This document shows, in pieces, positions 1 to 64,000 of a stretch of DNA of 64,000 bases. Made by a program: the position numbers and the translations under genes. The notes under the pieces are model-generated. The model was not told where the DNA came from, ran no database searches, and saw nothing but the letters and a program-made list of their open reading frames with translations. Numbering within the stretch: the stretch's first letter is position 1; each line of letters opens with the position of its first letter. Origin of the DNA: Eledone cirrhosa. Lineage: Eukaryota. The stretch covers positions 278,318,001 to 278,382,000 of the forward strand of contig OZ024741.1 in the NCBI GenBank assembly GCA_964016885.1, given 5' to 3'.

Positions 1-810
1 TTTATAGTCTGAGTTCAAATCCTGCCGAGGTTAGCTTGGCCTTTCATCTTTTCCAGGTTGATAAAATAAAGTACCAGTAACGCACTGGAATCAATTTAAT
101 GGACTTTTCCCTCCTCCAAAATTATTGGCATTGTGCCTAAATCAGAAACTATTATTATTTTTTTGATATTACGGCCATTTACATTCTGAATTCAAATCAT
201 GCCAAGGTCAACTTTGCCTTCCATTCTTCCGAGGTTGATAAAATAAAGTACCAATCCCATACTGGGGTTGATACAATCGAATTTCCTCTTCTCCCAAATT
301 GCTGGCCTTGTGCCAATGTTAAAAACAGTTATTATTGTTATTATTAGGGTAGTGGATTGGCAGAATTGTTAGAGCATTGGACAACATGAGTTACGGCCCT
401 TTATATTCTGAGTTCAAATCCTGCCAAGGTCGACTTTGCCTTTCATCCTTTTGAGGTTGATAAAATGAAGTATCAGTCAAGTACTGGAGTTGATATAATC
501 AACTTTCCTCTCCCCACAAATTACAGGTCTTGTGCATAAATTAGAAACCGTAATTATGATTAGTAGACTCATTAGAGTGTTAGACAAATTCTTAGAAGCA
601 TTTGTTCCAGCTCTTCATATTTGAATCCTGCTGAAGTCAACTTTGCCTTTCATCCTTTAGGATTCAATAAAATAAACTATCAATCAAACACTGGGTTTGA
701 TGTAATTGACTTTTACCCCACTGCCTAAATTGCTGGCCTTGTGCCTAAACTAGAAACCATTATTATTAATGTAAGGGTAGTGGATTGGCAGTATCAGTAG
801 AGCATATAGT
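1..810 (+). mobile_element. Head-to-tail cluster of ~4 tRNA-derived SINE copies (Nin/Deu-like core)
   Basis: Recurring ~170-200 bp unit with B-box-like GAGTTCAAATCC, core GCCTTTCATCCTT..GAGGTTGATAAAATAAAGTACCAG, then GCTGGCCTTGTGCC and an (ATT)n tail. Family name is from recall. Confidence 0.75.
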
Positions 811-1269
811 TACGTCCCTTTCTCATTATTCTGTTTGTTTTTTCATCAAATATTTTGTTGTTTTGCCTTAACTTGCTGAACATTTATTTTCAATCATATC
901 TAGTTCTAGTGGTTCATTTATTTTCATCATTTCTGCACTGATTTGATTGGACTCTAGCGTTTATATTGCTTCACTCTGTAGCTACATAGCTGCTTTCAAA
1001 CAGCTATGGAACTTTTTTGATTTGGCTGTGTTTATCTCAATAATTTCCCTTTCTGGTTTTGAACAATTATTTAAATTTGTATTAACCCTTCTCATACCAA
1101 ATTGCTTAAAACCGACCTTGATTTATAATTAAATGAATCATGTTACCATATTCGATACAAATTGCATCGGTCTTTGTTGTAGGAGGGGACTATGGCCAAT
1201 ATAAGCCTTCCTTTTCACTAGTAAATTAAAATCAGTACGGCACTTGAGAACCTATAACATTTTCAAGCA

Positions 1270-1620
1270 GGGGTCCCATGTAAACATAGTATGGCTCCAT
1301 GCAAGCTTAGTATGGTCCCATAGCAACTTTATTATGGTCCCATGCAAGTTTAGTATGGTCCCATACAAGCTCAGTATGGTCCCATGCAAACTTAGAATGG
1401 TCCTATGCAAGCTTAGTATGGTCCCATGCAAGTTTAGTATGGTCCCATACAAGCTTAGTATGGTCCCATACAAGCTTAGTATGGTCCTATGCAAGCTTAG
1501 TACGGCTCCATTGAAGCTTAGTATGGTCCCATGCAACGTTAATATGGCTCCATGAAAACTTAGTATACAAGCTTAGTATGGTAATATACAAGCTTAGTAT
1601 GGACCTCTGTAAGCTTAGTC
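1270..1620. repeat. 21-bp minisatellite (ATGGTCCCATGCAAGCTTAGT), ~15 copies
   Basis: Direct tandem periodicity; explains the 7-aa periodic ORFs on both strands. Confidence 0.9.
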
Positions 1621-1993
1621 CAGCTCCTGCTATACACCATATACACTTCCTGGCGCTTTTCTACTCTGTCTCTATCTTCCTTTGTCTTTTCTCTTATTTC
1701 TATCTCTCTTTCCAGCACACCTTTTAATTTTCCCACTTATTCTCTCACCCACTTAGGCACTCACATATCTATACACAGTTAGTTACACACAGAGTTAGAC
1801 ATACATACATAATTATACACACACTTGCAGTTATACATACACACAGATCTAACTGCATACACACATAATATATATGCACATGCAGTTATACACATATATA
1901 CATAAATGATTATATACACACACAGTTATATTGAAACAGTCTTATATACACAGCTATACACTAACACAGTTTTTTAATATATATATATATATT

Positions 1994-2815
1994 ATGAAAG
2001 GCAGGTTGTACGATGCCTGCATACGAACAGCAATGTTGCATGGCAGTGAGACCTGGGCATTGTGTGCAGAGGATATACGCAGACTAGAGAGGAACGAAGC
2101 TTGCATGCTCCGCTGGATGTGTAACAGTAATATACGTGAACGGCAAAGCATAAACGAACTAAGGAAAAAATTAGAAATAAGAGGGATCAGATGTTATTTA
2201 CTCGAGAGAAGGCTACGTTGGTATGGACACGTGATGCGCATGAAAGTCGATAGCTGTATAACAAAGTGCAGGGCAATAAAGATAGACGGTAGCCACGGAA
2301 TAGGCAGACCTAGAAAAACCTGGGACGAGCTGATAAACTCCGACTTCACACACTTACACCTCTCCAAGACAATGTCACTGGACCGAGACCTTTGGCGGTA
2401 CTCAGTAACAGAGAAGACCCGCCTTACCTAAATACATAGTAAAACCTACTACAGCCAGTAGGCATCTCTAACAAAATAACCCCCCCCCCCCCATCCACAT
2501 CACCCCGTTCTATGTAAAGTTATGTTGGTGCCACACCATCCAGGCCGAAACAAATGAGATCGTGTAGGTGTCACGACAAAAAACACACAGTCCACGCTGT
2601 AATGTGGCCGTGTAGGCAACACAGTAAAAACCTCCCAGACCCACACTGTAAATGTGGTTGGTGTTAGGAAGGGCATCCAACTGTAGAAAACCTGCCAGAC
2701 AGTCCTATGTGAGCAAGACAATCACTCTTGCCTCAAGTGGGACTACCCCCGTCCAAACCCATGCAAGCGTGGAACACGGACGTTAAACGTTGATGATGAT
2801 GATGATGATGATGAT
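1994..2815 (+). mobile_element. RTE LINE subfamily B, 5'-truncated, with 3' UTR and (GAT)n tail
   Basis: MKGRLYDACIRTAMLHGSETW...RRLRWYGHVMRM...GRPRKTW; nearly identical to the 3' part of the 11023-13095 copy. Confidence 0.92.
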
Positions 2816-2819
2816 ATTG

Positions 2820-5143
2820 TAATATTAATAAATTTGAAGACTAAAATCCAAAGAGGGCTCGATAAGGATAAATATATATCAAATATATAAGAACCGTAGA
2901 GCAAATATTTATTAAAATAACAGATTAAAGTTTAAGCAAAGAATCGCTGCTTTCACCCTTAACAGGATCTTCTGAAACTAACAAAGTCAATCTGTGAACT
3001 CAGAAGTGAATATTTCAAAAAACGTTGCAACCGGAGGAAGACAGGAAGACGATACTTTGGTTCATGGAAACGTTCCCTGGCAAAGAACGGGAAAAAACGA
3101 ATATAATACAACATTATTTGGAGCGGTGAAAAACAATTACATGCAAAGACAAAACCACGTTTATGGTATAAAAGAAGTCGTAGACTAATATTCTATTAGG
3201 TGGTTCATAGAGACGTTCTCTGGCAATGAACGGAACGAATTAATATGATAATACGTCATGTGGAGCGGGGAGAACAATTGCACGCAACGACAAAACCACG
3301 TAAATGGTATAACTGAAGTCGGAGACTAAAATTCTAACTAGGAAACCGAATGATTCTCGGCTTCAGAGTTAAGAATAAAGTAAATAAAATACAGAGGTAA
3401 TTGAAATTAAATAAAAACATACACGCATCCATATACGAGCATATACAAGCATACGCGAAAACACTCGCCATAGGTATACAAATACACGCACATACACAAA
3501 AAAACACCCACACGCACATACAGAACCCACGCAACGCCTGTACCCGCAAACATACAAATGTATACACCAAATACACATAAAAATATATATAAAAATATAT
3601 ATGTAATTGTAGGAATCGGGTTGACTGCCCCCTATCCGGGAAATGCCTCTCTAGTAGCATTGTCTACAAATGTAAGGTTGAAACACCCACGTCCCGTAGG
3701 GTCTACATAGGGTTAACCGCCAATAGATTCAAGCAGCGTTTTTACATGCATACCCATTCTTTTCGTAACCCTTTAAGAAGGAATATGACGTCATTTTTGG
3801 CTTATATCTGGAGTCTAAAAGACAACCACAAGCAATATAAGTTACACTGGGAGATCCTAGCTAGGGCTACATCGTATAACAGAAATAAAAGACCATGTGA
3901 CCTCTGCGCCACTGAGGCCCTGGAAATACTCTATGCCAAAGACCACATTTTAAACAAAAAATCTGAGGCAATTTCGGCTTGTAAACATAAATTGCACAAA
4001 ACTTTCCTGTATTGCAGCCCCACATTATACCCTAATGGATAGTACAAACTATACACGGATATTTTACGTCTTGATGTGGTAGCTAAGTATACGTTATGTT
4101 TATACCATTACTTATTTGTATAGGTAAGTATATATTACCTGTATGTTTTGTGAAGGTACGTATACTTTCTCGTACGTATGTTTGATTGTATATGTTATGG
4201 CGTATATATTATATATTCTGGTACATATGCTTATATATTCTGGTACATGTACATATGTGTATATGTGAGTTTTGCGTCTGTGTGAGTATGCGGGTTCGTA
4301 CATATGTAGGGTGTGTGTATATTTGTGTTTTGGTTGACTTACGTCTCCGAACATATGTGTATTTACATGTAGGTATGTGAGAGCGCTTGTTATATACGTA
4401 TTTATTTATATACGTTTATTTAATTATATATATACACGCACACACACACATATATATATATATTTTTTTATATATATATTTTTATTTGTATTGGGTGTAT
4501 ACATTCCTATGCGTGCGGGTACAGGCGTTGCATGGGTTCTGTATGTGCGTGCAGGTTTTTTCTTTTTTTTTGTGTATGTGCGTGTATTTGTATACCTATG
4601 GCGAGTGTTTTCGCATATGCTTGTGTATGTACGTATTTGGATGCGTGTATGTTTTTATTTAATTTCAATTACCTCTGTATTTTATTTACTTTATTCTTAA
4701 CTCTGAAGCCAAGAATCATTCGCTTTCCTAGTTAGAATTTTAGTCTACGACTTCAGTTATACCATTTACGTGGTTTTGTCTTTGCGTGCAATTGTTCTCC
4801 CTGCTCCACATATGACGTATTATCTTTGTTCCGTTCATTGCCAGAGAACGTCTCTATGAACCACCTAATAGAATATTAGTCTACGACTTCTTTTATACCA
4901 TAAACGTGGTTTTGTCTTTGCGTGTAATTGTTTTTCACCGCTCCAAATAATGACGTATTATATTCGTTTTTTCCCGTTCTTTGCCAGGGAACGTTTCCAC
5001 GAACCAAAGTATGGTCTTCCTGTCTTCCTCCGGTTGCAACGTTTTTTGAAATATTCACTTCTGCATTCACAGATTGACTTTGTTAGTTTCAGAAGATCCC
5101 GTTAAGGGTGAAAGCAGCGATTCTTTAATCTCTTATTTTAGTA
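2820..5143 (+). mobile_element. Penelope-like retroelement remnant with inverted pseudo-LTR
   Basis: 2941-3600 is the reverse complement of ~4455-5125 and the two arms flank a GIY-YIG fragment; there is an internal ~135-bp tandem duplication in the pLTR. Confidence 0.8.
3602..4042 (+). pseudogene. Penelope-type GIY-YIG endonuclease C-terminal fragment
   Basis: Open frame upstream of the listed ORF: CNCRNRVDCPLSGKCLSSSIVYKCKV...VYIGLTANRFKQRFYMHTHSF...WEIL...CDLCATE...LNKKSE...CKH. Confidence 0.85.
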
Positions 5144-5144
5144 T

Positions 5145-7075
5145 ATCATCATCATCATCATCATCATCATCATTTTACGTCCGCTTTTCCCTGCTTGCAA
5201 GGGTGGGACGGGTCTTATTCAGCACAGCATCTCTCCACTCGTCACGGTCCCTCGTCATCTCCACCGTGAGCTTCAATGATCTGAGGTCTGTTCTCACCAC
5301 CTCCGCCCATGTTTTTCGTGGTCTACCTCTACCACGTCTTCCTTCAACTGGCATTTCCTGGCACTTCTTCACCCATCGGTCATCCTCCATGCGCATCACA
5401 TGTCCATACCACCTCAGTCTCCTCTCCCGTACACTACATTCTATCCCTCTCAGACACAGTTTCTCTCTCAACACATTTATGCTGGGTCGTTCACGCACAT
5501 TTACACTGCACATCCAACGGAGCATGCTTGCCTCATTTCTCTCCAGCCGTCGCATATCTTCTGCGGTAGCTGCCCATGTCTCACTACCATGCAGCATCGC
5601 GCTCCTCACACAGGCATCATACAACCGGCCTTTCGTACGCAGGGAGAAACCCTTCTTCGTCAACAGAGGAAGCAGCTCCCTAAACTTCTTCCAACCCGTC
5701 CTTATTCTAGATACTATGGCCTCGGAACACCCTCCTCCCATGCTAATCTGATCTCCTAGGTACCGGAAGCTATCCACCACTTCTATAGCGCCCTCTCGCA
5801 TTTGAAAAATGTGTCTATCAGTGCGACTTCTACTGTCTAATTTCCCTGTACATCTACTGCATACATATTTCTCCCTACCTGTTAGTTTGCCTGCTATCCC
5901 GCTACATCTCTTGTGTACCCAGGACCTACATTGTGTGCATTTTATAGAATTTATGCCAGTTCCTTTTCTGCATATCGAACATGGCCATTTCCCTGACGGA
6001 ATCAGGGTTTTGTCCTCTTTTCTACTCATCAACACTTTTGTCTTAGCTAGATTTACTCTCAGTCCTCTTGCTTCCAACTGCTGTTTCCATAGCCGGAATT
6101 TATTCTCTAGCTCCTCTACTGATTCTGCCATAAGAGCCAGATCGTCAGCATAGAGAAGTTCCCATGGACAGCCAGTCTTAAACTCCTCTGTTATGGCTTG
6201 GAGGACTATAATGAACAAGAGCGGGCTGAGGACCGAACCCTGATGTACTCCTACTTGTATCTGGAATTCCTCACTAAACTCCATTCCTACCCTGACTTTA
6301 CTGAGAGTACCTCTGTACAAAGTTTGCACTGTCCTTACAAGCCATTCCTCAACACCCAGCTTCCTTAGGGACCACCAGATGACAGATCGGGGTACCCTAT
6401 CAAAGGCCTTCTCTAGGTCAACAAAGGCTAAGTATAGTGGCTTATTCTTCTCTAAGAACCTCTCTTGCATTTGTCTCACCAAGAAGAGGGCATCTGTTGT
6501 ACTCTTCCCAGGCACAAAACCAAACTGCATCTCATCTAGTTTGACCCTTTCTCTAATTAGTTGTGCTAGAATCCTTTCTGCCACTTTCATAACCTGATCT
6601 ATCAGTTTTATACCCCTATAATTGCTCCTCTCCAAAGCATCCCCTTTACCTTTGTAGCAATTTATGAGAATACTGCTGCACCAGTCTTTGGGTATGACAC
6701 CACCATATATAGCCTGATTGATTATGCGTGCAACCAGTTTAGTGCCTACGTCCCCTGATGCCTTCAGCATCTCAGCAACTATTCCCGATGGTCCGGCCGC
6801 CTTACCATTTTTCATTTCCCTAATCGCCTCTTGGACCCTATATTCGTCAATCTCAATAGCTGGTCCCTCTGTCGGATCTACCAAGAGTAATTTCTCTCTC
6901 TCCCATTCGTTCTCCACATTCATCAGTCTCTCATAATGACATTTCCAGGCCTCCTTTTTCTGGTCATTCGTGACACTAAGTACACCGGCATCATCCCGGA
7001 CACATTTATCACCAACAACATCCTGATTTGCATTGACACACTGCCTTGCAATGTGGAACACCGCACGCCTCTGAT
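5145..7075 (-). mobile_element. RTE LINE subfamily A, 5'-truncated (RT + PHD-type finger + C-terminus, open frame)
   Basis: 628-aa ORF with FVDLEKAFD, QGSVLSP, YADD; near-identical to 57826-59755; (ATG)n tail. Confidence 0.95.
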
Positions 7076-7168
7076 ATATATATATATATATATAAATGTA
7101 TTATATATACATATATATAGATAATATATATGTTATATATATTAAATTATATATATATATATATATTT

Positions 7169-7597
7169 ATGGGATGAGGTGATAAAAGCCGACCTTACCC
7201 AATTACACCTCTCAAAGACAATGACACACGACCGTGACTTCTGGCGTCACGCAGTAATACAGAGTACCCGACCTCCCATGGGTACATGCTGAAGCATATA
7301 AACAATATGCCCCCACACCCCCCACCGCAAGGTGGTCGTGGAGGTGCCACGGCAAAAAAGCACCCAGCCCACACTGTAAAGTGGACGTGTAGGCGCCACG
7401 AAAAAGCACCCAGCACTCACTGTAAATGAGGTTGGTGTTAGGAAGGGCATCCAGCTGTAGAAATCAAGCCAGATCAGTTCCTGTATGAGCAAGGCATGGT
7501 CAGCCGACCAGACACTGCACACAACAGGACAACCCGTCTAACCCATGCTAGCGTGGAAGAACGGACGTAAAACGGTGATGATGATGATGATGATGAT
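7169..7597 (+). mobile_element. RTE subfamily C 3' end (ORF tail + structured 3' UTR)
   Basis: Reverse complement of ~62128-62540; (GAT)n tail. Confidence 0.88.
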
Positions 7598-8794
7598 TTA
7601 CATACACACACAGAGTTATACAGCCACATACATGTATACCCACCCTCACATAATCACACAAAGTATGGCCACTCTGACTCTGATATGGGAAAAACAAGAA
7701 CTAAAATAGAATGTTGCAGAATTCAGATTGGTAAATAACATAGTATTCCAGAGCAGCCTTTCTTTTATTGACTGTACTAATTGCAGAGGGGAATGTTTTA
7801 ATTAGTAATTCTGAATGGTAAATAAAGCAAAGGGACTATTAATTAGACATTTCTACTCCAATGACTTTCTAGAAATTCTTTGTACGTGTATTTATGAATA
7901 GACGTATATTAATCAAACGAAATAACTAACTGTAGCTAAGCTTAGTTTTGTTCTTTGTTTTTGTTTCTGTTATCTTTTTCTATTGTATTGTTTTTAAATT
8001 ATATATTATATATTTATAAATGTTGTGTTGTGTTGTGTTGTTGTGGGTGGAATCATGTCAGCCCTCACACACACATAACTGTGGTAGAGACGTGTATTTG
8101 TTATATAGGTTTTGTTTTTGGTGGAGGCATGTGGAAGACAGTAGGAAGATAGGAAGAATTTATGAAAATTTTAGTCAAATGATGATGATGATGATGGTGA
8201 TGATATATCATCATCACCATTGTTTAATAGATGTGAAACACTGATGATGATGGGGTGGAAGTGATAGCGGTGGTAGTGATGATGATGATGAGGGCGGTGG
8301 TGATGATGGTGGTGGTGGTGTAGGTGATGATGATGATGATGATGATGATGATGTTGATGTAGATGATGATATATAATATCGTCATCATCATCACCATCGT
8401 TTAATGTCTGCTTTCACTGGTAGCAAGGGTTGGACATGTCATCACAGATTGGTCAATACTCAAGCTGAATCTCTAACTTCTATGTATGCTGAGGGCCTGA
8501 CATACAATCCCATGCTCTACCGAGTGGATTTCATTGTGGCACCGACACTAGGGAAGTTTTCATGTCTTTGCTGTCGCTGAAGTGTATATGTAAATGTCTA
8601 ATGATGTTGATGATGTATTCCTCTCCTACCACTTCCCACATCTTTAATACACCTTCTCTGTGCAACCTATGCTTGTACAGAAAGCTGGACATTCTTTGCA
8701 ATATACTTCCAATCGCAACTCCCTCTTTTCAAGGCCACTCCCATGGCATGTCAATTGTTCACACACTCAAAGAGAAACGAGTGCCCTCTCTATG

Positions 8795-9292
8795 ATGGTA
8801 GTGCAGGTGCTACAACAAAAAAGCACCCAGTTCATCCCTGTAAGGTGGTTGTAATGGTGCCATGTCAAAAAGCACCCAATCCATCCCTGTAAGGTGGTAG
8901 TTCTGGTGCCATAACAATGAGCATCCAGTCAACTCCTGTAAAGTGGTTGTATTGGTGCCATGACATAGAGCACCCAGTCCACCCCTGTAAAGTGGCTATG
9001 CTGGTGCCATGACAATGAGCACCCAGTCCACCTCTGTAAGGTTGTTGTACTGGTGCCATGGCATAAAGCACCTAGTCTACCCTGTAAAGTGGTAGTGGTG
9101 ACTCCATGAAAAAAAGCTTCCAGTATATGCAGTAATGTGCTTGGCATTAGAAATGGTATCCAGCTGTAGAAAACCAAGCCAAGAGTGGATTGTATGAACA
9201 AGATCTATCACTTGACCTGTCTAGTCTCAACAACCTGTCTAACCGAAGCAGGTGTGGAAAACAGATTGAAAACGGTGATAAGGATGATGATC
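8795..9292 (+). mobile_element. Non-autonomous RTE-UTR derivative with ~6 tandem ~50-bp modules
   Basis: Repeats of GGTGCCA..AAAAGCACCCAGTCCA.CCTGTAAAGTGG, followed by a TTGGCATTAGAAATGGTATCCAGCTGTAGAAA motif and an RTE-like 3' tail. Confidence 0.75.
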
Positions 9293-9517
9293 ATGTGTGT
9301 ATATATATATAAATATATGTGTGTTTGTGTGTGTGTGTATGTATCTAGTTTAGAATTGCTATACTGTATCCCTCTGAGTTATAAGAAGCACTAAAAGATT
9401 GGTATCAGCAGAAGCATCCAGCTGTAAAACATTGCTTCAAAACTTCCCTTCCAACCCATACTAGCATGGAAAATTGAAATTAAATGATGATATATATATA
9501 TATATATATGTATATAC

Positions 9518-10925
9518 ATAGGAAAATGTTCAAGACCCCGATGGCAGAGCTCGAGCCGTTTCGACTGCTATTTCTGGACCAAATTAGATTTTTAGCGTGG
9601 TAATAAATAGCCGAACTTTTCAAGGGGTAATTCCTTATATGGGAAGATTGTAGTTGTCAAAAGGATTGGTGAAAAGTTCTTGGAAACACAATTAAAACTT
9701 TCATGGCGGTGGGTGGGAGGTGGGGGTGGCTGAACTTGCTTGTAGAACAATGAGGGAGTGGGTATAGCCTGTCAAGCATTGAAAGTGAATTCTATACAGC
9801 AATTTCTAGTGTGGAAGAAATTAGGCTAGCTAGAAAGCAGGCGAAAAAAGAATTATGGAGGAATCTGAGAGTGGGAAGTTATAAAATTAAAAAGTTAATA
9901 AATTGAAATAAAAAATAAAAAAATAAAAAAATAAAAAAATAAAAAAATAATAATAAATAAAAATAATAATAATATTAAAAAATTAAATAATAAAAAAATA
10001 ATAAAAAAAACTAGAGTCTAAAACAGCTGCTATAATTTTAGCTGGTATTGCGTTTTTGGCCAATGCTATATAGAATTTACTGGGGTGGGGGTACTGAGGC
10101 TACAAAAGCATGATGGGCTGCCTCAGGGTAAGCAAAAGAAGAAAAAGGAAAAGGAAGAGAAGAGGGAGTGGAAGGAAGTGAGAAGAAGAGATAAAGGGAA
10201 AAAAGAAAATAAGTACATCTACCTATGTATGCTGGGTTTCCCCTATCTTCTTCGGCAAGTGGGAAAAAGAAGGATGTTACAGCCATTGTCTACCCACCCA
10301 TGAGGAGGTTTGAGGGTGAGGTAAGTCCTATGCAATCGGTGTTTACATGCAGTTATAAGTTCGTCTTTTTTGTTTAGGAGTTGGTCCTTCATAAACAGCA
10401 TTTGTATTGTTTCCTCCAAGCATAAGTTACATGGGCGGCATCCTCCCGTGTAGGAGTTAGCCCTGGAAAGTAAGCTCCAAGTAAGATGGTATGTGGTGTT
10501 ATTATCTTGGAGGTCCCAGATGTGGCCCGAAAGTGTAGTGGCATGTCGCCGGGCTGGGTATACAAATGCTGTTTATGAAGGACCAACTCCTAAACAAAAA
10601 AGACAACTCCCTCATTGTTCTACAGGCAAGTTCAGCCACCCCCACCTCCCACCCACCGCCATGAAAGATTTAATTGTGTTTACAAGAAATTTTGACCAAT
10701 CCTTTTGACAACTACAATCTTCCCATATAAGGAATTACCCCTTGAAAAGTTCGGCTATTTATTACCACGCTAAAAATCTAATTTGGTCCAGAAATAGCAG
10801 TCGAAACGGCTCGAGCTCTGCCGTCGGGTCTTGAACATTTTCCTATTACCCACTCTACTACCCTAAGTATTGAGTACTCTGGTGCGTTATGGTGCACCTG
10901 GTTCCTTACCACACTTACTTCATTA
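9518..10925. mobile_element. Fold-back element (~240-bp inverted arms + one-sided ~80-bp tail), Penelope-like architecture
   Basis: 9518-9759 is the reverse complement of 10606-10846; related shorter copies at ~34000-34203 and ~57610-57820; flanked by (TA)n. Confidence 0.7.
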
Positions 10926-11022
10926 TGTATATATATATGTATATGTAAATATATATGTATATGTAAATATATGTGAATATGTATATTGTAAATATGTGTA
11001 TATGTATATATATATATATATA

Positions 11023-13095
11023 CAGTCTCCCCCATGTCGACCCAATAGAGGGACCAGCAGTGTTAGTCGAGGGGAGTATAATAAGTAAGGCAATCAAGGA
11101 TATGAAGACAGGTAAGGCGGCTGGGCCTTCGGAAATAGTTGCTGAGATGCTGAAGGCATCTGGCACGGTGGGACACACCATGGTCACCCGCATAGTTAAC
11201 CAAGTCGTACAGAATGGGGTTGTTCCGAAGGACTGGCATAGCAGCATCATCGTTAACTGTTATAAGGGTAAAGGAGACGCCCTAGATAGGAGTAACTATA
11301 GAGGCATTAAATTAATCGACCAGGTCATGAAGGTCACAGAAAAAGTAATAGCGCAACTAATCAGAGAGACAATTGACCTAGATGAAATGCAGTTCGGGTT
11401 TGTGTCAGGCAAAAGTACCACAGACGCTCTTTTCATAGTACGACAACTACAGGAGAAGTACCTAGCTAAAGGTAAACCCCTCTACTTAGCTTTTGTCGAC
11501 TTGGAGAAAGCCTTCGACAGAGTCCCCCGCTCCATTATCTGGTGGGCTCTTAGAAAACTAGGCGTTGACGAATGGCTTGTGAGGGCTATACAAGCCATGT
11601 ATAAAGAAACAGTCAGCAAGGTTAGAATTAACAACGAATATAGTGAAGAGTTTAGCGTAAAAGTTGGCGTCCATCAGGGCTCTGTTCTCAGCCCCCTACT
11701 ATTTATTATTGCCCTTCAGGCTATAACAGAGGAGTTCAAGACAGGCTGCCCATGGGAACTCCTATACGCAGACGACCTGACACTCATAGCGGAATCAATG
11801 GCCGAGCTAGAGAAGAAATTCCAAACATGGAAGCACGGCCTAGAGTCAAAAGGACTTAAAATTAACCTGGCTAAGACCAAAGTTCTAGTTTGTAGGAAAG
11901 AAAACAAGGCGGCGGTCCCTTCTGGGAAATGGTCGTGCTCGGTGTGTAGGAAAGGCGTAGGTAGAAACTCCATTTTGTGTCCTAAATGCAAAGTATGGGT
12001 GCATAAAAGATGTAGTGGGATCACAGGTAAGCTAACTAAGAACATAGATTTTACATGTGGCCGGTGTTCTGGTGCAATAAGTAGCAGCAAGTGCCCACAC
12101 AATACTAGCTCTTTCAATTGCGCAGAGGGTTCTATAGAAATAGTGGACAGCTTCCGTTACCTGGGCGATAAAATCAGCAGTGGGGGAGGGTGCTCTGAAA
12201 GTACTGTAGCTAGAGTCAGAACTGGTTGGAAAAAGTTCAGAGAGCTTATACCACTATTAGCTGCTAAAGGGTTCTCCCTAAAAATGAAAGGCAGGTTGTA
12301 CGATGCCTGCATACGAACAGCAATGTTGCATGGCAGTGAGACCTGGGCATTGTGTGCAGAGGATATACGCAGACTAGAGAGGAACGAAGCTTGCATGCTC
12401 CGCTGGATGTGTAACAGTAATATACGTGAACGGCAAAGCATAAACGAACTAAGGAAAAAATTAGAGATAAGAGGGATCAGATGTTGTTTACTCGAGAGAA
12501 GGCTACGTTGGTATGGACACGTGATGCGCATGAAAGTCGATAGCTGTATAACAAAGTGCAGGGCAATAAAGATAGACGGTAGCCACGGAATAGGCAGACC
12601 TAGAAAAACCTGGGACGAGCTGATAAACTCCGACCTCACACACTTACACCTCTCCAAGACAATGTCACTGGACCGAGACCTTTGGCGGTACTCAGTAACA
12701 GAGAAGACCCGCCTTGCCAGTAGGCATCTCTAACAAAATACACCCCGTCCCACCACCACCACCCCCACCCCATCCACACCACCCCGTCCTATGTAAAGTT
12801 ATGTTGGTGCCGCGCCATCCGGGCCGAAACAAATGAGATCGTGTAGGTGTCACGACAAAAAAACACACAGTCCACGCTGTAAATGTGGCCGTGTAGGCAA
12901 CACGGTAAAAACCTCCCAGACCCACACTGTAAATGTGGTTGGTGTTAGGAAGGGCATCCAACTGTAGAAAACCTGCCAGACAGTCCTATGCGAGCAAGAC
13001 AATCACTCTTGCCTCAAGTGGGACTACCCCCGTCCAAACCCATGCAAGCGTGGAACACGGACGTTAAACGTTGATGATGATGATGATGATGATGA
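11023..13095 (+). mobile_element. RTE LINE subfamily B, 5'-truncated (RT + PHD-type finger + C-terminus + 3' UTR)
   Basis: Open frame with FVDLEKAFD, HQGSVLSP, YADD, CSVC..CPKC..HKRC..CGRC; (GAT)n tail; 5' end abuts (TA)n. Confidence 0.95.
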
Positions 13096-13253
13096 TATAT
13101 ATATATATATATATTAGGTATAGGATTATCCAAGATGTAGTAATGGTTAATTACTACACTGGATATGGTTGACGTACGGTAAGAGGTTACTCTACGAGTT
13201 ATGGAAGAATTGTTCAAGAAACTTAGTTCCTGATCCTTCAGTATTCCGGAGTG

Positions 13254-14170
13254 TATATAAAGAATGAATAATAACAGGTAGACATCATAAAAAGGTAATT
13301 TATTCCGTGTGCTTACAAGTGTTTCCACGGTGGTACTGCAGCCTAGTTATGCTATGTGCAAATTCACAAGTACTTGCAGAACTCGAATATCCAATGCTGT
13401 GACCACTGTTTCCTCAGAGCAGAATGGTAAATGTACAATGTAAATACCCTTAAGTGGGGTTGTTGGGGAAGAAAGAGTAGAAAAGGAAGAGAGAAAAGTA
13501 GGGAAGAGGGAGAGAGAAAGAAAGATATGCAGGGGTTGGAGAAGTAGGAGAGAGTGGCTTGTAGATATCTTAATCAAAATGTTATGGTAGGGGTTTTATT
13601 ATACTGGTTACTTTTGGAGAGATGCATTGATAGTTAAGGTCGGAATTGTTTATTGCCCCAGAGGGCAGGTTCATAGATGTTGAGAGGGAGGTAGCTCAAA
13701 GGTGAGAGAGAGAGAGAGAGTGTAATGGATGTAGAGAGAGATAGGTAGAGAGGGGACAGACAAAGTATGTGTGGTAAGTGAACTTTGGGTTTGTAGTAGT
13801 AATCTAGGAATTGCACTGAGTTACCATGTATAGTGATAAGCAGTGTATTGTCTTGTAGTGTGGGGGGAAGAGAAGGTTGTTAGCTAGAAAGTGGTGTTAT
13901 AGTTACGGGTTCAAATGTTAAGTTATTTTATAGTGAGAGAATTTAGCTTTTAGTTTGTGGTTGCAGTATAATGATCGTTCAATTCTATCGTCAAGTAGTT
14001 TGTTTTTGGATTTTAATATGGTCACAGCATTGGATATTTGAGTTCTGCAAGTACTTGTGAATTTGCACGTAGCATAACTAGGCTGCAGTACCACCGTGGA
14101 AACACTTGTAAGCACACGGAATAAATTACCTTTTTATGATGTCTACCTGTTATTATTCATTCTTTATATA
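13254..14170. repeat. Inverted repeat, ~150-bp arms with ~610-bp spacer
   Basis: 13254-13405 is the reverse complement of 14019-14170; probably a Penelope-like fold-back remnant (inference). Confidence 0.8.
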
Positions 14171-14506
14171 TATATATATATATATATATATGTAAATATA
14201 TGTGTATATGTATATATATATATATATATGTATATGTAAATATATGTGTATATGTATATATATATAAACGGAAAAAATGAAACGAAATTTCATTTCTCAC
14301 TCTTAGTACGGCTGTTACTTAAATATAAGTATGTATACAGACGTACAGTAGTATGTATATATATATATATACATACATGCACACATACGTATGGATTCAC
14401 CGAACATTTATTATAATGCTTGCTGTGTTTGTAAACAAACATCCCAAATTAAGCCGTACAGTGTCTAGCAACCATCGTTGCTCATTTGTTCAACACTGAC
14501 AAAGGA

Positions 14507-14549
14507 ACGCTGTACTAGTTTCAAGCTTATTAGCTATCGTCAGGAACGT
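14507..14549 (-). ncRNA. Minimal type I hammerhead ribozyme motif (Penelope-type)
   Basis: ACGUUC-CUGACGA-U-AGCU-AAUA-AGCU-U-GAAA-CUAG-UA-CAGCGU: intact CUGANGA/GAAA core, stem II, palindromic ACUAGU helix III, GUA triplet; C:C mismatch closing helix I. Confidence 0.65.
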
Positions 14550-14591
14550 ATACCTTCCTGCCAGATGGTTGAACGTCTGGCAGGAAGGTAT

Positions 14592-14634
14592 ACGTTGTTG
14601 ACGATAGCTAATAAGCTTGAAACTAGTACAGCGT
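14592..14634 (+). ncRNA. Minimal type I hammerhead motif, C3U variant
   Basis: ACGUUG-UUGACGA-U-AGCU-AAUA-AGCU-U-GAAA-CUAG-UA-CAGCGU; helix I ACGUUG:CAGCGU is fully paired. Confidence 0.55.
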
Positions 14635-14775
14635 TCCTTTGTCAGTGTTGAACAAATGAGCAACGATGGTTGCTAGACACTGTATGGCTTAATTCGGGAT
14701 ATTTGTTTACAAACACACCGAGCATTATAATAAATGTTCGGTGAATCCATACGTACATATATATATGTGTGCATG

Positions 14776-14811
<36 letters not shown>

Positions 14812-15039
14812 CTACTGTACATCTGTATACATATATGTATGTACGTATACATACTTATCATCATCATCATTTTACGTCTGCTTTTCCCTGCTTGCAAGGG
14901 TGGGATGGGATCTGATTCTGGCTTGATTTCTACAGCTGGATGCCCTTCCTAACACCAACCTCATTTACACTGGGTGCTTTTTTGCCGTGGCACCTCCACG
15001 ACCACTTTGCAGTGGAATGATATGGACCTCAGTCCCTAT

Positions 15040-15187
15040 CATCTCATTTCTACAGCTGAGTAAACTGGAGCAATGTGAAATAAAGTGTCTTGCTCAAGGA
15101 AACAACACATCACCCGGTCTGAGAATTGAACTCACAACCTTTCGATTGCAAAGCCAATGCTCTAACCACTAAGCCATGTGCCTTCAT
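15040..15187 (-). mobile_element. tRNA-derived SINE head
   Basis: Minus strand TGGCTTAGTGG (A box), GAGTTCAATTC (B box), then CCTTGAGCAAGACACTTTA...TGCTCCAGT; a related copy lies at ~45330-45595. Confidence 0.75.
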
Positions 15188-15695
15188 CATCATCATCATC
15201 ATCATCATCAACGTTTAACGTCCGTGTTCCACGCTTGCATGGGTTTGGACGGGGGTTTTCCCACTTGAGGCAAGAGTGATTGTCTTGCTCGCATAGGACT
15301 GTCTGGCGGGTTTTCTACAGCTGTATGCCCTTCCTAATACCAATCACATTTACAGTGTGGGGCTGGGAGGTTTTTACCGTGTTGCCTACACGGCCACATT
15401 ACAGCGTGGACTGTCTGGCGGGTTTTCTACAGCTGGATGCCCTTCCTAACACCAACCACATTTACAGTGTGGGGCTGGGAGGTTTTTACCGTGTTGCCTA
15501 CACGGCCACATTACAGCGTGGACTGTGTGTTTTTTTGTCGTGACACCTACACGATCTCATTTGTTTCGGCCTGGATGTTGTGGCACCAACATAACTTTAC
15601 ATTGAAAGGGGCGGTGTGGATGGGGTGGGGGTGGTGGGACGGGGGTGTGTTTTGTTAGAGATGCCTACTGACTGTAGTAGGTTTTACTTTGTATT
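15188..15695 (-). mobile_element. RTE subfamily B 3' UTR with internal ~115-bp duplication
   Basis: Reverse complement of ~12720-13090; the segment GACTGTCTGGCGGG...ACAGCGTG occurs twice. Confidence 0.85.
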
Positions 15696-15765
15696 ATATA
15701 TATATATATGTATATGTAAATATATGCAATATATATATGTAAATATATGTGTATATGTATGTGTA

Positions 15766-15800
<35 letters not shown>

Positions 15801-15899
15801 ATGTATATATCACATTTGAGCTTTGAAATTTTCTTTGCCTTTATATGGTTGAGTTATCAACTCATCTAAACTAGATTATCTATTTATATATATATATAT

Positions 15900-16560
15900 A
15901 AAGGTGGTCGTGGAGGTGCCACGGCAAAAAAGCAACCAGCCCTCACTGTAAAGGGGACGTGTAGGCACCACAAAAAAGCACCCAGCACTCACTGTAAATG
16001 AGGTTGGTGTTAGGAAGGGCATCCACCTGTAGAAATCAAGCCAAATCAGTTCCTGTATGAGCAAGGCATGGTCAGCCAACCAGACACTGCCCACAACAGG
16101 ACAACCCGTCTAACCCATGCTAGCGTGGAAGAACGGACGTAAAACGGTGATGATGATGATGATGATATCACCATCATCATCATCGTTTAACGTGAATTTT
16201 TCCATGCTAGCACGGGTTAGACATGTTATCCTATTGTGAGCAATGTTAGGACAAATGACCATCTCATGCTCATACAGAACCGATTTTGGCTTGATTTCTA
16301 CAGCTGGATGTCCTTCCCAGCGGCAACTTCATTTACAGTGAGTTCTGGATGCTATTTGTCATGACGCCTATATGACCACTTTACAGTGTGGACTGGGCGC
16401 TTTTGCCAAACACGACCACTTTACAGCGTGGACTGGACGCTTTTGTCAAATACAACCACTTTACAGTGTGGGCTGAGTGCTTTTTATCATGTCACCATCA
16501 CGACCACTTTTCAGTGTGGGCTGGAGGCTTTACTGGATGCGTGTGTGGGTGTGGGTGTGG
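15900..16560. mobile_element. Tail-to-tail pair: RTE subfamily C 3' UTR (+) and a related 4-module non-autonomous copy (-)
   Basis: (GAT)n tail at ~16150-16165 is followed directly by (CAT)n and the reverse-complement UTR motifs. Confidence 0.75.
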
Positions 16561-16994
16561 GTGTGTGGGGTAGAGTGTTAGTGGGTGGGGTGGTGCATAT
16601 TAAACATACATATATATAACTGATTTTATGGTAGAAGCATAGCAAAATATGATTCAGTGATCTGTTTAATTGTAAGAGAAATTAGATTCTCCATGTATGG
16701 TTAATTCTTGGTTGATGTCATCTGAAATTGAGTGGAGAAAGAGATTGAAGTACAGCAGAAGAAGCATTATCAGAAAAGAAAGCAAGAGTTGCTTTTGTTT
16801 TAATAATGCACCATCCACTGAAATTAGCCATTAGTTGCTTCGAGCTGACGTAATTTTAAACAACCTTAATTATTAAGGCATACTGAACAGCTGAAGTACC
16901 AGAATCTGGTGAGGTTCATGTTGAGACTATCCAGTTTATTTAATGATAGGTTAAGGTTTAAAGATTCCATCAATATTTTAAATATTACTGTGTG

Positions 16995-19900
16995 GATAGG
17001 TACAGGTGTGGCTGTATGATAGGTAGAGGTGTGGTTGTATGATAGGTAGAGGTGTGGCTGTATGATAGGTAGAGGTATGGTTGTATGATAGGTAGAGGTG
17101 TGGTTGTATGATAGGTAGAGGTAGGGCTGTATGATAGGTAGAGGTAGGGCTGTATGATAGGTAGAGGTGTGGCTGTATGATAGGTACAGGTATGGCTGTA
17201 TGATAGATAGAGGTGTGGTTGTATGATAGGTAGAGGTGTGGCTGTATGATAGGTAGAGGTGTGGTTGTATGATAGGTAGAGGTGTGGCTGTATGATAGGT
17301 AGAGGTATGGTTGTATGATAGGTAGAGGTGTGGTTGTATGATAGGTAGAGGTAGGGCTGTATGATAGGTAGAGGTAGGGCTGTATGATAGGTAGAGGTGT
17401 GGCTGTATGATAGGTACAGGTATGGCTGTATGATAGATAGAGGTGTGGTTGTATGATAGGTAGAGGTGTGGTTGTATGATAGGTAGAGGTAGGGCTGTAT
17501 GATAGGTAGAGGTAGGGCTGTATGATAGGTACAGGTATGGCTGTATGATAGATAGAGGTGTGGTTGTATGATAGGTAGAGGTGTGGTTGTATGATAGGTA
17601 GAGGTATGGTTGTATGATAGGTAGTGGTAGGGCTGTATGATAGGTGAGGTAGGGCTGTATGATAGGTAGAGGTAGGGCTGTATGATAGGTACAGGTATGG
17701 CTGTATGATAGATAGAGATGTGGTTGTATGATAGGTAGAGGTATGGTTGTATGATAGGTAGAGGTATGATTGTATGATAGGTAGAGGTAGGGCTGTATGA
17801 TAGGTAGAGGTAGGGCTGTATGATAGGTAGAGGTAGGGCTGTATGATAGGTAGAGGTAGGGCTGCATGATAGGTAGAGGTATGGTTGTATGATAGGTAGA
17901 GGTATGGTTGTATGATAGGTAGAGGTATGGTTGTATGATAGGTAGAGGTAGGGCTGTATGATAGGTAGAGGTAGGGCTGTATGATAGGTAGAGGTAGGGC
18001 TGTATGATAGGTACAGGTATGGTTGTATGATAGGTAGAGGTGTGGTTGTATGATAGGTAGAGGTGTGGTTGTATGATAGGTAGAGGTGTGGTTGTATGAT
18101 AGGTAGAGGTGTGGTTGTATGATAGGTAGAGGTGTGGCTGTATGATAGGTAGAGGTGTGGTTGTATGATAGGGAGAGGTGTGGTTGTATGATAGGTAGAG
18201 GTGTGGCTGTATGATAGGTAGAGGTGTGGTTGTATGATAGGTAGAGGTAGGGCTGTATGATAGGTAGAGGTGTGGCTGTATGATAGGTAGAGGTGTGGCT
18301 GTATGATAGGTAGAGGTAGGGCTGTATGATAGGTAGAGGTAGGGCTGTATGATAGGTAGAGGTGTGGCTGTATGATAGGTAGAGGTGTGGCTGTATGATA
18401 GGTAGAGGTGTGGCTGTATGATAGGTAGAGGTGTGGTTGTATGATAGGTAGAGGTGTGGCTGTATGATAGGTAGAGGTGTGGCTGTATGATAGGTAGAGG
18501 TATGGCTGTATGATAGGTAGAGGTGTGGTTGTATGATAGGTACAGGTGTGGCTATATGATAGGTAGAGGTGTGGTTGTATGATAGGTAGAGGTAGGGCTG
18601 TATGATAGGTAGAGGTAGGGCTGTATGATAGGTAGAGGTGTGGTTGTATGATAGGTAGAGGTGTGGTTGTATGATAGGTAGAGGTGTGGTTGTATGATAG
18701 TTAGAGGTGTGGCTGTATGATAGGTAGAGGTAGGGTTGTATGATAGGTAGAGGTGTGGCTGTATGATAGGTAGAGGTAGGGCTGTATGATAGGTAGAGGT
18801 GTGGCTGTATGATAGGTAGAGGTGTGGCTGTATGATAGGTAGAGGTGTGGTTGTATGATAGGTAGAGGTGTGGCTGTATGATAGGTAGAGGTAGGGTTGT
18901 ATGATAGGTAGAGGTGTGGCTGTATGATAGGTACAGGTGTGGTTGTATGATAGGTAGAGGTGTGGCTGTATGATAGGTAGAGGTGTGGCTGTATGATAGG
19001 TAGAGGTAGCATTGTATGATAGGTAGAGGTGTGGTTGTATGATAGGTAGAGGTAGGGCTGTATGATAGGTACAGGTGTGGTTGTATGATAGGGAGAGGTG
19101 TGGTTGTATGATAGGTAGAGGTGTGGCTGTATGATAGGTAGAGGTAGGGCTGTATGATAGGTAGAGGTAGGGCTGTATGATAGGTAGAGGTAGGGCTGTA
19201 TGATAGGTACAGGTAGCGTTGTATGATAGGTAGAGGTGTGGCTGTATGATAGGTAGAGGTGTGGCTGTATGATAGGTACAGGTGTGGTTGTATGATAGGT
19301 AGAGGTGTGGTTGTATGATAGGTAGAGGTGTGGTTGTATGATAGGTAGAGGTGTGGTTGTATGATAGGTAGAGGTATGGTTGTATGATAGGTAGAGGTGT
19401 GGCTGTATGATAGGTAGAGGTGTGGCTGTATGATAGGTAGAGGTGTGGCTGTATGATAGGTAGAAGTGTGGTTGTATGATAGGTAGAGGTGTGGCTGTAT
19501 GATAGGTAGAGGTAGGGCTGTATGATAGGTAGAGGTAGGGCTGTATGATAGGTAGAGGTATGGCTGTATGATAGGTAGAGGTGTGGCTGTATGATAGGTA
19601 GAGGTGTGGCTGTATGATAGGTAGAGGTGTGGTTGTATGATAGGTAGAGGTGTGGTTGTATGATAGGTAGAGGTGTGGTTGTATGATAGGTAGAGGTATG
19701 GTTGTATGATAGGTAGAGGTGTGGCTGTATGATAGGTAGAGGTGTGGCTGTATGATAGGTAGACGTGTGGCTGTATGATAGGTAGAAGTGTGGTTGTATG
19801 ATAGGTAGAGGTAGGGCTGTATGATAGGGAGAGGTAGGGCTGTATGATAGGTAGAGGTGTGGCTGTATGATAGGTAGAAGTGTGGTTGTATGATAGGTAG

Positions 19901-22900
19901 AGGTGTGGCTGTATGATAGGTAGAGGTAGGGCTGTATGATAGGTAGAGGTGTGGCTGTATGATAGGTACAGGTATGGTTGTATGATAGGTACAGGTAGCG
20001 TTGTATGATAGGTAGAGGTGTGGCTGTATGATAGGTACAGGTAGCGTTGTATGATAGGTAGAGGTGTGGTTGTATGATAGGTAGAGGTAGGGCTGTATGA
20101 TAGGTACAGGTGTGGTTGTATGATAGCTAGAGGTGTGGTTGTATGATAGGTAGAGGTAGGGCTGTATGATAGGTAGAGGTGTGGCCGTATGATAGGTAGA
20201 GGTGTGGCTGTATGATAGGTAGAGGTAGGGCTGTATGATAGGTAGAGGTAGGGCTGTATGATAGGTAGAGGTAGGGCTGTATGATAGGTAGAGGTAGGGC
20301 TGTATGATAGGTAGAGGTGTGGTTGTATGATAGGTAGAGGTGTGGCTGTATGATAGGTAGAGGTATGGTTGTATGATAGGTAGAGGTGTGGTTGTATGAT
20401 AGGTAGAGGTGTGGCTGTATGATAGGTAGAGGTGTGGTTGTATGATAGGGAGAGGTGTGGTTGTATGATAGGTAGAGGTAGGGCTGTATGATAGGTAGAG
20501 GTAGGGCTGTATGATAGGTAGAGGTAGGGCTGTATGATAGGTACAGGTGTGGTTGTATGATAGGGAGAGGTGTGGTTGTATGATAGGGAGAGGTGTGGCT
20601 GTATGATAGGTACAGGTGTGGTTGTATGATAGGTAGAGGTAGGGCTGTATGATAGGTAGAGGTAGGGCTGTATGATAGGTACAGGTGTGGTTGTATGATA
20701 GGGAGAGGTGTGGTTGTATGATAGGTAGAGGTAGGGCTGTATGATAGGTAGAGGTAGGGCTGTATGATAGGTAGAGGTAGGGCTGTATGATAGGTACAGG
20801 TGTGGTTGTATGATAGGGAGAGGTGTGGTTGTATGATAGGGAGAGGTGTGGCTGTATGATAGGTACAGGTGTGGTTGTATGATAGGTAGAGGTGTGGTTG
20901 TATGATAGGGAGAGGTGTGGCTGTATGATAGGTACAGGTGTGGTTGTATGATAGGTAGAGGTAGGGCTGTATGATAGGTAGAGGTAGGGCTGTATGATAG
21001 GTACAGGTGTGGTTGTATGATAGGGAGAGGTGTGGTTGTATGATAGGTAGAGGTAGGGTTGTATGATAGGTACAGGTGTGGTTGTATGATAGGTAGAGGT
21101 GTGGTTGTATGATAGGTAGAGGTAGGGCTGTATGATAGGTACAGGTGTGGTTGTATGATAGGGAGAGGTGTGGTTGTATGATAGGGAGAGGTGTGGCTGT
21201 ATGATAGGTACAGGTGTGGTTGTATGATAGGTAGAGGTAGGGCTGTATGATAGGTAGAGGTAGGGCTGTATGATAGGTACAGGTGTGGTTGTATGATAGG
21301 TAGAGGTGTGGCTGTATGATAGGTACAGGTGTGGTTGTATGATAGGTAGAGGTGTGGTTGTATGATAGGTAGAGGTAGGGCTGTATGATAGGTAGAGGTG
21401 TGGCCGTATGATAGGTAGAGGTGTGGCTGTATGATAGGTAGAGGTAGGGCTGTATGATAGGTAGAGGTAGGGCTGTATGATAGGTAGAGGTAGGGCTGTA
21501 TGATAGGTAGAGGTAGGGCTGTATGATAGGTAGAGGTAGGGCTGTATGATAGGTAGAGGTGTGGTTGTATGATAGGTAGAGGTGTGGCTGTATGATAGGT
21601 AGAGGTATGGTTGTATGATAGGTAGAGGTGTGGTTGTATGATAGGTAGAGGTGTGGCTGTATGATAGGTAGAGGTGTGGTTGTATGATAGGTAGAGGTAG
21701 GGCTGTATGATAGGTACAGGTGTGGTTGTATGATAGGGAGAGGTGTGGTTGTATGATAGGGAGAGGTGTGGCTGTATGATAGGTACAGGTGTGGTTGTAT
21801 GATAGGTAGAGGTAGGGCTGTATGATAGGTAGAGGTAGGGCTGTATGATAGGTAGAGGTGTTGTTGTATGATAGGTAGAGGTAGGGCTGTATGATAGGGA
21901 GAGGTGTTGTTGTATGATAGGTAGAGGTAGGGCTGTATGATAGGTACAGGTGTGGTTGTATGATAGGGAGAGGTGTGGTTGTATGATAGGTAGAGGTGTG
22001 GTTGTATGATAGGTAGAGGTAGGGCTGTATGATAGGTAGAGGTAGGGCTGTATGATAGGGAGAGGTGTGGCTGTATGATAGGTAGAGGTGTGGTTGTATG
22101 ATAGGGAGAGGTGTGGTTGTATGATAGGTAGAGGTAGGGCTGTATGATAGGTAGAGGTAGGGCTGTATGATAGGTAGAGGTAGGGCTGTATGATAGGTAC
22201 AGGTGTGGTTGTATGATAGGGAGAGGTGTGGTTGTATGATAGGGAGAGGTGTGGCTGTATGATAGGTACAGGTGTGGTTGTATGATAGGTAGAGGTGTGG
22301 TTGTATGATAGGGAGAGGTGTGGCTGTATGATAGGTACAGGTGTGGTTGTATGATAGGTAGAGGTAGGGCTGTATGATAGGGAGAGGTGTTGTTGTATGA
22401 TAGGTAGAGGTAGGGCTGTATGATAGGTACAGGTGTGGTTGTATGATAGGGAGAGGTGTGGTTGTATGATAGGTAGAGGTAGGGCTGTATGATAGGTACA
22501 GGTGTGGTTGTATGATAGGTAGAGGTGTGGTTGTATGATAGGTAGAGGTAGGGCTGTATGATAGGTACAGGTGTGGTTGTATGATAGGGAGAGGTGTGGT
22601 TGTATGATAGGTAGAGGTAGGGCTGTATGATAGGTACAGGTGTGGTTGTATGATAGGGAGAGGTGTGGTTGTATGATAGGTAGAGGTATGGTTGTATGAT
22701 AGGTAGAGGTGTGGTTGTATGATAGGTAGAGGTAGGGCTGTATGATAGGTAGAGGTGTGGTTGTATGATAGGTAGAGGTGTGGCTGTATGATAGGGAGAG
22801 GTGTGGTTGTATGATAGGTAGAGGTGTGGTTGTATGATAGGTACAGGTGTGGTTGTATGATAGGTAGAGGTATGGTTGTATGATAGGTACAGGTATGGCT

Positions 22901-25900
22901 GTATGATAGGTAGAGGTGTGGTTGTATGATAGGTAGAGGTATGGTTGTATGATAGGTAGAGGTATGGTTGTATGATAGGGAGAGGTGTGGTTGTATGATA
23001 GGTAGAGGTAGGGCTGTATGATAGGTAGAGGTAGGGCTGTATGATAGGTAGAGGTAGGGCTGTATGATAGGTACAGGTGTGGTTGTATGATAGGGAGAGG
23101 TGTGGTTGTATGATAGGGAGAGGTGTGGCTGTATGATAGGTACAGGTGTGGTTGTATGATAGGTAGAGGTAGGGCTGTATGATAGGTAGAGGTAGGGCTG
23201 TATGATAGGTACAGGTGTGGTTGTATGATAGGGAGAGGTGTGGTTGTATGATAGGTAGAGGTAGGGCTGTATGATAGGTAGAGGTAGGGCTGTATGATAG
23301 GTAGAGGTAGGGCTGTATGATAGGTACAGGTGTGGTTGTATGATAGGGAGAGGTGTGGTTGTATGATAGGGAGAGGTGTGGCTGTATGATAGGTACAGGT
23401 GTGGTTGTATGATAGGTAGAGGTAGGGCTGTATGATAGGTAGAGGTAGGGCTGTATGATAGGTACAGGTGTGGTTGTATGATAAGGAGAGGTGTGGTTGT
23501 ATGATAGGTAGAGGTAGGGCTGTATGATAGGTAGAGGTAGGGCTGTATGATAGGTAGAGGTAGGGCTGTATGATAGGTACAGGTGTGGTTGTATGATAGG
23601 GAGAGGTGTGGTTGTATGATAGGGAGAGGTGTGGCTGTATGATAGGTACAGGTGTGGTTGTATGATAGGTAGAGGTAGGGCTGTATGATAGGTAGAGGTA
23701 GGGCTGTATGATAGGTACAGGTGTGGTTGTATGATAGGGAGAGGTGTGGTTGTATGATAGGTAGAGGTAGGGCTGTATGATAGGTACAGGTGTGGTTGTA
23801 TGATAGGTAGAGGTGTGGTTGTATGATAGGTAGAGGTAGGGCTGTATGATAGGTACAGGTGTGGTTGTATGATAGGGAGAGGTGTGGTTGTATGATAGGG
23901 AGAGGTGTGGCTGTATGATAGGTACAGGTGTGGTTGTATGATAGGTAGAGGTGTGGTTGTATGATAGGTAGAGGTAGGGCTGTATGATAGGTAGAGGTGT
24001 GGCCGTATGATAGGTAGAGGTGTGGCTGTATGATAGGTAGAGGTAGGGCTGTATGATAGGTAGAGGTAGGGCTGTATGATAGGTATAGGTAGGGCTGTAT
24101 GATAGGTAGAGGTAGGGCTGTATGATAGGTAGAGGTGTGGTTGTATGATAGGTAGAGGTGTGGCTGTATGATAGGTAGAGGTGTGGTTGTATGATAGGTA
24201 GAGGTGTGGTTGTATGATAGGTAGAGGTATGGTTGTATGATAGGTAGAGGTGTGGCTGTATGATAGGTAGAGGTGTGGCTGTATGATAGGTAGACGTGTG
24301 GCTGTATGATAGGTAGAGGTGTGGTTGTATGATAGGGAGAGGTGTGGCTGTATGATAGGTAGAGGTAGGGCTGTATGATAGGTAGAGGTAGGGCTGTATG
24401 ATAAGTAGAGGTAGGGCTGTATGATAGGTAGAGGTAGGGCTGTATGATAGGTAGAGGTAGGGCTGTATGATAGGTAGAGGTGTGGTTGTATGATAGGTAG
24501 AGGTGTGGCTGTATGATAGGTAGAGGTGTGGTTGTATGATAGGGAGAGGTGTGGCTGTATGATAGGTAGAGGTAGGGCTGTATGATAGGTAGAGGTAGGG
24601 CTGTATGATAAGTAGAGGTAGGGCTGTATGATAGGTAGAGGTAGGGCTGTATGATAGGTAGAGGTAGGGCAGTATGATAGGTAGAGGTGTGGTTGTATGA
24701 TAGGTAGAGGTGTGGCTGTATGATAGGTAGAGGTGTGGTTGTATGATAGGTAGAGGTGTGGTTGTATGATAGGTAGAGGTGTGGCTGTATGATAGGTAGA
24801 GGTGTGGTTGTATGATAGGGAGAGGTGTGGTTGTATGATAGGTAGAGGTGTGGTTGTATGATAGGGAGAGGTGTGGTTGTATGATAGGTAGAGGTGTGGT
24901 TGTATGATAGGTAGAGGTGTGGTTGTATGATAGGTAGAGGTGTGGTTGTATGATAGGTAGAGGTGTGGCTGTATGATAGGTAGAGGTGTGGCTCTATGAT
25001 AGGTAGACGTGTGGCTGTATGATAGGTAGAAGTGTGGTTGTATGATAGGTAGAGGTAGGGCTGTATGATAGGTAGAGGTAGGGCTGTATGATAGGTAGAG
25101 GTAGGGCTGTATGATAGGTAGAGGTAGGGCTGTATGATAGGTACAGGTATGGCTGTATGATAGGTAGAGGTGTGGTTGTATGATAGGTAGAGGTATGGTT
25201 GTATGATAGGTAGAGGTGTGGCTGTATGATAGGTAGAGGTGTGGCTGTATGATAGGTAGAAGTGTGGTTGTATGATAGGTAGAGGTAGGGCTGTATGATA
25301 GGTAGAGGTAGGGCTGTATGATAGGTACAGGTGTGGTTGTATGATAGAGAGAGGTGTGGTTGTATGATAGGGAGAGGTGTGGTTGTATGATAGGTAGAGG
25401 TGTGGTTGTATGATAGGTAGAGGTGTGGTTGTATGATAGGTAGAGGTGTGGTTGTATGATAGGTAGAGGTGTGGCTGTATGATAGGTAGAGGTGTGGCTC
25501 TATGATAGGTAGACGTGTGGCTGTATGATAGGTAGAAGTGTGGTTGTATGATAGGTAGAGGTAGGGCTGTATGATAGGTAGAGGTAGGGCTGTATGATAG
25601 GTAGAGGTAGGGCTGTATGATAGGTAGAGGTAGGGCTGTATGATAGGTACAGGTATGGCTGTATGATAGGTAGAGGTGTGGTTGTATGATAGGTAGAGGT
25701 ATGGTTGTATGATAGGTAGAGGTGTGGCTGTATGATAGGTAGAGGTGTGGCTGTATGATAGGTAGACGTGTGGCTGTATGATAGGTAGAAGTGTGGTTGT
25801 ATGATAGGTAGAGGTAGGGCTGTGTGATAGGTAGAGGTAGGGCTGTATGATAGGTAGAGGTGTGGCTGTATGATAGGTAGAGGTGTGGCTGTATGATAGG

Positions 25901-28900
25901 TACAGGTAGCGTTGTATGATAGGTAGAGGTGTGGTTGTATGATAGGTAGAGGTAGGGCTGTATGATAGGTACAGGTGTGGTTGTATGATAGGGAGAGGTG
26001 TTGTTGTATGATAGGTAGAGGTAGGGCTGTATGATAGGTACAGGTGTGGTTGTATGATAGGGAGAGGTGTGGTTGTATGATAGGGAGAGGTGTGGCTGTA
26101 TGATAGGTACAGGTGTGGTTGTATGATAGGTAGAGGTGTGGTTGTATGATAGGTAGAGGTAGGGCTGTATGATAGGTAGAGGTGTGGCCGTATGATAGGT
26201 AGAGGTGTGGCTGTATGATAGGTAGAGGTGTGGTTGTATGATAGGGAGAGGTGTGGCTGTATGATAGGTAGAGGTAGGGCTGTATGATAGGTAGAGGTAG
26301 GGCTGTATGATAGGTAGAGGTAGGGCTGTATGATAGGTAGAGGTAGGGCTGTATGATAGGTAGAGGTAGGGCTGTATGATAGGTAGAGGTGTGGTTGTAT
26401 GATAGGTAGAGGTGTGGCTATATGATAGGTAGAGGTATGGTTGTATGATAGGTAGAGGTGTGGCTGTATGATAGGTAGAGGTATGGTTGTATGATAGGTA
26501 GAGGTGTGGTTGTATGATAGGTAGAGGTGTGGTTGTATGATAGGTACAGGTGTGGTTGTATGATAGGTAGAGGTATGGTTGTATGATAGGTACAGGTATG
26601 GCTGTATGATAGGTAGAGGTGTGGTTGTATGATAGGTAGAGGTATGGTTGTATGATAGGTAGAGGTATGGTTGTATGATAGGGAGAGGTGTGGTTGTATG
26701 ATAGGTAGAGGTGTGGCTGTATGATAGGTAGAGGTGTGGCTGTATGATAGGTAGAGGTAGGGCTGTATGATAGGTACAGGTGTGGCTGTATGATAGGTAG
26801 AGGTAGGGCTGTATGATAGGTAGAGGTGTGGCTGTATGATCGGTAGAGGTGTGGCTGTATGATAGGTAGAGGTGTGGCTGTATGATAGGTAGAGGTAGGG
26901 CTGTATGATAGGTAGAGGTGTGGCTGTATGATAGGTACAGGTGTGGTTGTATGATTGGTAGAGGTGTGGTTGTATGATAGGGTGAGGTGTGGCTGTATGA
27001 TAGGTACAGGTGTGGTTGTATGATAGGTAGAGGTGTGGTTGTATGATAGGTAGAGGTAGGGCTGTATGATAGGTAGAGGTAGGGCTGTATGATAGGTACA
27101 GGTGTGGTTGTATGATAGGGAGAGGTGTGGTTGTATGATAGGTAGAGGTAGGGCTGTATGATAGGTACAGGTGTGGTTGTATGATAGGTAGAGGTGTGGT
27201 TGTATGATAGGGTGAGGTGTGGCTGTATGATAGGTACAGGTGTGGTTGTATGATAGGTACAGGTGTGGTTGTATGATAGGTAGAGGTAGGGCTGTATGAT
27301 AGGTACAGGTGTGGTTGTATGATAGGTAGAGGTGTGGTTGTATGATAGGTAGAGGTAGGGCTGTATGATAGGTACAGGTGTGGTTGTATGATAGGTAGAG
27401 GTGTGGTTGTATGATAGGTAGAGGTAGGGCTGTATGATAGGTACAGGTGTGGTTGTATGATAGGGAGAGGTGTGGTTGTATGATAGGTAGAGGTATGGTT
27501 GTATGATAGGTAGAGGTATGGTTGTATGATAGGGAGAGGTGTGGTTGTATGATAGGTAGAGGTGTGGCTGTATGATAGGTAGAGGTGTGGCTGTATGATA
27601 GGTAGAGGTAGGGCTGTATGATAGGTACAGGTGTGGCTGTATGATAGGTAGAGGTAGGGCTGTATGATAGGTAGAGGTGTGGCTGTATGATAGGTACAGG
27701 TAGCGTTGTATGATAGGTAGAGGTAGGGCTGTATGATAGGTAGAGGTGTGGCTGTATGATAGGTAGAGGTGTGGCTGTATGATAGGTAGAGGTGTGGCTG
27801 TATGATAGGTAGAGGTATGGTTGTATGATAGGTACAGGTAGGGCTGTATGATAGGTAGAGGTGTGGTTGTATGATAGGTAGAGGTGTTGTTGTATGATAG
27901 GTAGAGGTATGGTTGTATGATAGGGAGAGGTGTGGTTGTATGATAGGTAGAGGTGTTGTTGTATGATAGGTAGAGGTGTGGCTGTATGATAGGTAGAGGT
28001 GTGGTTGTATGATAGGTAGAGGTGTGGTTGTATGATAGGTAGAGGTGTGGTTGTATGATAGGTAGAGGTAGGGCTGTATGATAGGTACAGGTATGGCTGT
28101 ATGATAGGTAGAGGTGTGGTTGTATGATAGGTAGAGGTATGGTTGTATGATAGGTAGAGGTATGGTTGTATGATAGGGAGAGGTGTGGTTGTATGATAGG
28201 TAGAGGTGTGGCTGTATGATAGGTAGAGGTGTGGCTGTATGATAGGTAGAGGTAGGGCTGTATGATAGGTACAGGTGTGGCTGTATGATAGGTAGAGGTA
28301 GGGCTGTATGATAGGTAGAGGTGTGGCTGTATGATAGGTAGAGGTGTGGCTGTATGATAGATAGAGGTGTGGCTGTATGATAGGTAGAGGTAGGGCTGTA
28401 TGATAGGTAGAGGTGTGGCTGTATGATAGGTAGAGGTGTGGCTGTATGATAGGTAGAGGTGTGGTTGTATGATAGGTAGAGGTGTGGTTGTATGATAGGT
28501 AGAGGTAGGGTTGTATGATAGGTAGAGGTAGGGCTGTATGATAGGTAGAGGTGTGGTTGTATGATAGGTAGAGGTGTGGTTGTATGATAGGTAGAGGTGT
28601 GGTTGTATGATAGGTAGAGGTGTGGTTGTATGATAGGTAGAGGTGTGGTTGTATGATAGGTAGAGGTGTGGCTGTATGATAGGTAGAGGTGTGGCTGTAT
28701 GATAGGTAGAGGTGTGGTTGTATGATAGGTAGAGGTGTGGTTGTATGATAGGTAGAGGTAGGGTTGTATGATAGGTAGAGGTAGGGCTGTATGATAGGTA
28801 GAGGTGTGGCTGTATGATAGATAGAGGTGTGGCTGTATGATAGGTAGAGGTAGGGCTGTATGATAGGTAGAGGTGTGGCTGTATGATAGGTAGAGGTGTG

Positions 28901-30520
28901 GCTGTATGATAGGTAGAAGTGTGGTTGTATGATAGGTAGAGGTGTGGCTGTATGATAGGTAGAGGTATGGTTGTATGATAGGTAGAGGTGTGGTTGTATG
29001 ATAGGTAGAGGTAGGGTTGTATGATAGGTAGAGGTAGGGCTGTATGATAGGTAGAGGTATGGCTGTATGATAGGTAGAGGTATGGTTGTATGATAGGTAG
29101 AGGTATGGTTGTATGATAGGTAGAGGTATGGTTGTATGATAGGGAGAGGTGTGGTTGTATGATAGGTAGAGGTAGGGCTGTATGATAGGTAGAGGTGTGG
29201 TTGTATGATAGGTAGAGGTAGGGCTGTATGATAGGTAGAGGTGTGGCTGTATGATAGGCAGAGGTGTGGTTGTATGATAGGTAGAGGTGTGGTTGTATGA
29301 TAGGTAGAGGTGTGGCTGTATGATAGGTAGAGGTGTGGCTGTATGATAGGTAGAGGTGTGGCTGTATGATAGGTAGAGGTGTGGTTGTATGATAGGTAGA
29401 GGTAGGGCTGTATGATAGGTAGAGGTGTGGTTGTATGATAGGTAGAGGTGTGGTTGTATGATAGGTAGAGGTGTGGTTGTATGATAGGTAGAGGTAGGGC
29501 TGTATGATAGGTAGAGGTGTGGTTGTATGATAGGTAGAGGTGTGGTTGTATGATAGGTACAGGTGTGGTTGTATGATAGGTAGAGGTGTGGTTGTATGAT
29601 AGGTACAGGTGTGGTTGTATGATAGGTAGAGGTGTGGTTGTATGATAGGTAGAGGTATGGTTGTATGATAGGTAGAGGTGTGGTTGTATGATAGGTAGAG
29701 GTAGGGCTGTATGATAGGTAGAGGTGTTGTTGTATGATAGGTACAGGTGTGGCTGTATGATATGTAGAGGTGTGGCTGTATGATAGGTAGAGGTGTGGTT
29801 GTATGATAGGTAGAGGTGTGGCTGTATGATAGGTAGAGGTATGGTTGTATGATAGGTAGAGGTGTGGCTGTATGATAGGGAGAGGTGTGGTTGTATGATA
29901 GGTAGAGGTAGGGCTGTATGATAGGTAGAGGTGTGGTTGTATGATAGGTAGAGGTGTGGTTGTATGATAGGTAGAGGTGTGGCTGTATGATAGGTAGAAG
30001 TGTGGTTGTATGATAGGTAGAGGTAGGGCTGTATGATAGGTAGAGGTAGGGCTGTATGATAGGTACAGGTGTGGTTGTATGATAGAGAGAGGTATGGTTG
30101 TATGATAGGTACAGGTGTGGTTGTATGATAGGTAGAGGTAGGGCTGTATGATAGGTAGAGGTGTTGTTGTATGATAGGTACAGGTGTGGCTGTATGATAT
30201 GTAGAGGTGTGGCTGTATGATAGGTAGAGGTGTGGTTGTATGATAGGTAGAGGTGTGGCTGTATGATAGGTAGAGGTATGGTTGTATGATAGGTAGAGGT
30301 GTGGCTGTATGATAGGGAGAGGTGTGGTTGTATGATAGGTAGAGGTAGGGCTGTATGATAGGTAGAGGTGTGGTTGTATGATAGGTAGAGGTGTGGCTGT
30401 ATGATAGGTAGAGGTATGGTTGTATGATAGGTAGAGGTAGGGCTGTATGATAGGTACAGGTAGGGCTGCATGATAGGTAGAGATAGGGCTGTATGATAGG
30501 TAGAGGTATGGATAGCTGTA
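16995..30520. repeat. 23-bp satellite (GATAGGTAGAGGTGTGGCTGTAT and variants), ~590 copies, 13.5 kb
   Basis: Essentially uninterrupted 23-bp periodicity; the 23-aa periodic ORFs on the minus strand correspond to three units. Confidence 0.98.
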
Positions 30521-30630
30521 TGGTTAAATAGTTTGCTTAGCAACCAGTTGGCTCTAGGTCCTGTCCCACCATACAACACTTTTGGCAAGTGTCTCCTCTT
30601 AAAACCATGGGTTCACTAATGCCTCGTGAT
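30500..30630 (+). mobile_element. Degenerate tRNA-derived SINE head abutting the satellite
   Basis: AGCTGTATGGTTAAATAGTTTGCTT..CAACCA...GGTCCTGTCCCAC...TTGGCAAGTGTCT resembles an octopus SINE 5' region (recall). Confidence 0.5.
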
Positions 30631-30808
30631 CATCCCTTTTTAACGTCCACTTTTCCATGCTAACATGGGTTAGATGTGTGTTGTACTGTTGTGAGACAAG
30701 TTAGATCAGTGATGGAGGCTGCTGGTGGACCTGATTGGCTTTATGCACAATGATGCTTTTGGGATCGCTGACTTAGGATGATACTGGCCTCGTTGATCAA
30801 GAGCAAGA

Positions 30809-31753
30809 AGTCTACAATGTGTATATTTACCTGTCTAGTCTACAATATGTATATTTATCTGTCTAGTCTACAATGTGTATATTTACCTGTCTAGTCTACA
30901 ATGTGTATATTTACCTGTCTAGTCTACAATATGTATATTTACCTGTCTAGTCTACAATGTGTATATTTACCTGTCTAGTCTACAATGTGTATATTTACCT
31001 GTCTAGTCTACAATGTGTATATTTACCTGTCTAGTCTACAATATGTATATTTACCTGTCTAGTCTACAATGTGTATATTTACCTGTCTAGTCTACAATAT
31101 GTATATTTACCTGTCTAGTCTACAATGTGTATATTTACCTGTCTAGTCTACAATGTGTATATTTACCTGTCTAGTCTACAATATGTATATTTACCTGTCT
31201 AGTCTACAATGTGTATATTTACCTGTCTAGTCTACAATGTGTATATTTACCTGTCTAGTCTACAATGTGTATATTTACCTGTCTAGTCTACAATGTGTAT
31301 ATTTACCTGTCTAGTCTACAATATGTATATTTACCTGTCTAGTCTACAATGTGTATATTTACCTGTCTAGTCTACAATATGTATATTTACCTGTCTAGTC
31401 TACAATGTGTATATTTACCTGTCTAGTCTACAATGTGTATATTTACCTGTCTAGTCTACAATATGTATATTTACCTGTCTAGTCTACAATGTGTATATTT
31501 ACCTGTCTAGTCTACAATATGTATATTTACCTGTCTAGTCTACAATGTGTATATTTACCTGTCTAGTCTACAATGTGTATATTTACCTGTCTAGTCTACA
31601 ATGTGTATATTTACCTGTCTAGTCTACAATATGTATATTTACCTGTCTAGTCTACAATATGTATATTTACCTGTCTAGTCTACAATGTGTATTTTTACCT
31701 GTCTAGTCTACAATATGTATAATTACCTGTCTAGTCTACAATGTGTATATTTA
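30809..31753. repeat. 28-bp minisatellite (AGTCTACAATRTGTATATTTACCTGTCT), ~34 copies
   Basis: Direct tandem periodicity with one dimorphic A/G position. Confidence 0.97.
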
Positions 31754-32811
31754 TTTTTACAACTATTTAACTGAATTATTGGACAATTAAAATATTTGTA
31801 AAGTTAGACAAAATAATAGTAATTAAATGAAACAAAAAGAGGAAAGTGAAAGAAAGAAAGGAAAAAAGTGAATTAAGCAACGAAGGAAAGGCAGGGAGGA
31901 GGAAATTCTACACACCAGTCTGAGTGGTGATTAGGTCGTACATATATTTAAAATTTTTGTTGATTTAAAAATTTTTTTTAAAGATTCTGAATTATATTTT
32001 TTATTAGATTTAATGCATTTTCCCCCATTTTTTTTTTTCTGAAGGCTTCACATGTTAGTTTAACAATTCATTTCATTGATGAAATTTGAAAAACCAAACA
32101 AACCAAATTAGTTATCAATTTCTGATTATTTCTAAATAAGGAGGAAAAGAAAACAGCTGTGGATGTTTGACAGTGAAAATGCTTTAAAAACTACATCTCT
32201 TTTAAAAGTTATTGAAAGTTTTCCTTGTCAATCCAACACTTTTTAGATTGGTTCTACCCAATTCCATATATGGAAGTTGTTATTGGGAAAAATTTTCAAT
32301 AATGCAGGGATTATTATTTTTTTTTTTTCTATTTGAATGATTTGATTTTAAGTATAAGAATTGGAGACTGGCACACAATTCTGAGCTTCTTTTATATCAG
32401 AAATATTTCGATTGTTATTTTAAAGATTTGAATATGAAATATTTATTTAAAGAATTTGAAAGTGTATCATAATTGTTCATTATTAGTTTACATCTTTAAT
32501 ATTATTCCCTCATAGGAAATGTTAATGATCAGAAAATGTGTGATATGATGCAGTCTTCTACAGTTTAATCTTCTAATCTTCTATTGCAAGTGTAATTCAT
32601 ATCATGGAGATAATCTTGGTTTTGTCAGAAGATAACTAAACCAGCAGATATAAAATGTCCATGCCCTATGCTGGTTGGAGTTTGAAACCTTAGGTAGCAT
32701 GCATTTGAGTTGAGAACTTATTTATATAATATATTTTGGCTCTGTATATTAAATAGAGCATTTTTTCCCCTTGAACTATACTTTGGAAACTTTTGGCACC
32801 ATATATATATA

Positions 32812-33096
32812 TTCATCATCATCATCGTTTTACGTCCGTTCTTCCACGCTAGCATGGGTTAGACGGATTGTCCTGTTGTGGGCAGTGTCCGGTCGGCTGA
32901 CCTTGTCTTGCTCATACAGGAACTGATTCTGGCTTGATTTCTACAGCTGGATGCCCTTCCTAACACCAACCTCATTTACAGTGAGTGCTGGGTGCTTTTT
33001 TCCGTGGCACCTACACGTCCACTTTACAGTGTGGGCTGGGTTCTTTTTTGCCGTGGCACCTCCACGACCACTTTGCAGTGGGAGGGTGTGGGGGCA
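32812..33096 (-). mobile_element. RTE subfamily C 3' UTR
   Basis: Matches ~62128-62400; (CAT)n at the left end; flanked by (TA)n. Confidence 0.85.
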
Positions 33097-33108
33097 TATA
33101 TATATATA

Positions 33109-33311
33109 GAGGGTGTTTCAAAAAAATTGATATCAATGGCCTGTTCCCAAGGTTGTCACATTGAAATATATATTGTGTATTAATGTTATAACATGTTTTG
33201 AGGAATAAATCTTGTGTTACTCAACATGGAACCTGCTTAGTCTCGTTGTCCTAGACCTTGTAGTTTCTGGGATAGTTACATCTCAAATGATATTAAATTT
33301 TTTGAAACACC

Positions 33312-33314
<3 letters not shown>
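33109..33314. mobile_element. Tc1/mariner-type MITE (~206 bp)
   Basis: TIRs (G/C)AGGGTGTTTCAAAAAA...TTTTTTGAAACACCCTG flanked by TA in a (TA)n tract. Confidence 0.8.
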
Positions 33315-33372
<58 letters not shown>

Positions 33373-33999
33373 AATAAAATGAAAACAGAAGGCCATACTG
33401 GATGATATGTTATAAATTTGAATTCCGTGAAATCACGATACATATTTCAATGGCCCAGCTCCATCATCCAATTATGATACAAGACAGAAAGGTTTCATCA
33501 GGTAACTTCAACAGAATTACAAAAACAGGGTTACGTAGAACCTATACTCATCGTAGAAGATAGGGAAAAGAGAATAGCAAGTTGAAAAATTGAAAAGCGA
33601 AAAAGGAAAAAGAAAAACAAAATTTGACTTGAAGATCGCCCGCAAAAGGAGTTTTATATTGTCTGCAGATGTTCTTATATTATTTATATATAATAGTTTA
33701 GATGAGTTGATAACAACCATATAAAGGCAAAGGATAATTCGAAGCTCAAATGTGATTTTATAGTCCACAGCATGATAGGTAAAAGACAGTTTATGTTTTC
33801 AGAATTGAGATATTCGGACATATGGTTGGTAAATAATTTGTTATTTATGTTGTTTATAGATTCTAAAGAAATCAATACAGAGAAATGTATTTTCTTACTG
33901 TATTGATAGAAACATTAATAAATCAATTAAATAATTTAATGTAATTTAATCAGGGTTATTTTTATTCATTATATATATATATATATATATATAAAACAA

Positions 34000-34203
34000 A
34001 GAGGGTGTGGTAAGATACCAGGTGGACCATAATGCACCAGAGTACTCAATACTTAGGGTAGTAGAGTGGGTAATAGGAAAAGAATCAAGACCCCAATGGC
34101 TGAGCTCCGACTGTTTCGACAGCTAGATCTGAACTAGATTTAGTTGGGATCTAGCTGTCGAAATGGCCAGAGCTTAGTCATCGGGATCTTGACTCTTTTC
34201 CTA
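34000..34203. mobile_element. Short fold-back element related to 9518-10925 (opposite orientation)
   Basis: Tail CCAGAGTACTCAATACTTAGGGTAGTAGAGTGGG followed by ~55-bp inverted arms ATAGGAAAA...TTTTCCTAT. Confidence 0.7.
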
Positions 34204-34705
34204 TATATATATATATAAATATATATATATATATCATAAATCATGTCTATAGAATTATTAGATAAATAAAATATATATCATTTCCTCTGCCAATCAGCAT
34301 AATTAACCATATAAAAAATCAATTAGACCAAGCTATAAGGATAAAGGCTCCTATGAAGAAATCTCCGACAAACAAACGAAAGCGGTGGCCTCAATAGAGT
34401 ATTATCCAACATTTCGACAGCATGTAGAAACTGACCAAATATACAATCAACCATACATAATTTGGTGTAAATTCAAACTTCGAAGAAATGTGTACATACC
34501 GTAACTATATCTCTACCATGGTTTCATCCGTATTTTTAGATATCCAATTAATAGGAAATCCACAGAGTTTGGATTCATCAGGAGATAAACTCAAAAATAG
34601 ACACTTAGTATTCCAAAGCGATCGCGCCAAAATTAGATTTGAAAATGGCTTAGAATCACAATATGGCCGTGGTCAAGTTGGAAAGAATGTGATTGGTATA
34701 TATAT

Positions 34706-35110
<405 letters not shown>

Positions 35111-35559
35111 CATACATTAAGAAAGAAGAAAAGAGATGGTTTTACATATTCTACATCTGAAGTTGAATATTTAGAAATATCTCTCTTCTTCTTTCTTAAA
35201 ATGGATAGTTGCCTGATACCATATATGGATACCCATGGTGTGGAGTGCATATGATTAATTAGGCCACAGTTAGTTGTTTGCTTGGATCAATCAACACAGA
35301 TTGTTATGTTGTTCCATATGCATCTCTTTGGCAGCTGGTTCAAGCCATCATGCAACTTGGGCTCAATATGATGCAACCCTATCTTTATACATGAAATTGC
35401 ATGGCTGATGAGGAAATTAAATGACTTCTGATATGAATGAAAACATTTTAGCACAATTTTACTAGATTGTCAGAGCTCAAATGACAGATGGACTGATTTG
35501 GCTTCTGTTACTATATAGATGTAAAACCAGTTATCATTAACTATGCTGAGAACTAAACA

Positions 35560-35945
35560 CGATGGATTGGCAGAATCATTAGAGCTTTGGACAAAATGCT
35601 TTGCAGTATTTGTTCCAAGTCTTTATATTCTGAGTTCAAATCCTACTGAGGTCAACTTTATCCTTTATCCCTCCAGTGTTGATAAAATGAAGTACCAGTT
35701 AAATACTGGTGTTGATATAATTGACATTCTCTTCCCTCCCTCCAAAGTATTGACCTTGTGCAAAAATTAGCAGTAGAGGGTCGGACACCATGCTTTGAAG
35801 CATAGAGTTACGTTCCTTTATGATCTGAGTTCAAATCCCGCCGAGGTTAACTTTGCCTTTCATCCTTACGGGGTCGATAAAATAAAGTACCAGTAATGTA
35901 CTGGGTAATTGCTGGCCTTGTGCCAAAAGTAGAAACAATTAATTA
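35560..35945 (+). mobile_element. Two tandem SINE copies (same family as 1-810)
   Basis: GAGTTCAAATCC...CTTTGCCTTTCATCCTT..GGGGTCGATAAAATAAAGTACCAG; further copies at ~41235-41390 (-) and ~46280-46490 (+). Confidence 0.75.
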
Positions 35946-35974
35946 TGCTGAGAAATGGATAAATATGCTTTTAA

Positions 35975-38449
35975 AAAAGCGCCCAGTCCATCCTGTAAGA
36001 TGGTTGAGTTGGTGCCACAACACAAAAGTGTCCAGTCCATCCTGTAAGATGGTTGAGTTGGTGCCACAACACAAAAGTGACAAGTCCATCCTGTAAGATG
36101 GACGTGTTGGTGCCACAACACAAAAGTGTCCAGTCCATCCTGTAAGATGGTTGTGTTGGTGCCACAACACAAAAGTGCCCAGTCCATCCTGTAAGATGGT
36201 TGTGTTGGTGCCACAACACAAAAGTGCCCAGTCCATCCTGTAAGATGGTTGTGTTGGTGCCACAACACAAAAGTGCCCAGTCCATCCTGTAAGATGGTTG
36301 TGCTGGTGCCACAACACAAAAGTGCCCAGTCCATCCTGTAAGATGGTTGTGCTGGTGCCACAACACAAAAGTGCCCAGTCCATCCTGTAAGATGGTTGTG
36401 CTGGTGCCACAACACAAAAGTGCCCAGTCCATCCTGTAAGATGGTTGTGCTGGTGCCACAACACAAAAGTGCCCAGTCCATCCTGTAAGATGGTTGTGCT
36501 GGTGCCACAACACAAAAGTGCCCAGTCCATCCTGTAAGTTGGTTGTGCTGGTGCCACAACACAAAAGTGCCCAGTCCATCCTGTAAGATGATTGTGCTGG
36601 TGCCACAACACAAAAGTGCCCAGTCCATCCTGTAAGATGGTTGTGTTGGTGCCACAACACAAAAGTGCCCAGTCCATCCTGTAAGATGATTGTGCTGGTG
36701 CCACAACACAAAAGTGCCCAGTCCATCCTGTAAGATGGTTGTGCTGGTGCCACAACACAAAAGTGCCCAGTCCATCCTGTAAGATGATTGTGCTGGTGCC
36801 ACAACACAAAAGTGCCCAGTCCATCCTGTAAGATGGTTGTGCTGGTGCTACAACACAAAAGTGCCCAGTCCATCCTGTAAGATGGTTGAGTTGATGCCAC
36901 AACACAAAAGTGCCCAGTCCATCCTGTAAGATGGTTGTGCTAGTGCCACAACACAAAAGTGCCCAGTCCATCCTGTAAGATGGTTGTGCTGGTGCCACAA
37001 CACAAAAGTGCCCAGTCCATCCTGTAAGATGGTTGAGTTGATGCCACAACACAAAAGTGCCCAGTCCATCCTGTAAGATGGTTGTGCTGGTGCCACAACA
37101 CAAAAGTGCCCAGTACATCCTGTAAGATGGTTGAGTTGATGCCACAACACAAAAGTGCCCAGTCCATCCTGTAAGATGGTTGTGCTGGTGCCACAACACA
37201 AAAGTGCCCAGTCCATCCTGTAAGATGGTTGTGTTGGTGCCACAACACAAAAGTGCCCAGTCCATCCTGTAAGATGGTTGAGTTGATGCCACAACACAAA
37301 AGTGCCCAGTCCATCCTGTAAGATGGTTGTGCTGGTGCCACAACACAAAAGTGCCCAGTCCATCCTGTAAGATGGTTGAGTTGATGCCACAACACAAAAG
37401 TGCCCAGTCCATCCTGTAAGATGGTTGTGCTGGTGCCACAACACAAAAGTGCCCAGTCCATCCTGTAAGATGGTTGTGTTGGTGCCACAACACAAAAGTG
37501 CCCAGTCCATCCTGTAAGATGATTGTGCTGGTGCCACAACACAAAAGTGCCCAGTCCATCCTGTAAGATGGTTGTGCTGGTGCCACAACACAAAAGTGCC
37601 CAGTCCATCCTGTAAGATGGTTGTGCTGGTGCCACAACACAAAAGTGCCCAGTCCATCCTGTAAGATGGTTGAGTTGATGCCACAACACAAAAGTGTCCA
37701 GTACATCCTGTAAGATGGTTGAGTTGATGCCACAACACAAAAGTGCCCAGTCCATCCTGTAAGATGGTTGTGCTGGTGCCACAACACAAAAGTGCCCAGT
37801 CCATCCTGTAAGATGGTTGTGTTGGTGCCACAACACAAAAGTGCCCAGTCCATCCTGTAAGATGATTGTGCTGGTGCCACAACACAAAAGTGCCCAGTCC
37901 ATCCTGTAAGATGGTTGTGCTGGTGCCACAACACAAAAGTGCCCAGTCCATCCTGTAAGATGGTTGTGCTGGTGCCACAACACAAAAGTGCCCAGTCCAT
38001 CCTGTAAGATGGTTGTGTTGGTGCCACAACACAAAAGTGCCCAGTCCATCCTGTAAGATGATTGTGCTGGTGCCACAACACAAAAGTGCCCAGTCCATCC
38101 TGTAAGATGGTTGTGCTGGTGCCACAACACAAAAGTGCCCAGTCCATCCTGTAAGATGGTTGTGCTGGTGCCACAACACAAAAGTGCCCAGTCCATCCTG
38201 TAAGATGATTGTGCTGGTGCCACAACACAAAAGTGCCCAGTCCATCCTGTAAGATGGTTGTGCTGGTGCCACAACACAAAAGTGCCCAGTCCATCCTGTA
38301 AGATGGTTGAGTTGATGCCACAACACAAAAGTGCCCAGTCCATCCTGTAAGATGATTGTGCTGGTGCCACAACACAAAAGTGCCCAGTCCATCCTGTAAG
38401 ATGGTTGAGTTGATGCCACAACACAAAAGTGCCCAGTCCATCCTGTAAG
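35975..38449 (+). repeat. 49-bp minisatellite (GTGCCCAGTCCATCCTGTAAGATGGTTGTGCTGGTGCCACAACACAAAA), ~50 copies, derived from the RTE UTR module
   Basis: Direct periodicity; the unit aligns with GGTGCCAC..AAAAGCACCCAGTCCAC.CTGTAAAGTGG in the RTE UTRs; followed by the degenerate rest of the element and a (GAT)n tail at ~38470-38640. Confidence 0.95.
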
Positions 38450-38728
38450 GTTGTATTGGTTATGCATGAGAAAATGTGGTTGCTGTTAGGATGGATGTTC
38501 AGTCATAGAAAGCCAAACTAAAAACAAATTACATGAGCAATAGAGAGGGTGGGAGGCACTTGACCTGTTTAGCCTCATAACATGACAATATGAAACCTAT
38601 GCAAGCATGAAAAATAGACATTAGATGATGATGATGATGGTAACGGCGACGGTGATGGTGATGCTGAGTCAAAGAACTTCATTTGAATGTGTTAATTAAT
38701 TATACCATTTTGTTTATTTTCTTTACAG

Positions 38729-38890
38729 AACCGTTGTTACCTGTGCCTGATGGGTGCACTACAACTTGACCTTGGAGGGGCACCTGCTGGTCCAGCAGGG
38801 ACAGGTAAAACTGAAACGACAAAGGACCTGGCCAAATCCTTAGCTAAACAATGTGTTGTCTTCAACTGTTCAGATGGTCTAGACTATAAG
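38729..38890 (+). CDS. DNAH6: Axonemal dynein heavy chain (DNAH6-like) exon, AAA1 Walker A
   Basis: ctttacAG acceptor and GTattg donor; 162 bp, phase 0-0; translates [54 protein letters not shown] (GPAGTGKT P-loop). The [14 protein letters not shown] context matches DNAH6 as I recall it. Confidence 0.93.
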
Positions 38891-39039
38891 GTATTGCTTT
38901 CAAATTTTGTGACACAAATCTATAAGAGGATTTAAAAAAACAAACAAAAAACTCCCCACTTTTCTATAGGAACTAATATTAAGTTTTTAGGAAAAAAATA
39001 TTTTTTTCTTTTATACACTAATTTTGTTTCGGAGGAGGG

Positions 39040-39640
39040 TGAGATATGAGTGGTGGTAAACATAGAGCAGCAGAGAATGCTGGAAAGAATGGAAGGGAAA
39101 GGTTTATGTAAAAACGTAACTAGGATATGGCAAGCATGGCACATGCCATGGGTATCACTTGAAAGGGAGATGTCACTTGGACTAGGAGCACTTTCTATAA
39201 GCTATTGCCGGGGAGTGAAAAAAAAAAAATTCTTCAGCTGTATGATGAACCTTTGTTTTAAAAAATTAACAAATGTGATTGGTATTTTTGAGCTGATTTT
39301 ATTGTTATCCAAAAGCTGGATGTCAGAAGTTTGGGTAGGGATGCAATTTTACTGCTTGCCACAGGCACTATTTTTCATAGTTATGCCTCTGGGTGTCTGT
39401 GTGAGAAGTGCCATGTTTTATGGTGATGAACAGGGAGCAGCAGAGAATGCTGGAAAGAATAGAAATGCTTTGGTGGATGAGAGGACTATCACTGAGGGAG
39501 AGGAAGACAAACAATAAATTGCTGAGGATGATGGGAATGGAGCCAGTGATGAATGTTAAGAAGAAAAATGGAATGAGGGGGTTAAAGCATTTGTTGAAGA
39601 AGGATTAAGAGGCTGGGTGAGAGGAGTGTTGTAAATAAAT
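39040..39640 (+). mobile_element. Old, degenerate RTE C-terminal fragment
   Basis: Frameshifted CVRSAMFYGDE / QRMLERIEMLWWMRGLSLRERKTN resembles CVRSAMLHGSE...RRLERNEASMLRWM...RER. Confidence 0.6.
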
Positions 39641-40285
39641 ATGGAAGGAAGTAGAGAAAAGTAACAATGAAGAAAGACAACTCAAAATGATAGAGAAAGA
39701 AATGATAGAGAAAGCCAAGTGGTTGATGAGGGAGTAGAAGCAGATGATAGGGCAAGATGGGGAAGCCTGTAAGGGGACTCAAAAGGTTAACCTTTGCTTT
39801 AGCAGAGGAAATAGCCTGAAAAACACTTGTTGTAGGAGAGGGGATGTAATCAATTTAATTGACCTCTATAAATAAAAACAAAAGTCAACCGAAAAGTTAC
39901 TTTCGGGTTTCGATTAATCCCCCCCCCCCACACACACACACTTATTAATTTTTTCTCCAGCAAAATTTTATTTTAAATGGTAGCATTCCTGTGATAATTA
40001 ATTTTCTTTAGACACTAAAAACATTATACATGACAAAAAAAGAAAATTACAAGATATCTCATACGTTATTAAATAAATAGGGATGGGTTGGGGGTCTCAA
40101 TATGTAAACTAAACGACTAATTCTGGTTTCAAAAAATAAGGGAGACAACCTAGAAAAATAATCGATTTTCACTCCTCTCCACTTACCTGTACCCCCCATT
40201 ATTTTGGACTCTAGAGTAAAGGTATTTTTTTGCTCTTTCTACTGAAATAATTCTCTTGAAATTATCGGAAGTTTTTCTTTTTCAG

Positions 40286-40423
40286 ATGATGGGTCGCTTC
40301 TTCTCAGGGCTTGCACAGACAGGTGCTTGGTGCTGTTTTGATGAATTTAATCGCATTGATACTGAAGTATTATCTGTTATTGCTCAACAACTTATTACCA
40401 TCAGGAACGCCAAAGTTGCAATG
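40286..40423 (+). CDS. DNAH6: DNAH6-like exon, AAA1 Walker B
   Basis: tttcAG acceptor and GTatct donor; 138 bp; MMGRFFSGLAQTGAWCCFDEFNRIDTEVLSVIAQQLITIRNAKVAM; in frame with the previous exon. Confidence 0.93.
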
Positions 40424-40861
40424 GTATCTCAACAGTTTTAATATAAGCAGATTCAAAATATAGTCTTACATTTTTAATTTGTTAATATGTATGGGTGTGT
40501 GAGTGGGTGTAAGTGTGTGTGTGTCTGTAGTTAATCTTTTTATTACTATATTTCTAATGAAATACACAGTATTTGAAATAATGAATGAAAAATTTGGAGG
40601 GATTTACTAAAGTTATTAATTATTTCAATAATAAGACAATATTTGTAACATAATTTAAGAAAAGGTTCTTTTACCAAATTATGTTGGAAGATTTTAAAAA
40701 GAGTAGTTTCATTTCATAATGAGAATTTTAGTAATTTTGTATTTGAATAATCAACTTGCTTCATATTTCTATTGGTAAAACATATTGATATGTCTAAGAA
40801 TTGTAATTTCTGATTTAATAATTTCCAGAATATCACTAATTTCAGGTGTATTTTGTTTCAG

Positions 40862-41015
40862 GTTTCTCGATTTATTTTTGAAGGCCATGATATTAAATTG
40901 GTTAGAACCTGTGCTGCATTCATTACAATGAACCCAGGCTATGCTGGCCGTACTGAATTGCCAGATAATCTAAAAGCTCTTTTTAGACCCTTTTCTATGA
41001 TGGTGCCAGACTATT
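40862..41015 (+). CDS. DNAH6: DNAH6-like exon, AAA1 sensor region
   Basis: tttcAG acceptor and GTaagt donor; 154 bp, ends phase 1; [51 protein letters not shown]. Confidence 0.93.
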
Positions 41016-41561
41016 GTAAGTATATCTGTTTATTGGTTTTTAAATTATGGTATAGTATGGTATGGTCCCATAACTCCTGATGAAGTCTTAGGCGCAATGT
41101 ATTGGCATATGGTGTTTCTTGGGAATATTAAGCCTGGCAGAACCCATCTTCTCTCCAGGTCTGAACACAGCAGATTTCTTCCAGAGAAGGATAGAGAGTG
41201 AAAGAAAGGAAGTGAGAAAGAGATATAAAGGAAGAATCGACCCCAGTACTAGACTGGTACTTTTTTTTTTATCAATCTCGAAAGGATGAAAGGCAAAGTT
41301 GACTTCGGCAGGATTTGAACTCATAGAGCAGAGAGCTGGAACAAATACCACAAAGCATTCTATCTGATGTTCTATCGACTCTACTAATTCACTCTCTTTT
41401 TAAACTATAGCAATAGCTTATTCTGTTATCAAAATGAAACAATATTTTATTTAATTCTTTTTTATGTATTTTTAATATGTTATTTTCTTGCACATCTATT
41501 GGTCTTACTGTATTTCCTCTGTTTACCTCCACTATGTTGATCCTTATTACTTTTTATTCAG

Positions 41562-41833
41562 GTCTGATAGCTGAAGTGATCCTCTATTCTGAAGGATTCA
41601 AGTCTTCAAAGTTACTGGCTAAAAAGATGACACAAATGTATAAACTGTGTAGTGAGCAACTGTCTCAGCAAGATCATTATGATTTTGGCATGAGAGCCAT
41701 CAAATCAGTTTTAGTTATGGCTGGTTCCCTTAAGCAGCAGAATCCACAACAAGATGAAAATGGTTTACTTATTAGAGCACTTCGTGATAGTAACGTTCCA
41801 AAGTTCTTGGAGCAAGATACTATACTATTCCAG
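41562..41833 (+). CDS. DNAH6: DNAH6-like exon, AAA1 lid
   Basis: ttcAG acceptor and GTaggt donor; 272 bp, phase 1-0; LIAEVILYSEGF...LSQQDHYDFGMRAIKSVLVMAGSLK...DSNVPKFLEQDTILFQ. Confidence 0.93.
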
Positions 41834-42282
41834 GTAGGTTTAAAGAAAGCTTAACATTTCCTACAATTTCTTCATTAATTCACTTTATTCAGTTTATAAA
41901 CCTTACTTTATGATAAAGCAACACTCAAGTGGGAATAATTATTTACAAAGTGTAAGACAGATTCTTCCTGTTGTGTAAGAAAACTTTCAAACTTCACTGA
42001 ACTTAAATTTGAAGTATTTGTAACATTCAAAAAATGAATGAATAGATATTTCTAACAGTTCAATACCTTCTCAATATCTTAAAATCAATTAGCAAATGAA
42101 TAAATATATAATTCTATTATATATCTTTATTTTTTCACCAGTTCAATTTGTTTTCAATTGAAATTTCAGGGGTTACATAGAAAAGAGTGAAGGTATAGTA
42201 AAATTCATCGCAAAACAAAACAAGAATGGAGGCATTTAATGTTTAGCTGTGTAATATAAATATATTTAAATATTTAAATGGA

Positions 42283-43418
42283 CTAAATGCAAAGTATGGG
42301 TGCATAAAAGATGTAGTGGGATCACAGGTAAGCTAACTAAGAACATAGATTTTACATGTGGCCGGTGTTCTGGTGCAATAAGTAGCAGCAAATGCCCACA
42401 AAATACTAGCTCTTTCAATTGCGCAGAGGGTTCTATAGAAATAGTGGACAGCTTCCGTTACCTGGGCGATAAAATCAGCAGTGGGGGAGGGTGCTCTGAA
42501 AGTACTGTAGCTAGAGTCAGAACTGGTTGGAAAAAGTTCAGAGAGCTTATACCACTATTAGCTGCTAAAGGGTTCTCCCTAAAAATGAAAGGCAGGTTGT
42601 ACGATGCCTGCATACGAACAGCAATGCTGCATGGCAGTGAGACCTGGGCATTGTGTGCAGAGGATATACGCAGACTAGAGAGGAACGAAGCTTGCATGCT
42701 CCGCTGGATGTGTAACAGTAATATACGTGAACGGCAAAGCATAAACGAACTAAGGAAAAAATTAGAGATAAGAGGGATCAGATGTTGTTTACTCGAGAGA
42801 AGGCTACGTTGGTATGGACACGTGATGCGCATGAAAGTCGATAGCTGTATAACAAAGTGCAGGGCAATAAAGATAGACGGTAGTCACGGAATAGGCAGAC
42901 CTAGAAAAACCTGGGACGAGCTGATAAACTCCGACATCACACACTTACACCTCTCCAAGACAATGTCACTGGACCGAGACCTTTGGCGGTACTCAGTAAC
43001 AGAGAAGACCCGCCTTACCTAAATATATAGTAAAACCTACTCCAGCCAGTAGGCATCTCTAACAAAATACACCCCGTCCCACCACCCCCACCCCATCCAC
43101 ACCACCCCGTTCTATGTAAAGTTATGTTGGTGCCGCGCCATCGAGGCCGAAACAAATGAGATCGTGTAGGTGTCACGACAAAAAAACACACAGTCCACGC
43201 TGTAATGTGGCCGTGTAGGCAACACGGTAAAAACCTCCCAGACCCACACTGTAAATGTGGTTGGTGTTAGGAAGGGCATCCAACTGTAGAAAACCTGCCA
43301 GACAGTCCTATGCGAGCAAGACAATCACTCTTGCCTCAAGTGGGACTACCCCCGTCCAAACCCATGCAAGCGTGGAACACGGACGTTAAACGTTGATGAT
43401 GATGATGATGATGATGAT
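42283..43418 (+). mobile_element. RTE subfamily B, 5'-truncated, inside a DNAH6 intron
   Basis: Near-identical to ~11983-13095; 240-aa open frame; (GAT)n tail. Confidence 0.95.
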
Positions 43419-43614
43419 CCATTTTGGGGAAATGTGTCGATCCCTCTTACATGTATAAACATAAATAAATAATATATATATATATATATCATCACCATCA
43501 TCATCATATGTCCATTTTGCCTTGCTAGCATAGTTTAGACAAGTTGTCCTGTTGTGGGCAATGCTAGGTCAGGTGACCATTTCTTGCTCATACAGAACTG
43601 ATTTTGGCTTGGCT

Positions 43615-44100
43615 TTATATATAATGTCAAAAGTGATATAAGGCTAAACAATGCAAAATAGACAGTAAGATGAAAGTAACGAAAATGTTAGATACCTGGT
43701 AATCTTTGTGTTTTTTTTTTGGTTGCTGTTGTTTCTTTTGTCTTAAACAACAGCAACAAAAAAAACAAAAAAAAGCTTACCAAGTAACTAACGTTTTTGC
43801 TACCTTCATCTTACTGTCCATTTTGCATTGTTTAGCCTTATATCACTTTCTACATTATATATTATATACAATGTTTCAAGCAAACTACATTTTATTTTAT
43901 ATATATATATATAAATGTAATCTGAGTTTTTTGAATATTAATAATAACATTCGATTCGTTTGCAATTATGAAAACATGCCTCAATTTTATAGCCATGTCA
44001 GTAGAATGAACTGACATGGCTATAAAATTGAGGCTTGTTTGCATAATTGCAAACAAATCAAATGTTATTATTAATATTCGAAAAACTCAGATTACATTTA
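43615..44100. repeat. Two adjacent palindromes (~125-bp arms centred ~43740; ~90-bp arms centred ~44005)
   Basis: AAAGTGATATAAGGCTAAACAATGCAAAA pairs with TTTTGCATTGTTTAGCCTTATATCACTTT; TAAATGTAATCTGAG..GCCATGTCAGT pairs with ACTGACATGGC..CTCAGATTACATTTA. Confidence 0.85.
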
Positions 44101-44144
44101 TTGTATATAATATAGAAATAGATAAGATTTGTAGAATATATATA

Positions 44145-44835
44145 TAAATGAACTAAGTGAGAAATTAGGAATAAGAGGGATCAGATGCTGTTTACTCGAG
44201 AGAAGACTTCGTTGGTATGGCCACGTGATGCGCATGAAAGATGACAGCTGTATAAAAAAGTGCAGGGCGATCAAAATTGATGGTAGTTACGGAGTAGGTA
44301 GACCCAGAAAAACCTGGGACGATCTGATAAATTCCGACCTTGCACACTTGCACCTCTCTAAGACAATGTCACTGGACTGAGATCTTTGGTGCTACACAGT
44401 AATACAGAAGACCCGCCTTGCCTATGTACAAAGCGAAACCTACAGTCAGTAGGTACCTCTTAACCAAATATACACCCCAATCCACTACCCCTACCCTATC
44501 CTCCCACTCCCACCAACACCACCCTCTCTCTATAAAGTTGGTACCACAACATCCAGTCCAAATAAATGAGATAAATGAGATCGAGGTCGTTAGGTGTCAC
44601 GAGAAAAAACACACAGTCCACGCTGTAATGTGGCCATGTAGGTAACACGGTAAAAAGTTCCCAGTTCCACACTGTAAATGTGGTTGGTATTAGGAAGGAC
44701 ATCCAACCTGCCAGATAGTCCTATATGAGTGAGACATGGTCACCCAACCAACCTTGCCTCAAGTGGGACAACTCCCGTCTAACCCATGCTAGCGTGGAAA
44801 ATGGACGTTAAACGAAGATGATGATGATGATGATG
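44145..44835 (+). mobile_element. Diverged RTE subfamily B-like 3' fragment
   Basis: IRGIRCCLLERRLRWYGHVMRMKDDSC...GRPRKTW, then the UTR modules and a (GAT)n tail. Confidence 0.85.
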
Positions 44836-45058
44836 GGGGACTGTTGCTAAAATTATAGGCTTCATGTTAGTTATGGCATTTTAGGATAGTTCAACTTAAA
44901 GCTATTATATTTGAAGATATCAAGAAGTTAAGGTCTTACTGTAATCAAATTCTTTTATAATTTAGTTACTCACATATACATGTGTTACATGTAATACATA
45001 TATTTCAATTGAAATGTTGTTCTAGTTGTTGCTATTTATAATCCTTTCTTTATTTCAG

Positions 45059-45271
45059 TCAATTCTTCAAGATCTGTTTCCTGGAATTAAGATTCCTGAA
45101 TCTGATTATGGTGTTCTGGAAAGAGAAATAGTGAAAGCGTTTGAAGCAAATAACTTTGTGGTTGTTCCACTTCAAGTTGTTAAAGTAATCCAGTTGTATG
45201 ACACTATGCTGGTTCGTCATGGAGTCATGCTGATTGGACCTACTGGAGGAGGAAAAACAACTGTTTACAAA
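45059..45271 (+). CDS. DNAH6: DNAH6-like exon, AAA2 Walker A
   Basis: tttcAG acceptor and GTgagt donor; 213 bp; SILQDLFPG...LVRHGVMLIGPTGGGKTTVYK. Confidence 0.93.
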
Positions 45272-46006
45272 GTGAGTAGTTGAATTAGGGATGAGGCAAT
45301 GTGTGAAAGGAATTCTAAAAAGTCTGTCTCAATCCTGGAGGCTCATCAGGTTGGTGTTTATCCTGGTTTTTGTGATGTTAGGTGACTGAGAGTACATGAC
45401 CCCCTCCTGGACAGGACGCCAGTCCATCACAGGGATAAAACCTATTGCTGGTACTCATTTTCAGCTGAGTATACTGGAGCAATGTAGAATAAGTGTTTTA
45501 TTCAAGAACACAACACACACCCCAGTCCAGGAATTGAACCCACAACAATATGACCATAAGTCTAACACCCTTACCACTAGGCCATGCACCTTCATTTTAA
45601 AAGGAATTGGTGTGATAAAAACTGAGTTATATTGTAGATAGTTGATTAGTTTTTTTTTTTTTCATAGATAATGTGTGTATCCCATTTTTTAGAATAGCTA
45701 CATCATATCTCTGCATGTCAGAAGAGCTAACTAAGAGGGTTGTCGTCAAGAAGGGTGTCCAGCAATAAAACATTGCCTCAAACCATCCTGCACAAACCAA
45801 TGCTAGCATGGAAAAGTGAATATAAGAATGATGATGATGATGATGAGAATGATGATGTTCTGGTTCTATGAAACAAAACCACCTATTTTACTGGGTTCCT
45901 ATATAAATTAAAATTTTCTAACATAATTTTGTTATTAACTTTATTTTATGTTATAAATTACTAAAACAATGATACTGATAACAATGATATCTTTTATTAC
46001 TTTTAG

Positions 46007-46192
46007 ATGTTGGCTGAAGCATTGAAGAATTTGCATGCCCTTAATGAGGATATGGATTTTTACAAACCAGTCCATTGTCATATTCTTAACCCCAAATCTA
46101 TTTCAATGGAAGAACTGTATGGAGGAGTAAATCGACTTTCTTTGGAATGGCATGATGGATTGATGGCCATTATTATTAGAGTAGCTGTTGCA
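46007..46192 (+). CDS. DNAH6: DNAH6-like exon, AAA2
   Basis: ttttAG acceptor and GTaagt donor; 186 bp; MLAEALKNL...ILNPKSISMEELYGGVNRLSLEWHDGLMAIIIRVAVA. Confidence 0.92.
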
Positions 46193-46649
46193 GTAAGTTA
46201 TTCATTCATTCAAATGAGAACAAATGGAAATATGATGCATTGAATTTATGGGGAATATTAACTCCTTTTAAGGGCAAGGGATTGGCAAAATTGTTAAAGC
46301 ATTAAACAAATGCTTAGTGGTATTTATCCAAGCTCTTTACATTCTGAGTTCAAATCCAGCCAAGGTCAACTTTGCCTTTCATCCTTCTGACACTGATAAA
46401 ATAAAGAACCAGTTAAGTACTGGGTGTTAATATAATCAACTTTCTTTTCTCCTTAATTGCAGGACTTGTGTCGAAATTGAAATCATTGCTAATTCCTTTT
46501 TGTTTTTAAATGCAAAGGGGAATAATTATTTTCTTTGTTGACCAATCAAAAGTATTATCTTACATTTTTGTCTTCTTTTTTGTTGTATTTTCAATATTTT
46601 TTCGGCAACTAATTATTTTGTTATATACAAGGAAAAGAAAAGTGCCAAA

Positions 46650-47010
46650 CATCAGATAGGACTAAAGAAACTGTGTTTCTATTAATCTTTCCATTTCTCA
46701 TACTATCTGCTGGTCACAACTTCTGCCAAAAAAGAAAAATGAGCTGATCATCAGATTTGATCAATGAAACAATGTTTTCATTGGTCTTTCCATTGCTGAT
46801 ACTATCTAGTGGTCACAGCTCTTGGCAGAAGAAAGGATTGTTAGACTGGACCAATGAAACAATGTTTTCATTGGTCTTTCCATTGCTAATACTATCTAGT
46901 GGTCACAGCTCTTGGCAGAAGAAGGAATATCAGATCAGACCAAAGGAACTTTGTTTCCATTGGTATTTCCATTGCTGACACTATCCGTTGATTGTAACTC
47001 CTAGCAAAAG
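46650..47010. repeat. ~90-bp tandem repeat, ~4 diverged copies
   Basis: CAATGAAACAATGTTTTCATTGGTCTTTCCATTGCT..ACTATCT..GGTCACAGCTCTTGGCAGAAGAA recurs at 90-bp spacing. Confidence 0.8.
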
Positions 47011-47895
47011 CATCACCAATTTTCTAGTGGCAGGAAGTGAGATTTGAACTCAGAATGCACAGACGCCACAAAGCATCCTGTTATACACTTGAAAAAATTC
47101 CTCCACTACCCTTATACTTGTCTGTTTTTATTGAACTCGAAAAGATGAAAAGTAAATGTTATAATATTTGATAAACTAAATTTGGAAAACAAGAACAAAT
47201 CTAATGAAGTTGTTCTGACTTAAGACATCATAAATAGATATGGTGGGGGGGTGTAGACATTGTAGTTGCATGTAGTCCCCGGTAGTGTTAAGTGAGAATT
47301 GAGGTGGATAAATACAAAACATTAACCATTTTAACAAGTTTTATATCAATCATTTGTTTCTATTTTTTCCTTTCAGCTCCCTATAGCTCACTCATCCCAC
47401 CTTATGTCTAGTTTTTCTCTTAATCCTCACATAACACTACCAGCGACTTGTGCAACTGCGACAACTAGAAACCCATCATATCTATAAACATGTTACTTGA
47501 GATATACCAATGCATTATATCATAAACAGATGTACTTTTGAAAATATGAACATTTCTTATTTAGTTTAAACCAACTATTTTTAGAATTTCTTTATAGATT
47601 CAAAATCTCAACAGAAAATTAAGTATATTATTTCAAATGAAAATAATTCATCTCCATAATTCTATAATTGTTCTAAAAACTAGATTACGTGTAATTTCCG
47701 TTTCATCGTTCATATACAATAATGTTGATTTATTTAGTAAACTTGTGTTTGCTTTATGTGAAGCTTATGTAGCGTACAGACATCTTGCTTTTGTGTCTCT
47801 CATAAATTCAATTTAATTAAGAAGGATTATGTTACTATTGAGAATCAGCTAAACCATCAACTGGAAATTATTTAATCAAATCAATATATCTGTAT

Positions 47896-47952
<57 letters not shown>

Positions 47953-48281
47953 CATCATCATCGTCATCATTTTACATCCGCTTTTCCCTGCTTGCATATA
48001 TATATATATATAAGTTGGATGGATGATTTCGGATTCATAGAAACCTATCGGACGTATTGCAAAATATCGTTCAATATGTCCAGGTCAGTTGTCTAACCTG
48101 ATTAGTTTTTTCGTTGTCTTTGGTATTGTGTGGCTAGGTTTACCTACCCCAATTTTCAATTTGTCAAGCTGTCTAAACGTATGTTATTACTCTGAGGTCT
48201 GCAACCTTATTGAGTGCTTTGCTGCTCATTCCTAATTGCAGGTCGTTAGCCTGGCCACAGCCAAAGCTTCAATTTTACTTG

Positions 48282-48314
<33 letters not shown>

Positions 48315-48859
48315 CTACCATTTTTATATATTCAATAGTGTTTTCATAAGTGGCTGCAACATATAGATTTCAGAAATCCTATTCTGTTCATATTTTCATA
48401 AAAATATTATTTTAAATATATTTATTATAAGGATGACTTTCTTTCCCAAAAACCTTTTAAGATGAATTCAAATTTAATTCTTTCCATACTCTATAATTTC
48501 TTGAGCTTAAGTGTGAATCACTATAGCTGAAATATTGATTTCCTAAAATGCTCTCACCTTAATTGAATTCCACTTAATTAATCATCTCATTACACCTGTT
48601 TCAATTTCCAATTGAAAATGTCTCTCTACAGAAATCTGGAGTTCAGTCAATTGCGGTACTTTATATATTTATGTTATGTTGTTTCTGGACGACAAAGTAG
48701 CCATTAGTTAACTACAACGATAGCTTGGTATTTTTGACAAAACTAATTTTGTGTCCAAATAACATTAAAATTAAGAATTCTTTTTATTCAACTTTCAGAA
48801 TAGGCATCTTGTGTCTGTATTTTGTTTTCTTCTTACATAATTACAAAAAATGGCTGTCA

Positions 48860-49162
48860 GCATTGTATGTGTGGAACTGATATACTAAACTACATACTGT
48901 AAAGTGTTTGTGTTGGTGACACTGCAAAATGTGCCCATTCAACACAGTAAAATGGTTGTTTTGGTGCAACGATAAAAGTCATCCTGTCCACACAGTAAAT
49001 GTGGTTGGCATTAGGAAGGGCATGCAGCTGTAGAAACCAAGCCAGAAACGGTTCTGTGAGAGCAAGACATGGTCAGCTGATCTGACTTGTCTCACAATGG
49101 GACAACCTGTCTAACCTGTGCTAGAATGGAAAATGGACGTTAAACAATGATAATGATGATGA
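48860..49162 (+). mobile_element. Non-autonomous RTE-UTR derivative (2-3 modules)
   Basis: Modules, then TTGGCATTAGGAAGGGCATGCAGCTGTAGAAA and a GGACGTTAAAC-(GAT)n tail. Confidence 0.7.
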
Positions 49163-49171
49163 GGATATATA

Positions 49172-52100
49172 TATCATCATCATCATTTTACGTCCGCTTT
49201 TCCCTGTTTGCAAGGGTGGGACGGGTTCTATTCAGCACAACATCTCTCCACTTGTCATGGTCCTTCGTCATCTTCACCGTGAGCTTCAGCGATCTGAGGT
49301 CTGCTCTCACCACCTCCTCCCATGTTTTTTGTGGTCTACCTCTACTATGTCTTCCTTCAACTGGGATTTCCTGGCACTTCTTCACCCATTGGTCATCCTC
49401 CATGCGCATCATATGTCCATATCATCGCAGTCTCCTCTCCCGCACACTACAATCTATCCCTCTCAGACACAGTTTCTCTCTCAACACATCCATGCTCGGT
49501 CGTTCACGCACATTGACATTGCACATCCAACAGAGCATGTTTGCCTCATTTCTCTCCAGCTGTCGCATATCCTCTTCAGTTGCTGCCCATGTCTCACTAC
49601 CATGCAGCCTCGCGCACCTCACACAGGCATCATATAACCGGCCTTTCGTACGCAGGGAGAAACCCTTATTCGTCAGCAGAGGAAGCAGCTCCCTAAACTT
49701 CTTCCAACCCGTCCTTATTCTAGATTCTATGGCCTCGGAACAACCCCCTCCCATGCTAATCTGATCACTTAGGTACCGGAAGCTATCAACCACTTCTATA
49801 GCACCCACCTGCATTTGAAAAATGTGTCTATCAATGCGACTTCTACTGTCAAATTTCCCTGTACATCTACTGTATACGTATTTCTCCCTACCTGTTTGTT
49901 TGCCTGCTATCCCACTACATCTCTTGTGTACCCAAGATCTGCATTGTGTGCATTTTATAGAATTTATGCCAATTCCTTTTCTGCATATCAAACATGGCCA
50001 TTTCCCTGACGGAATCAGAGTTTTGTCCTCTTTTCTACTCATCAACACTTTTGTCTTAGCTAGGTTCACTCTCAGTCCTCTTGCTTCCAACTGCTGTTTC
50101 CATAGCCAGAATTTATTCTCTAGCTCCTCTACTGATTCTGCTATAAGAACCAGATCGTCAGCATAGAGAGGTTCCCATGGACAGCAAGTCTTAAACTCCT
50201 CTGTTACGGCTTAGAGTACTATAATGAACAAGAGCAGGCTGAGGTCCGAACTCCTACTTGTATCTGGAATTCCTCACTAAACTCCATTCCTACCCACACT
50301 TTACTGACAGCACCTCCGTACAAAGTTTACACTGTCCTCACAAGCCATTCCTCAACACCTAGTTTCCTTAGGGACCACCAGATGACAGATCGGGGTACCC
50401 TATCAAAGGCCTTCTCTAGGTCAACAAAAGCTAGGTATAGTGGCTTATTCTTTTCTAAGAAACTCTCTTGTAATTGTCTCACCAAGAAGAGGGCATCTGT
50501 TGTACTTTTCCCAGGCGCAAAACCAAACTGCATCTCATCTAGTTTGACCTTTTCTCTAATTAGTTGTGCTAATATCCTTTCTGCTATTTCATAACCTGAT
50601 CCATCAGTTTTATACCCCTATAATTGCTTCTCTCCAGAGCATCCCCTTTACCTTTGTAGCAATTTATGAGAATACTGCTGCACCAGTCTTTGGGTATGAC
50701 ACCGCCATATACAGGGTGTGGACAATATTTGTTCGCAATTTTCAACTGCTAATTTTATGCAAATTTTTTTACTTCCGTTGTCACTCATAAAAACAGTGAC
50801 TATATTTCCATTATTTATTTTCAGAATAATTGATTATGAATAATTTTGAACCTCCAAATTTGTGGAAGAGACACAGAGTTCTTCTTGGAATTCGCGCCGG
50901 GAGGACAAATAAGGATCAGAAGATCAACTCCCAGAACAACAGGTGACTCGCTGTCTCATCCAAAGACGTGCCCAGAGTCATGCAGACAAAGTTTCCAGCA
51001 ACAACATTGGTCTTAGGTGTCGTCAGCAGTCAAGGTGACGTCATGCCACCTCACTTCTTCCCTGAGGGCCTCAAGCTGAACACTGATGGCTACATCTGCG
51101 TTCTGAGAGAGGTAGTAAAGCCCTGGATCAACCAGGTAGCTGCAGGTAGGCCGTACATGTAGCAGCAAGACTCAGCGCCCTGCCATACCAGCCGAAAGAC
51201 CCAAGCCTGGCTGTCAGAGAACTTCATCGACTACACTTCACCTGACATCTGGCCTCCCAGCTCGCCTGACTGCAACCCCCTCGACTTCTTTGTGTGGGGC
51301 GCAGTGGAACGAGACACCAACAGATCTAGCTGCAATATGAAAGACGATCTGAAGGCCAGGATCACAAGTGCCTTTAGGGGCCTAAGTCGGGGGACAGTGA
51401 CGAAGGCCTGTAGCCGGTCCTGAGGACGCCTTGAGGCCGTCATCAAAGCCAATGGCGGGTTTATTGAGTGAGATCGAAAGAACAAGTCATGAAGATAAAC
51501 TGACCCAAGTTTGATAAATATATCTTAAAAAATAAAACTACTGTGTTATTTTTTCCTAGACAGTAATCTTGCGAACAAATATCGTCTGCACCCTGTATAA
51601 CCTGATTGATGATGCGTGCAGCCAGTTTATTGCCTACGTCTCTCTGATGCCTTCAGCATCTCAGCAACTATCTCCGACGGTCCAGTGGCTTTACCATTTT
51701 TCATTTCCTTAATCGCCTCTTGGACCTTATATTCGTCAATCTCAATAGCTGGTCCCTCTGTCGGATCTACTGAGGGTAATTTCTCTCTCTCCCATTCGTT
51801 CTCCACGTTCATCAGTCTCTCATAATGACATTTCCAGGCCTCCTTTCTCTGATCACTAGCACCATTCCAGACACGTTTATCTCCAACAACATCCTGATTT
51901 ACATTGACACACTGCCTTGCAATGTGGAACACCACACGTCTCTGATCTTCTCATCACAGAACATTGGCAAACCTCCTACTCTCAGCCGCCCTGCATGCTA
52001 AGTACACCCGATGTCTAGCTTCCCTCTTAGCGGCTGTGTATCCTTCTCTACTCCCACCCTTTTTCCAAGCCTTCTATGCTACTCTTTTGTCTCTAATGGC

Positions 52101-53430
52101 CCTATCTACCATGCTGTTCCACCACCAGGTCACTCTTTGTTTGGTTGGAGCTCTGCTCCAGCCACAAGTTTCATCAGTAGCCTGCAGTAAGTTGTCACGT
52201 AAGAAATTCCAGTTATCATCTATGTCATATGACTCTAAATCGTCTTCTTTTTCGTCATACACATCTTGAAGGGCTTTCCTAAATTTGTATTTTAGTGAAA
52301 GGTCTTTTAGCTTCCAGACTTTTCTTCTCCACACCTTCCTGTATGTATCATTCCGTCCCTTGCTTACTGAGATATCGCTAACGACTAACCTATGCTGTGG
52401 GGTACATTCTTCCCCGAGGTATGCCTTGGTATTTGACACCATCTGCCTGTCCCGCTGCCTAACTACTAAGAAGTCAATCTGGCTTATGTGCTCACCTGAT
52501 TTGTAGGTGATGAGGTGGTTGGCAGGTTTCTGGAAGTTAGTGTTGCAAATGGTTAGTGTACTTGCATCACAAAATTCAAGAAGTCCGACTCCTTCTTCAT
52601 TTCTTGAGCCGTAACCATGCCCACCATGTACCCCAGTGTAACCATCCTGAAGCTGTCCAACATGACCATTGAAGTCCTCTGCTAGCATAATGATGTCTCT
52701 GTCCTCTGTCATTGTGGCTGTTTGTAAAAGTTGCTCGTAAAAGCAGTCTTTCTCTTCTTTACATAGGTCTGCCTGGGGAGCATAGGCAGAGATGATTGTC
52801 AGTAGTCTCCTGCCTACAACTAATCTAAGCTTAATTATTCTATTATTAACTCAAACTGCCTCTATTGTCTTATTGATCCATCTCTCAGCCAGAAAAATGC
52901 CTACTCCCGCTAACCCATCATCCTTACCTACCCAGAAAAGCTTATAATTAAGATGTTTGCCTGTGATTAGTTTCACAGAGGCACCTCTCCATCTCACCTC
53001 TTGCACGCAGCACACACCCACATGCCTTCTCTCCAGCATCTCCGCTACTTCACCAGATCTACCTGTGAGAATGCCAACATTAAGTGTTGCAACTCTGAGA
53101 TGCGACGTCTTCATATTCTTGTTCCTTTTTCTGTAGTGCGATTGCTTGAAGACGGTCGGGGGGTTCTCGCACTTGGCCACACTAGCCACTCCACTACCGT
53201 GCGCTGCCCTAACATGGTTAGTGTTTGCTGTTTACGCAGTTATTGCGATATATATTTGTTGTTGTGCTCATAATTGTTTTGGCATTAATACACTGGTTAG
53301 ATGCTCTACCTAACACCAGTGCCACTTACAGCATGGACTGGGTGCTTTTATTCGTGCCACCAGCACTAAAGCGGATGTCTTACTGGACTCATGGGCCCTC
53401 TCTACCCCTCCATTTTACAGCATGATCATA
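49172..53430 (-). mobile_element. Degenerate full-length RTE subfamily A copy interrupted by a maT transposon
   Basis: Fragmented ORFs covering APE endonuclease, RT, PHD-type finger and C-terminus, colinear with 57826-61110, with stops and deletions. Confidence 0.92.
50712..51595 (+). mobile_element. Tc1/mariner superfamily DD37D (maT) transposon, internally deleted
   Basis: ~27-bp TIRs CAGGGTG..GAC.ATATTTGTTCGCAA; TA duplication within RTE sequence; transposase remnant QQDSAPCH...WPPSSPDCNPLD with 37 residues between the last two Asp; in-frame stops. Confidence 0.9.
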
Positions 53431-53744
53431 ACAATAATAACAATAATAATAACACTATTAATAATTATTAATTAATGCAATCGTGCAATGCCTGTGCATA
53501 AAGAATATTTTTAAAGTAAGGAAAGACTGTGCACTGAGCCAATCCCACTCTCTGAGCGACAGTAGCTAAAACCCGAAAAGAAGAAAAGATCAACATCATC
53601 GGCAACTACTGAGCCACAGGTTTTATGTCGGAGTTAACCCAGTTTCCTGAGATACCTTCTCCTAGAAGAATGCCCTGACAAGGGCTAGGGGTTCTTCACT
53701 CCCAGTGGTTTAACTGTGCGATTGGGTATCCAGCCCAATTATTT

Positions 53745-55925
53745 CTAAGTTCTGTCTCCACTTGGTAAAAGCGATCATGCAGTACTGAGCTTTAGCATGC
53801 ATATTTCGTTTGCACCGCCTCCCGTTTCGAATCAGCTGAGAAGAATATTTGCTACTATGAATCATGATCTTATCAAAATGGCCTCCGACGAGATAAATTG
53901 GCGCAGCCTAACTGAAAATCAGTCTGTTGAAACTTTGTGGCGAGAAATAAAGGAAATTCTACTTGTGCTAACAGAAATGGCAGTGCTGCTGAGAACGCCA
54001 AAACGCAAGAAACACAAACCCTGGATAACAATGATAATTATCTGCGGACGGAAGTTAAGAAATGCTGCTTGGGGGCACTATCAAGAGACCATGTCTGCGG
54101 CGGCATTTGAAGTCTACAGAAAGCAGCAAAATCATGTCGAGCATATTTCCAGAATTGCAAGGCAAAATTTTGAAAGGGAACTTTCAAATGATGCCAGTCG
54201 TAATCCAAAGCGCTTTTATGCTCACGTGCAGAGAAATCAAAAACTGAATAACCAAATTGTCACTCTCCGAACCCCCAAAGGTGCAGGTATTGAACACGCT
54301 GACCAACAAGCTTCTCTTTTTGCAGATGTTTTCGCAAATATCTTCAAAGAGGACGATGGCAGAGAACCTCCAAATCTAAACATGATCACCCCACCAATGC
54401 AGCCAACCACCGTCAGACCGGACGAGGTGGAAAAGTTGCTTTTGTCCTTATATGTGAATAAGGGGCATGGTCCAGACGGTCTACATCTAGCCACACTATT
54501 CAACCTATCATTGGCTACCGGAGTTGTTCCTGCCGACTGGAAAGTAGCTACAAAGAAGACACGGGGAACTACAGACCCGTAGCCTCACCTCAATTGTCTG
54601 TAAGGCCTTGGAATCTCTAATCAAGCGGGCAATTATGGCTCATCTTGCGTCTTTCACTGCCATCTCTCCATCTCAACACGGTTTCATCCCGAAATGTTCC
54701 TGTCTCACAAATTTACTCGTGATGGAAGAATGGGTGACGAGGATAGTGGACGATGGAGATGCGGCTGATATTATCTTTCTCGACTTCACCAAAGCCTTTG
54801 ACTCTGTCAACCGCCGCCTGCTCCTGTATAAGCTCAGCAACTATGGTCTCCATCACTCGATTATAAAGTGGATTGGATCATTTCTTGAGGGTCGTACTTG
54901 CAGAGTTTGGATCAATGGCAGTCTGTCATCGGGGGTGGGTGTAGGTAGTGGCGTTCCCCAGGGCTCTGTGTTGGGCCCAATTCTCTTCCTTCTATACATC
55001 AACGACATGCTGGATGTGATTGGTAGAAACGTGCTCATATTTGCAGATGATGTGAAAATGGTAGCCCGTAGGAACGAGATCGACAATCTCAAGTCCAGCC
55101 TCCAGCGCGCCTGGAGTTGGTCCATTGACTGGGATTTATACCTCAATGTCGATAAGTGTTGCCATATGGCAGTGGGTACACCTTATAACTCAGCTCTTAC
55201 CTTCAACGGTGGCACTGCTCCTTTGAAGGAGGCTGAGGAGACTAAAGATCTTGGTCTGATGGTCAACTCGTCCTTCAAACCATCAAAACATTGCATTCAA
55301 GCCGCAAAGAAGGCAAGGAGCTCTCTTTTTCTTATTCGAGGCTCCTTTGCCAAACTCACTCCAGAAATTTTCAGGCTTCGCTATGTCGCCCTCGTGAGAC
55401 CGCACCTAAAATATGGCATCCAAGCATCAAACCCATGTCTCATCCGGGATATCCATCACTTGGAGAGAGTTCAATGACTAGCGACTCGAATGGTACAGGG
55501 TCTTCGTGAGCTGCCCTACGAAAGCCGGCTGCAGAAGCTGAACCTCTTCTCCTTGGAGCGTCGACGGCTACGAGGCGATCTCATTTTGGCTTACAATCTC
55601 TTCAATGGCCATTACGATCTCCCTCAAGATCTCCTATTCACTCCAGCACGTGAAAGGGGTCTATGTGGACATGACAAAAAGCTGTTTCACCGCCGCTTTC
55701 GCCTAAATAGACGGAAAGCTGCTTTCTTGATCCGCATCTCTGGACCCTGGAATCGGCTTCCAGAAGAAGTAGTCAACGCGCCAACCACGCATCAGTTCAA
55801 GGCGAAATTGGACTGGTGTTGGACCACTGTGTTTCCGACTGTGTAAATTTTGCCCCTCTCCCCTCCTTACATGGCATCTGAAGCATCTATGTTTTAATTT
55901 CTGCCAAATATATTGAATTGAATTG
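53745..55925 (+). mobile_element. CR1-type LINE, 5'-truncated, with frameshift and stop
   Basis: PLGKSDH (EN end), [62 protein letters not shown]; (TTGAA)n tail. Confidence 0.9.
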
Positions 55926-56034
55926 TCCCTGCACAAAAAAACAACACTTATTGGCACTCATATGTACGACACACACACGCCACTCACTATATATATTTAT
56001 ATTTATAAATATTGTTACAGTAATTTTTTCTTCA

Positions 56035-57150
56035 GGAATCATCATCATGATCATCATAATCATCATCATTCAACATTTATTTTCCACGCTAACATGGATT
56101 AAATGGATTGTCCCATTTGAGGCAAGTCAGGTCAGCTGACCGTGTCTGGCTCATACAGAACTATTTCTGGCTTAGTTTCTATGGCTGGATGCCTCTTCCT
56201 AATGCCAACCATATTTTTAGTGCAGGCAGGGTGCTTTTTGTCTTGACACCTACATGACCACTTTACTGTGTTAGCAGGGTGCTTTTTGTCTTGACACCTA
56301 TACGACCACGTTAGAGTGTGGGCTAGGAACTGGGGCAAGGGTGTAAAGGTGCGGGAGAAGAGTGATGCGATCAGGGTGTGGGTGGGGTGTTAGGGCGTGG
56401 GAGGTGTATGGAAGGAGGAGGGAGAATAGTGGTTAAGAGGTGCATACTATATGTATGCTTCAATCCATCTGCATGGGAAGGCAGATGTGTATTGCTGCAG
56501 AACACAAAGATCTCGATCTTGTGTCATTGTCTTTGAAAGGTGCAATTGTACAAGGTCAGCTTTTATTACCTCATCCCAGGCCTTCCTAGGCTTTCCTACT
56601 CCATAGTTTCCATCGACTTTGATTGCTCACTGCCTTTTTATACAGCTGTTATCCTTCATACACGTCATGTGGCACACTGCATCTGAGCCCTCTTATGCCC
56701 AATTTCTCTTCAGTTTATATATATGTGTATATTACTATGACACATCCATGGGAACATGCAGGATTCATTTCTTTCCAATCTTCGGAGGTCCTCTGTACAC
56801 AGTGCCCAGGTCTCACTACCATGCAACATTGTTGTTTGTATACATGCATCTTATAATCCGCCCTTCATTTTGAGGGAAAAACCTTTTGTAGCTAGCAGCA
56901 GTAATAGCTATTTGAACTTTCTCCTTCCCATTCTTACTCTGGCAACTCTACTTTCAGAACATCCACCTCCACTGCTAATTTGGTCACCTAAGTAATGGAA
57001 ACTGTCGACTATTTCTACAGAGCCATCTGAACATTTGAAGGAGCTAGTATCCTGTGGCTCTTGCTACTTACTGCACCTGTGCTTTGGCCACATATAAAAC
57101 TTACGTTCTTTGATAGCCTGCTTGTTATCCCACTATGTCTTCTGTATACC
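56035..57150 (-). mobile_element. Degenerate RTE (B/C-related) 3' portion
   Basis: Reverse-strand similarity to the ISSGGGCSESRVAR..GFSLKMKG..HGSETWA region and the UTR modules; (CAT)n-like tail at left. Confidence 0.75.
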
Positions 57151-57282
57151 AATATATATATGTAAGCCAAAATCTGCCCTAGGGGAGCTAAACATGGTCC
57201 TCTGACCTGATTTTCTCTCTAAGGGTCAACCCGTCCTACTCATGCTAGTGTGGAAGAGGGATGTTAAACGATGATGGTGATA

Positions 57283-57333
<51 letters not shown>

Positions 57334-57546
57334 AGATGTCAACATGAATGGACCTGTTATTTTTATCTAAAGGCATTTTTCCAATTCCAACCTGCCCGTC
57401 TCCTCAATTATTTCTCATTCATTTTTTCTTTTGATGAAGGACTAGCGTCTGAAATGTTAAGACCCTCTTCTTGCTATTTCAAGCGTTAACCTAATATATT
57501 CCTTCCATATACTGTACCGATTGTGTTGTTATTTCTGTTTACCTTT

Positions 57547-57609
<63 letters not shown>

Positions 57610-57612
<3 letters not shown>

Positions 57613-57820
57613 GGAAAATGTTTGATCCCGACGGCAGAGCTCAAGCCGTTTCGACGGCTATTTCTGGACTCAGTCTGGAGTCCAGAAATAGCTGTTGAAA
57701 CGGCTTGAGCTCTGCCGTCGAGGTCAAACATTTTCTATTTACCTACTCTACTACCCTAAGTATTGAGTACTCTGGTGCGTTATGGTCCATCTGGTTCCTT
57801 ACCACACTGCCTTCATTATA
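57610..57820. mobile_element. Short fold-back element related to 9518-10925
   Basis: GGAAAATGTTTGA..GCAGAGCTC..CTATTTCTGGACTC and its reverse complement, followed by the same CTACTACCCTAAGTATTGAGTACTCTGG tail. Confidence 0.75.
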
Positions 57821-57825
57821 TATAT

Positions 57826-60800
57826 ATCATCATCATCATCATCATCATCAATTTACGTCCGCTTTTCCCTGCTTGCAAGGGTGGGACGGGTCTTATTCAG
57901 CACAGCATCTCTCCACTCGTCACGGTCCCTCGTCATCTCCACCGTGAGCTTCAATGATCTGAGGTCTGTTCTCACCACCTTCGCCCATGTTTTTCGTGGT
58001 CTACCTCTACCACGTCTTCCTTCAACTGGCATTTCCTGGCACTTCTTCACCCATCGGTCATCCTCCATGCGCATCACATGTCCATACCACCTCAGTCTCC
58101 TCTCCCGTACACTACATTCTATCCCTCTCAGACACAGTTTCTCTCTCAACACATTTATGCTGGGTCGTTCACGCACATTTACACTGCACATCCAACGGAG
58201 CATGCTTGCCTCATTTCTCTCCAGCCGTCGCATATCCTCTGCGGTTGCTGCCCATGTCTCACTACCATGCAGCATCGCGCTCCTCACACAGGCATCATAC
58301 AACCGGCCTTTCGTACGCAGGGAGAAACCCTTCTTCGTCAACAGAGGAAGCAGCTCCCTAAACTTCTTCCAACCCGTCCTTATTCTAGATACTATGGCCT
58401 CGGAACACCCTCCTCCCATGCTAATCTGATCTCCTAGGTACCGGAAGCTATCCACCACTTCTATAGCGCCCTCTCGCATTTGAAAAATGTGTCTATCAGT
58501 GCGACTTCTACTGTCTAATTTCCCTGTACATCTACTGCATACATATTTCTCCCTACCTGTTAGTTTGCCTGCTATCCCGCTACATCTCTTGTGTACCCAG
58601 GACCTGCATTGTGTGCATTTTATAGAATTTATGCCAGTTCCTTTTCTGCATATCGAACATGGCCATTTCCCTGACGGAATCAGGGTTTTGTCCTCTTTTC
58701 TACTCATCAACACCTTTGTCTTAGCTAGATTTACTCTCAGTCCTCTTGCTTCCAACTGCTGTTTCCATAGCCGGAATTTATTCTCTAGCTCCTCTACTGA
58801 TTCTGCTATAAGAGCCAGATCGTCAGCATAGAGAAGTTCCCATGGACAGCCAGTCTTAAACTCCTCTGTTATGGCTTGGAGGACTATAATGAACAAGAGC
58901 AGGATGAGGACCGAACCCTGATGTACTCCTACTTGTATCTGGAATTCCTCACTAAACTCCATTCCTACCCTGACTTTACTGAGAGTACCTCTGTACAAAG
59001 TTTGTACTGTCCTCACAAGCCATTCCTCAACACCTAGCTTCCTTAGGGACCACCAGATGACAGATCGGGGTACCCTATCAAAGGCCTTCTCTAGGTCAAC
59101 AAAGGCTAAGTATAGTGGCTTATTCTTCTCTAAGAACCTCTCTTGCATTTGTCTCACCAAGAAGAGGGCATCTGTTGTACTCTTCCCAGGCACAAAACCA
59201 AACTGCATCTCATCTAGTTTGACCCTTTCTCTAATTAGTTGTGCTAAAATCCTTTCTGCCACTTTCATAACCTGATCTATCAGTTTTATACCCCTATAAT
59301 TGCTCCTCTCCAAAGCATCCCCTTTACCTTTGTAGCAATTTATGAGAATACTGCTGCACCAGTCTTTGGGTATGACACCACCATATATAGCCTGATTGAT
59401 GATGCGTGCAACCAGTTTAGTGCCTACGTCCCCTGATGCCTTCAGCATCTCAGCAACTATTCCCGATGGTCCGGCCGCCTTACCATTTTTCATTTCCCTA
59501 ATCGCCTCTTGGACCCTATATTCGTCAATCTCAATAGCTGGTCCCTCTGTCGGATCTACCAAGGGTAATTTCTCTCTCTCCCATTCGTTCTCCACATTCA
59601 TCAGTCTCTCATAATGACATTTGCAGGCCTCCTTTTTCTGGTCATTCGTGACACTAAGTACACCGGCATCATCTCGGACACATTTATCTCCAACAACATC
59701 CTGATTTGCATTGACACACTGCCTTGCAATGTGGAACACCGCACGCCTCTGATCTTCCCGTCGCAGAACATTGGCAAACCTCCTACTCTCTGCCTCCCTG
59801 CGTGCTAAGTACACCTGACGTCTAGCTTCTCTCTTAGTGGCTGTATATTCTTCCCTACTCCCACCCTTTTTCCAAGCCTTCCATGCTAGTCTTTTGTCTC
59901 TAATAGCCTTATCTACTGTGCTGTTCCACCACCAGGTCACTCTTTGTCTGGTTGGAGCTCTGCTCCAGCCACAGGTTTCATCAGTAGCCTGCAGCAAGTT
60001 GTCACGTAAGAACTTCCAGTTATTATCTATGTCATACGTCTCTAAATCGTCTTCTTTTTCGTCATATACATCTTGAAGGGCTTTCCTAAATTTGTATTTT
60101 AGTGAAAGGTCTTTTAGCTTCCAGACCTTTCTTCTCCACACCTTCCTATATGTCTCATTCCATCTCTTGCTTACTGAGATATCACTAACAACTAACCTAT
60201 GCTGTGGGGTACATTCTTCCCCAGGGTATGCCTTGGTATTAGACACTATCTGCCTGTCCTGCTGCCTAACTAGCAGGAAGTCAATCTGGCTTATGTGCTC
60301 ACCAGATTTGTAGGTTATTAGGTGATTGGCAGGTTTCTGGAAGTTTGTGTTGCAAATAGTCAATGTACTTGCATCACAAAATTCAAGAAGTCTCACTCCT
60401 TCTTCATTTCTTGAACCGTAACCGTGCCCACCATGTACCCCAGTGTAATCATCCTGGAGCTGTCCAACATGACCATTGAAGTCCCCTGCTAGCATAACGA
60501 TGTCTCCGTCCTCTGTCATTGTGGTTGTTTGCAAAAGTTGCTCATAAAAGCAGTCTTTCTCATCTTTGCCTAGGCCTGCTTGGGGAGCATAGACCGAGAT
60601 GATTGTCAGTAGTCTCCTACCTACAACTAATCTAAGCTTAATTATTCGATTACTAACTCGAACTACCTCTATTGTCTTATTGATCCATTTCTCAGCCAGG
60701 AAAATGCCTACTCCCCCTAACCCATCATCCTTACCTACCCAGAATAGCTTATAGCTAAGACACTTGCCTACGACTAGTCTCGCAGAGGCACCTCTCCATC

Positions 60801-61110
60801 TCACCTCTTGCACGCAGCACACATCCACCTGCCTTCTCTCCAGCATCTCCGCTATTTCAGCAGATCTACCTCTGAGAGTGCCAACATTAAGTGTTGCAAC
60901 TCTGAGATGCGACGTCTTCATATTTTCCTATGCTGTTTTGTTGCTGTGCTGATAAGCTTTTTGGCATTGATACACTGGTTGGATGCCCTTCCTAACACCA
61001 GCGCCACTTTACAGCATGGACTGGGTGCTTTTATTTGTGCCACCAGCACTAGAGAGGATGTCTTACTAGACTCAAGGGCCCTCTCTACCCCTCCATTTTA
61101 CAGCATGGTC
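57826..61110 (-). mobile_element. Apparently full-length RTE LINE subfamily A
   Basis: ~190-nt 5' UTR, one 1022-aa ORF, (ATG)n tail directly after the stop codon. Confidence 0.95.
57853..60921 (-). CDS. RTE ORF: APE endonuclease + reverse transcriptase + PHD-type C4HC3 finger
   Basis: ATLNV, VQEVRW, YAPQ, GDFNGH, SQIDF, QHRLV (APE); DLEKAFD, HQGSVL, YADD (RT); CSIC..CTQC..HKRC..CSRC; RRLRWYGH, GRPRKTW. Confidence 0.95.
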   Translation of the reverse strand: MKTSHLRVATLNVGTLRGRSAEIAEMLERRQVDVCCVQEVRWRGASARLVVGKCLSYKLFWVGKDDGLGGVGIFLAEKWINKTIEVVRVSNRIIKLRLVVGRRLLTIISVYAPQAGLGKDEKDCFYEQLLQTTTMTEDGDIVMLAGDFNGHVGQLQDDYTGVHGGHGYGSRNEEGVRLLEFCDASTLTICNTNFQKPANHLITYKSGEHISQIDFLLVRQQDRQIVSNTKAYPGEECTPQHRLVVSDISVSKRWNETYRKVWRRKVWKLKDLSLKYKFRKALQDVYDEKEDDLETYDIDNNWKFLRDNLLQATDETCGWSRAPTRQRVTWWWNSTVDKAIRDKRLAWKAWKKGGSREEYTATKREARRQVYLARREAESRRFANVLRREDQRRAVFHIARQCVNANQDVVGDKCVRDDAGVLSVTNDQKKEACKCHYERLMNVENEWEREKLPLVDPTEGPAIEIDEYRVQEAIREMKNGKAAGPSGIVAEMLKASGDVGTKLVARIINQAIYGGVIPKDWCSSILINCYKGKGDALERSNYRGIKLIDQVMKVAERILAQLIRERVKLDEMQFGFVPGKSTTDALFLVRQMQERFLEKNKPLYLAFVDLEKAFDRVPRSVIWWSLRKLGVEEWLVRTVQTLYRGTLSKVRVGMEFSEEFQIQVGVHQGSVLILLLFIIVLQAITEEFKTGCPWELLYADDLALIAESVEELENKFRLWKQQLEARGLRVNLAKTKVLMSRKEDKTLIPSGKWPCSICRKGTGINSIKCTQCRSWVHKRCSGIAGKLTGREKYVCSRCTGKLDSRSRTDRHIFQMREGAIEVVDSFRYLGDQISMGGGCSEAIVSRIRTGWKKFRELLPLLTKKGFSLRTKGRLYDACVRSAMLHGSETWAATAEDMRRLERNEASMLRWMCSVNVRERPSINVLREKLCLRGIECSVRERRLRWYGHVMRMEDDRWVKKCQEMPVEGRRGRGRPRKTWAKVVRTDLRSLKLTVEMTRDRDEWRDAVLNKTRPTLASREKRT

Positions 61111-61139
61111 ATTAAAAAAAATAACAAAAAAAAAAAAAA

Positions 61140-61780
61140 AAAACTTATTGACACGACTCACACACCAATACTCATGCATACAAACCACAACCACACATAC
61201 CAACACTCATTCATGCATACAATCACAAACATATATATATACATATATTACCGACAGTACTGATACAAAATCAAAATCAAAATCAAAATCGTCAAAATCA
61301 CTATCATGTCAACTGTTGACCTTTCCCAGTCCAGTTCGGCTTGTATATAATAATAATAACAATAATAATTGTTTGCTTTACGCTGGTAATGGCGGTGGTG
61401 GATGGTGTCAGTGTGGTGGTGGTGGATGGTATCAGCGTGGTGGTGGTGGATGGTCAGTGATGGTGGTGGCAGTTGTTGGTGCTGTAGTTGTTATTGTAGT
61501 TGTTGTCGTTGTTGCTGTTGTTGTTGTCCTTCATTTCACTGCTGCTGTTGCTGCAGACAATGGTGTTGATGCTGTTATTGCTGTCGCATATATACAAATA
61601 CATACACACACACACATTCAACACAGACGATGGTGTTGTTGCTGTTGTTGTTGGTGTTGCTGCTGTTGTTGTTGTAGTTGTTGCTGTGTTGAAATCTGGT
61701 CACGTCCACTGAGATATACATATACACACACATACACATATGTATATACACATACATACATCAAAAGAGAGTCAGCAGTA
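61140..61780. repeat. Mixed microsatellite / low-complexity tract ((AAT)n, (GGT)n, (GTT)n, (CA)n, (TA)n)
   Basis: Visible simple repeats. Confidence 0.85.
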
Positions 61781-62127
61781 TGTCAACAGGGGATAGGACA
61801 GCGACCTTAGAGTAATGTGGTGATGGTGGGGAGCGAGTGTAGGCGTTATTGTTATTGTGGTGACGGGGGGTCAGTGAGATGTTACAAGTTCATAGATCAC
61901 TTCTCTCTTTTCCTCTCTCTTCAAAATTTTGAATTTATGGCCTTTTGCAATGGCGGATAAGTATATATAATATATATATATGAAGCAAAGAAAAGAAAAT
62001 TTTCACTGATATGAAAGATTTCCTGGTAGAAGTTCAGGTGTATTCAGTGATTGGTATCCAGTTTCGGGGTATCCAATTAGAAAATCCAACGAATCTTTAA
62101 GATTGCATATATATATTATATATGCAT

Positions 62128-63915
62128 ATCATCATCATCACCGTTTTACGTCCGTTCTTCCACGCTAGCATGGGTTAGACGGGTTGTCCTGTTGTGGGCA
62201 GTGTCTGGTCGGCTGACCATGCCTTGTTCATACAGGAACTGATCTGGCTTGATTTCTACAGCTGGATGCCCTTCCTAACACCAACCTCATTTACAGTGAG
62301 TGCTGGGTGCTTTTTCGTGGCGCCTACACGTCCACTTTACAGTGTGGGCTGGGTGCTTTTTTGCCGTGGGCACCTCCACGACCACCTTGCGGTGGGGGCA
62401 TATTGTCTATATGCTTCAGCTTGTACCCATGGGAGGTCGGGTACTCTGTATTACTGCGTGACGCCAGAAGTCACGGTCGTGTGTCATTGCCTTTGAGAGG
62501 TGTAATTAGGTAAGGTCGGCTTTTATCACCTCATCCCAGGTCATCTTGGGTCTCCCCACTCCGCGGTTTCCATCAACTTCTAGTGCTCTGCACCTTTTTA
62601 TGCAGCTGTCATCCTTCATACGCATCACATGTCCATACCAGCGCAACCGCCTCTCCTGCACACAGCATTTGATTCCTCTTATGCTCAGTCTCTCTCTCAA
62701 TTCATTTATGCTTTGTCGTTCACGTATATTACTGTTACACATCCATCGGAGCATGCAGGCTTCGTTTCTCTCTAATCTACGTAAGTCTTCCACCTTCAGC
62801 GCCCAGGTCTCACTACCATGTAACATTGCTGTTCGGATACACGCATCATACAGTCTGCCTTTCATTCTGAGGGAGAAGCCTTTTGCAGCTAGCAGTGGTA
62901 GTAGTTCCCTAAACTTCTTCCATCCCGTTCTTACCCTAGTTATTGTACTTTCTGAACACCCACCTCCGCTGCTAATTCGGTCACCTAGGTAGCAGAAGCT
63001 GTCTACTGTTTCTACAGAGCCCTCCCAGAGATTGGTGGTACTTGTTTCCTGTGGCTGTTTGCTGCTTGCTGTCTCAGCACAGCTGCTGCATGTGAAGCCT
63101 ACATTCTTAATTAAGCTTCCTGAGATCCCGCTACATCTCTTGTGTACCCATTGTTTGCATTTGGGGCAGAGAATGGAGTTCTTACCTACACCTTTCCTAC
63201 ATACTGAGCAAGGCCATTTCCCTGAGGGGATCTGGGTTCTGTTTTCTCGTCTACTTACAAGGACCTTAGTCTTTGTCATGTTGACTTTGAGACCCTTTCT
63301 TTCTAGTCCCTGCTTCCAAGTTTGGAATTTCTTCTCTAGTTCTACCATAGATTCAGCTATGAGTGCGAGGTCATCAGCATACAGGAGTTCCCATGGGCAT
63401 CCGGTCTTAAACTCCTCCGTTATTGCCTGCAGGACTATGATGAACAGGAGGGGGCTAAGAACAGAGCCCTGGTGGACCCCAACCTGTACGCTAAATTCCT
63501 CGCTATACTCATTGCTAATCCTAACTTTTCTGACTGCTCCCCTATACATGGCTTGTACAGCTTTCACAAGCCCACCAGATTACAGCACATGGAACTCTGT
63601 CAAAGGCTTTCTCAAGGTCGACAAATGCCAAGTAGAGTGGCTTACTTTTAGCTAGGTACTTTTCCTGTAATTGCCTCACAAGGAAGAGGGCATCAGTGGT
63701 GCCTCTTCCTGGTACAAACCCAAATTGCATCTCGTCTATTTTCACCCGGTCCCTAATCAACTGTGCTATAATTCTTTCTGTTACTTTCATGACCTGGTCC
63801 ATCAGCTTTATACCTCTATAGTTTCCTCTATCTAGTGCATCGCCTTTACCTTTGTAGCAGTTGACAATGATGCTACTGCACCAATCTTTTGGTATGACAC
63901 CTTCCAGTATTTCCT
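62128..63915 (-). mobile_element. RTE subfamily C, 5'-truncated, with frameshifting deletion and premature stop
   Basis: ORFs 63542-63802 and 62506-63567 (YADD, PHD-type finger); TAA at 62506-62508 where the 7169 copy has CAA; 3' UTR modules and tail. Confidence 0.93.
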
Positions 63916-64000
63916 GTATTTTGTATATATATGTATATATATAGTATATATATAATATATATATTATATATGCATATGTATTTTGTATATATATATATAT

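Follow-up and report, generated by a model that had tools for sequence, protein, structure and literature searches.

RTE elements of the window and the module they carry

The DNA analysed is a 64,000-nt stretch of the Eledone cirrhosa genome (hereafter, the window), and the feature of interest lies on its forward strand, behind the coding end of a 5′-truncated LINE of the RTE type, lineage C. The combination of AT microsatellites, CORE-type SINEs and RTE-type LINEs would by itself suggest a cephalopod source. The 3′ end of the ORF, as read from the sequence, occupies 7170–7292 and closes with a stop codon at 7290–7292. It is followed, in order, by two copies of a module whose unit length is 46–50 bases (C1, 7336–7384, and C2, 7386–7430), a conserved stem at 7432–7454 that carries a 20-nt motif (7435–7454), a spacer, and a terminal stem-loop with a trinucleotide microsatellite tail (7533–7597), which is the usual RTE 3′ end and stands apart from the module.

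Five of the twelve frames scanned against Pfam are pieces of one kind of LINE, in which a reverse transcriptase (RT) is followed by a PHD finger; the longest, at 57853–60927 on the reverse strand, additionally has an endonuclease, so that Exo_endo_phos, RVT_1 and PHD domains lie in a single 1024-aa frame. Both marks of RTE elements, an AP endonuclease followed by RT and a terminal stem-loop followed by a short microsatellite tail, are present, and we provisionally assign the host element to the RTE clade from its ORF architecture and from the naming in an earlier note on this sequence. A sister copy of lineage C (63570–62422) matches RTE protein. An RT tree built from this genome's copies alone, with no outgroup, gave three groups that correspond to the lineages A, B and C of that note. 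In all three, the PHD finger is directly behind the Pfam RT domain, within the RT-thumb region (aa 757–800 of the 57853–60927 frame).

Lineage A is represented by an element with an intact ORF for endonuclease, RT and PHD finger (57826–61049, reverse strand; start codon at 60921). Its 5′ UTR contains module A1 (61049–61004) and the motif (61000–60979), and the module is absent from its 3′ side, where this lineage has almost no UTR. The lineage B copy (10967–13096, forward strand) encodes RT and the PHD finger, stops at 12733 and continues with modules B1 (12839–12888) and B2 (12889–12938), the motif (12939–12961) and a tail. A B subfamily (window 15290–15530, reverse strand; also L032, L261 and L353) has a 112-nt internal duplication consisting of half of B1, B2 and the motif. 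The forward strand also has an older copy of the 3′-UTR type with about six decayed module units (8796–9290) and a minisatellite of about 50 tandem 49-nt units (35975–38449). A non-coding, tRNA-type SINE, family D (14870–15184, reverse strand), likewise carries module and motif: behind its head, in which ARAGORN finds no tRNA, come a CORE domain, a C-derived module with the motif, and an A-type tail. Judged from sequence, the module of this family is taken from C and its tail from A; an A-type tail closes 42 of the 61 matches to the SINE body, whereas three examples keep the C tail. Elsewhere in the window, a satellite with a 23-nt unit and strong GC skew (16995–30511; 13.5 kb, about 588 copies) adjoins a 28-nt array at 30809–31753.

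Exact matches to four patterns numbered 155,802, 43,145, 10,903 and 1,360 in the 3.0-Gb assembly. A profile search found 306 module copies in 864 kb and none in reversed sequence; a larger sample of 1.66 Mb, half of it from regions chosen for repeat density, yielded 633 copies, of which 488 could be parsed into fixed columns. A UTR holds one to four module copies, and the units also expand to minisatellites, with many decayed tandem arrays.

The module had been described as shared by RTE 5′ and 3′ UTRs, and both placements do occur, but lineage by lineage and never at both ends of one: each autonomous lineage has the module and its downstream motif in one UTR only, 5′ in A and 3′ in B and C. 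It lies behind the ORF in 49 of 50 B, 30 of 31 C and none of 10 A C-termini (and 5 of 18 unclassified ones). Of seven A-type N-termini, five have it ahead of the ORF and two are truncated within the UTR; it also precedes the ORF in one older relative, and in none of 15 N-termini of the B and C types. In lineage A, the module is 60–340 nt upstream of the start codon, and the 580 nt ahead of that codon contain 14 ATG triplets. Young A copies have lost most of the upstream module; in the window (61050–61700, reverse strand) a new low-complexity 5′ region meets the half-deleted upstream module at a T-run junction. Upstream of the module, older 5′ UTRs of this lineage (L227:250–520; L239) have repeats that look like the conserved RTE domain known from the literature, and in L239 a spacer hairpin and the module are duplicated as a 95-nt unit. 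The terminal stem-loop is found in all lineages, separate from and downstream of the module.

Predicted fold and evidence for pairing

C1 is predicted to form two consecutive H-type pseudoknots: in the first, stem 1 (7337–7341 with 7347–7351) has a loop that pairs as stem 2 (7343–7346 with 7361–7364) across an A-rich linker (7353–7359), and in the second, stem 3 (7365–7367 with 7374–7376) is likewise combined with stem 4 (7369–7372 with 7381–7384). All stems named in the earlier note were present where it had drawn them, by coordinates that we counted by hand. The tandem fold could be drawn in five of seven module types, against 0–2 of 400 dinucleotide shuffles of each. Copy by copy, the descriptor fitted 147 of 181 B, 33 of 46 D, 5 of 7 A and 30 of 74 C modules, 5 of 24 old copies and 67 of 156 array units; only 0–4 reverse complements per class fitted, so the fit is specific to the sense strand.

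The fold is not equally intact everywhere. The same drawing had been proposed for C2, and its stems can indeed be found, but it fails the descriptor because of a C-A mismatch in stem 2 that is fixed in the lineage; its stem 4, too, ends in an A-G mismatch. B1 has lost one pair of stem 2, and stem 2 of B2 pairs only in a shifted register. C2 and B2, with their broken or shifted stem 2, are both highly amplified types. A further pairing suggested for lineage B, between its AGG and a downstream CCU, is not conserved: base 12974 is changed in about 40% of the contig depth.

The module had also been called covarying. Double changes are real in hand-picked copies, but the term overstates the signal, which under a tree-based null is confined to 1 of 19 pairs. 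Among 12 hand-picked copies from the window, both sides had changed in 9 of 17 pairs, compared with 0 of 500 shuffles, a count to be read with the caveats that the aligner splits stem 4 between two registers and that the copies are kin. When 249 unique copies were tested in the manner of R-scape against a tree-based null, the single passing pair was in the middle of stem 4 (A-U to U-A), with E 0.014 over the proposed pairs only and 0.63 over all 861 pairs; when the copies were anchored more crudely, none passed. In the tail control of this test, for which the pair list was one column off, the sole variable true pair ranked first of 136. Stem 2 gave no covariation signal within this genome (p 0.5–0.7), and stem 3 is invariant across the lineage types. 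A double change of the middle pair of stem 3 was seen 40 times among 155,802 copies genome-wide, against 19 expected from the 1,583 and 1,859 single changes; the 40 are scattered across unrelated old copies, the excess is explained by the mixed ages of the copies, and the two-by-two count revealed no compensated stem 3 subfamily.

Changes fixed between lineages gave a modest excess: 78 of 95 Watson–Crick pairs were kept versus 73.5 with redrawn bases (p 0.014), or 82 versus 77.6 with G-U included (p 0.04), due to stems 1 and 4 and with no contribution from stem 2. In 29 old loci there was no covariation of the CpG arm, and only the last pair of stem 4 was associated (p 0.0016, a value that ignores the tree and depends on the register). 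Contigs of three sequencing runs from three organisms gave no usable cross-species covariation, two of them covering the region piecewise.

The stability of the nested fold is unremarkable (z −0.05 to −1.6), and nested folding of C1 and B2 gives two hairpins that are stems 1 and 4. Since these two stems alone could be a pair of hairpins, and since covariation is weak, this genome by itself is no proof of the knots. All four complementary stems, however, are kept through five diverged lineage types, and we consider the module real and, on this structural model, probably knotted. Together with the Rfam search below, the fold test bears out the description of it as a structured retrotransposon RNA element outside the Rfam families. 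The strongest support for the knotted fold is the comparison with CORE SINEs, which the earlier note did not contain.

The CORE domain and other comparable RNAs

A Meta-domain identity of the SINE D body was considered and rejected, the PMC4824008 supplement matching CORE instead; by eye against that supplement, the CORE domain spans 15103–15043 on the reverse strand. In its 5′ half, a hairpin exposes a G-rich loop that pairs with bases just ahead of a 3-bp stem; its 3′ half consists of that stem, a loop, a short A-rich link and the partner of the loop, as in the second knot of the module. One descriptor served for both structures: of the modules it fitted 4 of 5, and of CORE copies taken singly 5 of 9, with 0–9 of 500 shuffles (the SINE D slice used in this test ends ahead of stem 4). 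Among 30 CORE loci of this genome, 12 fitted and none did as reverse complement; of five foreign single copies two fitted, and one of these two has the central pair of stem 3 inverted.

Read by eye and without phylogenetic correction, the 11 CORE-bearing SINE consensuses of PMC5804259 accommodate knot 1 in 11 cases and knot 2 in 9. Knot 1 has a single stem 1 mismatch in Pami and relies on ambiguous bases in Peci and Lipo; knot 2 does not fit Ante and Elco, and Styp has one U-U. In the same reading, to which we added other published consensuses, stem 3 is C-G/A-U/G-C in Lipo, MIR, BivaCORE-SINE2 and this genome, C-G/U-A/G-C in five crustaceans, C-G/U-A/C-G in Pami and C-G/A-U/C-G in Aply, such that two positions show all four Watson–Crick combinations. 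Stem 2 has double changes at several positions (C-G to A-U in Aply and squid SINEs; A-U to G-C in Gayu; G-C or G-U to A-U in bivalves and this genome), and stems 1 and 4 change freely in sequence while keeping their pairing. Alligator MIR and bivalve and squid SINEs also fit, the squid and BivaCORE-SINE1 types for knot 1 only. As far as these sequences can be judged by eye, then, published CORE-SINE consensuses from alligator, molluscs, crustaceans, sea star and coral fit the two-pseudoknot topology, with compensatory changes in four stems. This pseudoknot fold is a reading proposed here as a model and not a statement of PMC4824008, PMC5804259 or PMC5786205 in the parts consulted. It draws also on loci L425–L454, L058 and L165. 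In the Ceph-SINEs of the PMC5786205 supplement, the start of the conserved RTE 5′-UTR domain, after CORE knot 1, can be drawn as a tiny pseudoknot with an A-rich link.

The module shares with CORE (MIR, OR1/OR2 and BivaCORE-SINE2; PMC4824008, PMC5804259, PMC5786205) a G-rich hairpin loop that pairs just ahead of a 3-bp stem, whose own loop pairs past a short A-rich link; stem and link are identical in several members, and both structures occur in retroposon RNA, including SINE D of the window. It differs in its shorter loops (1–2 against 3–4 nt, and 6–7 against 9 nt), in an A-rich rather than pyrimidine-rich linker, in the sequences of stems 1 and 2, and in its occurrence in LINE UTRs and in tandem. 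A CORE domain is expected directly behind a tRNA-derived SINE head, but the module is found in LINE UTRs and, in SINE D, behind a separate CORE domain; in the topology proposed here, which is not a published criterion, the two agree. Local alignment of module and CORE was significant for C2 only (p 0.002 and 0.016 in two of three CORE copies), on the CORE 3′ half, with p 0.03–0.9 for the other modules, and it could also reflect exchange with an abundant SINE. Run on 27 loci and on 15103–15043, a covariance model of the module detected neither CORE domains nor twisters. Given these misses and an alignment limited to C2, we describe the module as shaped like CORE and do not class it as a member.

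The 20-nt motif has a wider distribution. Other animals have it as well, both in the 5′ UTRs of RTE elements and in shortened RTE derivatives, with quite different sequence upstream; in such derivatives (L370, L381, L383) no more than about 60 nt separate it from the tail. In metagenomes it occurs in about 4,400 stretches (106 of the 120 listed are one SINE-like type). A further 32 sequences labelled as prokaryote contain it, and many of these resemble animal repeat DNA; viral contigs gave chance matches or none, and the motif is absent from the part of the PMC5786205 supplement consulted. Other structures lie upstream of the motif in the foreign elements: L146 (250–300, read on the minus strand) has a knot like the CORE 3′ half. 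A hairpin in L146, L370 and L362 recalls the P4/J4/2 region of HDV-like ribozymes, though Rfam matches none of the three. Pairing of the motif with host 18S rRNA was considered and rejected, a 9-nt complement being reached by 83 of 1000 shuffles.

Other known systems resemble the module less closely. The tobamovirus upstream pseudoknot domain is likewise a series of small, directly adjoining H-type pseudoknots, placed in the 3′ UTR of an RNA that lacks poly(A), but the module matches neither its Rfam families nor its conserved loop sequence and has no tRNA-like end, which leaves an analogy of shape. HDV-like ribozymes are nested double pseudoknots (P1–P4) with a catalytic C in J4/2; by eye, the knots of the module are serial rather than nested, and P1 and P4 could not be placed. 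In the parts of Kojima 2018 (PMC5786205) consulted, a piece of an RTE 5′ UTR is joined to an RTE tail, is sometimes duplicated and has been captured by a tRNA-CORE SINE, much as here. The segments described there differ in sequence, here the piece has also moved to the 3′ UTR of autonomous LINEs, and those parts propose no structure for the conserved RTE 5′-UTR segments.

Candidate functions

We tentatively favour, at somewhat under an even chance, a model in which the module acts in cis within RTE LINEs of the PHD-finger kind: it is predicted to form two stacked H-type pseudoknots, on which a host factor, either of translation or an RNA-binding one, would dock regardless of where the module lies. 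A host-factor site is suggested by its presence in either UTR, in one to four copies, and in non-coding carriers, and by its look-alike in the SINEs of several LINE clades. The four stems are predicted to stack without spacer bases, and tandem copies to form one rod. For the LINE, whose RNA has a microsatellite end and, in lineage A, many AUGs ahead of the start codon, the module may help in ribosome loading or in keeping the RNA stable; a SINE transcript with this fold would be held at the sites of LINE protein synthesis. The 3′ placement in B and C could have arisen if the former 3′ end gave way to a short RTE derivative made of a 5′-UTR piece and a tail, the 5′ copy being lost afterwards. 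In lineage C the final codons (7266–7280) look like one half, the 5′ arm, of the terminal stem-loop, as might be left if a derivative of this kind had been joined on to give the present 3′ end. In tobamoviral RNA, tandem pseudoknots act as translation enhancers. Reports on RTE and R2 elements credit their structured leaders with supporting translation (PMC6765202 and PMC8501958). We found no direct sign of ribosome contact, the 18S complement not being significant, and the low count of covarying pairs, the state of stem 2 in C2 and B2 and the loss of the module in young A copies all count against docking.

The ligand might instead be the element's own protein, with module and motif acting in cis, wherever placed, in RNP assembly or template capture. 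Retention in one UTR per lineage, in SINE D and near the tail of foreign short derivatives would suit this alternative, as would the fact that bipartite RTE derivatives are common (PMC5786205), yet we regard it as unlikely: SINE D combines a C module with an A tail although the A and C proteins are ~65% identical, and the CORE look-alike accompanies several LINE clades. RT recognition was one of the earlier suggestions; a terminal stem-loop usually serves that purpose, and all lineages already have one downstream of the module, which also counts against a site for the element's own protein. With a similarly low probability, function resides in the 20-nt motif alone, at the DNA or RNA level, and the module is a hitchhiking remnant of an ancestral structure, expanded by slippage and forming at most two hairpins. 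The weak covariation, the fixed mismatches, the decayed arrays and the foreign motifs with unrelated upstream sequence would all be expected from such a remnant, and PMC5786205 suggests transcription-factor binding for conserved RTE UTR pieces; on the other hand, a promoter-type motif would be of little use within a 3′ UTR, the four stems have survived in five lineage types, and the same topology covaries, by eye, in CORE SINEs.

Two further activities that had been proposed, nuclease resistance and self-cleavage, are disfavoured by where the copies begin. Compact pseudoknots can block exonucleases, and a module just ahead of the ORF, as in A, could stabilise the RNA in an xrRNA-like manner. 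Behind the ORF, as in B and C, such a block should leave short templates that start at the module, but the 5′ ends of 77 B and 41 C matches are scattered, with no pile-up at its edge (13 B ends at one place are the internal duplication, and four others are alignment breaks), and we rate this function as improbable. A new or twister-derived ribozyme is less probable still. What speaks for it is that four foreign loci have a twister-P1 match, below the gathering score, ending directly ahead of the motif (L143, E 1.3e-9; L387, 4.3e-6, with an RTE ORF starting ~200 nt beyond the motif; L388, 0.0016; L135, 0.086), in the slot that knot 2 occupies here. The same four outscore nearly all of 15 others against the last 25 nt of the module, which bear a slight likeness to the 3′ half of twister (p 0.006–0.2, not independent), and knot 2 is loosely like P4/L4/UAAA. 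Twister-P1 is known at RTE 5′ ends (RF03160; Perere-3, PMC8501958). The module, however, is not at the 5′ end of the element, the 5′ ends of copies do not mark a cleavage site in it, and it has no P1, P2 or cleavage-site loop; Rfam gave nothing at the gathering cut-off in the window and nothing at E up to 10 in 7150–7620, in agreement with the earlier failure to match a known ribozyme core. True twisters do turn up elsewhere in the genome. Moreover, 21 of 30 A loci retain a long shared 5′ region past the module, and B and C copies span ORF to tail through it; these upstream regions and the scattered 5′ ends make both self-cleavage and a 5′ nuclease block unlikely. A second, distant RTE-like family of this genome (L455–L460, 24–28% identical), by contrast, begins sharply at a compact twister-P1 in all six loci seen.

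Returning to the docking model, we can extend it, with less confidence than the model itself, to both structures: it is possible that the CORE domain, whose conservation extends from corals to vertebrates, is a tandem double pseudoknot, that the module is its compact, LINE-borne counterpart, and that the shared fold docks on the host translation machinery from either end of a transcript. CORE SINEs use several LINE partners (PMC11481361), so the ligand would be host-derived rather than LINE-specific. In the literature searched, from which most subscription papers were missing, we found no description of the module or of a CORE pseudoknot.

The module belongs among the cis-elements of retroposons, and its tie to the CORE domain is both unexpected and open to test. 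Conservation of SINE body domains over hundreds of millions of years has been called a major enigma (PMC5804259). A four-stem CORE fold with natural compensatory pairs turns that conservation into a directly testable question, and a LINE with the same fold, movable from 5′ to 3′ UTR, offers a coding context for an assay; the double-pseudoknot fit of CORE deserves its own covariation study whatever the origin of the module. If true, the proposed relationship would bear on the proposal (PMC5786205) that SINE bodies derive from LINE 5′ UTRs, and would explain a repeat present at well over 150,000 loci, together with many minisatellites, in this genome.
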